From: Candidatus Melainabacteria bacterium
Lineage (GTDB): Bacteria; Cyanobacteriota; Vampirovibrionia; 2-02-FULL-35-15
Assembly: GCA_023250205.1 (NCBI GenBank)
Contig: JAHFBE010000004.1
Location: 4,359-53,868 of the forward strand
Direction: 5' to 3'
Length of the DNA: 49,510 bases
A model generated the notes under the pieces. The model had not been told where the DNA came from, made no database searches, and saw only the letters and a program-made list of their open reading frames with translations. The position numbers were made by a program, and so were the translations under genes. Each line of letters begins with the position of its first letter. Positions within the stretch are counted from its first letter, which is position 1. Shown here piece by piece: positions 1 to 49,510 of the stretch.

Positions 1-141
1 AAGAGCATATGCAGGTATGGTTACTATAGGACCGGCAATACCAGCACCACCACCTAATCCACCTTCTCCGCCATGGTGTGCTTCTGATGGCAAAGCAAAA
101 AGAGACAGGGAAATAATTAATAGAAATAATTTTAAATTCAT
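1..141 (-). CDS. 5' part of a secreted protein running off the window edge; possibly an outer-membrane transporter-like protein
   Basis: Not in the ORF track. Manual translation from ATG at 141 gives MNLKLFLLIISLSLFALPSEA-HHGGEGGLGGGAGIAGPIVTIPAYAL..., a clear Sec signal peptide with an open frame to base 1. Confidence 0.7.
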   Translation of the reverse strand, partial: MNLKLFLLIISLSLFALPSEAHHGGEGGLGGGAGIAGPIVTIPAYAL

Positions 142-214
142 TGAAACTAAAGCCAAGCAATTACAGAAATAACCGTGTAATTTTAGCTTAATGATTGGAG
201 CAATACAAAAAGGA

Positions 215-394
215 TTAGTTTTTAATAACTTCATATCCTCTTTGTTGTAATCTGGCAATGTCTATTTTTTGTTGTTTTTTTGAGCTATCTCCTTCAGAAT
301 GATCTGTTCTTTCTAAATGATGTCTTAGCATTGATACTTGTTTTTGATTTAAGCCCGTTGTATCTATATATGACGGGATGCCTCTTAACTTCAT
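215..394 (-). CDS. Small hypothetical protein (59 aa, MKLRGIPSY...)
   Basis: Part of ORF 215..460. Start moved to ATG 394 because AAAGGAG (SD) lies just upstream. Confidence 0.6.
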   Translation of the reverse strand: MKLRGIPSYIDTTGLNQKQVSMLRHHLERTDHSEGDSSKKQQKIDIARLQQRGYEVIKN

Positions 395-487
395 AAAATC
401 TCCTTTAATATTAAAGTTTTGTAGTTTAGATATTAAAGCATGCTCTATTCCTAAAATCAATTAAGGTAAAATTTGTTATAACTATTC

Positions 488-588
488 ACGTCATTGCGAG
501 GAGGCTCTGAAAGAGCCGACGTGGCAATCTCCAAACGTTCTTGAGATTGCTTCGTCGTCCGCCATAGGCGGACTCCTCGCAATGACGT
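488..588. repeat. Palindromic REP-like element, CGTC/GTCATTGCGAG family, full copy
   Basis: ACGTCATTGCGAGGAG...GACGTGGCAATCTC-spacer-GAGATTGCTTCGTC...CTCCTCGCAATGACGT. Long inverted repeat with internal hairpins GGCTCT-GAA-AGAGCC and GTCCGCC-ATA-GGCGGAC. Confidence 0.9.
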
Positions 589-635
589 TATGAGCTAGCA
601 ATTTAAAAGACCTAAACGTTTAATATTAGTCGTTC

Positions 636-1058
636 TTAAATCCCACTTCCTAGATCTAGAAAAGTCTTTGAAATACCTTTAAAAGAGTCAATTGAGTCTG
701 TAAATTCCTCAGGATTAATTAGTGTGGACAAACTGGCTTCATTCCTGGCTGGGGTTTCAAAGACTTCTTCATTTCCTTTTTCATCTTTAATTGTCCAGAT
801 GGTTTTATCTCTGTAGGCGCGTGATTTTAAAGAACCTTGTTTACCTGTAATTTCAAATGGAAGTCTAATATCGATAGCCTGTTGTGGACATATTTTTACA
901 CATGCAACACAGTCCCAACAATCTGCATTGCAGGCAATTTGTGCTTTTCCATTTGATTGCATTAAAATTAAATCGCCAGGACAAGCCATATTACAAGGAG
1001 TTTCATGATCTGGAAACCCACAACCATTACATAAATTTTGATCAATGTAAATGCCCAT
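636..1058 (-). CDS. aprB: Adenylylsulfate reductase beta-subunit-like 2x[4Fe-4S] ferredoxin with C-terminal extension
   Basis: CxxC...CxxxCPGD and CWDCxxCVKICP motifs plus an AprB-like tail (IDIRLPF...TIWTI...FETP). An aprA-like gene is nearby on the same strand. Confidence 0.75.
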   Translation of the reverse strand: MGIYIDQNLCNGCGFPDHETPCNMACPGDLILMQSNGKAQIACNADCWDCVACVKICPQQAIDIRLPFEITGKQGSLKSRAYRDKTIWTIKDEKGNEEVFETPARNEASLSTLINPEEFTDSIDSFKGISKTFLDLGSGI

Positions 1059-1159
1059 ACCTTTTAATGGTAAATCGTTCTGATTTAAAATTCAATATTA
1101 ATTTATTATTAAGATCTAAATTGTGATGTGTTTAGCTGCTAAAAGCATTTAAATCTTAA

Positions 1160-1189
1160 TTGACTCTATAAGGTGCAGATTTGTAGAAT
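1160..1189 (+). promoter_or_regulatory. Sigma70-type promoter for 1198..1722, probably near-leaderless
   Basis: TTGACT-N18-TAGAAT, with ATG 8 nt after the -10 box. Confidence 0.5.
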
Positions 1190-1197
1190 AGGTTCTT

Positions 1198-1722
1198 ATG
1201 TTTGGATTATCAAAATTATTTTCAAACCCACCTGTTAAGCCGCCAACTCCAGTTTTCCCTCAGGTAAAAATTGACAAACCATCAATTGATGAACTCTTAG
1301 AGAGAGCAAGGAATACCCTCGATGTTACTGATATTAAAGTTCTTTTAGATAGTGCAGCTGAAAATGATGTTCCTGTAATTCTTGAGCTTCAATTTGAGGG
1401 AAATGCTCTTATTACAATAGCTGCTGCAAGGATTCAAAGAACTTCTACTTATATGGGAAATCTAGTAGTTAGATTTAAGGATTTTTCTGAAGAGGATAGA
1501 TTGTTAGCCAGAAAAGCTATGGAGCTAATAGTTGGAGAATCAGCCAGACGTTTTAATCCACCCCATTGCATGTTCTTTTATAGTGATGTTCAACTTATGT
1601 TGTCACAAGATGGAAAAAATAATCATAAAGTTACTCAGATTCATTTGCCAAATAACATTAAGTCAAAAATAAAAGATAAGGAAAATAAAATATTTACTGT
1701 AGATTCTGTTGAAGATTTGTAA
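1198..1722 (+). CDS. Hypothetical protein (174 aa), Pro-rich N-terminus
   Basis: Long ORF filling the aprB-aprA gap with a promoter upstream; no recognised family. Confidence 0.7.
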   Translation: MFGLSKLFSNPPVKPPTPVFPQVKIDKPSIDELLERARNTLDVTDIKVLLDSAAENDVPVILELQFEGNALITIAAARIQRTSTYMGNLVVRFKDFSEEDRLLARKAMELIVGESARRFNPPHCMFFYSDVQLMLSQDGKNNHKVTQIHLPNNIKSKIKDKENKIFTVDSVEDL

Positions 1723-1727
1723 TTAGC

Positions 1728-3446
1728 CTACTTTTGAAGCGTTTTTAAATTAAGAGTTTCACATTTTCTTTCGATAATGCTTACTTTATCTTTTTCTTTA
1801 TCATAGACTGAGTTTATAAATTTTAACCAGTTTTTATCGTCACGGTTGGGATAGTCCCCCCTGCTTTGATAAATAGGCCATCTAGTTTCTTTTCTATATA
1901 AAAGATGTTCTATTAACACAGTCGCTACATCAAGTCTATCTATGACTTCATGGCATTTCATAAGTTCATGGAGATTTTGAGCATAAAGATATTTTGTTTC
2001 TTCTTTTAACTGTTTTATATGTTTTCTTGCTTTTAAAAGTTTTTGTTCATTTAAAATATAATCACTTGAAATGCCACCGGCATATTCATCCATAATTTTT
2101 TGCATTCTAAGTTCTAGTTCGTCAGGCAAGATTTCTTTGCTTTGTCTTTCCATGAAATTAAATACTCTTTTTAATTCATCTTTAATATCTTTATCATTTA
2201 TGTCTTCAGAATTAATTTTATTTAGATTTGGAATAATATCTCTTGCTGCAATCATTCCTTCTGCACCTGCTCCAGAGAGATATTTCTTTGGTGCTCCTCC
2301 TGCTACATCTCCAGCAGCATAAAGGTTTTCAATGTTAGACATTCTGTTTGTGTTTATCCAGTAACCTGCCTGTGCATGTCCACCTACGATATATGGTTCA
2401 GTACTGGTAATCTCTGGTGGATCTATATCAGGAGTAGTTCCTCTGCTTGTCCAGTATAAAGTTAATCCTGGCGTCATATGCAAATAAAATGCTTTTAATT
2501 TTTCTGCCTGCTCTTTGGTAAGGTGTGTGGTATCTAAATAACAAGGGCCTCTTCCTTCTTTGTTTTCCTGCAATGTAGCCCACATTCTCATTGCAGTTGG
2601 CATGGATTTACCACCCTTCTCTAGATATCTTTCCTCTAGATATCTTTCCCCAAGGGAGTTTACCTGCTGTGCTTTAACACCCTGAGCTACTGCTCCTGTT
2701 GGTGCCATTAGATCCTTTATTCTCATGCTTACATAGCGCATCTCAAATGTAGTCATTTCAGCACCAGCTCGTATACCTATTGCATAGCCTGCTCCAGTAT
2801 TGAAAGGTGAATACCACATTTTATGCCTGGATTCACCTTCGTTATTTGGCTTATAAATTCCGCTTGCACCACCGGTTGCTACAAGAACAGCTTTAGCCTG
2901 AATCACATAAAATTTCCCATCCCTTACTCCAAATCCAAACGCTCCGCAGACTTTGTTCTTATCTTTGATTAGGTTTGTGACAACAACTCTATTTAAAATT
3001 TTTGCTTTAGTGGCTTTAGTAGCCTGAGCAATGATGGGTTTAACTCTTTCTCCCTGCACGACAATAGATCCACGTCCCCGGGTATAATACTCTCCGTTTT
3101 CATCTTTTGGTATTGGTAAACCCCACTCTTCAAGAAGTTTAACTACATTGTTTATTTCTTTTGCAATTGTGTAAACAAGATCTTCTCTTATAAGATCCAT
3201 AGAATCATTCTTTACATACTCTACAAATGATTCAGGTGTTTGCCCCGGAGTTAAATAAGCATTTATTGCATTCACTCCTGCAGCCAAACAACCACTTCTA
3301 TCAATATGAGCCTTTTCAAGAATTAAAACATCAATATTTGGATTTAATTTTTTTGCTTCATATGCAGCAAAACAACCAGCAGCACCAGCACCAATGATTA
3401 AAAAATCTGTTTTAATTTTTTCAATTTTCTCTGAATTAAAATCCAT
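1728..3446 (-). CDS. aprA: Adenylylsulfate reductase alpha subunit (FAD flavoprotein, AprA-like, probably assimilatory type)
   Basis: GAGAAG FAD motif, RSGCLAAGVNAINAY, WYSPFNTGAG, EPYIVGGH and RKETRWP. ATG 3446 is preferred over TTG 3485 because TGG-TAAACT lies 7 nt upstream. Confidence 0.85.
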   Translation of the reverse strand: MDFNSEKIEKIKTDFLIIGAGAAGCFAAYEAKKLNPNIDVLILEKAHIDRSGCLAAGVNAINAYLTPGQTPESFVEYVKNDSMDLIREDLVYTIAKEINNVVKLLEEWGLPIPKDENGEYYTRGRGSIVVQGERVKPIIAQATKATKAKILNRVVVTNLIKDKNKVCGAFGFGVRDGKFYVIQAKAVLVATGGASGIYKPNNEGESRHKMWYSPFNTGAGYAIGIRAGAEMTTFEMRYVSMRIKDLMAPTGAVAQGVKAQQVNSLGERYLEERYLEKGGKSMPTAMRMWATLQENKEGRGPCYLDTTHLTKEQAEKLKAFYLHMTPGLTLYWTSRGTTPDIDPPEITSTEPYIVGGHAQAGYWINTNRMSNIENLYAAGDVAGGAPKKYLSGAGAEGMIAARDIIPNLNKINSEDINDKDIKDELKRVFNFMERQSKEILPDELELRMQKIMDEYAGGISSDYILNEQKLLKARKHIKQLKEETKYLYAQNLHELMKCHEVIDRLDVATVLIEHLLYRKETRWPIYQSRGDYPNRDDKNWLKFINSVYDKEKDKVSIIERKCETLNLKTLQK

Positions 3447-3558
3447 AGCTAATAGTTTACCAATTGTATGAAAAAGCTTACTCAATTACTACACAAATTT
3501 TCCAAATAAAATAGATTATCGATCAATATAGACTTATAATATTCATCAAGAGTTACAA

Positions 3559-5190
3559 ATGGACAACATAATTAACAGGGTTGGTGGAAATCCTTTACCG
3601 CCTTCTGATAAAAGTAAGGCTTTAATAGTACATCCGTCTTCTGCTAAATCTGAAAATAATTCTAAGGGAACTGAGCCTGAGAGACTCCCTGTAGAAACGG
3701 TTGATCATCGTCAGTATCCTCATTTACTGGTTGGGTTGAGAAATGCACTTATACCTTTTGAAACACTGGAAAAATATATTTCCTGGCAAAGAAGTAAACT
3801 AGAAACAAATGATATCCTTCGTTTTCGTAATGCAACAAGAATAGATCGTAATGTTCAGGGAACGATGGAAGACTTGATATCCAGCTTCTCAAAGAATAAT
3901 ACAGATCTAATAGCAGTATTAAAGAAAAGGCTGATTTTGTCTTTGGACTTTGAAGAAAAAGTTGTTCTTTTAAAAACATTCTTTTCTACTGAAAATGAAA
4001 GTGAGCTTTATGATTCTTTTTTACTTCCTTCTTTGGAGCAAAGACAGGGATTTGAAAATTTTGATACGAATCATCAGTTTGCTATGTATTTTTTGTCATC
4101 TCTGGATGATAAAACTGTAAACAAAATTCTCTCAGAAATTGACTATGGACATGTAACTGACCCCGAAGCTTTAGCAAAATCACTCCTAAAAATTACACCT
4201 CCTGAACATATATTTGATTTCTTAATTAAAATGAATGACAAGCTTTTGGCTGAAAATAATGATTCTCCTGAGCATAAGGAAAAAATTGAACAGATACAAA
4301 GAATATTTGTCCTTTGTTTAAAGGAGTTAGAAGAGATTCCAGGATTTCTTCCAAAAGAACATTTAAAAAGAATCTATGACACTACGACTGATTATGATAT
4401 TAGAAATGAGATGGCAGACATTATAGCGATCCATTCACCCGGAGAAGCTACAAAGATATTTACAAACAGATTTAAAGATCAAGGTGACTTTAGTGATGAA
4501 ATAAGAAGAAAACGTTTTTATGCTATTAGCCACTATGCAAATGCAAATAAAGAATATGCAGTGCCAACTGTAAAAGATATGCTTTATAAAGAAGAAGATC
4601 CTTTTGTTGCTGCTATTGCAATCTACCAGTTAGTAAATGTCTGTAATCCAGAAGGGCAAGGAGCTTTGGCTAATTTAATAGTTAAGCAAATTAGAGAATG
4701 TAAGCCGTCAATTCCACTTGGAACAGCAATATCATTATTGCCATATAATGAAAACTTTGAAAGGGTTATAAAAAATATTTTAAGCAGATACTACAAGCCA
4801 AATGAGGGCTTAAAACAAGCACTTAAACAATTGGAGAACATTCCACTTTCTCCAATTTCAAGATCTGATAAAAACGTGATTTTGTTTAACCCTACTTTAG
4901 AGCACAACTCAGATCTTGTAATGATTTTAATTGATACAGTTGGACTTGAAAATTTAATTAAATGGGCAACAAATACTAAAAAAGATATTTCCAGAGAAGA
5001 ACTTTCTAGTAAAAACAATGCATTGGATATTTTGGATTATGCTTGGCAATCTCATAGGGTAGAAATGACTGAGATGTTTCTTGAGCTAATGCCATTAGGA
5101 GAAGATAGTGAATTGAAATTAGCTTCCAAAGGGTTAATTGGAATTGGTGGAGCAAAGGATGAAGCGCCTGAATTAAAGCCTTTGAGTTAA
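3559..5190 (+). CDS. Hypothetical alpha-helical protein with probable HEAT-like repeats (543 aa)
   Basis: Long ORF. Segments such as IRNEMADIIA, RRKRFYAISHY and EEDPFVAAIAIYQL resemble HEAT repeats; the N-terminus is Pro/Ser-rich and probably disordered. Confidence 0.7.
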   Translation: MDNIINRVGGNPLPPSDKSKALIVHPSSAKSENNSKGTEPERLPVETVDHRQYPHLLVGLRNALIPFETLEKYISWQRSKLETNDILRFRNATRIDRNVQGTMEDLISSFSKNNTDLIAVLKKRLILSLDFEEKVVLLKTFFSTENESELYDSFLLPSLEQRQGFENFDTNHQFAMYFLSSLDDKTVNKILSEIDYGHVTDPEALAKSLLKITPPEHIFDFLIKMNDKLLAENNDSPEHKEKIEQIQRIFVLCLKELEEIPGFLPKEHLKRIYDTTTDYDIRNEMADIIAIHSPGEATKIFTNRFKDQGDFSDEIRRKRFYAISHYANANKEYAVPTVKDMLYKEEDPFVAAIAIYQLVNVCNPEGQGALANLIVKQIRECKPSIPLGTAISLLPYNENFERVIKNILSRYYKPNEGLKQALKQLENIPLSPISRSDKNVILFNPTLEHNSDLVMILIDTVGLENLIKWATNTKKDISREELSSKNNALDILDYAWQSHRVEMTEMFLELMPLGEDSELKLASKGLIGIGGAKDEAPELKPLS

Positions 5191-5328
5191 GTAGTAAGAA
5201 CAAATCTTTATAATGAATTAATTTTTGTAGGCTTAAAAAGGTTGATTCAAGACCGTTAATTTCGCTATTATTTAAATATAGTTTTGGTTAAGAATTATTT
5301 AAGAAGGAAATAATCTAGAGGGATTTAT

Positions 5329-6732
5329 ATGGTTGGAGGAGTTACTTTTTCACCAAGCGGTTATTGGGATAGTTATGTCTCAGGAGCTACAACACCTCTT
5401 TCAGGAAGAAAACTGAGAGGGGAATATACGAGTATTGATGAGGCTGTAACAGAATCAAAAAAGACTGATATAACAGACTATGTAAAAAAAGGTCATTTGT
5501 GGGGTGGAGTAAGTACAGGAGTAGGGGCATTATTTGGCTATTTCTATACAAAAGTAGAAAGTGGTTTTTGGAAAGCAATACTTGGTTTTATAAGTGCTAC
5601 CAATATTCTTAGTGGATTAGCTCAAGTAGTGATTGCAACTGTTTGTAAAAACCCTGAAGAGGAAAAGATGAAACAACTTCTTCCTAATTATATTACAAAG
5701 GAAGATGCTTCAATAACCCTGGATGAGATGGATTTAGAAAAACATCAAAAGGAGACCCTTGAATTTATTGTAGATAAAGCAAAAAAACAAGGAGTGGTAG
5801 TTAATGCTTACGGACCTGTTGGGGTTGGCAAAACTATGAGTGGAAGAGCTATTGGTGGGGAACTTGTTAAACAGGGCGCCTGTAAAGCGGCTAAAGTATG
5901 GATTTCAAAAGATGATTTTCTTAAGGTTGAAACTATAGATAGAGCTGGCAAGCCTATTTCTATTTTTGGATATACGATTGTTGGTGGTGAAACAATAGCA
6001 CAGAGAATTGAAAGAGTCGTTGCAAATGCAATTAAACATTATAAGGAAACTGGTGAATATGTCGTTGTTGTTTTAGATGAAGCTCAAGTTCTTCTTGAAG
6101 GTCATGATATGTGGGGGGATTATAAATATAATAGGAGTTCAACTGATCCAAATGATAGACCTCAAGTTATTCAAGCATGGGCAAAAATTGTTGATAGGGT
6201 TCAAAGTGAAACAGGAGATTGTAAAGGTGTAGTGTTGGTCTCAACTTCTAATTGTGAATATAATCCATTTGAATTTTTGAAAAGAAGGATGGAGGATTTG
6301 CATTTAAATAGACCAGATGAAGAACGTAGAGAACAATTTTACAGAACATATATTCCAAAATTTTTAAAGAAAAATGGACTTGAATCAATTACATTAAACG
6401 ATAATGACTATAAAGAACTTGCAAAAATAGGAACAGAAAATGTATTTAAAAAATATTATGAACATATGCGTACAACAGGTTCATTTGCTTATGATCATCT
6501 CCCTGACTATGTAAGGCCTTTTGAGGAAGAACTTAAAAAGTATCCAATGTTACATATTGATGCTATGGTGAAAGGTATAGATAAAGCAATTTTTGAAGCT
6601 AAAAAAGGAGGAGATTTTCTCTCTAAATTAAAAGAGAGATTAAGGCTAACTACAGATGAAGCTTTAGGTAGAAAGCAAGCAATTGAAGATGAACTTCAGG
6701 GAAGATTAAAAGACACTATATCAACTTATTAG
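5329..6732 (+). CDS. Divergent AAA+ ATPase with N-terminal membrane hairpin
   Basis: Walker A GPVGVGKT, Walker B VVVVLDE, sensor-1-like STSN and a KRR arginine-finger region. Two hydrophobic segments lie at about aa 57-105. SD GAGGG upstream. Confidence 0.75.
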   Translation: MVGGVTFSPSGYWDSYVSGATTPLSGRKLRGEYTSIDEAVTESKKTDITDYVKKGHLWGGVSTGVGALFGYFYTKVESGFWKAILGFISATNILSGLAQVVIATVCKNPEEEKMKQLLPNYITKEDASITLDEMDLEKHQKETLEFIVDKAKKQGVVVNAYGPVGVGKTMSGRAIGGELVKQGACKAAKVWISKDDFLKVETIDRAGKPISIFGYTIVGGETIAQRIERVVANAIKHYKETGEYVVVVLDEAQVLLEGHDMWGDYKYNRSSTDPNDRPQVIQAWAKIVDRVQSETGDCKGVVLVSTSNCEYNPFEFLKRRMEDLHLNRPDEERREQFYRTYIPKFLKKNGLESITLNDNDYKELAKIGTENVFKKYYEHMRTTGSFAYDHLPDYVRPFEEELKKYPMLHIDAMVKGIDKAIFEAKKGGDFLSKLKERLRLTTDEALGRKQAIEDELQGRLKDTISTY

Positions 6733-6757
6733 TAAGACTAAAATGAAATATTAAATA

Positions 6758-7798
6758 ATGCTAGATTCAACAAAAATACAAACTTTAAAAAATGGATTGT
6801 CTTTGGCTGTCTTTGTTCGTGATGAATTGAGAAGGCGCTCAGAAACAGGCTTACCAGCTGAGAATATAGATAAAAATCTTATTAGTGAAATAATTTCAGG
6901 AAATCCAGAAGCAAGAGCTAAATTGCCATCAGATCCTGAAGCTCAAGAATCAGTCTGTAAAGTAATAGCAGCACAAATAAGAATTGCAGATGAAATTAAT
7001 GAAAAAGAATCTATTACAAAAGATGAGTTAATGAATCTTTTAAATGAACCATGTGTTTCAGAAGCTATTCAAGAAACAGGAATGACCTCTAAAGATGTTA
7101 GAGAAATTCTAGGAAATACTTTTGACATGTTAATTGGACTTTCAACTCAGCTTACCGCGTCAGATCCGATTTCACAAATGTTTGCCGGATCAATACTTGT
7201 TAAACTTCGCACTTTTGGCATTTCTGATAAGGAGTTAAATGAATTAAGTAAAAACAAGAAAATATCTTTGTCATTATTACCTAAACTGTCACAAGCTGCT
7301 AAAGATAGTGGATTAGCTCCATTAATTGAAGGACGAGGTATTAATTTAAGTCTTTTAGAATTATTACCTTTACTTTTAGATCCTTCAACTAGTTCTGTTG
7401 TTTCTTCAAGTTCTGTACCTGAAAAACCAGCAACCAGTCCATTAACTTCATCTTCCCCTGCACCACAGCCAGAAGAAATTGTGGGTGCTGCAATCGGTGG
7501 TGTATTAGAAGGGTTAGGATTTAAGAAAGAAGGAGAAGAAAAAAAAACAACTACTCAAGAACAAAAAGATAAAGATAAAAAAGAAGAAAAAGTTGGCTGG
7601 GGAAATGGTTATGGAAAATGGATTCTTGGTGGATGCTCTGCACTTTTAGGGAGTATAGGATTTTTTGTGGAAGATAATGTTATAAAAACAGTTTTAATTG
7701 GTTTTGGGGCATTGGGTGTTGGTGGTGCAATAGCATCAAATGTTGAAAGTGTGCAGACTATGTTTGGTGCACCACCTAAACCTCAGAAACAATCTTAA
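6758..7798 (+). CDS. Hypothetical protein with C-terminal double-TM hairpin (346 aa)
   Basis: Starts 25 nt after the AAA gene. Helical N-domain, Ser/Pro linker, charged tract, then two Gly-rich hydrophobic helices. Confidence 0.75.
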   Translation: MLDSTKIQTLKNGLSLAVFVRDELRRRSETGLPAENIDKNLISEIISGNPEARAKLPSDPEAQESVCKVIAAQIRIADEINEKESITKDELMNLLNEPCVSEAIQETGMTSKDVREILGNTFDMLIGLSTQLTASDPISQMFAGSILVKLRTFGISDKELNELSKNKKISLSLLPKLSQAAKDSGLAPLIEGRGINLSLLELLPLLLDPSTSSVVSSSSVPEKPATSPLTSSSPAPQPEEIVGAAIGGVLEGLGFKKEGEEKKTTTQEQKDKDKKEEKVGWGNGYGKWILGGCSALLGSIGFFVEDNVIKTVLIGFGALGVGGAIASNVESVQTMFGAPPKPQKQS

Positions 7799-7935
7799 AC
7801 CCTTAAAAAACCATTAACTACAATTATCTTTACGTTAGTAAAACCCTGAAACTTGGAATGAAAACATTGTATTGCATATAGTGCTAGTTCTTTTGGCTAG
7901 TACAAAAACATTCTTAATCATTATAATTATCTATT

Positions 7936-10581
7936 ATGGATTTTAATAAATTAACAACAAATTCACAGCAAGCACTTGCAGAATGTAGATCAATACTTGA
8001 AAAGTATGAACACTCAGCACTTGAGCCTGAGCATATTTTAATTTCTTTAATTGAGCAAATAGATGGAATTGCTTCAAAAATATTAGATGAAGTTGGTGTA
8101 AGTAAAAAAAGAATTATAGATAAAATAAATGAATATTTAGCAAAACAGCCCAAGGGAAGAGCTTCAGCTACTGGTGGAGATCAATTATATTTAAGTTCTA
8201 AAGCAAATCTACTTCTTGAAAAGGCATTTGATGAAGCTAAAAACATGAAAGATGAATATATAAGCGTAGAGCATATTTTACTTGCTATTGCTGATGCTAA
8301 TTCCAGGAGTGAAGCTCACAAAATTTTAAAAGACGAAGGTGTTACAAGAGAGCAGATTCTAAAGGTATTAACTAAAATAAGAGGAAATCAAAGAATTACC
8401 AGTCCTACTCCTGAAGCTACTTATGATGCTCTGGGTAAATATGGACGTGATCTTACAGAAACTGCAAAAAAAGGAAAACTTGATCCTGTAATTGGAAGAG
8501 ATGAAGAAATCAGAAGGGTGATTCAGGTTTTATCCCGAAGAACAAAAAATAATCCTGTTTTAATTGGTGAACCTGGTGTAGGTAAGACTGCAATTGTAGA
8601 GGGGCTTGCACAAAGAATTGTAAGAGGTGATATTCCTGAAGGACTAAAAGATAAAAAAGTCATTGTTCTTGATATGGGAGCTTTAATTGCCGGTGCAAAA
8701 TTCCGTGGTGAATTTGAAGAGAGATTAAAAGCAGTTTTAAAAGAAGTTCAGTCTCATGAGGGAGAAGTGATTTTATTTATCGATGAATTGCATACTGTTG
8801 TAGGTGCGGGTTCAACTGGTGAAGGTGCTATGGATGCTGGCAATCTTTTAAAACCAGCACTTGCTCGTGGGGAATTGCATTGTATAGGAGCTACTACTCT
8901 GGATGAGTATAGAAAGCATATTGAAAAAGATGCAGCGCTTGAAAGAAGATTTCAAACAGTGTTTGTAGATGAACCTTCAGTAGAAGAAACTATTTCTATA
9001 TTAAGAGGCTTGAGAGAAAGATATGAAGTTCACCATGGTGTGAGAATTAAAGATGCGGCATTAGTAAGTGCTGCAGTTTTAAGTCATAGATATATTTCAG
9101 ATAGATTCTTGCCTGATAAAGCGATTGACTTAGTAGATGAAGCAGGAGCAAAACTTAGAATAGAAATTGATTCTATGCCGGTTGAATTGGATGAGCTAGA
9201 AAGAAGAAGAATACAGCTCAGTATTGAAAGAGAAGCGTTAAAGAAAGAAAATGATTCTGCCTCTAAAGAAAGGCTTGAAAAGTTAGAAAAGGAATTAAAT
9301 GAATTACAGGCAAAGGCTGATATCTTAAAAGCTCAGTGGCAGAAAGAAAAAGGTGGAATCTCTGTAATTAGACAAATTAAAGAACAAATTGAGGAAACAA
9401 AAAGACAGATAGATAAAGCAGAAAGAGAAACAGACTTACAGAAAGCTGCAGAGCTAAAGTATGGAAAATTAAATGAATTAGAAAAAAAATTAAAACAGGC
9501 ATCACAAGCAGGTTCTCCTGAAAGTAATGGAAGGATGTTGAAGGAAGAGATAGATGAAGATGATATTGCAGAAGTGGTTTCTAAGTGGACACATATTCCT
9601 ATAAGCAAATTGCTTGAAAGTGAAAAACAAAAGCTTATAAAACTTGAAGATGAAATTCATAAGCGTGTAATAGGGCAGGAAGAAGGAGTTGTAGCGGTTT
9701 GTAATGCAATTCGAAGATCAAGATCTGGCTTAAGTGATCCACAAAAACCAATTGGATCTTTTATTTTCCTTGGTCCAACTGGTGTAGGTAAAACAGAATT
9801 AGCTAAATCGCTTGCTTATGTTTTGTTTGATGATGAGCAAAATATGATTAGAATTGATATGAGTGAATATCAGGAAAAGCATACAGTAAGCAGATTGATT
9901 GGTGCACCGCCTGGATATGTTGGATTTGAAGAAGGTGGACAGCTTACTGAACAGGTGAGAAGAAAACCATATTCTGTAGTTTTATTCGATGAAATTGAAA
10001 AAGCACATGCTGATATCTTTAACATCCTTTTGCAGGTTTTAGATGATGGCAGGTTAACTGATTCTCAAGGCAGAGTGGTTGATTTTAAAAATACAACTAT
10101 TATAATGACAAGTAATATTGGTAGTCAGATTATCCTTGAACATCAATTAAAACTCAGCATGGATGGTGGAGATTCTGAAGTTTATTATGAACAGGTCAAA
10201 GAAAAAGCTTTTGGTATTTTAAGAGAACATTTCAGACCAGAATTCTTAAACAGAGTAGATGAAATAGTTGTCTTTAACCCGCTTAAAACAAGTGAATTAA
10301 CAAAAATTGTTGATATTCAGTTAGAGCATATTAAAAAGAGATTAGAGGAAAGGAAAATAAAGCTGGAATTAACAGATGACGCAAAAGAACATCTGGCTAG
10401 AGTTGGTTATGATCCTACCTTTGGTGCTAGACCTTTGAAGAGATTAATTCAAAAAGAGCTTGAAAATGAACTTGCAAAGGAACTTTTAAGTGGGAGATTT
10501 TCTGAAGGTGACATTATTAAAGTAGATTATGATGGGGATAAAGTTGTTTTTACTAAATTGGCGCACAAAGTGAAAATTTAA
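7936..10581 (+). CDS. clpB: ATP-dependent chaperone ClpB
   Basis: Clp N-domains, GEPGVGKT (NBD1), long coiled-coil M-domain, GPTGVGKT (NBD2), RIDMSEY and GAPPGYVG. Confidence 0.97.
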
Positions 10582-10600
10582 TAATGTATAACACTCTATA

Positions 10601-10619
10601 ATGTAACCATGGGTTACAT
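10601..10619. promoter_or_regulatory. Putative operator palindrome ATGTAACC-ATG-GGTTACAT over the mutL start codon
   Basis: Perfect 8-bp arms; the 3-nt spacer is the mutL ATG. TATAAT at 10597-10602 overlaps the left arm. The same palindrome occurs at 37423 and 37499. Confidence 0.6.
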
Positions 10620-12510
10620 TAAACAACTTTCAGAAGATTTAATAAAAAAAATTGCAGCTGGTGAAGTTATTGAAAGACCAGCATCTGTAATTAAAGAGCT
10701 TGTAGAAAATTCTATTGATGCTGGTGCTACAAAAATTCAAGTAGAAATTGAGCGTGGTGGGAAATATATAAAAGTTTCTGATAATGGTATGGGTATTGAA
10801 CCTGACGATATTAATTTATTGTTTGCCAGACATGCCACGAGCAAGATCAGAAGCTTTGATGAATTATGGGATATACATACTCTGGGTTTTAGAGGTGAGG
10901 CTCTTTCCTCAATAAGTGCTGTAAGTAAGGTTACATGTAGATCAAAGCATGTAAACCAGGAGTATGGGTTTGAAATAAAGTTACAGGATGAAAAGATAAA
11001 TAAAAGAACATCAGCAATTTCTATTGGAACAGTATTTGAAATAGATGATCTCTTTTACAATGTTCCAGCCAGACAAAAATTCTTAAAGTCAGAATCTACT
11101 GAATATGGACATATATTTGATATATTAATTCCTTTGGCATTATCACATCCTAAGATCTCATTTACACTTACAAGTAATAAAAATGTTGCTTTAAAATCAA
11201 GTGGTTCAAATGATTTACAGCAAGTTATTGAGGAGCTTCTTGGAAGCGATTTAAAAAATAAACTTATCCCTGTCTCAGGAAAGAATGACTTTCTTGATTT
11301 TAAGGGATTTGTTAGTGCGCTTGAAGTCTATAGACCAGACAGAAAGTCTGTATTCATTTTTATAAATAACAGACCAGTTAAGTGTCAAATTATTTCTAAG
11401 GCTATTTTTAGTGCTTTTGAAGGATTATTGCCAAAAGGGAAATATCCCGTAGTTATTTTAAATCTAAATTTTAAATCTAAGTTTGTCGATATAAATGTTC
11501 ACCCTTCAAAAAAAGAAGTTAGATACACACAGCCAAATGATGTCTATAACTTGATCTTTCATTTAGTTCAAGATGCAATTACTAAATACTATAAAGAACA
11601 ATACAAAGAAAAATCGATTTATTCTCTTGACCCGGCATTGAAGAGTGAAAAGACAATAGATAATGGAGGTAAGACTTCATCTTCAACTAGTGCTGCTACA
11701 GCCTCATATTCTCAGGCTGCTTTTGAGCTGTATACTCCAATTGAAAGCTTTACAGATGAAAAGATTGAGGATATTGATATTAAGCCACTCGTGCAAATCC
11801 TTTCTTCATCAAATTTAAAATGCAAGATTATCTATTCTAATAAACCATTTGCAAATATGACAAAGATTGGAAATAAAACTATTTTTGAAGTTGGAATGAT
11901 TTATGAAGATGATTTGCAAGTTGTTTTTAGTGGGGAGATTGTTGGTGAGCCAAATTATCAAAAAGATTTTTTTAATTATTTATCAAATCTAAGCAGTATT
12001 ATTTTTAAAACATACTCAGAAAATCAAACGGTTCTTCAAAAGAAAATCGTAAATAAAGACTTAGAGCAAGAAGATGTAAAAGAACCCAGTCGTAAGAAAC
12101 CACCTGAAACACTTTTATACAAAGTGTGGGATAGAGACAACTGGACATGTGTATATTGTGGGAAGCAATTACTAGATCCAAAAATTGTTAAAAGGACTAT
12201 TCCTGAGACAGAAAATGCATTTAAGACTTATATTAATGAAAAAGGTGAAAGTATAACCAATCATGTTTTAAGAGAGTATATTGCTACCTATGATCACTAT
12301 TTACCGGTTAGCAAACTACCACAGTTTAACTTTGAAGAAGGAAATCTTTTTGCTTCCTGCATGGAGTGTAATAAAAAGAAATTAGACTCAATGGATATTC
12401 AAACCTGGAAGCCTGTTCGGAAAAATTCATGGAATCAGACTCTTGAAGTTGCAGGATTATGTTTTAGTGGACCGGATAAAGTAAAGTTAGAAACTAAAAG
12501 AACAAAATAG
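10609..12510 (+). CDS. mutL: DNA mismatch repair protein MutL (GHKL ATPase + transducer domains) with an atypical C-terminal HNH endonuclease domain
   Basis: IAAGEVIERPASVIKELVENSIDAG, GFRGEAL and DINVHPSK are MutL signatures. The C-terminus reads VWDRDNWTCVYCG...DHYLP...NLFASCMECNKKK (HNH). No DQHA-x2-E-x4-E motif is present. Confidence 0.88.
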   Translation: MGYIKQLSEDLIKKIAAGEVIERPASVIKELVENSIDAGATKIQVEIERGGKYIKVSDNGMGIEPDDINLLFARHATSKIRSFDELWDIHTLGFRGEALSSISAVSKVTCRSKHVNQEYGFEIKLQDEKINKRTSAISIGTVFEIDDLFYNVPARQKFLKSESTEYGHIFDILIPLALSHPKISFTLTSNKNVALKSSGSNDLQQVIEELLGSDLKNKLIPVSGKNDFLDFKGFVSALEVYRPDRKSVFIFINNRPVKCQIISKAIFSAFEGLLPKGKYPVVILNLNFKSKFVDINVHPSKKEVRYTQPNDVYNLIFHLVQDAITKYYKEQYKEKSIYSLDPALKSEKTIDNGGKTSSSTSAATASYSQAAFELYTPIESFTDEKIEDIDIKPLVQILSSSNLKCKIIYSNKPFANMTKIGNKTIFEVGMIYEDDLQVVFSGEIVGEPNYQKDFFNYLSNLSSIIFKTYSENQTVLQKKIVNKDLEQEDVKEPSRKKPPETLLYKVWDRDNWTCVYCGKQLLDPKIVKRTIPETENAFKTYINEKGESITNHVLREYIATYDHYLPVSKLPQFNFEEGNLFASCMECNKKKLDSMDIQTWKPVRKNSWNQTLEVAGLCFSGPDKVKLETKRTK

Positions 12511-12668
12511 GGCTAACCTTTTTAAATGATTTCTACATAAAGTTGTGTTTCATAGCGCTATTACAGCTATTGCTAGGAAATATTAGACATATTTAATCTT
12601 TACGTTAATCAGCTATTAATAGTCCACCGTTAATATCCCTTCTTAATTAAGGAGCCTATTAGGCGTAT

Positions 12669-14639
12669 ATGTTTATATTAATAGAATACAATTTTTATTC
12701 AACTCCACCTGAAAATATTTCACTAGTAAAGTCTTCTGGTGATAATAATGAAAATAATTTAGATGATATTCTTGCAAAGAAATATGTGAAAGGTGATATT
12801 AATCAAAATGGTCAAATAGATGGTGATGATATTAAACTTTTCCTAAGCTATGTTACCGGTGAGCAAAAACCTGAAGATGCTGAAAGACTTAAAGCTGCAG
12901 ATTTTAATGGTGATGGTAAAGTTAGCGGGTTGGATTTTGGTGAATTTCAAAGCATTATTAATGCACATAAAATTGATAAAGGTACTTATTTAAAAGAGGG
13001 ATCTTTTCTCGGAACAGGTGGTATTCTTCCTGATGATGTTAGTGGAGTCAATAATTTAGATGATATAACTGGCGGAATATCTTTTGATTCAACTGATGGA
13101 CCACCACATCCAAACCAAGATATATCAAAAGGTCCACAGCAAGGAGGACCTCCTGGCGGACAACAAGGTGGACCTCCTGGTGCTAAGCCTCAAGGACCTA
13201 CAGGCGGAGCAAAACCGTTAAAGCCACTTGTGGAGAATCATTCAAATTATGATTCAGTTACACAGGGACTAATTGATGCTTTGCTTCAATCATTAGAAAA
13301 TTCTAATTATGCAGACATTAACTGGGCACAGGTAATGGAAACTATACAGCAAATTATAAATGGTTTAGGTGGCGGCGGCGGTGGACATGATCCTGTCGAT
13401 CCTGTCGATCCTGTCGATCCTGATGATCCTGATGATCCTGTAGATTTGGGACCTTATTTAAAAGGTGATGTTGATAATGACGGTGATATTGATAATGAAG
13501 ATTTGAAGTTAGCAAAACAAATTGGCATAGATCCAGAGTTTGATGTTACTGATCCTGCTTACGATGCTGCTGATATAAATGATGATGGTTCTGTAGATCC
13601 AGCAGATATTGCACTATTTAAGAAGCGTTTAAAAGGTCCTAAGAATTTTGACTTTACATATGATAAAAAATTTGATGAAGAGGATTTGAATGTACTTGAA
13701 GATTATATAGATGGCAAATTGTTGCTAACTGATGCAGAATTTAAAGCTGCAGATTCAAATGGTGATGAAAACGTAGATGCAGAAGATTTGAATATTTTAA
13801 AAAATCGTTCTGAAGAAAGACCTGTTGGCGATATAAATAATGACGGTGTAATGGATCAAAAAGATTTAGATATTCTTGAGCTTGCAATTAAGAAAAAATA
13901 TGATCTGACAAAAGAGGAAAAAACAGCTGCTGATTTGGATGGTAAAGGCGGGTTTACAAAAGCTGATATTGAATATTTTGAAAAGATATTAAAACCTCTT
14001 AAAAAAGGTGATCTTAATGGTGATGATAAGGTGGATGAAGCAGATTTGAGTCTAGCAAAAAACAGTGGGAAAGATAATCTCTTAACTAAAGAACAGCAAG
14101 ATGCTGCTGATTTGAATGATGATGATATATTTGATCAAAAAGATATTGAGTTGTTTGAAAGTAAATTTAAGTCTAAAGCAGTTGGAGATCTTGATGATAA
14201 TGGTATTGTTGATACTGCTGATCTTGCGCTTTTAATTAAAGCTAAAAATGATACTACAAGTCTAACATCATCTGAGATACAAACTATGGATATTAATCAA
14301 GATGGTGAAGTAAACGATAAAGATGTTAGCGCGATGGTTCAAAAATTTAACCCAAAAGTAAAAGGTAATGTAGATGAAACTCCATGGAAAGATAAAAATG
14401 ATAATTTGATCCAAGTAATTGATTCAAGTGACATAAATATGCTTTCAGACTTCTTGAGTGGAAACGTTGGACTTAGTTTAGAACAAATACAAGCATGTGA
14501 TATAGATGGAACTTTTGTAAATTATATTCAAAAGACCAGGGACAATTTATCTGACAGTGAAAAGACTAAACAAGACAATCACTATCTATATCTTTTTTCA
14601 AAATATGTAGAAGAGCTTCCAAGTCCTAATGTCACCTAA
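12669..14639 (+). CDS. Multi-dockerin-like (Ca-binding paired EF-hand loop) repeat protein
   Basis: Six modules of the form GDxNxDGxxDxxD...AADxNxDGxxxxxD plus one degenerate module, with Gly/Pro/Gln and DP linkers. No signal peptide. Confidence 0.8.
   Translation: MFILIEYNFYSTPPENISLVKSSGDNNENNLDDILAKKYVKGDINQNGQIDGDDIKLFLSYVTGEQKPEDAERLKAADFNGDGKVSGLDFGEFQSIINAHKIDKGTYLKEGSFLGTGGILPDDVSGVNNLDDITGGISFDSTDGPPHPNQDISKGPQQGGPPGGQQGGPPGAKPQGPTGGAKPLKPLVENHSNYDSVTQGLIDALLQSLENSNYADINWAQVMETIQQIINGLGGGGGGHDPVDPVDPVDPDDPDDPVDLGPYLKGDVDNDGDIDNEDLKLAKQIGIDPEFDVTDPAYDAADINDDGSVDPADIALFKKRLKGPKNFDFTYDKKFDEEDLNVLEDYIDGKLLLTDAEFKAADSNGDENVDAEDLNILKNRSEERPVGDINNDGVMDQKDLDILELAIKKKYDLTKEEKTAADLDGKGGFTKADIEYFEKILKPLKKGDLNGDDKVDEADLSLAKNSGKDNLLTKEQQDAADLNDDDIFDQKDIELFESKFKSKAVGDLDDNGIVDTADLALLIKAKNDTTSLTSSEIQTMDINQDGEVNDKDVSAMVQKFNPKVKGNVDETPWKDKNDNLIQVIDSSDINMLSDFLSGNVGLSLEQIQACDIDGTFVNYIQKTRDNLSDSEKTKQDNHYLYLFSKYVEELPSPNVT
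13389..13442 (+). repeat. 9-nt coding tandem repeat (GATCCTGTC/GAT/GTA) x6 encoding a DPV/DPD linker
   Basis: gatcctgtc x3, gatcctgat x2, gatcctgta. Confidence 0.85.
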
Positions 14640-14764
14640 AATATTAAAAAGTTTATAAAGGATTTCGTAAATTTTAAGAATTAAATGGTGCCCTATGTCA
14701 CCTAGTGATAGATTCACATCTTTTTTTAACCCAATTTTAATCCACTGAGTATTAAATGCCAATG

Positions 14765-14790
14765 AAATACAAAGATTCTTTGTATTTTTT
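14765..14790 (+). terminator. AT-rich hairpin + T-tract; possible terminator or attenuator
   Basis: AAATACAAAG-ATT-CTTTGTATTT followed by more T's, about 30 nt before the 14821 start. Confidence 0.35.
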
Positions 14791-14820
14791 ATTTAATATA
14801 AATAGAGAGGTGCTCTAGCA

Positions 14821-17800
14821 TTGTTTCTCTTTGATATAACGTTAGGAAATTCTGCAAACGGCCCAACTGACGGCTTTAATCAGCTATTTGAAGCTGAAGG
14901 CAAGGTTGAAAGTTTGGAATCATTATTGCGAAGTCTCTACATGAAAGAGGACTACGATTTTGATCCGAATACAGAGGGAAATCAAGCTAATCCTTATGTA
15001 GATAACACTAATCTTGAAGCAGTAAAACAAGAACTTTCAGTTGCAAGAGAGGCTGAGTTAAATATTTTATATACACAGGGAGATAGTCTGGATCATGATC
15101 CTTCCGCGAGACTAAATGAAATTAGAACTTCTGAGATTACTGCAGAGCAACAAATTCAAGAACTTCAATTAAAACTTGATGAATTAATGGCTTCTATTCA
15201 AAATGTTTCTATGGAACCCCAAGAAGAAGGAACAGAAATTACTCCACTGCCAAATGAAGAGGTTTTACAATTACAGGATCAACTTACTAGAATGACATCA
15301 TATAGAAATGAATTATCTTCTTCTGATAAATTCTGGGATAGTCTGGTTAATATTCATAAAGAATATCAGTCAAATGTATACAAAGAAAATTTCTTTAATG
15401 GTCAGGCAATAGATGGAGAATCCCAAGGTGGATACAATACGCTAACTGCTTTTGAAGATATGCTTTATCAAATTCAGTCTGGAAATACTGGTATAAACTT
15501 TAGCTTCAACTCTCAAAGTATACAGTCATTTGATAATCTTTTTAGAGAAATTGATGATGGTGATTCAACCAATGATCAAGAGCAAATCAGACAGAAAATC
15601 GTTGATCTTAAAAAGAATGTGATTTCAAGTATTCCTACCATACAAAACGAAACATGGTTTAAAGAATTCCTTCAATCAAACACTGCTACCCTGAATAGAA
15701 TTGATGAAACAACACTTGCTCTCCAAAAACAGACAGAAGACTTACATAATGCTTTTATGGCAATGGTTACAGGAGAATCTTCAGAAATAACTTTAGGTGG
15801 AGTTACTTATAAGAGTGCAGATGAAATTAAGGCACAAATTATTAATAACACTGTATATCTGCAGGACTTAACTTCAAATAAAGAATTTTTAAGTAAAATC
15901 TCTTCAATTGCTGCTTTAGAGGGAGATGCTCAAGGAAGTTTAATTGTAGACTCAGCTTATAGCTTTGATTCTGATGTGGAGAATGCTACAAAATTAAGAG
16001 AAGAGACAGAAGCAAAATATAGAACGATTGAGCTGGAACATATTATAGAAAATGACTTTGATGCTCTTAAAGAATTAAATGCTACCTTAAAACAAATAGA
16101 AAGTACTAACACTGGAGATGCTTCACAGGTTAGAGAGCAAATTTCAAAACTGAAGACAGATATTTTAAATAATTTAGCAGAGGCAAAAGATAATCCAGAG
16201 CTTAAATCTCTTTTACAATCCGCAGCAGATGAATTTGGTGTTAATAATGATTCAAAACAAGCATCACAGGCAAAACTAGATCAACTTCACGATGCATTTA
16301 TCTCAATGGTGAAGGGTGACATAACTCAGGTTACTGTTGCAGGTGTTGTATATAAGAGTGTTGATCAAATAAAAGAACAGATATTAAACACAACAACATA
16401 TCTCCAAGAACTTAATAATAATAGTGATTTCTCTCAACAAATGAAAAAAATCATTGGTTCAACTGGTGATGATACAACAGAATTAATTAATAATACGATT
16501 GCTGGACTCCAATCTGAATCAGTGACATTTCAAAAACTTGAACAAACTACACTTGCAGAATACAGAACATTAGAGTTAGAGACACTTATAACTCAGGACT
16601 TTGACAAGCTTGATGCTCTTGAGCTTGCGCTAAAGGGTGGAGATGGTGAAAACCTTGATGAAGTTAGAAGGGATATTTTAGATGTAAAAACAGCGTTGTT
16701 AGATAACTTGCTTGAAGCAAAAGAAAATCCTGAATTAAAACCATTACTTGAAGATGCTTCTAAGAGATTTGATTCATTAAGCCTTGAGTCACAAGCACAG
16801 TCTAATAATTTAAATGCTCTTCAGTTTGCATTCATATCGATGATGGCTGGTGGTAGTGCAATTGTAAATGGAACAGCTTATCAGGATCCTGAATCTCTGA
16901 AGGCTGAACTTTTAAAGACTAATTCGTATTTGATGGATATAAATGCAGAGAAAGACTTCTTCTTGCAGATTGGAAATATTTTAAGTTCGGATGATAAAGA
17001 TGCTGATGCCGAAATGCTGGCAGAGTTAAGAACAGATATCTCGTCAGATTTTGAAAATAATCAAAATCTTGCAGACCTTGCTTCTTTAGACTACCGTTCA
17101 ATGGAATTAAGAGGTCTTTTAACTACTCGTATGATTGGAAGAATCCCAAATTATGAAGTAGCTGGAGTCGATAATCAGAGCGTGGATGATATCAATAATG
17201 CATTAAAGCAAGTCGCAGAAGAAGAAGCAAGACTTAGAGAGCAGTTTAATTTACAAGATGAAAATTCAACAGTTAATCAGATATTTGCACGAATTATGGA
17301 TCAAATGGTTGACTCCAGAGTAACTGATTTACAAAACACACAAAATTATCTAGAACAGTCACAAAATCAATTTTATGAAATGGCAAGAAATTTAGGTTAT
17401 ATAGCTCCTCAGTCTTTCTACTTTGAAGATCCTAACTTAGTTGCAGTCAGATTAGAATTAAACAAAGTTCAGGATTATCAAAATCAAACTAACGATCTGC
17501 AAACTTATTGGGATAAGATAATTGCTGAAAGTAATCAGGCAACACCTGCTGAAGCTCCAGCAACTGTTCAAATTAAACCAATGGCATTAAGAAGTGCTCC
17601 ACCACCACCTTCTACTGAAACAAAACCAACTGAAAGTAATACTACTGAAACTAGTACTACGCAAAACAATACGCCAGATGCTTTTAAAGCTATAACTCTT
17701 ACTAATCAGCAAAATGTTATTGGTCTAACACAAATATTTGATCTTGTAAGTGATAGAGATAGTGTTGAATCGCTTAAGACACGCCATGAGCAAATAAAAG

Positions 17801-18027
17801 AAGAGTTAGAGTATCTTGTAAATAGATTGGAATCACTCGATAAGAATTCTCCTGGCTATCAAGCTGAAAGACAAAAATTGATGGGTTCTATTACTGATCT
17901 TCAGTCAGCTTTAAGTGGTCTAGTTCAACAAATGGGTAAATCAAGTCTTTTAGAAAATATCGGGAAGTCAGTCAAAGAAGCTATTTCACAAGCATCAATT
18001 TATCAAAGAATTTATTCTAACTTTTAA
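14821..18027 (+). CDS. Large acidic coiled-coil hypothetical protein with three ~180-aa internal repeats
   Basis: 1068-aa ORF, TTG start after GAGAGG. The unit L..AF.SM..G....V.G..Y.S...IK..I.....YL......F...YR..EL recurs three times. Confidence 0.8.
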   Translation: MFLFDITLGNSANGPTDGFNQLFEAEGKVESLESLLRSLYMKEDYDFDPNTEGNQANPYVDNTNLEAVKQELSVAREAELNILYTQGDSLDHDPSARLNEIRTSEITAEQQIQELQLKLDELMASIQNVSMEPQEEGTEITPLPNEEVLQLQDQLTRMTSYRNELSSSDKFWDSLVNIHKEYQSNVYKENFFNGQAIDGESQGGYNTLTAFEDMLYQIQSGNTGINFSFNSQSIQSFDNLFREIDDGDSTNDQEQIRQKIVDLKKNVISSIPTIQNETWFKEFLQSNTATLNRIDETTLALQKQTEDLHNAFMAMVTGESSEITLGGVTYKSADEIKAQIINNTVYLQDLTSNKEFLSKISSIAALEGDAQGSLIVDSAYSFDSDVENATKLREETEAKYRTIELEHIIENDFDALKELNATLKQIESTNTGDASQVREQISKLKTDILNNLAEAKDNPELKSLLQSAADEFGVNNDSKQASQAKLDQLHDAFISMVKGDITQVTVAGVVYKSVDQIKEQILNTTTYLQELNNNSDFSQQMKKIIGSTGDDTTELINNTIAGLQSESVTFQKLEQTTLAEYRTLELETLITQDFDKLDALELALKGGDGENLDEVRRDILDVKTALLDNLLEAKENPELKPLLEDASKRFDSLSLESQAQSNNLNALQFAFISMMAGGSAIVNGTAYQDPESLKAELLKTNSYLMDINAEKDFFLQIGNILSSDDKDADAEMLAELRTDISSDFENNQNLADLASLDYRSMELRGLLTTRMIGRIPNYEVAGVDNQSVDDINNALKQVAEEEARLREQFNLQDENSTVNQIFARIMDQMVDSRVTDLQNTQNYLEQSQNQFYEMARNLGYIAPQSFYFEDPNLVAVRLELNKVQDYQNQTNDLQTYWDKIIAESNQATPAEAPATVQIKPMALRSAPPPPSTETKPTESNTTETSTTQNNTPDAFKAITLTNQQNVIGLTQIFDLVSDRDSVESLKTRHEQIKEELEYLVNRLESLDKNSPGYQAERQKLMGSITDLQSALSGLVQQMGKSSLLENIGKSVKEAISQASIYQRIYSNF

Positions 18028-18029
18028 GT

Positions 18030-18050
18030 TCAAGACAATCTTGATTTTTT
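18030..18050 (+). terminator. Probable Rho-independent terminator
   Basis: TCAAGA-CAA-TCTTGA-TTTTTT immediately after the stop of 14821..18027. Confidence 0.5.
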
Positions 18051-18251
18051 AACTTTACAGTACATTGGAGTAATCGTCTCAGTCGATTGTGCTATTTATC
18101 ACGCTAAAAGCAGTGACCTCGGTCTCTTAGAGTAGATTTCATTTATCAATTTTTAATTTTAATTGGATATAACTATACTGTCGGGATTAAACCCGGTAGT
18201 AAGTTTCATTGTAGATTAAGGAAGAATTAAGAGATTACTATAAAAACAACT

Positions 18252-18767
18252 ATGAACCTTGACCCAATATTCAATAAGCTGATCAATATCTTCTCTTCAG
18301 AAAAGGAAACTCCTGAATTGAATATAAATGATATTGAGCATATTTTAAAGAGAAAATTAACAGAAACTCCTGCTATTGAAAATATTGATGAAACACCTCA
18401 AAAATTAACTTATAAACTGGGTGATTTAAATAATGACGGAAAAGTTGATTTTGATGATGTTTTGATCCTGAAAGATGTTCTGGATGGTAAACGTAAGCTA
18501 ACTGAAGAAGAGCTTCTGCGTGCTGATTTGAATCAGGATGGTGAAATAGATTATAAAGATTTAAACATGCTCATTGATACTGTGATTGAGTCAAAAAGAG
18601 CCGAGGATCGGGTAATGGGATTACAGGGAAGGTATGATGAACTGCAAACACACCATGAAGATGGAACGTCTGCTTCACCTATGGAGTTAATGAAAATAAA
18701 TACAGTAAAGGCAGAGCTTGAGCAGGCAATAGCAGACTTTATTTTAAAAAGCCATAAACAGGATTAG
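18252..18767 (+). CDS. Single dockerin-like domain protein (171 aa)
   Basis: LGDLNNDGKVDFDDVLILK...RADLNQDGEIDYKDLNML. No signal peptide. Confidence 0.8.
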   Translation: MNLDPIFNKLINIFSSEKETPELNINDIEHILKRKLTETPAIENIDETPQKLTYKLGDLNNDGKVDFDDVLILKDVLDGKRKLTEEELLRADLNQDGEIDYKDLNMLIDTVIESKRAEDRVMGLQGRYDELQTHHEDGTSASPMELMKINTVKAELEQAIADFILKSHKQD

Positions 18768-18773
18768 GTAATC

Positions 18774-19133
18774 CTATCCCAAAAAACTTCTTATTAGTTT
18801 CTTGACATCATGAATTACTGTTGATCTGTTTATCGAATATTCTGCGATGCACTGATAGGCTCTTCCTAAATGATCCAACTCTCTTGGAGCATGTACATTT
18901 TTAAATTGTGGTTCTTTATCTCTTAAAAAAATCAATCCTTCTTTTAGTCCAAATTCATTTGGTTCATTAGCGATAACTCCTATTTGAATCTCTTTGTCTT
19001 TAAGGTAAGGAGCCTCTTGTGATACTGGATGATCTTCAATACTAAAATCATCTTCTAAGCCTTTAAGCGCTTCTCCTATTTGCCTTACTAATGGAAGAGT
19101 TTGACTTTTGTGATAAACAAGTACTTTAATCAT
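18774..19133 (-). CDS. Hypothetical protein (119 aa)
   Basis: Convergent with the dockerin gene. TGA-TAGAAT lies 7 nt before the ATG. Confidence 0.65.
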   Translation of the reverse strand: MIKVLVYHKSQTLPLVRQIGEALKGLEDDFSIEDHPVSQEAPYLKDKEIQIGVIANEPNEFGLKEGLIFLRDKEPQFKNVHAPRELDHLGRAYQCIAEYSINRSTVIHDVKKLIRSFLG

Positions 19134-19163
19134 GGTTTGTATTCTATCACTTACAAATATTAC

Positions 19164-19246
19164 ACGTCATTGCAAGCTGAATACCCGCTAAAGGATGGGT
19201 CCGTTTGCCTGCGGGCGCCTAGGCGGAAAACTAGATGTGGCAATCT
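19164..19246. repeat. Degenerate half-copy of the GTCATTGC REP-like element with a GC-rich insert
   Basis: ACGTCATTGCAAG...GATGTGGCAATCT enclosing CCCGC...GCGGG and CGCCTAGGCG. Confidence 0.6.
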
Positions 19247-19376
19247 AACGTTATACATCAGGGTTAAATCACATTTTTGAGAGATTGATAGAGTCTACTT
19301 TCTAAGAAGAGAATCATATGGTTATACATATACCAAAACATTTACAAGCAAGATACAATTCTCCATTAGTCAAATT

Positions 19377-21467
19377 ATGAATATTGTTAGCTCTATTTCT
19401 TCTGGATTAAGAACAGCTGTTGTTTTTACTGCTGGAGTTATTGCTTCAGCAAATAACGATGGCCTAGTTGCTCAACCCCCACCAAAGGATCTGCCTCCAC
19501 CATCATCGATAAGTAAACCATATGTTCCAGGATCTATATTATTAGCACAAGCTGATAAAGCAGAAAAAAAAGAAGAGGTAAATAAACCAGCTTCTGGAAT
19601 TCAATTAATCACTAAAAGGCATATTGATCTTATAAAGAAAACTCCAGATTCTATTTTTGCTTATGAAATTTTGAAAAGTCCTATAATTTCAATCTCAGAT
19701 GAGGTTGAAAAGTTTGCAAGGGATAATAAAAACTCTTTTGCTGCAATGGCAATTGCAATGCGTCTTCCGAAAGATAGGATTACAAAAGAAGATATTGAGG
19801 CTTCCAGAAAAGAGCCTGGCACAAAATTTTATTTTGGATTAAATCAAAATCCAAACAGACCCTTTGAAAAAGAAGATTTTGAAAAATTAAAAACTTCAAA
19901 CGAATATCATTTTTCTATAATTGCCAGAGGTCATATGACTGATGAAGTTAGAAAGTTGATTACTGATGAAATTAATCTGAGTAAATGGTATGTCTACTAT
20001 GGTGTACAAAATCCTGATTTTATAGATTCTCAAAAATCTCAGGAATTACTTCGTGATATGGCATTAAAATGTCCTGGTAGCTGGGCTGCAGAAGGTGCAC
20101 CGGTAAACCCAAGATTTAATCCTACAGATCAAATAATTCTAAATTCTTTAAAACAACCTACTACCCTTGGTGCACGGACTCTTTTAAAAAGTAAAAATTT
20201 AAAAATTACGCCAATGGCTTTAGCTTTTGCAAATGTGGATAGTAATGTTAAAAGTAATTTAGGCAAGCATGTCTCATATTATGGTGAGCTTTACCCCTAT
20301 AACTCATCAGCAGTAAAAGATGTTGATAAAGATGCTGCTCAGGAATTTTATACCAGTACCTATGCAAAGATCGTGATGTCAAACTCTGCTACCAGAGTAA
20401 CTAAAGATCAAATAGATTTTGCTCTTAAAGATACAGATCATGCAAATAGTGCTTATGCAGTAGGTACCTTCTCAAATCCAAGCACTGAAATTACAAATGA
20501 TCACCTTGAGTGGGTAGTAAGCAGTAAAGAAAATGCAAACACTTATGCTGCATATGAAATAAGTAGAAGGCTTACATGGCAGCAATTTAATACTGTACTT
20601 AAAAGAGGTACTTTTAGAAATATTATGAAAGGACCTTTCTGTGATACTTTGGCTGGTAAGGGTGCCGGGGAAAATTATTCCTTTGCTTCTTTAACAGGAC
20701 AGGGATTTAACATATTTGGTTCAGACGACAGAAAATTTATAAGAGAAATAAGATTTAGTCAGGGGGCTTATGGTTCTGTGTCAAGTATTGCTTTTATTCC
20801 TGATGAGGATGATAAAAAAGAAGCAAAAGGAGAGTTTGCACCGCCAGCATATTCTTTTAATATGGGAAGGAATGTGACATGGGGAAAGATTTCAGATGCT
20901 GAGCAGGATTATATGATTAGTAATCCTACAAAGTCTTTGTCGCTGGGTCTGGCTGGAAATATAAATCTGGAGAGAAATGAAAAGCTATCTACATTTGTTC
21001 AGAAACTAACAAAGACTTCTCCGAAGTCACAGATTTTATATGAAATTACGGTTAATCCAAAATGGGTTTCTGGACTTGAAGCAAAGCAAAGAGATGAAGA
21101 AACAAAATCTATGCTTGAAAACCCGGATAGTAAAACTGCAGAAGGATATTTTGAGAATTCAGAAGTTTTTATAGGTGAAGATATTAAAAAAGTTCTAAGA
21201 GAAAATCCAAATTCACGAGGTGCGCTTGGAGCAGCAAAAAATTCCTTTGGTTTTATAGTAGGACTAAAAGATATAGAATTTGCACTTAGTGAAAAGGGAC
21301 AAAAGACACTTTTTGGTTCTACTATTCTTTCCAGATGGGATTTCCCCGGTGAAAGGCTTATTGAAGAAGCCCGAAAGACTAATAGTGGACATTTAAGACT
21401 TGCAATTCTTTTCCACCCTGCTTTTCAGATTAACCTGGCAGATACAGAATTTAAGCTAGGGCGATAA
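19377..21467 (+). CDS. Hypothetical helical-repeat protein (696 aa), possibly exported
   Basis: Hydrophobic N-terminal stretch, Pro-rich linker, and many degenerate ~35-aa repeats (NP.S..A.G...NP). Confidence 0.75.
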   Translation: MNIVSSISSGLRTAVVFTAGVIASANNDGLVAQPPPKDLPPPSSISKPYVPGSILLAQADKAEKKEEVNKPASGIQLITKRHIDLIKKTPDSIFAYEILKSPIISISDEVEKFARDNKNSFAAMAIAMRLPKDRITKEDIEASRKEPGTKFYFGLNQNPNRPFEKEDFEKLKTSNEYHFSIIARGHMTDEVRKLITDEINLSKWYVYYGVQNPDFIDSQKSQELLRDMALKCPGSWAAEGAPVNPRFNPTDQIILNSLKQPTTLGARTLLKSKNLKITPMALAFANVDSNVKSNLGKHVSYYGELYPYNSSAVKDVDKDAAQEFYTSTYAKIVMSNSATRVTKDQIDFALKDTDHANSAYAVGTFSNPSTEITNDHLEWVVSSKENANTYAAYEISRRLTWQQFNTVLKRGTFRNIMKGPFCDTLAGKGAGENYSFASLTGQGFNIFGSDDRKFIREIRFSQGAYGSVSSIAFIPDEDDKKEAKGEFAPPAYSFNMGRNVTWGKISDAEQDYMISNPTKSLSLGLAGNINLERNEKLSTFVQKLTKTSPKSQILYEITVNPKWVSGLEAKQRDEETKSMLENPDSKTAEGYFENSEVFIGEDIKKVLRENPNSRGALGAAKNSFGFIVGLKDIEFALSEKGQKTLFGSTILSRWDFPGERLIEEARKTNSGHLRLAILFHPAFQINLADTEFKLGR

Positions 21468-21477
21468 TTTGTAACAT

Positions 21478-21515
21478 GTCATTGCGAGCCGAATAAAATG
21501 AGGTGTGGCAATCTC
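21478..21515. repeat. Half-copy (one arm) of the GTCATTGCGAG element
   Basis: GTCATTGCGAGCC...GGTGTGGCAATCTC, between convergent genes. Confidence 0.75.
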
Positions 21516-21567
21516 CTAACGCTACATGTCAATGTGGATAAATAATAGATAACATTGAGAAAACTAA

Positions 21568-21921
21568 TTAGCTCTTGTTGGGTTCAGGCTTATCTTTGCA
21601 CATTTCTACGGTAGCAAGTTTGTTCTTTTTAATAGCTCTGCTTGCGCTTGTAGGAGCATCCCAGAGTATGGAGATAGGCCATAGAAGTAAATCTAACACT
21701 CCTAATCCAATCTGACCGGTATAAAAAGATCCTCCACCGGGAAGAAATGCAAAGGCTGCAGCGGCAGCTGGATCTTTGATTTTTATTTCTGGGCATCCAG
21801 CTTCTTTTGCTTTCATAAAATCTACATCTAGCTTGTCATCAAGATCATAAGCAAATGATCCACCAATACTTGAAATTAAAATCGATAGTGAAACTAAAAA
21901 ACATAATATTATTCGTAGCAT
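21568..21921 (-). CDS. Small membrane/secreted protein with TM2-like segment
   Basis: GGAGGT SD before ATG 21921; signal peptide; KDPAAAAAFAFLPGGGSFYTGQIGLG resembles the TM2-type motif. Confidence 0.7.
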   Translation of the reverse strand: MLRIILCFLVSLSILISSIGGSFAYDLDDKLDVDFMKAKEAGCPEIKIKDPAAAAAFAFLPGGGSFYTGQIGLGVLDLLLWPISILWDAPTSASRAIKKNKLATVEMCKDKPEPNKS

Positions 21922-21978
21922 TATTACCTCCAAGGTTGGGTTTATTATAGTTTAAATTAATAGGGCTGTAAACGTAAC

Positions 21979-22077
21979 ACGTCATTGCGAGGAGCGTTAG
22001 CGACGAAGCAATCCCGAGCAATTTATGTAAACATAGATCTGGATTGCCACGCCTCGCTTTGCTCGGCTCTCAATGAC
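21979..22077. repeat. Palindromic REP-like element, GTCATTGCGAG family, full copy
   Basis: ACGTCATTGCGAGGAGCGTTAGCGACGAAGCAATCC...GGATTGCCACGCC...GGCTCTCAATGAC. Confidence 0.88.
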
Positions 22078-22080
22078 ATT

Positions 22081-23580
22081 TTAATAAAACTCCGGATTCT
22101 CTAGTCTAAATTGTTTCCCGATTAAATGTCTTCTATGAGAGAAAAATCTATTTGAGACACCACCAGAAACATCTTCTGCAATTGCTTTCACTCTTTGCAT
22201 AAATCCATCTTCAAAGTTAAACATTCTAAATGCTGTATTTAAGATACTAAGCGGTAAAGCTGTAAATCCAAAATATGAAAGATTTCTTTTTTCTTTATTA
22301 AACTCTCTCAGGTTATCAATCTCAGCTTTTTGGAATCTTTCAGTACTTTCTGTAGCTCTCAATGCTTCATCCAGTTCTTTTGTCTCGTTATACATAGGCA
22401 TTATTATTTTCGGTAAATAAATCATTTGTTGTGAGACAAAGGCAGATGCACTTAAGGTATCAAGTAGTTTACTGTTTATATGAAATACTTTTAAAATCGT
22501 ACTACTGATATTCCCAATAGCTACAGAGAAAACACCATACATTCCAAGAACAGGAGAAATAGTCTCGGCAAGTTTCTTAGAAGAACTTTTCTGAGTCACA
22601 ATATCAGAGCTAAATGTATTTTTTATGTTTTTAAATGACTGTTTTAAAAACTTAGAAAAGATTTGATCTTTCTTTTTAGTTAATCCTGCATTTTTATAAT
22701 GCCTTTCCATAAAATAAGAAAAAGAGATGTTATCTCTTTCTTTAATCGCTTTTATTTCTTCTTTGCTTTTCTTATTCCCAAATAGTGAAAGTGGTTTATT
22801 CCATAGATAAGATAAAAAGTCAGTAAAAAACTGTTGGTTTATATGTGCTCCCATTCTACTTCTCCACCAGAGAGATGTAGGAAGTGAGAGGAGTTTTTTA
22901 GCAGGATCAGAGACACTATGCGGTAAGACTTCCAGTACTGCATAAGCCCATGAATTAATCTTAGTTTCAGTGAAGACAGAAGCTTCAGAGAGCTTACCAG
23001 CTACTTTATTTCCATAGACACTAGCCTGATACTGATTCATAGCAGCGTCATCATCATGCCTGCCGTAAATAGAATACTGAGTAAAGCTTCTAATTCCCTT
23101 TGTAATTCCATAAGCCAAATCAACAATCTTCTTTACAAACCATGGAGTAGACTCACTATCCAAAAGCTCTTTTACTATTCCTATAAAAATATTTGCACTG
23201 GTAGCCTGGGAGCCGGTGAGACCAAATCGTTCGTTGTCGTGGGCAGATTCTTTGGCACGATATGCGTTTTCTTTAGAGTATTCAACAACGGTACGAGCTT
23301 CTTGAAGAGTAAATCCATGAGCATATAATATTTTGTAACACTTCAAAATATGTTCAGGTTTTTTTACAAGATCATTAATCCACAACTTATTAAAGACTGT
23401 TTTTTGTTTTTCAGTTGGATTATCAAAGAAATCATTTGCTTGAAAAAGATCTGTTATTCCTTTTGTTCCTGGAGGAGTAAGACTTTCCAAATTTCTTTTT
23501 GTCATTGGTTGTTTTTCTTTACTCAAGCAATCATAAAGAGATTTACTAAATGAATTAGTTTTTGATATTGCTGAAACCAT
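22081..23580 (-). CDS. Hypothetical membrane-associated protein (499 aa)
   Basis: Long ORF with amphipathic and hydrophobic helices in the C-terminal half; no recognised family. Confidence 0.75.
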   Translation of the reverse strand: MVSAISKTNSFSKSLYDCLSKEKQPMTKRNLESLTPPGTKGITDLFQANDFFDNPTEKQKTVFNKLWINDLVKKPEHILKCYKILYAHGFTLQEARTVVEYSKENAYRAKESAHDNERFGLTGSQATSANIFIGIVKELLDSESTPWFVKKIVDLAYGITKGIRSFTQYSIYGRHDDDAAMNQYQASVYGNKVAGKLSEASVFTETKINSWAYAVLEVLPHSVSDPAKKLLSLPTSLWWRSRMGAHINQQFFTDFLSYLWNKPLSLFGNKKSKEEIKAIKERDNISFSYFMERHYKNAGLTKKKDQIFSKFLKQSFKNIKNTFSSDIVTQKSSSKKLAETISPVLGMYGVFSVAIGNISSTILKVFHINSKLLDTLSASAFVSQQMIYLPKIIMPMYNETKELDEALRATESTERFQKAEIDNLREFNKEKRNLSYFGFTALPLSILNTAFRMFNFEDGFMQRVKAIAEDVSGGVSNRFFSHRRHLIGKQFRLENPEFY

Positions 23581-23765
23581 GTTAATAGGGATATTCCCAA
23601 AGGTTAATTTCAGACAAACTCAGGAAAAATCTCTGAAATAGTTAAGAAAACTGATGTTAAGACATAAAGTAATGTTAAGAATCAGAGGTAAACTCTGTAT
23701 TGCAATTAAGAAATAGAGTTAAATTCTTTAAGTTAGTTTATTTGCAGAGAATTGAGGATTAAATA

Positions 23766-23966
23766 ATGAGTAGTTTATCAGTGAATATGAACCCCTTTAG
23801 AGCACTTGATGCTCAGCTTAGTAAGCTAAAAGCCATGAGTGAGCAAGAACTAGATCAGCTCTTGGAACAAGTAGACATTAATTCAGAACCAGAGAATAAC
23901 CTCCCACCAAATGCATTTAGAGAATTAATGCCACCATCGCAAACTTTTGGCGAAGGTGATGGTTAG
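23766..23966 (+). CDS. Small acidic hypothetical protein (66 aa)
   Basis: GAGGA SD upstream; fills the gap between two minus-strand genes. Confidence 0.55.
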   Translation: MSSLSVNMNPFRALDAQLSKLKAMSEQELDQLLEQVDINSEPENNLPPNAFRELMPPSQTFGEGDG

Positions 23967-23984
23967 AGTTTAAATTTTTTATTA

Positions 23985-24272
23985 TTACTCTAATATTTCT
24001 TCAATAAGATAAGCGATATTGCCAAATTCAGTTTTGTCTAAACGTCCAATAAGCTTAACCACTTCTCCAACCCTATTTTTGAGTCGGTCAAAAATACTTG
24101 CTTTAGCAACTGCTTCTAATGTATCAGACTCATCTTCTAAAAGAATTGATTGTCCGCATAATTGCTTTTCTGGTACAAATTTTAGATTAACTGTTAACTC
24201 AAGATTTCTTATTAACGTTGAATCAATAGGTGTTTCTTTATATTTATATTTTATTTCTTTTATATTTATCAT
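23985..24272 (-). CDS. Small hypothetical protein (95 aa), possibly OB-fold-like, immediately downstream of the giant protein
   Basis: Start is 3 nt after the stop of 24276..34892; beta-rich C-terminus (VGEVVKLIGRL). Confidence 0.65.
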   Translation of the reverse strand: MINIKEIKYKYKETPIDSTLIRNLELTVNLKFVPEKQLCGQSILLEDESDTLEAVAKASIFDRLKNRVGEVVKLIGRLDKTEFGNIAYLIEEILE

Positions 24273-24275
24273 AGG

Positions 24276-27200
24276 TTACTGTCCCAATTTATCTATTAAT
24301 ATTGCACTAGAAGCTTCACCAGGATTATCAAAATTTAATTGAGAATTTGGAAGTACAAATTGTAGCGGAAAGGTTTCGTTGGTAATTAGGTTGGTATTGA
24401 AAGTGTTAACAACTAAATCAATAAAGGCTTCAGCTCGATCCGGCTCAAGTATTCCTTTGCTAGATGGTTTTCCAGCTTCAAAAGTCCCAGAAGCATAAAG
24501 TCTTAAAGCTTCTGCAATTTCTGATACTGAAACGTTTATATTTGGTTGTAATGATAGTCTTGTTAGATAGGCACCTGCTCCTGTTGGATTTAAAATAGTT
24601 TGAATATCACCTTCTGGGCTGTTAAGGATTGTTCTTGACTGTATTACTTTATCTACAGTTGTGAATCTCCCATACTTTCTAAAAACCCCACCCCAGAAAT
24701 TACCTATTGGTGAAGGAAGATTTAATAGAGTCTTTTGAGGAACATTTGCAGTCATGCTGAAAGTGTTTTGTTCATTGAATTGCAAATGGATATTATATTG
24801 TCCATTTTGTATACAGCCAGTAAATATTCCTGGTTGTAATGGTATATGTGAAAATGGTTCAATAACTTTTAAGTTTGTATTAAATAATTCATTTGTAGCT
24901 GAAATACTTACCATTGTATTTGTTCTCTTAATATCTAAATTATTTAAATCTTTCCCTATGAAAAATCTTCTATCTATTATACCTATTACATTTGTACATG
25001 TAGTATCTGTCGTATCTGATTTTAACTGTGCATGTGAAAGAGTGAAATAAAGAACTAGCCCAAGCAGTCCTATAGCTGCTATATCTGGAGCACTCAAGGT
25101 TCCAGCACCTATAGCTGCTGCATTTGCTAAGCCATTAAGTAGAACGGAATTTGAAAGCCCAGAAGCATTTACTTGTGGACTTATTGTTCCGATTGTTCTT
25201 AAAGTGTTTGCTGAATTAATAAGTGAAACTATATAAGGAAGGTTTGTCTTAGTTGAAGTTGAAATATATTCTAAGTAGTTTGTTGATGATATTCCACAAG
25301 TTAAAGTACTACCAGTAATCTGTGCTTTAAGATTTGATTCTCTATTATCATCTTTTAGTACACATCGTAATTGATCTATCGTGTAAAGAAGTTCATACGT
25401 GGCTTCCTGTGTCTCTAAATCATAGCCATTGTTATTGTCTTCACTTAAAAGTTTTAGATCTTTTAGAAGCCGTTTAAAATCTTTTAAAGATATTTTGTCA
25501 TTAGAAGAGAAACTTAATCCTTTAACACCAAGAATAGGATCATCCGATATTGTAGCCGTTCCATTAGTTACAAATGGAAGATTAATAGTATCAGTTTCAT
25601 TGCTTGATTCTGTAAAGAAAGAGCTTTCACCAATTTTTAGTTCACATACATCACTCTCTCCACCAGAAGTCAGAGTAAATATTACTTCTGTATAAATACT
25701 CCATGCTTGAGGAAGAGTGAATGAGATTATTCCACTTTGAGCCCAGTCAGTTTTATCTTTAAATTCTACGGGAAGTGGAATTGATTTATCGATAGTGCCA
25801 TCAGGTTTCTTTCCATTAATTGAGACATATGCTGACTTTGTAGATTTGAGAGCATAGTTAAAATCTATACTTTGACTGATACTTGCAGCATTTGGCTCCA
25901 GATTACAGAAAGTTATCTGCACAGAAGGGTCGAAAATTGGCACCGTTGATACTGTTTTGAATTGACCATTAAGAATATTGAAATTAAATTTATTTTTATT
26001 TAATTTATCCTGTACGAAGTTTAAGAAATCATCACTTCTGTTTAATGTAACTAGTGCCTCTGTAGTTTCAGGAGGTAGATTTTCTATTTTTTTAGTTTTT
26101 GATTGTTGTCCTTTTGGAATAAGAACTGATGTATTAAATTCCCCGAGATTTCCAAGAATCATGCCACTTTCATCTTTAGGCTCTACCACTAATTCCAGAG
26201 GGAATCTCTTTCCTTTTGGTCCGTAACTCGGAATATTGTTTTTAATTGTTAGATTTAAAACTTTTGTATTCGTTTTTGAATTTGTTTTTAAAGCACCTTT
26301 TACTACTGGCTTGTCTAAGAGAATTAATTCTTGTGGCTCAGCATATGACTCAGTCGGAAATGTAGAAACTGAAGGAGATAAAGTAGTAATTTCATTGTAG
26401 AGAAAAATCGGACCAATGGCACTTAGGTTTTCAAAAGCATCTTTAAAATTGTTTTCTGTACTGAGATTGAAGTTTAAATTATATTCAAAGCTTACAGTGT
26501 CTTCATTCAGACTACTTGCCATAATTCCTTTAATGACTGAATCATTGTTATTACTAGAGGTAACGATTCTTATAACGTCATCAGAACCAAACCTAATTCC
26601 ATACTTTGCAAGATTTTTAATTTTATCTGTGCTTAATGCCTGTAAGTCAACAGGAAGTTTAGCCTTATCTAAGATAGATTTAATTAAAGTTTTTGAAGAT
26701 TGGATAACAGTGTATTCTTCCGGCTGAATAATCTCTACAGCAACTTCAGGATTTGACTTAATATCTTTGAAATTGGCAAGGTATGAAGACCAGCTATCAG
26801 TTAGATTCCCTGAATCAGGAGAAAAACTTATAGGAAGAGTAAGTGTATATGAAGAAGAATCTTTTGTTAGTTCTTTAGGTGTGTAACTAAAAGAACAATT
26901 TGCTGCTAGTTCTCTTGTGGGGGATAAAATATTTGGCTGATAATTACAGCTAACAGTTACATTATCTCTTTCTCCTGTAGGAGTTTGAATATATGCCTGC
27001 CCTAAACGTGGAAGATGGTCTTGATCTTTTATCGGAATAGAATCGTATAAGTTTAAATTAAATGTAATATTATTTAATTTATTCCAAAGTAAGTTCTGAG
27101 GTTTTAAAGCAGATATTTTCGCATTATAATCCCTTGTAATGTTAATAATGAAATTGTTCGTGAGCTGAGTTGAATAGTTTTCTAAAGTTGTACCAAAGTG

Positions 27201-30200
27201 ACTTCTTGAAGTGTCTGTAGAAGTGATTGTATGGGAAAAATTATACTGCCCAATAGTCCAGTATAAAGTAGGATCTGGAGAGTTTGCATTAATATCAAAT
27301 AGTTCATTTGATAAAGTTCTATTTAGTATGAAAGATTCATAGACATCATAAGTGTTGCTACTACATCCATCTATATCGCCCAAGGTGCCAGAGTTACTAA
27401 TTGTATTTGAGTTAATTGGTGGATATGCACCTTTACCATTCAATAGGATTTCTTTAGTTCCAAATTGTAATTTGGATAAATCATTGACTTGTAACTCAAA
27501 AGGTGTCTCACTATCACTTACAGGCAAATCATCATCGTCACAAATCTTGGACTTAATAACTAATTCAAACGGTTCACCTTGTTTGAAGTTATGAGGTTGA
27601 CCATCATTATAAATAATTTGGACATCGTTATTTGATACATTGCTTAGTAATTTGATTTGTCTGTTGTCATTTATATTAATTTCATCACTTGTAATATTCC
27701 CAGCTCTGTCTTTTACATTGATTTCTACTTTAGATAGAGGGGAATCTAAAGTATTTGGATCAATAACAATGCTAAAAGCTTTTTTACCATTATCAAGCTC
27801 CTCAATGTCATCTTCATACAATTCCTTGAATGAATTATTTTCATTTATTCTGTAGGAAATTGAGTGAAATTGTTTATCTTCAATAGTTCCAGAAATTAAG
27901 AGCTTATTCTCAGGAAGAATTAAATCATTTTCATTAGGTGACTCTATATTTAGTAGAGGTGCTTCTGTATCCACTATAATCTCTCTTTCTTCACTCATAA
28001 AGAGTTCATCGGAGGAATCTACAGTTTCAAAGTAATAAGTGTTTATACCTTCACTTAATGAGATCGTTTGATTTTCACTAGTTTGATCTAGTTCTGTCGT
28101 AGTTTCATTTTCGTCTTCATCTCTTACCTTGATTTTTAAGCTGTTGTTTGGATCATCAGGATTTGCAAAGGATGTTAGTACCATAAAGGTAACAATTGAT
28201 TGGTTTGTAAATGATACATCTGAGAGATCGTCTAATAGATAGACTCCACTTGTACCAGTTCCGGCTACTGTGATTTCTGGAACATTAAAGACAAATTTTC
28301 TTATAGACTCTTCTATATAAACTGTTAGCTTTGGTGTATATGTTCCTGGCGTAGTGTAAGTGTGAGTAAAAGTTTTTGTGAGTAACTGATCAAGGGTAAT
28401 ATTTTCTAATTCAATATGAGATTCTTCGCTAGAGTTTACCCTGAGCGAAGCGAATGGGCTCGCAATGACAGAGTCACCCCAATCAAGCTCATATTTTGAA
28501 ACTGTTGCATTAACTGCTTTTGCGGTTTCATTATCGATCATTAGATTTACAGTCAATGGGACTATTCCTGAAGCTTGCTCTGGTCTTACATCTAAGAGAA
28601 CAAAGTTTGGTTCAGCATTAAATGTAATTGTTCCAGCACTTGCTTCCCAAGTTTCTTTTTGTCCACTTCTAAACACCGTAGAAACTGTAAGTTTTGGTGT
28701 AACCGATTTCCTGTCTGTGTATGGCGAACCATTAAAAGATTTATTATTGTCAAAGTAATAGTGCGTAGGATTTGGAGAGGTGCAGTCATCTGGAAGAGAA
28801 TTTCCCTTACAGCTTTCATCCCCAAAATCCCATTTATATGTTTGTGACTGAACATGACCACCAAGAACTTTTACATCAGATTTGAATCTTACGGGGATTC
28901 CTGCAGTCCCACTGGGGATTACTTCGTCGCTATTGCTCCCTGCAATGACATTTGGATCGTAAACTTTTTTATCAGAAGGATTCGTCGTGGCAAATACTAT
29001 TACTCTTTGTGAAGGTTTTGTCAGTGTAACTGATTCTGTAGAAGCCGTATCCGTCAATCCGGCTTTGTCTTTTACAGTAAGTGTTGCAAAGTAACTTCCC
29101 GGAGTAAAGAGACTTCCTGAATAGAAACTCTTCCCATCTTCTGACACTTTTCCATCAATTGGCAGTGATACTAACTGTGAATCCTGATTAAATCTTAGCT
29201 CAAAGAGTTTCCAGTTATTTAACTTTGAGTCTACAAAATCAAGAGCACTTGAAAATCTTTGGTTTGGATCGTAGCTATCTAAATCTACAAAGGTAGTAAA
29301 TAATGGTGGTGTAGTAGTAAATGTATCTCCTGAAACTTTTGCTTTAGCTATTGGATTGTAGTTTGGATATATAAAAACTGTTGGTCCATTATATGTTCCT
29401 ATCTTTGTTTGAACACCATTTTCATTCCAGAATAAGTCTACCTGTGGATTTGCGATTTGTGGAGTAGTTAAAGATTTGTTTGTGTTTTGATAAGTGAAAG
29501 TATAGTTATCATTTGCTATAGCTAAGCTTTCTCTGCCATCTCCAGATTTGAAATTATATCTTAGATTTGAAGAGTATTCCTGACCCGTAGAAATTTGTAC
29601 TTTGTATTTTATGGAGTGTCCATCCTGAATTACTTTATTTCCCACCTGGACAAATCCTACATTGTCGGAAGAGTTCTCTTCAATTCCAAAAATAGTTCCT
29701 ACTGCTGGTTTTGGTGTAAAAGTTAATCTGTGTGAAGCAGGAATTAAAGTATCTGAATATTCACTCAAGATACTTCTTGCTGCTAAATATTTCAATGCTT
29801 CAATACTTGTAAACTCTTCGCCAATGGATGAGTTTCTTTGAACAGTAGCAATTACTTTACAATTTCCATTTTTTGATTGTAGGTTTAATGGAATTGAATC
29901 TTTAAAGAATGTATCCCCATTTGAATCTTTTACTCCATTTATCGTAGTAGTAGAAAAGTTATTTGAGTTATTTATAGCAGTAAGAAGTTTTCCATCAGGA
30001 TCAAATACTGCAATATAAGCTGTATATGTAGCGTTTGGATTGTTTCCTTTTACTTTTAGTTCTACATCAAAACTGTTTCCGGGGAATGGTTGTATCGGTG
30101 TAATTTTAAAGGAACTATCTACCAGTTTGAAATCATCTGTGACTGCAAGAGAAAGAATTGAAGAATCTTTTCCATTTCCATGGAGTTGTACTAGTTTTGC

Positions 30201-33200
30201 TCCAGGACTTGAGAATTTGTCTGGTATATAAACTATAATTTGATTTTTATTTACGGAGTTTTTAGTAATTATCTGATTATCAATGGTTACATTTGTATTT
30301 TGATCAAAATTATCTCCGTTAATTGTAAGTATCCTCTTATTTCCTTCCAGAGAAATGTTATTAGGGCTTATTGAATAAAGTTTTGGACCACTGTTGTTTG
30401 TAAATATCACATCATTTACATAAAGTAAGTCATTTGGATTTCCATTAAAACTTATTTTTAGTTCATGTAATCCGCTTGAAAGAGTTCTTGTATCCAGATT
30501 TTCCCAGGATAGAGTTTGACTTGTTTGTACAAAGCTTCTGCTAATAAGGTTTCCATCAATCCAGAAATCCACATAGTTCCAATCTGGAGTTCCTGATTTG
30601 TAGTGAGATAAATTGAGTGAGGTTTTCACATCATAAGTATTATCCAGGCAAAATGGAGTACTTACTGAACCTGAACCCTGAATAGTTGCAGAAGGTGAAC
30701 TTAAGAAAGTATTGTTTCCACTAAGTACTGTAGTAGAGTCACTTCCCCAGTATGTTTGCGGCAATGTTTTCTTTAAGTTACAGACATTGCTTTGATTTGC
30801 CTTTGCTGTGTAGTAAGAAATGTTTGATTGGGAGCCGTCAGAATTTAAAACCGATATTGATTTTCCTCCTAAATACTGAACGAGGTTAGCTGGTATTCTT
30901 ATGTAGATTGTATTTGCATCATTTGCAAATGGTGTAAGTAAGTATCCATCAAAATAAACTCGAGATGTTTCTCTAAAATTATTTCCGTTAATTCTTAAGT
31001 CAAATGCTCCTCGACCAGCAGTTCCTTCTGTTGGGAAAATTGAAGAGATTTGTGGCTGAACTGTTTTTGTAAATGTAAAATATCCGGATGTCCAGGTTCC
31101 TGAAGCTAATTCATTTCCAGAATTATCTGTTGGTCTAAATTCTACTTTTATCCTTGGATTTGTAGTTGTGCTTGTAAATGATATTCCAGCGCCTGCCCAC
31201 CATTGTATTGAACCTGCAAGCTTTGAATCTACGTAAACATTTGTCTTTGTCCATTTTGCAAAAGGAGTATTGGCAAGAGAACCTTTCCAGCCAAGTTCAA
31301 TGTATCCATCTCTTTCAGTAATAACATCCAGTGTTAATGAATTTGAGCTGCTTGGGCTAATTGTTACCCATGGATTTACTACATAGTTAAAGTTTGAGAT
31401 TTCAAACCCAGCAGTTTGTAGCTTTGTGATTTTTTGAGCAGAATTTGAAGCAGCTACACGGGTATTTAAAGAAGCTGCTTCAGTTTCTCCGCTCTTTTGT
31501 GGTGATTTTGTTTCACCAACAAAACCTCTTACAAAAAATCCTTGATTAATCAAATCTTGAATCTCCACGTCATTGCGAGGAGCCTCTAAAGGAGGCGACG
31601 TGGCAATCTCATAAGTGTTAGAACGCTCATGAGATTGCTTCGTCAGTTTTTCAAACTTCCTCGCAATGACATATGGGGTAAGTTCTTTTTTCTCCCCATA
31701 TTCCCTATTCCCTAAATCCCCAAATCCTTTTTCTACAAAATCACTTACAGCACTAGGTAAAGCAATTCTTTCTACTACCACACCAAGTTCATCTACATTT
31801 AAGCCAACATTAAACGTTATAGCAATTTCTTCATTTGTTTCTTGTTCTGCTGTTGAGCTGTTCCTTGCAATTTGATTTCCATTTGTATCTGTAGCTGATA
31901 GTTTTAATGTATATAATCCAGGAGGCAGATCTGCAGGAATGCTAATACTTTCTTCTAAGTATTGTTCATTTGTTATTGAGTTATCTTTGTTCTTACTTTC
32001 TAAATCAATTACTTTTTGCGTAATTATTTTTTCATCCAGCCCATATAACGTATAGCCAAAATTACTTAATCCAATATTATCTCTGACAAAACAGGACAGT
32101 CTAACTGCTCCACCAGGATTAACGGTCTTAGGCTCAATTGTTATTGGTCCAATTTCTGGTTTTTTGTTATCAGATGAAATGAATATATCAGTGACTTCTT
32201 TTATCATTGACTCAATTGCAGATTCAATTTCTTCTTTTGTATAAGTGTCATTCTGAGGAGCATCAGCGACGAAGAATCTCTTAACGTTAGTAGATTCTTC
32301 GCTATCGCTCAGAATGACATTATTTGAACGAAACAATGCTTCGTTGCTAACGCTCCTTGCAGTGGCATATTTAGCAATCTTTATAGAAGAAGCCTGTGCA
32401 AAGCCTACATTATTTTCATTATCTACGACAACTAAAGTTGGAGTAAAAGTACCTTCACTGTTATATGTATGCTTTGGTGAAATCTCTGTAGACTTTTCAC
32501 CATCACCAAAGTCCCATGTAAGAATTTGTAGTCCACCACCTGCTTTTGGATCATAACTTTCAGAAGCATCAAAATTTATCTCTAGTCCCGGTTCGCCAAT
32601 ATTTTTATCGCTTAGTATTTTAGCTATTGCAACAGGTGCTTGATCTGGTGTAATAGTATAAGTCTCCCCATAGAATCTAGTTTTTGTTCCATCTGATTTT
32701 TCTATTTCTAATATTGGTGTGTATTGTCCTGCTTTTGTAAAAGTATATTCAAATTCTTCATTTGTAGAGATTAGCTCATTATTCACTTCATCGGAAAGAT
32801 CAATCAAATTTCCATTTACATCCCATGTTCTAGCACTCCATATCCATTTGTATTGAAGAGGTGTATTAGGATTTTGCGGATCAAAGCTTCCAACAGCAGA
32901 TAGCTTTATCATTGCCTGACCAACAATACCGCTATCATTTCCTTCTAGCTTTGTTATTTGTCCGACTGGTGTATTATTTGCTCCAACAATAACATTTCCA
33001 ATATTTATTTTTTTAAGTCTGTTGTCAGGTGTAAACGCTGTTAATGATGCTAGATATACTCCGGGATCCTGATAGGTGTGTTTAATTATTCCTTGAGTAC
33101 TATCTATTATTTGAGAATTACCATCTCCAAAATCCAGCTTAATACTTACAGCTTTACCGTCATAATCCTGTGAACTGCTTCCATCAAAGGTAACTTCAAA

Positions 33201-34892
33201 AGGAGCATTTCCTGTCGTTTGATCTAACTTAGCATTTGCAAGTGGTTGTGGCTTTAAAACTATTGTTGAAATTGTTTTTGAGCTTTCTCCCCTGCGAGTA
33301 TCACTAACTGTAAGTTTTACATTATAGGTTCCTGAATCTTTGTATTCATGTTTTGGACTTACTTCGTTACTTGTTGTATTGTCACCAAAGTCCCAAGTAT
33401 ACGTAAGCTCTTCATTATCAGGATCATAAGTTCCATTACTTACAAATTGAACTTCACTGGTGAAAAACCCTTCCTTATTTTGTTTTAAAATACTTTCTTT
33501 TGGAACTGCTGCGATTTGAGTTATTGGTAAGTTGTTTGGTGGGAGTAGTGTAATTTTTGTAGAAGTGATGGTTGTCTTTGCTCCAAGGATATCGTTAACT
33601 ATAAGCTTTGGCTGATATTTACCTGGAATTGTGTATGTGTGAGATGGGTTTTGTTCAGTACTGGTTTGTCCATCACCAAATTCCCAATAGTAGGATATTT
33701 CATCATTCTCTTTATCACTAACATTTGCAGTAAATGTAATACTAAGTGGAACATCTCCCTTTGTTTCATTTAATATAAAGACTCCTTCGGGAGCAAAGTT
33801 CTTTTCTCTTATTTCGATTTCTTTTGTAATAGCAGAAGTTTTTCCATAAGCATTTACTACATTTAAACGGGCTATGTATTTCCCCGGTTTTTTATAAGTA
33901 TGAGATATTACGGGATCTGTAGAAGTATTCTGATTCTCTTCAGTTGAATTTTCTAAATCCCCCAAGTTCCAAGAATAACTAAGCGCTTGTCCAAAATATT
34001 TTGCTAGTAAATCCTCAGTAGTTCTTCCATCAAAAGTAATAATCTGTGGTGCTACTCCAATGCTTGGTGTTGCATTGATTTTTGCAATTGGAATTGGATT
34101 TACTACCATTACATTAAAGCCTTTGCTTACCCCACCTAAAGGAGGTGGATTTGCTACAAAGATTTCAAAATTATTTTCTTTATTTAAATAGTTTGCTGGA
34201 ATAGTGGTAATCAACTTATTTGGTGAAACATATTTGGTTTGGATTTTCAGTGTTCCTATTGAAGCAACTGAATCTTGTACAAAATTGTCACCTTCTAAAC
34301 TTACATCAATAGATCCTCCGTTTTGTGATATTGGTAAGAGGTTGGGAGATATAAGTCCAAGAAGAGGTATTCCATTAAACACTTTATATGAAACATTATC
34401 GCTGGTAAGTTTAAGAGCTTCACCAGTAAATGAAGTAAGAGAATAGCTTGCAGGGAGTGAGGTAAGTCTAATTGCTTCAGCAGTTTGTGATATAGAGTAG
34501 CTTACAGGATTAGAGGACAGTTGAATAGCAGATGCAAGGTCTATAGTGCTATAGCTTACAGGATTGGAAGAAAGCTGAATAGCGGATGCAAGATTTGTAA
34601 TATTAAAGCTTACTGGTAAAGAACTTGATTGAATTGCTGTTGGGGATAAAGAAGTATCAAAGCTTACTGGTTTGGACTGAACTATTGAAAGGTTAAAGTC
34701 ATTTGTTGTTTGGGCTTTAGAAGGCAAGAATGAAAACGGATCAAGAAATAGAAATTTCAAACACAGGAAAAGAAGAAATACTTTTCTAAACATGAAACTA
34801 TATTTCTTAAAGTATCTTGTTAAGAAATAAGCTGAAACTCCGAAGCGCTTTCCTCTTGTTATTATTATTTCAAGGTAGAAATGTCTTTTCAT
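24276..34892 (-). CDS. Giant secreted/surface protein with ~10 PKD and ~3 IPT/TIG Ig-like domains and a distinct C-terminal region
   Basis: Repeated Y.W.FGDG...H.Y..PG.Y motifs and P.I.SI.P...I.G.NF motifs. A signal peptide follows the alternative start ATG 34793 (MFRKVFLLF...PSKA-Q). About six N-terminal AIQLSSNPVSY-type repeats. Confidence 0.88.
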   Translation of the reverse strand: MKRHFYLEIIITRGKRFGVSAYFLTRYFKKYSFMFRKVFLLFLCLKFLFLDPFSFLPSKAQTTNDFNLSIVQSKPVSFDTSLSPTAIQSSSLPVSFNITNLASAIQLSSNPVSYSTIDLASAIQLSSNPVSYSISQTAEAIRLTSLPASYSLTSFTGEALKLTSDNVSYKVFNGIPLLGLISPNLLPISQNGGSIDVSLEGDNFVQDSVASIGTLKIQTKYVSPNKLITTIPANYLNKENNFEIFVANPPPLGGVSKGFNVMVVNPIPIAKINATPSIGVAPQIITFDGRTTEDLLAKYFGQALSYSWNLGDLENSTEENQNTSTDPVISHTYKKPGKYIARLNVVNAYGKTSAITKEIEIREKNFAPEGVFILNETKGDVPLSITFTANVSDKENDEISYYWEFGDGQTSTEQNPSHTYTIPGKYQPKLIVNDILGAKTTITSTKITLLPPNNLPITQIAAVPKESILKQNKEGFFTSEVQFVSNGTYDPDNEELTYTWDFGDNTTSNEVSPKHEYKDSGTYNVKLTVSDTRRGESSKTISTIVLKPQPLANAKLDQTTGNAPFEVTFDGSSSQDYDGKAVSIKLDFGDGNSQIIDSTQGIIKHTYQDPGVYLASLTAFTPDNRLKKINIGNVIVGANNTPVGQITKLEGNDSGIVGQAMIKLSAVGSFDPQNPNTPLQYKWIWSARTWDVNGNLIDLSDEVNNELISTNEEFEYTFTKAGQYTPILEIEKSDGTKTRFYGETYTITPDQAPVAIAKILSDKNIGEPGLEINFDASESYDPKAGGGLQILTWDFGDGEKSTEISPKHTYNSEGTFTPTLVVVDNENNVGFAQASSIKIAKYATARSVSNEALFRSNNVILSDSEESTNVKRFFVADAPQNDTYTKEEIESAIESMIKEVTDIFISSDNKKPEIGPITIEPKTVNPGGAVRLSCFVRDNIGLSNFGYTLYGLDEKIITQKVIDLESKNKDNSITNEQYLEESISIPADLPPGLYTLKLSATDTNGNQIARNSSTAEQETNEEIAITFNVGLNVDELGVVVERIALPSAVSDFVEKGFGDLGNREYGEKKELTPYVIARKFEKLTKQSHERSNTYEIATSPPLEAPRNDVEIQDLINQGFFVRGFVGETKSPQKSGETEAASLNTRVAASNSAQKITKLQTAGFEISNFNYVVNPWVTISPSSSNSLTLDVITERDGYIELGWKGSLANTPFAKWTKTNVYVDSKLAGSIQWWAGAGISFTSTTTNPRIKVEFRPTDNSGNELASGTWTSGYFTFTKTVQPQISSIFPTEGTAGRGAFDLRINGNNFRETSRVYFDGYLLTPFANDANTIYIRIPANLVQYLGGKSISVLNSDGSQSNISYYTAKANQSNVCNLKKTLPQTYWGSDSTTVLSGNNTFLSSPSATIQGSGSVSTPFCLDNTYDVKTSLNLSHYKSGTPDWNYVDFWIDGNLISRSFVQTSQTLSWENLDTRTLSSGLHELKISFNGNPNDLLYVNDVIFTNNSGPKLYSISPNNISLEGNKRILTINGDNFDQNTNVTIDNQIITKNSVNKNQIIVYIPDKFSSPGAKLVQLHGNGKDSSILSLAVTDDFKLVDSSFKITPIQPFPGNSFDVELKVKGNNPNATYTAYIAVFDPDGKLLTAINNSNNFSTTTINGVKDSNGDTFFKDSIPLNLQSKNGNCKVIATVQRNSSIGEEFTSIEALKYLAARSILSEYSDTLIPASHRLTFTPKPAVGTIFGIEENSSDNVGFVQVGNKVIQDGHSIKYKVQISTGQEYSSNLRYNFKSGDGRESLAIANDNYTFTYQNTNKSLTTPQIANPQVDLFWNENGVQTKIGTYNGPTVFIYPNYNPIAKAKVSGDTFTTTPPLFTTFVDLDSYDPNQRFSSALDFVDSKLNNWKLFELRFNQDSQLVSLPIDGKVSEDGKSFYSGSLFTPGSYFATLTVKDKAGLTDTASTESVTLTKPSQRVIVFATTNPSDKKVYDPNVIAGSNSDEVIPSGTAGIPVRFKSDVKVLGGHVQSQTYKWDFGDESCKGNSLPDDCTSPNPTHYYFDNNKSFNGSPYTDRKSVTPKLTVSTVFRSGQKETWEASAGTITFNAEPNFVLLDVRPEQASGIVPLTVNLMIDNETAKAVNATVSKYELDWGDSVIASPFASLRVNSSEESHIELENITLDQLLTKTFTHTYTTPGTYTPKLTVYIEESIRKFVFNVPEITVAGTGTSGVYLLDDLSDVSFTNQSIVTFMVLTSFANPDDPNNSLKIKVRDEDENETTTELDQTSENQTISLSEGINTYYFETVDSSDELFMSEEREIIVDTEAPLLNIESPNENDLILPENKLLISGTIEDKQFHSISYRINENNSFKELYEDDIEELDNGKKAFSIVIDPNTLDSPLSKVEINVKDRAGNITSDEININDNRQIKLLSNVSNNDVQIIYNDGQPHNFKQGEPFELVIKSKICDDDDLPVSDSETPFELQVNDLSKLQFGTKEILLNGKGAYPPINSNTISNSGTLGDIDGCSSNTYDVYESFILNRTLSNELFDINANSPDPTLYWTIGQYNFSHTITSTDTSRSHFGTTLENYSTQLTNNFIINITRDYNAKISALKPQNLLWNKLNNITFNLNLYDSIPIKDQDHLPRLGQAYIQTPTGERDNVTVSCNYQPNILSPTRELAANCSFSYTPKELTKDSSSYTLTLPISFSPDSGNLTDSWSSYLANFKDIKSNPEVAVEIIQPEEYTVIQSSKTLIKSILDKAKLPVDLQALSTDKIKNLAKYGIRFGSDDVIRIVTSSNNNDSVIKGIMASSLNEDTVSFEYNLNFNLSTENNFKDAFENLSAIGPIFLYNEITTLSPSVSTFPTESYAEPQELILLDKPVVKGALKTNSKTNTKVLNLTIKNNIPSYGPKGKRFPLELVVEPKDESGMILGNLGEFNTSVLIPKGQQSKTKKIENLPPETTEALVTLNRSDDFLNFVQDKLNKNKFNFNILNGQFKTVSTVPIFDPSVQITFCNLEPNAASISQSIDFNYALKSTKSAYVSINGKKPDGTIDKSIPLPVEFKDKTDWAQSGIISFTLPQAWSIYTEVIFTLTSGGESDVCELKIGESSFFTESSNETDTINLPFVTNGTATISDDPILGVKGLSFSSNDKISLKDFKRLLKDLKLLSEDNNNGYDLETQEATYELLYTIDQLRCVLKDDNRESNLKAQITGSTLTCGISSTNYLEYISTSTKTNLPYIVSLINSANTLRTIGTISPQVNASGLSNSVLLNGLANAAAIGAGTLSAPDIAAIGLLGLVLYFTLSHAQLKSDTTDTTCTNVIGIIDRRFFIGKDLNNLDIKRTNTMVSISATNELFNTNLKVIEPFSHIPLQPGIFTGCIQNGQYNIHLQFNEQNTFSMTANVPQKTLLNLPSPIGNFWGGVFRKYGRFTTVDKVIQSRTILNSPEGDIQTILNPTGAGAYLTRLSLQPNINVSVSEIAEALRLYASGTFEAGKPSSKGILEPDRAEAFIDLVVNTFNTNLITNETFPLQFVLPNSQLNFDNPGEASSAILIDKLGQ
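28418..28470. repeat. In-frame half REP-like element inside a PKD domain (encodes VIASPFASLRVNSSEES)
   Basis: Minus strand reads TGTCATTGCGAG-CCCATTCGCTTCGCTCAGGGTAAACT-CTAGCGAAGAATCTC. Confidence 0.8.
31569..31670. repeat. In-frame full REP-like element (102 bp) in the giant gene (encodes VIARKFEKLTKQS...EIATSPPLEAPRND)
   Basis: GTCATTGCGAGGAGCCTCTAAAGGAGGCGACGTGGCAATCTC...GAGATTGCTTCGTC...TCCTCGCAATGAC; arms nearly identical to 488..588. Confidence 0.92.
32247..32318. repeat. In-frame REP-like element, CTG variant (72 bp; encodes VILSDSEES...RFFVADAPQND)
   Basis: GTCATTCTGAGGAGCATCAGCGACGAAGAATCT...AGATTCTTCGCTATCGCTCAGAATGAC. Confidence 0.88.
32334..32366. repeat. Eroded in-frame half element (encodes ATARSVSNEAL)
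   Basis: CAATGCTTCGTTGCTAACGCTCCTTGCAGTGGC matches the reverse complement of the 21981 left arm at 27/33 positions. Confidence 0.65.
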
Positions 34893-34950
34893 AGCTTTTT
34901 CCTATAGGTTGCCTGGGTATCTATTCTGGTATAGCCAATAGTGTTAGACA

Positions 34951-37191
34951 CTACAGGCTATTTTCTAAGCGTGTTCCCCAGATATAAATTTTCTTATTAT
35001 TGTTTTGACCAAGTCCACCAATAATAAGTGTTTTACTTTGATTATCCTGGTTTGTATCGCTAATTACAGAGAACTTTTGCCAGGTGGTGGTTACGCTTGC
35101 ATTTGTGTATGCAAAGTTAGTTGGATTATTGCTTGCAAATTGTCCTGCAGCACTACAGCTTGCATCACTGCATGTAGGTCCAATTCCAATCGGGATATTT
35201 GCAGTTCCTGAATCTGTTCTCATCCAGACTGTAAATTTACTTTTCCAGGACCATGGTGCAATATTTGGTAAGTAAATAGCATCATTTATGGGACCAAAAT
35301 TTATTGATGTTGCATCAGTTACGTTGTTGTCAGGATCTATAGCTGTACCACTTATTATTTGAGTGTTACTGTAATCGCTTGCATATGTGTGTTTCCATCC
35401 AGCATATCTAGAAAAATCAAATCTTGCCAAAATAGGAATTTTGTTGATATTTGTTGCTGCGCCTGAAGCACCAATTGAAGGAAGGTTTACTTCATTTCTT
35501 TTTATTGCACTTATTGGTGGTTCTGGAGGGATCTGATCTATTACTAGAGGAGCTACACCTGGTAAATATACTCCTGGAGCTGGAATAAATGGATCAGTTT
35601 CAGCTTTAATTACTTTGCTACTTCCTGCTTCTATGTTTATAGGAATGGAAGCTATTCCATTTACTAGTTTTGCAGAGTTGTTAGTATTAGTGGTGCTTCC
35701 ATCGGAATTCACACTTAGTAATTTTACAGTTGTTCCATCAGGAATATTTTCTCCATTTACTTCAACGGTTCTGTCCCCTGCATATGTGTAATCAAGTTTT
35801 AAATCAGGAAGAGTAGCATCGCCCTTTGGGTTAGCAATTAAATTCCCTGCGATTTTTGTAATTAAAAGATTTGCAACTTTTACAAGGTTACTTGACTTAT
35901 CAGCATGAAGAACCTGATTCGTTACAGATAGTATTCTGTTACTCTCTGCAATATAGAGATTATTATATTTGTCTACAAAGATTGCTATAGGTGATTGAAG
36001 AGAAATTGCTCTTGGAGATTTTGGTTGACCATAAATCAATGTTTCAGTTCTACCGCCTGCGGCAGTGGTAATTAATTTGTTGTCGTTTAATATTCTTCTT
36101 ATCCTATTTGTTGAATTATCAGCGAAGTAAACATCTCCATTTTTATCAGTAGTTAAAAAATTAGAGGCATAAACTCCTGCATATGCACTCTTAGCAAGTC
36201 CACCATCTCCAATATCAGTAGAGCTTCCGCTTCCATCCCCTACAAATGATTGCTCTATAAAGGTTCCATCATTATTTGTATTTGGAACCAGTTGCTTAAT
36301 AAAGAATGACCACTTTGAATTCTGGTAATCATTTATCCCTACAAATACTGTTCCACTGTGATCAAAAGTCAATCCTTTTATAGAGAAATTTGAGGATTCG
36401 TCAGGGTTGAGAAGATATTTTGGATTAAGACCTAATTGTTTAAAAGTATTACTTGCACCAAAAAGTTCACTAGTTGAAAAAAGAGAATCAATCCTAAATA
36501 TAGTTACACTGCTTGATAGTCCACCACTGAGATTAGGAAGACTTGATTTTCCATAAGCATAAATATATTTATCATGGTCTGTACTTAAATTAGTTAACGT
36601 AATTGCTGGAGTATAGTTACTCTGGTTACTTGAAGCAAATTGATCTTCAAATTTTAAAACTTCTTTTATAGTACCGTCTTTTAATGAAGCTTTAAGTAAT
36701 CTGGGATCGCTTGGAAGGATATTGTTGTAAGGTTCACCAGGTCTATTAAGTGTAAGGATATAGATGTTTCCATACTTATCAAAGGTAAAATCAATAAATT
36801 GACTTAAACTTGCATCTGCAAATTTTACAGTGGTAGAGTAATTTACAATATCATTACTTTTTGGTTTACCAATTACTTTATAGATCTTTCCATCAAGGAT
36901 GTTAATCCTGGCGATAACTCTGAGAACAGGATCAAAGAAATAGATATTTTCTTCCTGTGGGTCAAGCTGAATTGACTGAAACCCACCGATATAAGAATCC
37001 TCTTTTTTTAAACCACTTGAATAAATAGTGTAATAGTCTCCTCCACCCGCTTTTGCAAAGAGGGAAACTTGTGGTGATAAAACGGTTTGTGCATAAGCTT
37101 TTGGCACTAAGCAAAAACTTATGGACGAAATAATATAAGAGAATATTAGAACTAATGCGACCTTAGCATTTACTGTGTACTGTACTTTCAT
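34951..37191 (-). CDS. Secreted NHL-repeat beta-propeller protein with a C-terminal jelly-roll/CBM-like domain
   Basis: Signal peptide ending AYA-Q; GGAG SD; NHL-type motifs (FDKYGNIYI, GDGGLAKSA, DKNGDVYFAD..NRIRRI); C-terminal VTTTWQKFSV...IYIWG. Confidence 0.8.
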   Translation of the reverse strand: MKVQYTVNAKVALVLIFSYIISSISFCLVPKAYAQTVLSPQVSLFAKAGGGDYYTIYSSGLKKEDSYIGGFQSIQLDPQEENIYFFDPVLRVIARINILDGKIYKVIGKPKSNDIVNYSTTVKFADASLSQFIDFTFDKYGNIYILTLNRPGEPYNNILPSDPRLLKASLKDGTIKEVLKFEDQFASSNQSNYTPAITLTNLSTDHDKYIYAYGKSSLPNLSGGLSSSVTIFRIDSLFSTSELFGASNTFKQLGLNPKYLLNPDESSNFSIKGLTFDHSGTVFVGINDYQNSKWSFFIKQLVPNTNNDGTFIEQSFVGDGSGSSTDIGDGGLAKSAYAGVYASNFLTTDKNGDVYFADNSTNRIRRILNDNKLITTAAGGRTETLIYGQPKSPRAISLQSPIAIFVDKYNNLYIAESNRILSVTNQVLHADKSSNLVKVANLLITKIAGNLIANPKGDATLPDLKLDYTYAGDRTVEVNGENIPDGTTVKLLSVNSDGSTTNTNNSAKLVNGIASIPINIEAGSSKVIKAETDPFIPAPGVYLPGVAPLVIDQIPPEPPISAIKRNEVNLPSIGASGAATNINKIPILARFDFSRYAGWKHTYASDYSNTQIISGTAIDPDNNVTDATSINFGPINDAIYLPNIAPWSWKSKFTVWMRTDSGTANIPIGIGPTCSDASCSAAGQFASNNPTNFAYTNASVTTTWQKFSVISDTNQDNQSKTLIIGGLGQNNNKKIYIWGTRLENSL

Positions 37192-37422
37192 TGATTTGGC
37201 TCCTTGATGTGATTTTCTAAAAAAGCTAATTTGCTTTAAGGACTAATTCAATCAAATGGTTTAAGCTTTCCACAATAAGGAAAAGTATTAGGCGTGTAAT
37301 CACGAAATATATATGCTGAGAATTTTTATTTCTACCTGAAAGTTAATTCTTTTGAACAATAATTTTTTACAACTAAATGTAAATCAAAATTCTCTTAATC
37401 CAATTACCGATAAACACCTGAA

Positions 37423-37441
37423 ATATAACCGACGGTTACAT
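37423..37441. promoter_or_regulatory. Palindrome ATATAACC-GAC-GGTTACAT (operator candidate, 1 mismatch)
   Basis: Matches the palindromes at 10601 and 37499. Confidence 0.55.
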
Positions 37442-37498
37442 GAATCTTTTTATTTTTTTAATTATTTAAAATATGTTTTTGGGAAAATATTTTGAATA

Positions 37499-37517
37499 AT
37501 GTAACCCACGGTTACAT
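37499..37517. promoter_or_regulatory. Palindrome ATGTAACC-CAC-GGTTACAT (operator candidate)
   Basis: Perfect 8-bp arms identical to those at 10601; ends 36 nt upstream of the RAYT ATG. Confidence 0.6.
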
Positions 37518-37553
37518 GTGTGTGAAAACAAAAATTGTAAAATAAAAATTATT

Positions 37554-38102
37554 ATGAAATATAATCCTGAAATTCATCATCGCAGATCAATTCGATTGAA
37601 AAATTATGATTATTCACAAAATGGTTATTATTTTGTCACAATTTGTACGCAAAACAGGCAATGTTATTTTGTGCAAGAATGTGTCATAAAAATGATAGAA
37701 AAATGGTGGTATGAATTGCCAAATAAATTTTCAAATGTTCAAACAGATGAATCTATTGTAATGCCGGATCATTTCCATGGAATTATTGTGATTACCGATT
37801 CCGTAGGGGCAGACCCGTGTGTCTGCCCAAATATAAAATGGGACAAACACATTGGTTTGGAAACATCGGGCAAACACATTGGTTTGCCCCTACAATCAAT
37901 TGTTCAATGGTTTAAAACAATGACCACAAATGAATATATTAGAAACGTGAAAAATCTAAAATGGAAACCATTTGATAGAAAATTGTGGCAACGTAATTAT
38001 TATGAACATATTGTTCGGGATGAAAAAGAATTATATAGAATCAGGCAATATATTAAAAACAACCCAATAGAATATTTGCGTAAGAATAAAGATGATATGT
38101 GA
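37554..38102 (+). CDS. REP-associated tyrosine transposase (RAYT / Y1 HUH, IS200-like)
   Basis: HHRRSIRLKNYDYS, YFVTICT, HUH motif MPDHFHGII, WQRNYYEHIVR and catalytic Tyr in YIKNNP. Start placed at MKYNP (ATG 37554). Confidence 0.9.
   Translation: MKYNPEIHHRRSIRLKNYDYSQNGYYFVTICTQNRQCYFVQECVIKMIEKWWYELPNKFSNVQTDESIVMPDHFHGIIVITDSVGADPCVCPNIKWDKHIGLETSGKHIGLPLQSIVQWFKTMTTNEYIRNVKNLKWKPFDRKLWQRNYYEHIVRDEKELYRIRQYIKNNPIEYLRKNKDDM
37803..37893. repeat. Inverted pair of GTAG-type REPs embedded in the RAYT coding sequence
   Basis: GTAGGGGCAGACCCGTGTGTCTGCCC ... GGGCAAACACATTGGTTTGCCCCTAC, plus a partial extra arm at 37840-37860. Confidence 0.85.
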
Positions 38103-38118
38103 TAAAATATTTTTTATT

Positions 38119-38448
38119 ATGTCAACCACATCAAATAATATAGTCAAAGTTTGTAAGGTTAATGAACTTCCTGATGGTCAGGGAAAATCGGTTCAGGCTA
38201 ATGGAAAAGAAATTGGTGTCTTTAATGTAAAAGGCAAATACTATGCCATTGATAATCACTGTATTCATGCTGGTGCACCTTTAACAGATGGTTCTATTGA
38301 TGCTGAAAAATGTCAGGTAGTATGTAGCTGGCATTCATGGACTTTTGATTTGGCTACGGGGAAATGTGTTAGTCATCCAAAGCAAGATGTTTTTACAGGT
38401 ACTTATAATGTAGAAGTTCAGGGTGATGAGATTTTTGTTTCTGTTTAA
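38119..38448 (+). CDS. Rieske [2Fe-2S] ferredoxin (NirD/dioxygenase ferredoxin-like)
   Basis: CxH (CIHAG) and CxxH (CSWH) motifs plus FDLATG. Start at ATG 38119, after TGA-TAAAAT. Confidence 0.9.
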   Translation: MSTTSNNIVKVCKVNELPDGQGKSVQANGKEIGVFNVKGKYYAIDNHCIHAGAPLTDGSIDAEKCQVVCSWHSWTFDLATGKCVSHPKQDVFTGTYNVEVQGDEIFVSV

Positions 38449-38572
38449 TAGGTTTTTTTAGATTAAAAAATGTCTGCACAAAATTAAGAATAAAAAATAA
38501 GAATTAAAAATCTTTTACTTTGTTATAATAATTTCCAATTACAAAAACTAATATTTTAGGAGGGTTAAAATC

Positions 38573-39271
38573 GTGAATCCATTTAGAGTTGTACCTGCAT
38601 TGTTCGGAGGAATTGTTTCTATAATTACTGGGTGTCAAGGAAGGGATGCTTCTAAGCAAGCACCGCTACCTGCTGCCCCAATAGTTGAAGAGAAGAAACC
38701 AGTTGAAGTTACTCCTCCAAGAAAAGAACTAACACCTTATCAAGAACCAAAATATGCATCAAAATTACGTGATTTAAGATTAGGTCGTATAGATATTTCA
38801 AAGAGTTTTAATTTTGAAGCATTTAAGAATGAGGCTGGTGTTTATCAACTTCCTTCAAACAAAGATAAATCATGGATAGATGTTAAAGAATTTCAAAAAT
38901 ATGTTAACAAGGATCTTGTTAGAGAAGTAGTCTTTGATAGAGCATATGTAACAACTACTGGTCCAGGTCTTTTTTCAGCAGAGGCATTTTGGGCTATTGA
39001 TTATTTGGATAGATTAGATCAGTTAACTAAAGAACAATCTAAAGATGGAATAGCAGCCCCAGTAGATGAACAGGATCTTAAATCAAGTTTTCCTGATGTG
39101 CTTGGAGAAAGTGATCTCTATACTGGACTGTTTGATAATGGTCTTATTGTACGTAAAGCAGAATCAAACAAAGTAGAACTTACACCACTTGGACAAGAAG
39201 TTTTAAAAGCATTACGCAGTCCTGATTTAAAGATTGAATATGTGCCTGGTCCTAGCTTGATGAAGATTTAA
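38573..39271 (+). CDS. Putative lipoprotein
   Basis: AGGAGG SD, GTG start, lipobox IITG-C, Pro-rich linker. Confidence 0.7.
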   Translation: MNPFRVVPALFGGIVSIITGCQGRDASKQAPLPAAPIVEEKKPVEVTPPRKELTPYQEPKYASKLRDLRLGRIDISKSFNFEAFKNEAGVYQLPSNKDKSWIDVKEFQKYVNKDLVREVVFDRAYVTTTGPGLFSAEAFWAIDYLDRLDQLTKEQSKDGIAAPVDEQDLKSSFPDVLGESDLYTGLFDNGLIVRKAESNKVELTPLGQEVLKALRSPDLKIEYVPGPSLMKI

Positions 39272-39272
39272 T

Positions 39273-39719
39273 TCATTTTAAATTATTTTCGTCCATCAAT
39301 TCAAAAAATCTTTGAAAGACCAGAGGTCTTTGGCAGTCTCCTGCTTCAAATGCTTTTGCAAGAAGTTCAAATTCTTCCCCAAAGCTTCTTATAATATCTG
39401 CTCTTTCTTTGTTAGATAGGCTTTTGTCTCCAATTAACTTTAGTTTATCTCTTACTTCAAGTTCTGGATTTTCTGGATCTGTTCCAAAGAGAGCGTATAG
39501 TTCCATTTTTGCTCTTTGAGAATAGGAAAAAGCAAGAAGTCCATCATCACCGCTTGAACGAGCCATGCTAACAACTCCTTGTTCAAATTCTTTTCCTGTA
39601 GTTGGTATTGGTGTTTCTGGATGAGCTTTAAAAAAGTCAATAAGCCCGACGGCCATTGCATCTACAAATCTTTCTCCTACTGTAGAATTAGTTATTTTTT
39701 CTGCTCTTGCTATTTTCAT
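39273..39719 (-). CDS. Hypothetical protein (~148 aa)
   Basis: Convergent with the lipoprotein gene. ATG 39719 preferred over TTG 39740. Confidence 0.65.
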   Translation of the reverse strand: MKIARAEKITNSTVGERFVDAMAVGLIDFFKAHPETPIPTTGKEFEQGVVSMARSSGDDGLLAFSYSQRAKMELYALFGTDPENPELEVRDKLKLIGDKSLSNKERADIIRSFGEEFELLAKAFEAGDCQRPLVFQRFFELMDENNLK

Positions 39720-39824
39720 GGGATACTTAATCTTAAACAAGGTATTAATTGTACTATATAGCCTTATATAGAGACTAGGTGATAATAATTAATTAGATTT
39801 GATTGCTCCTGATAGAATATTCTC

Positions 39825-41078
39825 ATGTCATTAGAAGAATTAAGAAAAGTTGACCCAGAAGTGTTAGCAGCTGTTGAAAAAGAATTTAACAGGCAACAAT
39901 CAAAAATTGAATTAATTGCAAGTGAGAATTTTACCAGCCTTGCAGTAATGGAAGCTCAGGGAACAGTTCTTACAAACAAATATGCAGAAGGTTTGCCAGG
40001 AAAAAGATATTATGGCGGCTGTGAGTATGTGGACGATGTTGAAAGGCTTGCTATTGAAAGAGCAAAAAAACTTTTTGGTGCAGAGCATGTAAATGTTCAG
40101 CCACATAGTGGTGCTCAGGCAAACTTCGCAGTATTTTTAGCAATGCTGAAACCAGGAGATACTATCTTAGGAATGTCACTTGATCAAGGTGGACATCTGA
40201 CACATGGTTCAAAAGCAAATGTTTCAGGTAAATGGTTTAGATCTGTTTTTTACGGAGTAAATGAAAACGGAGTTATTGATTATGATGAGCTAGACAAAAT
40301 TGCAAAAGCTGAAAAACCTCAGATGATTATTGCAGGAGCAAGTGCATATTCAAGAACCATTCATTTCGACAGATTTAGACAGATTGCAGATTCTGTTGGT
40401 GCCTTGCTTATGGTAGACATGGCGCATATTGCAGGATTAGTTGCCACGGGTCTTCATCCAAGTCCATTCCCTTATGCTGATTTTGTTACTACTACTACTC
40501 ATAAGACTTTAAGAGGACCAAGAGGTGGTTTAACATTTTGTAGAGAACAGTATGCTAAAAAAATCGACTCAGCAGTTTTCCCTGGCAGTCAGGGTGGACC
40601 ATTAATGCATGTTATTGCTGCAAAGGCTGTAGCATTAAAAGAAGCGCTTTCTCCAGGATTTATAATCTACCAAAAAGCAGTTATTGAAAATGCTCAAGCT
40701 TTGGCAAAAACTTTAATAAATTCAGGAATAGATGTGGTTAGTGGTGGAACAGACAATCATTTACTTTTAGTTGATTTAAGAAAAGTAAATCTTACCGGAA
40801 AAGAAGCAGAAATCTCTTTAGATTCAGTAGGTATGACCTGCAATAAAAACACAATACCTCGTGATCCTCAATCTCCTTTTGTAACCAGTGGAATTAGACT
40901 TGGCACTCCTGCAGTTACCACAAGAGGAATGGGAAGTAAGGAAATGCAAACTATTGGTGAAACTATTGCAGAAGTCTTAAAAAATCCAAATGATGACAAT
41001 ATAAAAAATAAAACAAAACATACTGTAGAATCATTGTGTAGGCAATTTCCACTTTATGCACAGTTTGTTAACAAATAA
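39825..41078 (+). CDS. glyA: Serine hydroxymethyltransferase
   Basis: [30 protein letters not shown] and PLP lysine motif [13 protein letters not shown]. Confidence 0.98.
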
Positions 41079-42210
41079 AGCTCTCTACCATATTGAGATT
41101 GTTCAAGTCCTGGGTTTTATAATCGCACTATTAATTTCATATTTACTAACTCCATTAATTCAAACCCGTGCATCAAAACTTGGTGTATTGGATAAACCAT
41201 CAAAAAGAAAAATTCACACTACACCTGTTCCTCGGCTTGGTGGAGTTGGTATTTATTTTAGTTTGTTTCTAACATCTCTTGTTTTTATTGCAGTTTACTG
41301 GCACTACAAAATTTCAGTAATTGGGACCTTTTCTCTTCTTGGAATCTTTGCAGGAGGAACTATTATTTTCCTTCTTGGACTTTTAGATGATATTGAGCCT
41401 TTGCCTGCTCGGTATAAGCTTTGTATCCAGGTAATTGCGGCAACGATAGCCTGGTATCTTGGAATAAGAATTATTCATGTCGTTAATCCACTGTATCATG
41501 CTGACTTTTTCTTTTTTAAGTTATCAATTGGAGAGCAATATTTTCATTTTGAAAGGATTATTAGTTATTTAATTACCCTTGTTTGGATTATAGGGATTAC
41601 AAATGCTATTAATCTTGTTGATGGAATGGATGGTCTGGCTACAGGAATCTCTTTAATAAGTGCTATTGCTATATGGGGAGTTGCTGTTGATTATAGAATT
41701 AGTCAACCAGGTGGTGCGCTTATGGCAGCTACATTAGCAGGTTCTCTTTTAGGGTTTTTAAGATGGAATTTCAACCCTGCAAGAATATTTTTAGGAGATT
41801 CCGGGGCTTATTTAACAGGGTTTGTTTTAGCCTGCCTTTCTGTAAGCTGTGTGATAAAAAAAGTAGCTATTGCGGTAGTGTCACCCGTTCTCTTTCTTAT
41901 ATTTGCATTGCCTATAATTGATACAGTTTTTGCTGTTATTAGAAGAACAATAAATAAGAAGTCTATCTTTGATCCGGATAGAGGGCATTTACATCATAGA
42001 ATCCTTGAATTTGGGATTTCTCAAAAATATGCTTCCTATATTTTATATCTGATATCTGCAGTCCTTGGGCTTTTAGCAGCGAGTTTGGTTAGTTACAAAG
42101 CATCTCTGAGATTTTTAGCTTTATCTGCTTTTGTTATTCTTATAGCTTTATTTTATACCTGTGTAATTAACTGGAAAAGACAAAAATTGTTTAGAAATAT
42201 ATTTAAGTGA
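41056..42210 (+). CDS. Glycosyltransferase family 4 (WecA/TagO-like undecaprenyl-phosphate GlcNAc-1-P transferase)
   Basis: [34 protein letters not shown] and HLHH motifs; multi-TM; overlaps the glyA stop. Confidence 0.9.
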
Positions 42211-42223
42211 CATCATAAAAACC

Positions 42224-42253
42224 AAAAAACAGAGATTTTACTCTCTGCTTTTT
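42224..42253 (+). terminator. Rho-independent terminator, possibly bidirectional
   Basis: AAAAAA-CAGAGA-TTTTAC-TCTCTG-CTTTTT just after the GT4 gene. Confidence 0.55.
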
Positions 42254-42464
42254 AGGTGTGTGTGTTTTAGGAAAAATTGAGGAGAAAAAAGATGTTTATT
42301 CCTCAAGAAAACAATGTTTTCACGTTCTAAAATACACCAAGATATTTAAGATGAAATTAAGAGATTTATAAAATTTCTTTTATCTTTGAATTAAAAATAA
42401 ATTAACCTTTCAGTAGTACTATCCCTATGTGAGTTTTAGGAAAAATTGAAAGGGAGAAAGTAAT

Positions 42465-42599
42465 ATGGCAGATACAACAATTAGTTCTAGTGTTGGTCAA
42501 GTGAAAGATACACCAAAGCCCGCAGGAGTCGTAGGTGAATCTGAAATTGAAGATTCATCTACAGAGCTTAGTAAGCTAAGTCAATCTCGCCCTTCATAG
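42465..42599 (+). CDS. Small Ser-rich protein (44 aa, MADTTISSSVGQVKDTPKPAG...)
   Basis: Below the ORF-track cutoff. AGGGAG SD upstream and a terminator hairpin downstream. Confidence 0.55.
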   Translation: MADTTISSSVGQVKDTPKPAGVVGESEIEDSSTELSKLSQSRPS

Positions 42600-42616
42600 A
42601 CTTAGGTCAAGTATTT

Positions 42617-42656
42617 AATAGCCACAATAATTTACTTTGTTGTGGCTATTGATTTT
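42617..42656 (+). terminator. Rho-independent terminator
   Basis: AATAGCCACAATA...TGTTGTGGCTATT stem followed by GATTTT. Confidence 0.6.
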
Positions 42657-42689
42657 ATTAAGCTTGTTTTAGGAAAGTAAAGGTGTGTC

Positions 42690-42911
42690 ATGTTTCTTTT
42701 GAATTTTGATCCTTTTGGCTCGGGGAAATTTAATCATACATTTGGAAGGCTTGTTCAGCTGTTTGCTCAAAATCAAGAGTTGTCCTCAGGAACCTCAGGT
42801 CCTGAAAATAAGAAATCTACATTTAAAGATATATTAGAACAACTTAAAAATTATAAGGAAAATCAGACAGAAGTGAGACCTAATATTAATATTAATCATT
42901 TCTTTGATTAG
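42690..42911 (+). CDS. Small hypothetical protein (73 aa)
   Basis: AAGGTG SD upstream; convergent with the next gene. Confidence 0.5.
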   Translation: MFLLNFDPFGSGKFNHTFGRLVQLFAQNQELSSGTSGPENKKSTFKDILEQLKNYKENQTEVRPNININHFFD

Positions 42912-42914
42912 ATA

Positions 42915-43919
42915 TTAATACTCTGGGTCTGTAGCCCCTCCCCCCTGATTAAAGAAGAGATCATATGGGATTTGTCCAGGAAATTGATTTTGTTGACCAT
43001 AGGGATTGTTTTGATTTGAAGGATTTTGTTGAGGAGCTTGATATCCGTAGTTTTGTTGAGGGGGCATAAATCCATAGTTTTGTTGTGGTACCTGTTGTTG
43101 AATTAGAGGTTGTGGAATCATAACTGAAATAGGGTTGCCTTCAGGATCTTTTACTGTTTCTCCTTTCTCATCTATTAATAAACCTGTATTTGGATTTATA
43201 GAATAGCTTTTGGGTACATTGTTTTGAGGCTTTGCTGCTTGGGTATTTGTATTTTGGTTTTCAATAGTAGGGAGGTTTATTTTGTCATCTTTTTGAACGG
43301 GTAATCCTGTTTTGCTTACCAAAATAGTTACTCTTTCAAGAAGTGGCTTAGCTTTGTTTTCTAAGACTTCTTTCCTTGATAGAAGTCTTTCTTCAAGAGC
43401 ATTAATTCTTGCTTGAAAAGGATAATCATTAAATGTCATATTGAACATTTTCGTTTCAATTTGATTGATAGCGCCTATTATCCCCTCTTTTTCAGCTTGT
43501 TCTTTAGGAGGAGTATCATTAACTATTTCTGGTTTTATTTCGCTAATAGATTCTGATTTGATTTCAGGTTCTTCTTCTTTAGGAATATTTAGAGCAGTAG
43601 AGATTTTTTCAATCCTTCGCTCAATTGATTCTTTTAAATTTTCACTTCCAAAGAAGAACTTCTCTAGCCTAGATAATCTGACTTCTTCAGATTCTTTTTT
43701 GTAGTTTTGATGAAAGATTCTCTCTTCGATATCATCAAGTTTTTTATTTGATAAGACTTGCTCTTGTTTTAAATCGGGTTCTTGTGCTTCAACGATTTGA
43801 TAGTAATAAATGTTTAATATAGGTAGGCTTAAAAAAGCAATAAGAAAAACAGAAAGGCTTAAATTGTTAAAACCTTTTCTTTTTCTTTGCGTTTGCGCTT
43901 TTTCTTTTCTTCTTAACAC
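42915..43919 (-). CDS. Secreted hypothetical protein with repeated LE..F....RL..LE helical motifs and a Gln/Pro-rich tail
   Basis: Basic n-region + hydrophobic h-region + VEA-Q. The GTG start overlaps the rpsU 3' end, so the start is uncertain. Confidence 0.75.
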
Positions 43920-44043
43920 TTGGCTTTTCGTAATGTTCTCTACGACGAACTTCAGTTAAGATACCTGCTTTTTGTACTTTTTTCTTAAATCTTTTTAAAG
44001 CAGACTCTAAACTTTCACCATCTTCAATTCTAACTTCAGACAA
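43867..44043 (-). CDS. rpsU: 30S ribosomal protein S21
   Basis: Not in the ORF track. TTG start after AGGAGG; translation [48 protein letters not shown]... Confidence 0.96.
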
Positions 44044-44183
44044 AATAACCTCCTGTTTAATTTCTACCCAAATATCAGATTAATATATTATCACAGGAAT
44101 AGAAATAGTTAACAGAATAAAAACAGGTGATTTGTGTCTTAATAACAGCTTTTATAAAGGTTTTAGCAATTACGAGTTACTCT

Positions 44184-45569
44184 TTAATTCAAATACTTAA
44201 GAGTGGATGAAATTATCATTAGATAAAACGTAAAAGTTAGTATATCAAGCACTGTCGTTATTATTGGTGAACTTGCAGCGGCAGGATCTTTTTTTAAGTA
44301 TTGGAGCAGGATAGGAAATATTGTTCCTAATAGCACTGCGCTTATAATAGAGCATACAAGAGCAAATGCCACAATCAAGCCTAATGTGGGATCACTGTGT
44401 TGCAGCCATGCAATAAGACCTGTAACAAGTGAGCAAATTAATCCAATAATAATTCCAATTTTTAATTCATGGAAAATATGTTTTGCAGTATTTTTTAAAT
44501 CTATATCACCAGTAACTAGCCCTCTTACAATAATTGTGGCTGTTTGTCCACCTACGTTTCCTGAAAGCCCTGAGAGCAATGGCATAAATGAAATAGCAAT
44601 TGGTGCAGAGATAATTGTTTTATCATAAGATGCAATTATAAGTGCAGCAATTGCTTCTCCAATAAGTGTTATTAATAACCAGGGTAGCCTTGCTTGTACT
44701 GCAAACGTTACTTTTCCAGAAATAAGTTCATCGGATTGAAACTCATCGCTAATACCAGAACCTTGATAAATATCTTCGGTAGTTTCTCTGCTTAAAATAT
44801 CAACAACATCGTCAATAGTTACTATTCCTTTTAAGCTGTATTCTTCATCTACAATTGGAAGTGCAATGAGATCATATTTTGAAATTGCTTTTGCAACATG
44901 TTCCTGGTCATCAGTTACTTTACAGGTGATTACATCAGTGTTCATGTGGTTTGCTACTAGATCATTTGGTGGGGCAGAAATTAAATTTCTTAAACTTATA
45001 ACCCCGACAAGTTTATTGCCGTTGTCAACTACATATAAATAATAAATCTGAGCTTTATATTCTGGAGCCTGCCTGCGTACGTAATTAAAAGCCAGATGAA
45101 TAGTCATATCTGATCTGAGTCTTAAAAAATCTGTAGACATTTTTCCACCAGCAGATTCTGGCGGGTAATGAATAAGTTCTTGTACATGTGCTTGTTGAAC
45201 CGGGTCGGGTAAAGTTTTTAACAGTGAGTATTTCTCTTTTTCAGGAAGCTGAATGATAAGGTCGGTAGCATCATCTACATCCATTTGAGAAATTATGCTG
45301 CTAAATTTTTCCGTACCAAGAGTCTTTAGCAATTTCATTTGTGTTTCTGAACTTAACTCTGTAAGAACAGTGCTTGCAATTTCAAGTTCAAGCAAAGAAA
45401 AACAAAATATTCTTTCCTCATCTTTTAAATTCTCTAGAACAGGGGCAATATCCTGAGGATACTGGTCGTTTACAAGCTCTTTCAATTCCTGCTCATGAGC
45501 ATTTTCAAGTAACTCATTCACTTTTTCAGATAAAGTTTTTTCTGGTTTTATTTCTTTTTTTACAGGCAT
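44184..45569 (-). CDS. mgtE: Magnesium transporter MgtE
   Basis: MgtE N-domain, CBS pair, ARLPWL, GNVGGQ and DPA.ASSPIITTVLD. Confidence 0.95.
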   Translation of the reverse strand: MPVKKEIKPEKTLSEKVNELLENAHEQELKELVNDQYPQDIAPVLENLKDEERIFCFSLLELEIASTVLTELSSETQMKLLKTLGTEKFSSIISQMDVDDATDLIIQLPEKEKYSLLKTLPDPVQQAHVQELIHYPPESAGGKMSTDFLRLRSDMTIHLAFNYVRRQAPEYKAQIYYLYVVDNGNKLVGVISLRNLISAPPNDLVANHMNTDVITCKVTDDQEHVAKAISKYDLIALPIVDEEYSLKGIVTIDDVVDILSRETTEDIYQGSGISDEFQSDELISGKVTFAVQARLPWLLITLIGEAIAALIIASYDKTIISAPIAISFMPLLSGLSGNVGGQTATIIVRGLVTGDIDLKNTAKHIFHELKIGIIIGLICSLVTGLIAWLQHSDPTLGLIVAFALVCSIISAVLLGTIFPILLQYLKKDPAAASSPIITTVLDILTFTFYLMIISSTLKYLN

Positions 45570-45667
45570 AACATCTAGGATAGTACATGAGTCGTGAATC
45601 GTAAATCATGAATTAAAGATTTTAGACTATGGATAATAGTTGAATGCTAAGGGGTTTCTATGAATTA

Positions 45668-46366
45668 CTAATCACGATGTTTTGGAATTGTTACTTCAGT
45701 AGGCATTGTTTTTTCGTGACCAGCACCAGATTTCTTCCCGATAAACTGAGAAGTTCTTTCTCGTGTAGTTTGTAAGATCTCTTCATCCATGAATAATAAT
45801 CCATTTGCTTTAGCTGCAGCAATAGCAGCTTTCTGCTCTTCACTATCAGGCTCTTTAACTATGTATGGAATTAAACTATCAAGATCTATAAATCTATCAG
45901 CAACATCTATTAATTTAGGAGAAGTATTGTTTCTGAAGCCAGCGACTTCAATGCGTGTTCCTTTGTAGGCAACAGCATTTACAGCATAAGCAAAATCCTC
46001 ATCTCCACTAACTAGAATAGCTGTATCATATTTCCCGGATAAGCTAAGCATGTCCACTGCTATTTCAACATCAAGGTTTGCTTTTTTTGTACCATCAGGA
46101 AAAATCTTTAATTCTTTTTGTACTACTCTATAGCCATTTCTTCTCATCCAAAGTAAAAACCCTTGTTGTTTTGCAGCGTTTTCGTCTACACCGGTGTAAA
46201 AAAATGCTCTAAGTAAAGACCCACTATTGCAAAGTAGTTTTAACAGTTTTGCATAATCAATTTCTATACCAATTGTTCTTGCTGCATGAAAGAGGTTATT
46301 ACCATCAATAAAGATTGCTATTTTTCCTCTTGAGCTACCGCCAATTGTGTTAAGTGGATTGTCCAT
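45668..46366 (-). CDS. NYN domain protein (LabA/DUF88 family)
   Basis: IFIDGNNLF, KKANLDVEIAVDM, LVSGDEDF and LIDVADRFIDL. Confidence 0.92.
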   Translation of the reverse strand: MDNPLNTIGGSSRGKIAIFIDGNNLFHAARTIGIEIDYAKLLKLLCNSGSLLRAFFYTGVDENAAKQQGFLLWMRRNGYRVVQKELKIFPDGTKKANLDVEIAVDMLSLSGKYDTAILVSGDEDFAYAVNAVAYKGTRIEVAGFRNNTSPKLIDVADRFIDLDSLIPYIVKEPDSEEQKAAIAAAKANGLLFMDEEILQTTRERTSQFIGKKSGAGHEKTMPTEVTIPKHRD

Positions 46367-46429
46367 GTATGTGCTCCTTAAATATAGTTTCTATTAAAAT
46401 TTTTATCTTTATAACTGCCCTAGTTATAC

Positions 46430-47980
46430 TTATTTAGTTATTTCAATCCTTGGAAAAACTGGCTTTGCTTCATTTAGGTTAAAGCTTTTTTCCTTGCTCT
46501 TCCAGCCTAACTTTTCCCACTCATTATACATGTCTAGATTATTAAATCCAAGCTGGTTGTATATCTTTATACTAGTTTCAGGTATAAATGGGTTAATTAG
46601 AATAGTTATATTCCACAATACCATTAATGTTTCGTAAAGACAAGATTTTGCGTCTTCCATTTCATTGTTTTTAATTAATTTCCAGGGGGCTTTATCATTA
46701 AATGCTTTGTTTGTTTTATCAATTAGCTGCCAAACAACATCAAGAGCCTCTTTCAATTCAAGGTTATCCATATGATTTTTATAGGCTTCTATTGTAGTGA
46801 TAGCACTATCTTTTAATCCTAGATAATTGTCGTTTTCTGGGCATTCAATGACACTGTTGTAATTTTTATGAGCAAGGTTCAATGTCCTGTTTAAAAGGTT
46901 TCCAAGATTATTTGCAAGATCGGAATTTATTCTGTTTATGAAATTTGTTCTTGAATAATCCCCATCTTTTCCAAAACCAATTTCTCTTAAAAAGAAAAAA
47001 CGAACAGCATCAGCTCCAAATTCTCTTACAAGCTCATAAGGATCAATGATATTTCCAGTAGTCTTTCCCATTTTTTCACCATCTTTGGTTAGAAAACCAT
47101 GTCCAAAGACTTTTTGAGGAAGTGGTAATCCTGCAGACATAAGCATGCAAGGCCAGTAAACTGCATGAAAGCGTAAAATATCTTTTCCAATGATGTGGAT
47201 GGAACAAGGCCAATATTTTTTTGTGGCTGATTCAATTGTTGGAGAATCAGTATCATTCAACAATCCGGATATATAACCAAGTAAGGCATCAAACCAGACA
47301 TAAATAGTTTGTTTGGTTTCATTTGGTATTGGAATTCCCCAGCTTACAGATTGTCTTGAAATCGGAAAGTCTCTCAAGCCTTCTTTTACCCATCCAAGGA
47401 CTTCGTTCTTTCTATAGGAAGGTTGTATAAAGTCAGGATTTTTTTCAAAGTGGTCTACAAGTTGTTTCTCATATTTTGAAAGTGCAAAAAAATAATTTTT
47501 TTCTTTGTATTCTTGAGCCTTTTGCTTATGTATAGGACAAAGTTTATCTTCTGTTAAATCTTTCTCAGATTTAAAATCTTCGCACCCCTCACAATACAAA
47601 CCCTCGTAATCCGCCTCATAAATATCTCCATTTTTATAGACTCTGTTAAAAAAATCCTGAACTATTTTTTCGTGCTTATTTGATGTTGTTCTTGAAAATA
47701 TTTCATATTTTATATTCAAAAGATTCCAGAGTTCTTTGAACTTATCGCTTATAAAATCACAGTGTTCTTGTGGAGATTTATTTTCAGCTTTTGCTGCCTT
47801 TGCGATTTTTTGCCCGTGTTCATCTGTTCCGGTCAGGAAGCATACGTCAAATCCTCTTAGTCTTTTATAGCGGGCAATAGTATCGCAGGCAATGGTAGTG
47901 TAAGCACTTCCAACATGAGGCACATCATTTACGTAGTAAAGAGGTGAGGTAATATAAAAAGTTTTATTATTGTGGTTCAC
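46430..47980 (-). CDS. metG: Methionine--tRNA ligase (short form, no C-terminal tRNA-binding domain)
   Basis: YYVNDVPHVGSAY, TGTDEHG, YVWFDAL, GKDILRFH and KMGKT. Confidence 0.96.
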   Translation of the reverse strand: MNHNNKTFYITSPLYYVNDVPHVGSAYTTIACDTIARYKRLRGFDVCFLTGTDEHGQKIAKAAKAENKSPQEHCDFISDKFKELWNLLNIKYEIFSRTTSNKHEKIVQDFFNRVYKNGDIYEADYEGLYCEGCEDFKSEKDLTEDKLCPIHKQKAQEYKEKNYFFALSKYEKQLVDHFEKNPDFIQPSYRKNEVLGWVKEGLRDFPISRQSVSWGIPIPNETKQTIYVWFDALLGYISGLLNDTDSPTIESATKKYWPCSIHIIGKDILRFHAVYWPCMLMSAGLPLPQKVFGHGFLTKDGEKMGKTTGNIIDPYELVREFGADAVRFFFLREIGFGKDGDYSRTNFINRINSDLANNLGNLLNRTLNLAHKNYNSVIECPENDNYLGLKDSAITTIEAYKNHMDNLELKEALDVVWQLIDKTNKAFNDKAPWKLIKNNEMEDAKSCLYETLMVLWNITILINPFIPETSIKIYNQLGFNNLDMYNEWEKLGWKSKEKSFNLNEAKPVFPRIEITK

Positions 47981-48006
47981 AGGCTTTATTTTAGCAATTG
48001 ATATTT

Positions 48007-48132
48007 GTCATTGCGAGCGAAGCGAAGCAATCTTATACCAAAGTAAATGTAAATAAGACCTCTTTAAGGCATTGATATTATGCGATAGCTGCTGTTTAAG
48101 ATTGCTTTGTCACTATCGCTCCTCGCAATGAC
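48007..48132. repeat. Palindromic REP-like element, GTCATTGCGAG family, full copy
   Basis: GTCATTGCGAGCGAAGCGAAGCAATCTTA...TAAGATTGCTTTGTCACTATCGCTCCTCGCAATGAC. Confidence 0.88.
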
Positions 48133-48154
48133 GCAAACAGTTACATTGTTTTGT

Positions 48155-48718
48155 TTAAAATATGGAGCTTTTCTTTAATGGCTCAGCATATTGATACTGT
48201 GGTTGAGATTGTTCTTTCTCTTTTGATCTTCCCCAGAAGGCATCTTTTAATGCTCTTGCTTCTTGAGACTCTGTGTTTATTGTGAAGTTGCTTGGTGCAA
48301 AGATAAATACGCCTTGCCCAATTCTTTGTTGGTGCCCATCTAGTGCATGAGTGGCTCCTGAGAGAAAATCAACAACTCTTTGTGATTGTTCTGTATCAAG
48401 ATATTGAAGATTTAATACAACTGATCTTCTGCATCTTAATTCTTCAATGATGTCAAGGGCTTCATCAAATGATCTTGGCTCAATAACAACTACCTCGCTT
48501 TGAGGTGTTAATGTTGGATGTTCTATCACGTTGTTCTCCTTTATTTTTAAATTTGGACTTCCAATACTTTTATCTTTTTTGTGGATTATGCGATTTAGAA
48601 AAGTAGAGGGTGTTTCAGTTTCCTCCATTTTCCACAATTCATCAAAATCATGAGAATCGTATATATCAGCTTCATGTTCCCCATACCATGCCTTTTTAAT
48701 GTTTTCTAAAATACTCAA
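48155..48718 (-). CDS. sepF: Cell division protein SepF
   Basis: VIEPRSFDEA, VVLNL, QRVVDFLSGATHALDG and IFAPSN; follows yggS; GGAGG SD. Confidence 0.93.
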   Translation of the reverse strand: MSILENIKKAWYGEHEADIYDSHDFDELWKMEETETPSTFLNRIIHKKDKSIGSPNLKIKENNVIEHPTLTPQSEVVVIEPRSFDEALDIIEELRCRRSVVLNLQYLDTEQSQRVVDFLSGATHALDGHQQRIGQGVFIFAPSNFTINTESQEARALKDAFWGRSKEKEQSQPQYQYAEPLKKSSIF

Positions 48719-48741
48719 TTGCCCACCCTCCGTTTCAAAAA

Positions 48742-49419
48742 TCAGTCCTTAAATAATCCTTTTCCAATTCGTACCATTGTCGTTCCACATTCAAGAGCTA
48801 TTTTGTAATCGCTAGTCATCCCCATTGAAAGTTCTTTTATATCGGTCATGAAATTTTTATTTAGCTCCTCTTTTAAATTTGATAACTCTATAAAACACTT
48901 TCTTATAAGCTGCTTATCTTCTGTCTTAGGTGCAATGGTCATAAGCCCTTTGATTCTTATATTTGGAAGATTTATTAATTCTCCAAATGAATCCTTTAAA
49001 CCTTGCTGGCTAAAGCCTGCTTTTGTTTCTTCTTCAGAAATATTTACTTGAAGTAAAATATCCTGAACAAGCTTGTTACCATTTGCAACTTTATTTATCA
49101 GTTCTGCTAATTCCAGAGAATCAACTGAGTGTATTAAACAAAAAATTCCAATTATTTGTTTAACTTTATTCTTTTGAAGCCTTCCTATAAAATGCCAGTT
49201 AATTAAATCGTTTAGATTCTCATACTGAGATTTTTTAGAAATCTTCTCTAGGGCATCCTGCAAATAACTTTCGCCAAAGTCTCTTATGCCTAGATTGTAT
49301 GCTTCAATAATTTGGTTCTGGCTAGCATACTTTGTTACAGCAATAATTTTGACACTGAGATTATCTATTTGTTCCTTAATTTTTATTAGGTTTTCTTTTG
49401 TACCCACAGGATCTTTCAA
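48742..49419 (-). CDS. yggS: PLP homeostasis protein YggS/PipY
   Basis: IIAVTK, FGESY, WHFIGRLQKNK, IHSVDS, GLMTI, LSMGMTSD and MVRIG. Confidence 0.95.
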   Translation of the reverse strand: MKDPVGTKENLIKIKEQIDNLSVKIIAVTKYASQNQIIEAYNLGIRDFGESYLQDALEKISKKSQYENLNDLINWHFIGRLQKNKVKQIIGIFCLIHSVDSLELAELINKVANGNKLVQDILLQVNISEEETKAGFSQQGLKDSFGELINLPNIRIKGLMTIAPKTEDKQLIRKCFIELSNLKEELNKNFMTDIKELSMGMTSDYKIALECGTTMVRIGKGLFKD

Positions 49420-49510
49420 GATATTTTCATTATCAAATTACCAACTGCTCATATTAATAGAATCACTAACTTTAGATAACTTGTCAAGAGAAATAAATTT
49501 TTTGTTTTAC

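Follow-up and report, generated by a model that had tools for sequence, protein, structure and literature searches.

The window, which is the whole 49,510-nt stretch of DNA analysed here, possesses a mutL homologue and a RAYT-like transposase gene, and a short palindrome, TGTAACC-N3-GGTTACA, lies on the start of the former and twice in front of the latter. The features are as follows.

10597..10602, + strand: -10-like hexamer TATAAT, the last T of which is base 1 of TGTAACC
10601..10619, no strand: mutL palindrome aTGTAACC-ATG-GGTTACAt, whose loop is the mutL start codon
10609..12510, + strand: mutL homologue, 633 aa, with TIGR00585 at residues 4-351
37423..37441, no strand: distal RAYT palindrome aTATAACC-GAC-GGTTACAt, with one mismatch, 76 bp upstream of the proximal copy
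37499..37517, no strand: proximal RAYT palindrome aTGTAACC-CAC-GGTTACAt, 5' of the RAYT gene
37538..37543, + strand: -10-like hexamer TAAAAT, which begins 22 nt past the proximal palindrome; 10 nt separate it from the ATG
37554..38102, + strand: RAYT-like Y1 HUH transposase gene, 182 aa from ATG 37554, present as a single copy in the genome that carries the window

At up to two mismatches, exactly three sites were detected in the window, against 0.08 expected by chance, and none of 100 shuffles of the window reached three sites in the same scan. The original prediction had reported three copies at these coordinates, and the sequence reads as it described, with the scan in agreement; its further statement, that the mutL ATG forms the spacer at 10601-10619 and that TATAAT (10597-10602) overlaps the palindrome, also proved correct. 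The palindrome observation itself is confirmed.

The mutL product is composed of an N-terminal GHKL ATPase and transducer domain, followed by an HNH-like C-terminus (HNH E 0.035; motif CxxC..DH..N..CxxC) that replaces MutL_C, and the MutL_C domain was not found in the mutL products of four genomes. The RAYT product matches Pfam Y1_Tnp (E 2.6e-10) and carries both the HUH motif, as HFH, and the YY motif; its best NCBIfam model is 'REP-associated tyrosine transposase', with 67.9 bits, which is below the cut-off of 80. The longest open reading frame of this gene opens at GTG 37518, but its likely start is ATG 37554, which places the end of the proximal palindrome 37 nt upstream of the start codon. 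No other inverted repeat was detected in the surroundings of the RAYT gene, and no -35 element was found by scan at the two window promoters.

Distribution of the palindrome and its putative target genes

The genome carrying the window (G000; 2.085 Mb in 83 contigs, 86.5% complete, 33.6% G+C) possesses 18 palindrome sites at up to one mismatch, 11 of them perfect, and no site of the reversed pattern. Each of the 11 further genomes from this Melainabacteria family, which together represent nine genera, also carries the palindrome, in 7-39 copies. Outside the family, 29 genomes from nine families of the class were compared; 21 are without it and eight carry 1-4 copies, with 0-2 for the reversed control, which is about the chance level. 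Within the family, sites are few in G004 (seven, partly degenerate) and G007 (eight).

All 18 sites of G000 are located outside open reading frames of at least 120 aa, although such frames cover 84.8% of the genome. Moreover, 17 of the 18 lie within 110 bp upstream of an open reading frame start that points away from the site, compared with 8.4 ± 2.1 (maximum 14) in 300 random intergenic sets. Random placement over the genome, or membership in a mobile repeat, had been named in the original prediction as outcomes that would speak against it. The placement is far from random, and the sites do not behave as a mobile repeat, because they are found at orthologous positions in the nine genera.

In the recA operon, where a gene for a secreted protein of about 350 aa is followed 2-47 nt later by recA, the palindrome is present in 10 of 10 family genomes where the operon was found, and recA itself was seen downstream of the secreted-protein gene in eight of the ten; this count leaves out G000 and G011, in whose incomplete assemblies the gene was not found. 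The palindrome is also carried by the dprA promoter in 11 of 12 family genomes and by the comM promoter in 10 of 12, mostly as 50-bp doublets in the latter, and at both genes conservation of the arms reaches 90% or more, with variable centre and flanks. An ssb orthologue stands behind the palindrome in all four genomes examined. Upstream regions of dprA from other families contain neither the palindrome (0 of 22) nor a substitute palindrome, and within the family the palindrome is absent upstream of comEC in four of four genomes.

In G000, a site doublet is located 36 nt from the comM start, a single site 38 nt from the dprA start, and another doublet in front of an operon that encodes a small lysine-rich secreted protein and then a 117-aa SSB. 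Further targets in this genome are mutL, the RAYT gene and eight paralogues of a membrane protein of about 70 aa with the signature M..EEKYRAE.F.I.GF..MTPFGK. This small protein family matches no Pfam or NCBIfam model and has 107 relatives among 5.8 billion proteins, of which all named ones are hypothetical Melainabacteria proteins. The same target classes recur in G001, G003 and G006, where genes for ORF6N, RhuM/Fic, GIY-YIG, BrnT, YraN and RecJ are added. At one site in G003, a pilC-like T2SSF gene is divergent from recJ.

These comparisons support the palindrome as a putative cis-regulatory site that mutL and the RAYT gene have in common and that belongs to a real regulon. The site is shown to be kept at the predicted orthologous promoters of the recA operon, the ssb operon, dprA, comM and mutL across nine genera, and likewise 5' of multi-copy families, including RAYT, ORF6N, RhuM/Fic, GIY-YIG and the orphan membrane proteins of about 70 aa. 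The enrichment at recA and ssb for which the original prediction proposed to look was found in both operons. Its notion of one regulator shared by two DNA-cutting genes was sound as to the common cis site of mutL and RAYT but too narrow, since dprA, comM, ORF6N, RhuM/Fic, GIY-YIG and the small-membrane-protein family are members as well.

Because the recA and ssb operons both carry the palindrome, it might be taken for the LexA (SOS) box of the lineage. However, lexA is present in all 11 relatives and the palindrome is upstream of none of them; instead, lexA possesses its own conserved box, GAACATTTGTACATTTGTACAAG, in 10 of the 11. LexA boxes of Gram-positive bacteria and cyanobacteria are of the GAAC/GTAC-N4-GTAC type, which GAACATTTGTACATTTGTACAAG resembles. 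No box of the GAACATTTGTACATTTGTACAAG type was seen in three recA loci, and a crude scan for the lexA box in G000 returned 24 scattered matches. The different box at lexA rules out the LexA reading, to which we give almost no probability; the original prediction had itself seen no match to the cyanobacterial LexA box and had suggested a lineage-specific DNA-damage box.

Site sequence and promoter geometry

The core of the site is TGTAA-N7-TTACA, that is GTA-N9-TAC, which is 17 bp long and has an odd centre. Among 18 sites with two mismatches, nine have the half-site TGATACC in common. A shift of the motif to TGATAC-N5-GTATCA was considered for G004 and rejected, as this form is not enriched there (7 versus 4 in the control). 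A weight-matrix search for weaker sites gave bimodal scores and nothing new above 14 bits, although the matrix is circular because it was built from sites with up to one mismatch.

Which central triplet is used depends on the genome, at orthologous sites as well: AAA/TTT in G003, GCC/GCG in G006 and CAC/TAC/CAG in G000 and G001. The spacer, called variable in the original prediction, is thus biased within each genome and does not vary freely, and this bias is not predicted by a simple half-site model. As well, an AT-rich motif, CTTAGAAAAATTTAATCTT, is found in one orientation or the other at a distance of 4-8 nt on the upstream side of many sites, and also within the 50-bp doublets. A literature search with the motif matched only unrelated oligonucleotides; an apparent match to UmuDAb of Acinetobacter was discarded, the motif words being present only in mutated EMSA oligonucleotides, and in the natural UmuDAb site TGTAAC and GTTACA stand 8 nt apart, compared with 5 here.

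The spacing between site and promoter was analysed in 148 unique sites from G000 and all fetched loci, giving 296 flanks, without the use of gene calls; these sites include orthologues from related genomes, and therefore the counts are not independent. In 63 of the 296 flanks the hexamer TANNNT starts at offset +22, whereas the remaining offsets between 1 and 60 have 2-24 flanks each; the stricter TANA[AT]T starts at +22 in 33 flanks, against about 2.5 elsewhere. Expressed by site clusters, 61 of 120 have TANNNT at +22. In ten further clusters a full promoter, TTGAnn-N16-18-TAnnnT, begins 18 or 29 nt past the palindrome, two positions one helical turn apart; 49 clusters, among them the mutL sites and unassigned sites, have neither arrangement. 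At the recA operon, TAGTAT stands at +22 in 7 of 10 genomes, and TAGGAT and TAACAT stand there in two more. Doublets account for 28 of the 120 clusters, with spacings of 29-32 bp (7), 48-50 bp (17), 61 bp (2) and 76 bp (2). The start codon usually follows 4-12 nt past the -10, and leaders therefore seem to be often short or missing.

Every position given relative to +1 is inferred from a -10-like hexamer, and such hexamers are common at 33.6% G+C. If transcription begins about 7 nt past the hexamer, the centre of the palindrome falls near -42, or in a minority near -62 or -73. At most targets the site would end 21 nt before a -10 that lacks a -35 partner, and a protein of CRP/NtcA type bound there would activate RNA polymerase in the class II manner. 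The minority of sites near -62 and -73 would be situated one or two helical turns further up, and second copies at about 30 or 50 bp may form tandem sites. The original prediction had taken the palindrome for a repressor-type site, from which this position departs; we consider, with moderate confidence, that the palindrome probably acts as an activator site at -42 at most targets.

Nevertheless, the same site and regulon might belong to a LexA-independent, SOS- or competence-like repressor, for example a cI/XRE dimer, which would leave its sites upon DNA damage or once single-stranded DNA is present. The content of the regulon is SOS-like, with recA, ssb, comM and mobile or toxin-like genes (RAYT, GIY-YIG, BrnT, Fic and the small membrane proteins), and at mutL the start is covered by the site. 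A TGn stands in front of many +22 hexamers, making an extended -10, a promoter type that can work without an activator. Moreover, operators of cI/XRE type are 17 bp long with 7-bp arms, and a 17-bp site with an odd centre fits lambda-type operators. However, a site at about -50 to -34 leaves both the -10 and the start free, which is unusual for a repressor, and the same position is canonical for class II activators (PMC3898017). Sites further up by helical turns and tandems of about 50 bp are also typical of activators, LexA has its own box, and neither an IrrE/ImmA protease nor a WYL regulator is conserved, each being found in 2 of 12 genomes. A repressor of this kind is unlikely on balance, though it keeps appreciable weight.

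The mutL start and the RAYT genes

At mutL, the arrangement is different. Among the 11 family genomes with a mutL match, the palindrome lies on the start in nine at up to two mismatches (eight at up to one; G006 at two), and the site is degenerate in G004 and G005; orthologous mutL starts that lack the motif, which the original prediction would have counted against itself, are thus the exception. Either ATG or GTG occupies the loop. Conservation is equal in the two arms, although only the 3' arm is coding (Gly-Tyr). A NANAAT hexamer ends on palindrome base 1 in all 11 genomes, and in the window no -35 was found 16-18 nt from this hexamer. We infer from this arrangement that mutL transcription starts at or near the start codon, so that the mRNA would be leaderless and the palindrome would span about -7 to +10. 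Only the mutL site overlaps a predicted start, the other targets being mostly in the activator position.

Because the mutL site covers the predicted start and the start codon, the same protein would be expected to repress the MutL-HNH gene. It might, then, shut off this gene while inducing the recombination genes; repression of mutL is given slightly less than an even chance.

It might also be supposed that the palindrome functions as an RNA or single-strand hairpin, either as a terminator or stabiliser for the upstream gene or as a lock on translation with the mutL start codon concealed in its loop. For the mutL copy, a folding energy of -10.2 kcal/mol (z -3.9) was obtained, the AUG being in the loop, and an alternative promoter-like match upstream in G000, TTGGCG-16-AATAAT at 10558-10585, would transcribe the whole mutL palindrome. 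Many sites are located 2-47 bp past the stop codon of an upstream gene, and in 36 of 54 single mismatches C7 is replaced by T, a change that leaves one strand with a G-U pair. However, with a -10 located 22 nt downstream, the palindrome would be untranscribed at most targets, and no terminator-like T tract was found by scan. Folding is weak for the two RAYT copies of the window (-8.3 kcal/mol with z -1.6, and -2.4 kcal/mol), none of the 18 two-mismatch sites is compensated, an invariant 7-bp arm sequence is unnecessary for a hairpin, and no Rfam family matched within the window. A hairpin is hardly probable as the general function of the palindrome; as the mutL copy folds well, a translational effect may be retained for that copy alone.

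The RAYT gene calls for a further comparison, with the REP/REPIN elements. REPs were found operationally as repetitive extragenic palindromes in non-coding DNA beside RAYT genes (PMC3116915), and by that definition the present palindrome would be one. In the family, 15 of 20 RAYT loci carry a proximal palindrome within 200 bp upstream, and the orthologous RAYT of G001 possesses the same 76-bp pair. The 28 doublet clusters with fixed spacing and the genome-specific central triplets, which resemble concerted evolution, also point towards REP/REPIN elements spread by RAYT transposases, for which the promoter position would be secondary. However, none of the 20 RAYT loci has a palindrome downstream within 1.5 kb, and the copies on the 5' side stand in promoter register, although the strict TANNNT is at +22 in only 4 of the 15 proximal sites (NANAAT in 8 of 15). 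Neither protein nor NF047646 searches found a RAYT in G004, G006, G007 or G011, and these genomes keep 7, 29, 8 and 14 palindrome sites, respectively, so that the repeat family does not depend on RAYT.

Mobility and species-specific sequence, as in REPs, were not observed in the comparison across nine genera, where arms are conserved at orthologous genes with a fixed distance to the -10. The copy number is low (7-39), and compensatory changes were not found. The end tag of REPs, GTAG or CGTC (PMC3733652), was not seen by reading of the sites, which begin with TGTAACC and have mostly A...T flanks. GTAG arises only by chance, where the palindrome loop is GTA. The upstream-only copies and the RAYT-less genomes largely refute REP/REPIN elements as the main reading, which is very unlikely, and RAYT genes would rather be targets of the regulon than makers of the repeat. 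A practical warning follows from this locus: a repetitive extragenic palindrome beside a RAYT gene is insufficient to call a REP.

Candidate regulator and comparison with known systems

Returning to the reading as a regulator site, it is likely that the palindrome is the binding site of a dimeric transcription factor and defines a regulon of one Melainabacteria family. Taken as a whole, a family-specific regulator site that is mostly activating and represses at mutL is likely to be the best explanation. The idea of a shared operator and a new regulon in the original prediction accordingly holds and is well supported by genome comparison, although its repressor-position, two-gene and variable-spacer parts did not stand as worded.

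A gene of the CRP/FNR family (HTH_Crp_2), encoding 234-244 aa, occurs exactly once in each of the 12 family genomes, so that every site-bearing genome of the family has one; in G000 it encodes 240 aa and is located on contig C73 at 703-1422. Its product is 71-95% identical within the family and at most 40% identical in two genomes of another family, lower elsewhere; the gene was not found in four other families. This family-only distribution is weak evidence, because any family-specific protein would show it. The recognition helix RETVNR is invariant in the family and different in homologues from other families. In G004, whose dprA, comM and mutL sites are degenerate, the gene is intact and the helix shows no change. 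The protein keeps the cAMP-pocket residues GE..RSA, scores best as CRP (102.6 bits; NtcA E 3e-4) and has E. coli CRP as its best solved relative (1.4e-23). No palindrome was found upstream of its gene, and a 17-bp site with an odd centre would be unusual for a CRP/FNR protein. We tentatively propose that this sole CRP-family protein is the factor, an assignment somewhat below even, and possibly it responds to cAMP.

Several other candidates for the factor were rejected. A WYL-domain activator of PafBC/DriD type was found in only 2 of 12 genomes, and so was the M78 peptidase expected of an IrrE/ImmA-type protease with an XRE repressor (DdrO type). A FliA/WhiG sigma gene is located directly upstream of dprA in 12 of 12 genomes; the two-fold symmetry of the site speaks against it as the factor, and its position was read as synteny. 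A family of proteins of about 73 aa beside G003 and G006 sites, considered as an autoregulated factor, was not found in G000.

More speculatively, and unlikely as a complete picture, one CRP-family master regulator, possibly sensing cAMP, might set a programmed 'recombination state' in the family. In this state, the recA operon, the short SSB paralogue, DprA, ComM, the domesticated RAYT single-strand transposases and the lineage-specific small membrane proteins would be switched on, and the MutL-HNH mismatch-repair nuclease would be switched off via the site on its leaderless start. If confirmed, an activator position at recA, dprA and comM together with a repressor position at mutL would link recombination with a relaxation of mismatch repair. 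The cellular role of RAYTs was presented as an open question (PMC3116915), and here the RAYT genes appear to be co-regulated with the single-stranded-DNA machinery; if this is true, RAYT expression would be timed to the presence of single-stranded DNA, and palindromes that any pipeline names REPs would be operators of a recombination switch. No regulon for Melainabacteria is described among the best-ranked matches of the literature searched, and the one proposed would be the first for this uncultured group, derived from sequence alone.

The regulon can be set beside several known systems. Like the LexA/SOS system, it places recA, ssb and mobile or toxin-like genes under one palindromic site, but lexA has its own different box and the site is located upstream of the -10, not over it. 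DNA uptake sequences (DUS/USS) occur in hundreds to thousands of copies, many of them inside genes, whereas the palindrome has 7-39 copies per genome and is wholly extragenic in G000.

The host lineage is the sister group of cyanobacteria and encodes one CRP-family protein. CRP, FNR and NtcA sites have an even centre. Class II promoters of NtcA have GTAN8TAC at a centre of -41.5 with a TAN3T box 22 nt away, and where its site covers a start point NtcA acts as a repressor (PMC3898017). The present sites are similar in being two-fold symmetric, with GTA at the start and TAC at the end, about 22 nt 5' of TAN3T without a -35 (judged from predicted starts), and in the repression proposed where the site overlaps the start, at mutL. 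They differ from NtcA sites in the odd-centred 17-bp core with GTA-N9-TAC instead of GTA-N8-TAC and in the conservation of all seven bases per arm; in addition, the regulon concerns DNA recombination rather than nitrogen, and the protein scores best as CRP. An even-centred core, TGTGA-N6-TCACA or GTA-N8-TAC (compare PMC1635313, PMC3898017), was not found at the sites.

The CRP-S/Sxy regulon of gamma-proteobacteria was found by phylogenetic footprinting and has a CRP-type palindrome before dprA, comM and ssb (PMC1635313), the same three genes that have the site in common here. Its core, TGCGA-N6-TCGCA, is unlike the present one, and it consists mostly of DNA-uptake genes (PMC1635313), whereas comEC is without a site here in the four genomes examined, and recA, mutL, RAYTs, ORF6N and the small-membrane-protein family are members. 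As far as its predicted targets go, the present regulon resembles the cytoplasmic half of the CRP-S competence regulon, namely SSB, DprA and ComM, with recA added (PMC1635313).

Centre of the palindrome and its AT-rich companion

In the palindrome TGTAACC-N3-GGTTACA, a putative regulator binding site, the three central base pairs show a bias specific to each genome in the site sets of G000 (the source of the window) and its relatives G001, G003 and G006, with CAC/TAC/CAG favoured in G000 and G001, AAA/TTT in G003, and GCC/GCG in G006. This bias persists at the orthologous dprA and comM sites, and in another relative, G008, both genes carry the identical variant TGTAACTCTCGGTTACA. In addition, an AT-rich, partly palindromic motif, CTTAGAAAAATTTAATCTT, is located 4-8 nt 5' of many palindromes and is also present within the 50-bp doublets (two palindromes at fixed spacing). 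In the comM doublet of relative G002 its orientation is opposite to that in G000 and G001.

Examples of CTTAGAAAAATTTAATCTT in G000
C74:51781-51805, AT-rich motif
C54:2811-2836, AT-rich motif
L054 and L059, AT-rich motif between the paired palindromes of comM and ssb

Genes beside the palindrome and the lexA box

An orphan family of predicted membrane proteins of about 70 aa, with the signature M..EEKYRAE.F.I.GF..MTPFGK, is represented by 8-10 paralogues per genome, nearly all of which are preceded by the palindrome. Among 5.8 billion proteins, 107 relatives were found, of which the named ones are all hypothetical proteins of Melainabacteria, and a model for the family was found in neither Pfam nor NCBIfam.

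Examples of genes for membrane proteins of about 70 aa (G000 contigs)
L051:3755-3967
L052:3713-3934 and 5811-6020
L053:4074-4280
L056:3763-3966
L061:4088-4309

The synteny of fliA and dprA is kept across the 12 family genomes, in all of which a gene for a FliA/WhiG-type sigma factor (L060:3121-3975 and orthologous loci L100-L111) ends 20-60 nt 5' of the dprA palindrome. On G000 contig C54, the palindrome lies 650 bp from the UPF0102/YraN gene (yraN), and a cgtc...gacg-type hairpin repeat (L058, about 2880-2925) is present between them.

The gene for a secreted protein of about 350 aa, which belongs to no Pfam family, lies 2-47 nt 5' of recA, and the two genes form one operon with the palindrome ahead of it in every family genome where the gene of about 350 aa was found. 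As well, a box, GAACATTTGTACATTTGTACAAG, is conserved within 150 nt upstream of lexA in 10 of 11 family genomes and presumably represents the LexA box in this Melainabacteria family; three recA loci showed no copy of it.

Features of the recA and lexA loci
L248:303-1394, L249:327-1373 and L250:310-1392, secreted protein gene (coordinates on the reverse complement for minus-strand matches)
L090, L091, L092 and further lexA loci in relatives, GAACATTTGTACATTTGTACAAG box, <=150 nt upstream of lexA

RAYT paralogues and the MutL homologue

The RAYT (Y1/HUH transposase-like) paralogues of one genome share just 37-71% identity with the RAYT protein of the window, and several of those in G001, G010 and G005 (L017, L018, L028, L031, L033) contain one or two in-frame stop codons (TGA or TAA).

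ORFs of the window
11590-12510 (+), last 306 aa encoded by mutL, ending in an HNH-like module
24276-34892 (-), 3538-aa ORF, one fifth of the window
38092-38448, Rieske [2Fe-2S] ORF, starting 11 nt ahead of the RAYT stop codon

The family encodes MutS alongside a sole MutL homologue, which possesses the N-terminal ATPase and transducer domains and, at its C-terminal end, an HNH-like module of the pattern CxxC..DH..N..CxxC (E 0.035 for Pfam HNH), and no MutL_C domain was found in the homologues of four genomes. The endonuclease domain of the family's MutL may have been swapped for this HNH-like module.

Follow-up and report, generated by a model that had tools for sequence, protein, structure and literature searches.

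The window analysed here is a 49,510-nucleotide stretch of a contig from a free-living groundwater Melainabacteria, and in it one open reading frame (ORF) of 3538 amino acids carries five copies of a CGTC/TGTC-tagged REP element, with the reading frame staying open through each. Taken alone, these five copies would be ordinary, since in-frame palindromic repeats are already known. What the analysis adds beyond published in-frame CGTC repeats is that the same loops are refilled by different repeats in relatives. We think that the five copies are probably near-neutral passengers in loops and linkers, surviving where the frame is open and a flexible loop tolerates the residues. The repeats would spread across the genome, probably aided by an SsnA-like GIY-YIG single-strand nuclease with a repeat-flanked gene, and purifying selection would purge almost all copies landing in coding DNA. 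A loop once occupied would remain a landing place, whose occupant may decay, disappear, or be swapped for another subtype or class, and the inserted peptides would be translated and unstructured.

The giant protein (Table 1) is likely exported or surface-exposed, as predicted from its sequence. One orthologue is annotated [quoted passage not shown] and full-length orthologues have 3300-3540 amino acids, some with inserts and some without. Of 11 further genomes in the family, 10 have a match to residues 1832-2297; the variable C-terminal 338 residues had no usable match in the protein atlas. Because the frame is open and the flanks are conserved, we infer that ribosomes read through the insert sites, and the junction peptides of the conceptual translation include LTPYVIAR and WGDSVIASPFASLR. 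An earlier note on this DNA had described four copies that leave the frame unbroken, and this is borne out, with the addition of copy 5, which had been missed. Both full copies (72 and 102 bp) are multiples of 3, as it had stated. Its description of the copies as palindromic applies only to these two head-to-head dimers, and the copy it had placed at 28418-28470 is indeed present after the WGD motif, with slightly different bounds and as a single compound unit.

Table 1. Features of the window discussed in the text (positions in the window; aa, residues of the giant ORF).
Feature	Position	Strand	Description
Host ORF, 3538 aa	24276..34892	minus	PKD and IPT/TIG Ig-like domains; hydrophobic signal-like stretch at aa 32-50
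Copy 1	32334..32366	minus	Eroded single REP unit, aa 843-853 (ATARSVSNEAL), linker behind N-terminal PKD run
Copy 2	32247..32318	minus	72-bp head-to-head dimer, GTCATTCTGAG...GAATC subtype, aa 859-882 (VILSD...PQND)
Copy 3	31569..31670	minus	102-bp head-to-head dimer, main GTCATTGCGAG...GCAATC subtype, aa 1075-1108 (VIARK...PRND)
Copy 4	28416..28469	minus	Single compound unit, aa 2142-2159 (VIASPFASLRVNSSEESH), loop after PKD-type WGD motif
Copy 5	28914..28949	minus	Eroded single unit, aa 1982-1993 (VIAGSNSDEVIP), loop joining first two strands of PKD-like domain
Intergenic dimer, same REP family	490..586	.	HMM and fold
Intergenic unit, same REP family	21478..21515	plus	HMM
Intergenic dimer, same REP family	21981..22077	.	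HMM and fold
Intergenic dimer, same REP family	48007..48132	.	HMM

The five copies differ in how well they are preserved. Copy 3 has HMM scores of 33 and 36 bits and sits in a poorly conserved linker. Copy 4, directly behind YELDWGDS, joins the head of one REP subtype to the body of another and is identical at 48 of 52 bases to an intergenic copy on another contig (C72). Copy 5 scores 8.7 bits and shares 31 of 35 positions with another genomic unit. Copy 1, 15 bp from copy 2, is below detection in the HMM search for the REP family; it differs at 6 of 33 positions from the intergenic unit at 21981, and 30 codon-shuffled ORFs gave no copy-1-like match at up to 11 mismatches. Four insert-bearing peptides had no match at E ≤ 1 in NCBIfam, which gave no RPE peptide family model. 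In a structure model of 255 residues, the only two segments with pLDDT below 50 are copy 5 (aa 1980-1995) and copy 4 (aa 2143-2162), and the strands are intact. Both copies are thus modeled as low-confidence loops in intact beta-sandwiches.

The copies belong to a genome-wide family of 373 units at 208 loci. The HMM gave 373 matches of at least 8 bits in the genome versus 3 in the reversed genome, which excludes a chance origin of the copies. Head-to-head (+-) dimers make up 134 of the 208 loci; 132 loci are intergenic and 32 overlap gene ends. Almost every end of 137 dimers has T or C ahead of GTC, and behind this CGTC/TGTC foot is a stem-loop (dimer fold z-scores -4.5 to -10.7; stems TTGC/GCAA and ATTC/GAAT). 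Units are 26-51 nt in length, with long and variable loops. The main subtype has 249 copies in this genome (G000), and the GTCATTCC subtype, close to NTS, has 9 matches in it and is also found in relatives. Direct duplications beside the 137 dimers did not exceed the level in shuffled flank pairs, so the target-site duplications of a MITE were not found.

Within the window, housekeeping genes are free of copies, as the earlier note had observed; this does not hold across the genome, where 27 genes, among them ligA, valS, dnaX, recF, hemC, metH, and purL, harbor 32 of 201 loci. That is 16% of loci, compared with the ∼89% of the genome that genes cover. The family is in frame in these 27 genes, core ones included, so the idea that the insertions are peculiar to a surface protein is not supported. 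The single shared frame claimed for the giant ORF is real, with all five copies read in the GTC-ATT (V-I) phase. It is not peculiar to this ORF, because 17 of 22 in-gene dimers use VIA, and given that proportion, five out of five has a probability of 0.28. The VIA, HCE, and SLR phases occur 17, 5, and 0 times versus 9.5, 7.3, and 5.3 expected from stop avoidance (p = 0.0025). This frame bias beyond stop avoidance means that there is a filter besides the open frame, acting on the peptide content or on the phase of the target. Per base, the folding of dimers inside genes is slightly stronger than that of the rest (p = 0.06). In a post hoc test, the giant gene has three loci of at least 10 bits versus 0.18 expected by length, and two longer ORFs have none. 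The frame bias, the folding difference, and this excess of copies weigh against the passenger reading. In-frame GTAG-type palindromes of 28 nt are likewise present in this genome and its family.

Comparison with relatives shows empty orthologous sites where the flanking protein is 55-70% identical, and it is these that identify the copies as insertions. Together with the range from intact to eroded copies, they uphold the view that insertions of different ages are adding peptide to the protein. The loop of copy 4 is empty in 9 of 13 homologues, and other REP variants are there in G002, G008, P0004, and P0005. Different REP subtypes sit at the position of copy 5 in G001, P0004, and P0005, in G003 the linker of copy 2 holds a distinct dimer read in another frame, and the linker of copy 3 has no recognisable repeat in 13 homologues (the repeats of P0004, P0005, and P0008 were read from peptides only). 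Occupants of the same loop vary by genome, with VIAS, VIAR, VILS, and VIPAEAGIQ peptides, VIA and HCE phases, GTAG-type palindromes, and 7-nt tandem repeats; because they differ at the same loop, neither the peptide nor the hairpin sequence is conserved. In eight genes, 26 of 39 repeat events are at this genome's sites versus ∼2 expected, an excess that is overstated because kin are non-independent; the 26 include 10 of the 20 events that involve unrelated repeat classes. Among relatives, the windows holding the insertion sites rank in the least conserved 2-20%. The length of the WGD loop is invariant among repeat-free homologues, yet repeats occupy it in 5 of 14 sequences, and plain tolerance does not fully explain this recurrence. 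A metagenome scan for closer relatives found two loci, one of which encodes the same protein as G010; at 63-68% identity, these leave the junctions not resolved to the base. Searches of the open-access literature found nothing relevant on the recurrence pattern or this lineage.

How might one loop come to hold so many different repeats? It is tempting to imagine one ancestral landing per site, later overwritten by repeat-to-repeat recombination (possibly started by a nick) or excised, and we regard this as a tentative possibility, less likely than the passenger reading. The recurrence would then reflect a single old event at each site followed by turnover; the idea shares with the passenger reading the loop that stays a landing place, but takes recombination between repeats as the driver. 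At aa 2142, the repeats of G000, P0004, and P0005 begin at the same codon after W/Y-G/N-D-x and in the same phase, with three subtypes. Copy 4 is chimeric, and in valS one dimer is common to G000 and G002 with its inner module swapped, as at copy 4. In mtnA, a CGTC dimer lies where six relatives have GTAG-type palindromes or remnants, three of which pass the detector. However, the G008 copy is offset by 4-5 codons from copy 4, and the G003, mtnA, and prmC dimers are in different phases, so separate events are needed. Clean empty sites are also the majority, which would require many precise losses, and gains and losses were not counted because the inner branches of the giant-protein trees are weak (29-66%) or conflict between trees. 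A more speculative form of such "site memory" would have CGTC subtypes, GTAG palindromes, and 7-nt tandem repeats alternate at one codon position through an SsnA-like ssDNA nuclease and recombination.

The copy excess in the giant gene, the same-loop recurrence, the frame bias, and the strong folding of two dimers (z -10.2 for copy 3 and -5.9 for copy 2 versus shuffles) could instead suggest that the inserts are functional, either diversifying exposed surface loops or forming mRNA hairpins that set the pace of translation or processing for the 10.6-kb gene. We consider this unlikely, given that the occupants are not conserved, most orthologues are empty, and the pattern recurs in cytoplasmic enzymes. 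By bit score, lying inside a gene does not go with better preservation of a unit (median 27.4 versus 26.9 for intergenic units, p = 0.92). The mRNA role put forward in the earlier note fares poorly in particular, as the remaining three copies have lost significant folding (z -1.8, -0.3, and, for copy 1, +0.5) and most orthologues lack copies. An assembly artefact or decaying pseudogene is very improbable. This is a metagenome assembly, and copy 4 (28416-28469) is covered by overlapping contigs with no single listed contig spanning it; however, contigs from two samples of one study, one of which may be the source of the window, span four of the five copies with zero differences. Moreover, each copy has its own sequence, the frame is open over 3538 codons, and orthologues with and without inserts are full length.

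For the near-neutral passengers that we favor, an ssnA-like GIY-YIG gene with these repeats on its flanks is the likely partner. A small gene of this kind (98 aa, C39:23047-23343) is flanked on both sides by inward-facing REP units, and a second, frameshifted copy at C54:2957-3246 is also tightly flanked; relatives have the arrangement too. A REP HMM match lies within 150 nt in 9 of 11 GIY-YIG loci of at least 48% identity versus none of 5 scored weaker GIY-YIG loci. The 98-aa protein matches Pfam PF01541 (53.6 bits), with no match in PDB and none over the cut-off in NCBIfam. We infer that this protein moves the repeats, although SsnA is known to cut, not transpose (PMC11893778), and in G003 the pattern matches 80 times while the GIY-YIG query finds nothing. 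An IS200-type (RAYT-like) transposase gene at 37518-38102 is the other candidate. No other gene in the genome matches Y1_Tnp, the giant ORF is 2.6 kb away, and the best NCBIfam match is to the RAYT model. The score of 67.6 bits is nevertheless below the cut-off of 80, and there is no CGTC-family unit within 5 kb, so the gene lacks the flanking repeats of a REPtron; both small GIY-YIG genes, by contrast, have units close by on either side. As the published account of CGTC repeats also found no dedicated transposase (PMC3733652), mobilisation by the RAYT-like gene seems quite unlikely.

CGTC-tagged REPs, including intragenic copies, have been described as families CGTC-1 to -4 (Di Nocera, De Gregorio and Rocco 2013, PMC3733652). 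In-frame peptides such as VIPAKAGI...RND and ...GMT are published there, as are double insertions in one gene and one site shared by two species (recB). Our repeats share the terminal (C/T)GTC foot, short stem-loop, head-to-head dimers, intergenic majority, and in-frame minority. In contrast, the main GTCATTGCGAG...GCAATC subtype, with its VIAR/RHCE peptides, is absent from four supplements of that paper, as are VIAR, VIAS, and GTCATTGCG strings. The published consensus families have an 8-9 bp stem and a 4-5 nt loop, and the loops here are longer. Five copies in one gene and unrelated classes refilling loops are likewise absent from the parts of PMC3733652 compared. The likeness that the earlier note drew to coding palindromes of Rickettsia is apt: RPE-1, RPE-4, and RPE-6 (Ogata and colleagues, as described in PMC3733652) are palindromic repeats in frame in working genes, housekeeping ones included, and here too there is in-frame insertion with empty orthologous sites. 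The differences are a free-living groundwater host rather than an intracellular alphaproteobacterium and two reading phases here. NTS/SRM repeats with SsnA GIY-YIG single-strand nucleases (PMC11893778) offer a parallel in the ∼100-aa single-domain GIY-YIG gene between hairpin repeats, the GTCA foot, and the hundreds of copies. However, the main subtype here is a divergent motif, because the published degenerate Ssn motif (SRM) pattern has only 5 exact matches in G000 versus 249 main-subtype copies, and coding insertions are absent from the passages of PMC11893778 compared. GTAG-type REP/REPIN elements with RAYT share the dimer architecture and dispersed copies but have a different foot, and the RAYT-like gene of this genome is not flanked by CGTC-family repeats.

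The pattern of filled, empty, and refilled sites is nature's own map of which enzyme loops tolerate insertions, and its occurrence across the family provides a test set for how CGTC-type repeats spread without a transposase. With both the repeat and a candidate nuclease identified, cleavage and mobility are directly testable. If loops do retain their sites while their occupants alternate, this would be nuclease-driven, in-frame loop swapping in dozens of proteins, including essential enzymes, with no transposase.

The minus-strand ORF at 24276-34892 runs for 3538 uninterrupted codons, and PKD and IPT/TIG domains together with a hydrophobic stretch (aa 32-50) make "putative surface protein" a reasonable label for its product. 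All four repeat copies that the earlier note had placed within it are present, and there is a fifth. Two are full palindromic head-to-head dimers, whereas those at 32334-32366 and 28416-28469 are single units. Reading of all five starts from GTC ATT or a decayed form of it, so the proposed common frame holds. For every copy, a closely related unit exists at another place in the genome, with 28/33 to 33/34 positions identical. Contigs from two samples of a single study, either of which could itself be the source, span four of the five without differences. The runs containing this DNA are groundwater metagenomes, and an orthologue of the giant protein is named as from Candidatus Melainabacteria.

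Features of the giant gene and other elements discussed (window positions, unless a contig of the genome is named)
Feature	Position	Strand	Remarks
Head-to-head dimer, full	31569-31670	-	giant ORF
Head-to-head dimer, full	32247-32318	-	giant ORF
Single unit, eroded	32334-32366	-	giant ORF
Single unit, compound (copy 4)	28416-28469	-	giant ORF
Single unit, eroded (fifth copy)	28914-28949	-	giant ORF
54-nt tandem duplication	34498-34605		80% identical; near 5' end of giant ORF
C-terminal part of giant protein	24279-25292	-	aa 3200-3538
Dockerin-like protein	12669-14639	+	six dockerin-like stretches
Dockerin-like protein	18252-18767	+	
RAYT-like IS200-type transposase gene	37518-38102	+	
GTAACC-n-GGTTAC palindrome	37424-37440		precedes RAYT-like gene
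GTAACC-n-GGTTAC palindrome	37501-37517		precedes RAYT-like gene
mtnA (L024)	C7:67762-68988		
mtnA (L043)	C70:3126-4322		
GTAG-type palindrome	C1:20512-20539		
GTAG-type palindrome	C52:11013-11040		
GTAG-type palindrome	C80:20238-20265		

The tandem duplication in the giant ORF encodes a repeated, serine-rich peptide that follows the signal region. The C-terminal part, which has no match in Pfam or the protein atlas, varies between orthologues: one form after a hydrophobic helix is common to the window's own genome (G000) and relatives G003 and G004, another to G010 and G005. It is possibly an exchangeable tip. Elsewhere in the window, two proteins carry type I dockerin-like repeats, unusual outside cellulolytic bacteria.

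The giant protein was matched in 10 of the 11 family genomes, and site occupancy was read from an alignment of the G000 protein and 13 homologues. The loop after the PKD WGD motif (aa 2142-2159) is empty in nine of these, the kind of site that the earlier note proposed to look for in orthologues, and holds a repeat peptide in four: VIASEAQQSQ in G002, VIARSVATKQSP in G008, and VILSNSEESP and VIPAEAGIQ in P0004 and P0005. At aa 1982, three of the 13 (G001, P0004 and P0005) carry a repeat peptide and G005 is ambiguous; in the aa 843-882 linker, G003 has a different dimer, read in the HCE phase, and G005 perhaps a remnant; at the aa 1075 linker the repeat is absent from all 13. Homologue repeats were confirmed in the DNA of G001, G002, G003 and G008, while P0004 and P0005 are known as peptides alone. 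The five insert sites fall within the least conserved 2-20% of windows among six relatives alone, and 19 of the protein's 143 windows vary in length. An AlphaFold2 model of aa 1961-2215 (10 sequences, mean pLDDT 78) predicts two strand-rich domains, with pLDDT below 50 only at the two inserts. The model argues more strongly for an intact fold around the inserts than for disorder within them, at which it hints weakly, because alignment gaps also lower pLDDT there.

Searching the 2.09-Mb genome with an HMM trained on 197 distinct strict units gave 373 matches of at least 8 bits, against 3 in the reversed genome. The matches group into 208 loci, of which 134 are head-to-head dimers. A rough ORF prediction (1746 ORFs, covering 89% of the genome) places 132 loci between genes, 32 across a gene end, 8 in an ORF near its end and 36 deeper inside. 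The strict pattern occurs in all 11 other family genomes and in 5 of 29 outside the family, and G000 is the richest, with 249 copies. The family foot is (T/C)GTC, and no target duplication was found beside G000 dimers. In-frame CGTC repeats are already known: for the CGTC-tagged REPs of PMC3733652, which the G000 family fits, the paper's supplement lists copies translated in frame into peptides such as VIPAKAGI and ...RND, although the main G000 subtype was not found in the readable supplements. G000 also has a second family, of 28-nt GTAG-type palindromes, which lie mainly within genes: ORFs contain 12 of the 19 pattern matches, though two or three of those 12 are doubtful.

The idea that such insertions are specific to the surface protein has to be given up, since at a threshold of at least 10 bits, 32 of 201 loci lie inside 27 genes, and the family is in frame within them. 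We scanned 33 host ORFs against Pfam and 23 of those against NCBIfam: insert-bearing LigA, ValS, DnaX, RecF, HemC, MetH, PurL, BioD, riboflavin synthase, MtnA, MtnB and a UbiD-family decarboxylase exceed model cut-offs, and PrmC and TrmL fall slightly below. Of the 22 dimers inside genes, 17 begin in phase VIA, 5 in HCE and none in SLR, where stop avoidance alone, estimated from 110 non-internal dimers in both orientations, predicts 9.5, 7.3 and 5.3 (p=0.0025); an extra filter must therefore act. Nor is the common frame peculiar to the giant gene, as five of five in VIA has a probability of 0.28 at the genome-wide rate. Foot-to-foot length is not a multiple of 3 in 10 of the 22, so the frame was often kept by junction gain or loss. 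The giant gene is above average (3 loci of at least 10 bits versus 0.18 expected, a post hoc comparison), and two longer ORFs have none.

Seven of the 26 other host genes, picked as recognisable enzymes (mtnA, prmC, hemC, recF, ligA, valS and ubiD), were aligned across the family. Loops filled in G000 often hold other occupants in relatives, namely other CGTC subtypes, GTAG-type palindromes or 7-nt tandem repeats. A three-class detector, which yields 0-1.7 matches per gene set on codon shuffles, recorded 39 events once G000's own reference genes were set aside; 26 of them are no more than 6 residues from one of the 13 G000 sites, versus 2.0 expected from uniform placement, a generous null because only some loops tolerate change. 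That count keeps all rows, including three off-site CGTC-like matches, apparently noise, and two events at G000 sites that come from the second G000 mtnA copy. For the non-CGTC classes, whose occupants cannot share descent with the G000 inserts, 10 of 20 events are at G000 sites versus 1.15 expected. We did not find such family-wide refilling by unrelated repeat classes in the open-access literature.

In the two G000 mtnA genes (70% identity), the same two loops are occupied, but by dimers that differ between the genes; the copy on C70, a 6-kb contig, could represent a paralogue or contamination of the bin. In G004, G005, G006 and G007, heptamer runs have expanded in frame within the same loops of the aligned enzymes (loci L094, L096, L120, L163 and others), presumably resembling cyanobacterial short tandem repeats. 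Near-identical dimers with the same junctions also occur across genera, in mtnA of G000 and G003 (L080, L079) and ligA of G001 and G003 (L132, L133), at odds with one tree and pointing to gene transfer or differential loss.

Could loop reuse instead be recombinational turnover of one old insertion, rather than independent landings? Kin do share events (valS in G000 and G002, ubiD in G000 and G001), and the valS insert and copy 4 each resemble a single site whose interior has been exchanged; however, phase or position differs in some cases, which requires separate events. We regard turnover, which partly overlaps our main reading, as possible but the less likely account. A functional role for the insert peptide or hairpin seems improbable. 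The mRNA-structure role once suggested shows no positive sign, although it is conceivable for the two dimers. These fold strongly (z-scores -10.2 and -5.9), unlike the three single units (-1.8, -0.3 and +0.5). Across the genome, units inside genes have much the same scores as the rest (medians 27.4 versus 26.9 bits, p=0.92), and in-gene dimers fold marginally better than other dimers (p=0.06).

G000 has four GIY-YIG matches. A 98-aa GIY-YIG gene on contig C39 and its frameshifted copy on C54 each lie between inward-facing units of the family, the architecture described in PMC11893778 for ssnA, a nuclease cutting single-stranded DNA beside its repeat. An HMM match lies within 150 nt at 9 of 11 loci with GIY-YIG homologues of at least 48% identity, and the other two have related GTCAT hairpins, by eye; none of the five scorable weaker GIY-YIG loci has one, and four loci were unscored. 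This gene is likely the partner of the repeats. Against this, the published ssnA motif pattern has only 5 matches in G000, G003 has repeats without a match to the GIY-YIG query, and SsnA-driven mobilisation is a hypothesis in PMC11893778 too. The RAYT-like gene, though the sole Y1_Tnp in the genome, makes a very doubtful mobiliser: it scores below the RAYT cut-off and has no unit of the family within 5 kb. It has apparent in-frame palindromic inserts of its own (VGADPCVCP ... GKHIGLPL), which separate the HFHG motif from the conserved C-terminal half. The GTAACC-n-GGTTAC palindrome before it has 12 genomic copies (0 in the reversed control), and in relatives it also precedes two ssnA-like genes (L064, L076).

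We favor, as probable, a reading that starts from three observed features: the distribution of the repeats, the empty sites and the differing occupants. In it, the repeats would spread widely in the genome, probably with the nuclease's help, and coding insertions would be weeded out except where they leave the reading frame open in a loop able to accommodate them. The surviving inserts may be translated and largely neutral, and tolerant loops would be reused across the family as their occupants decay or are replaced.
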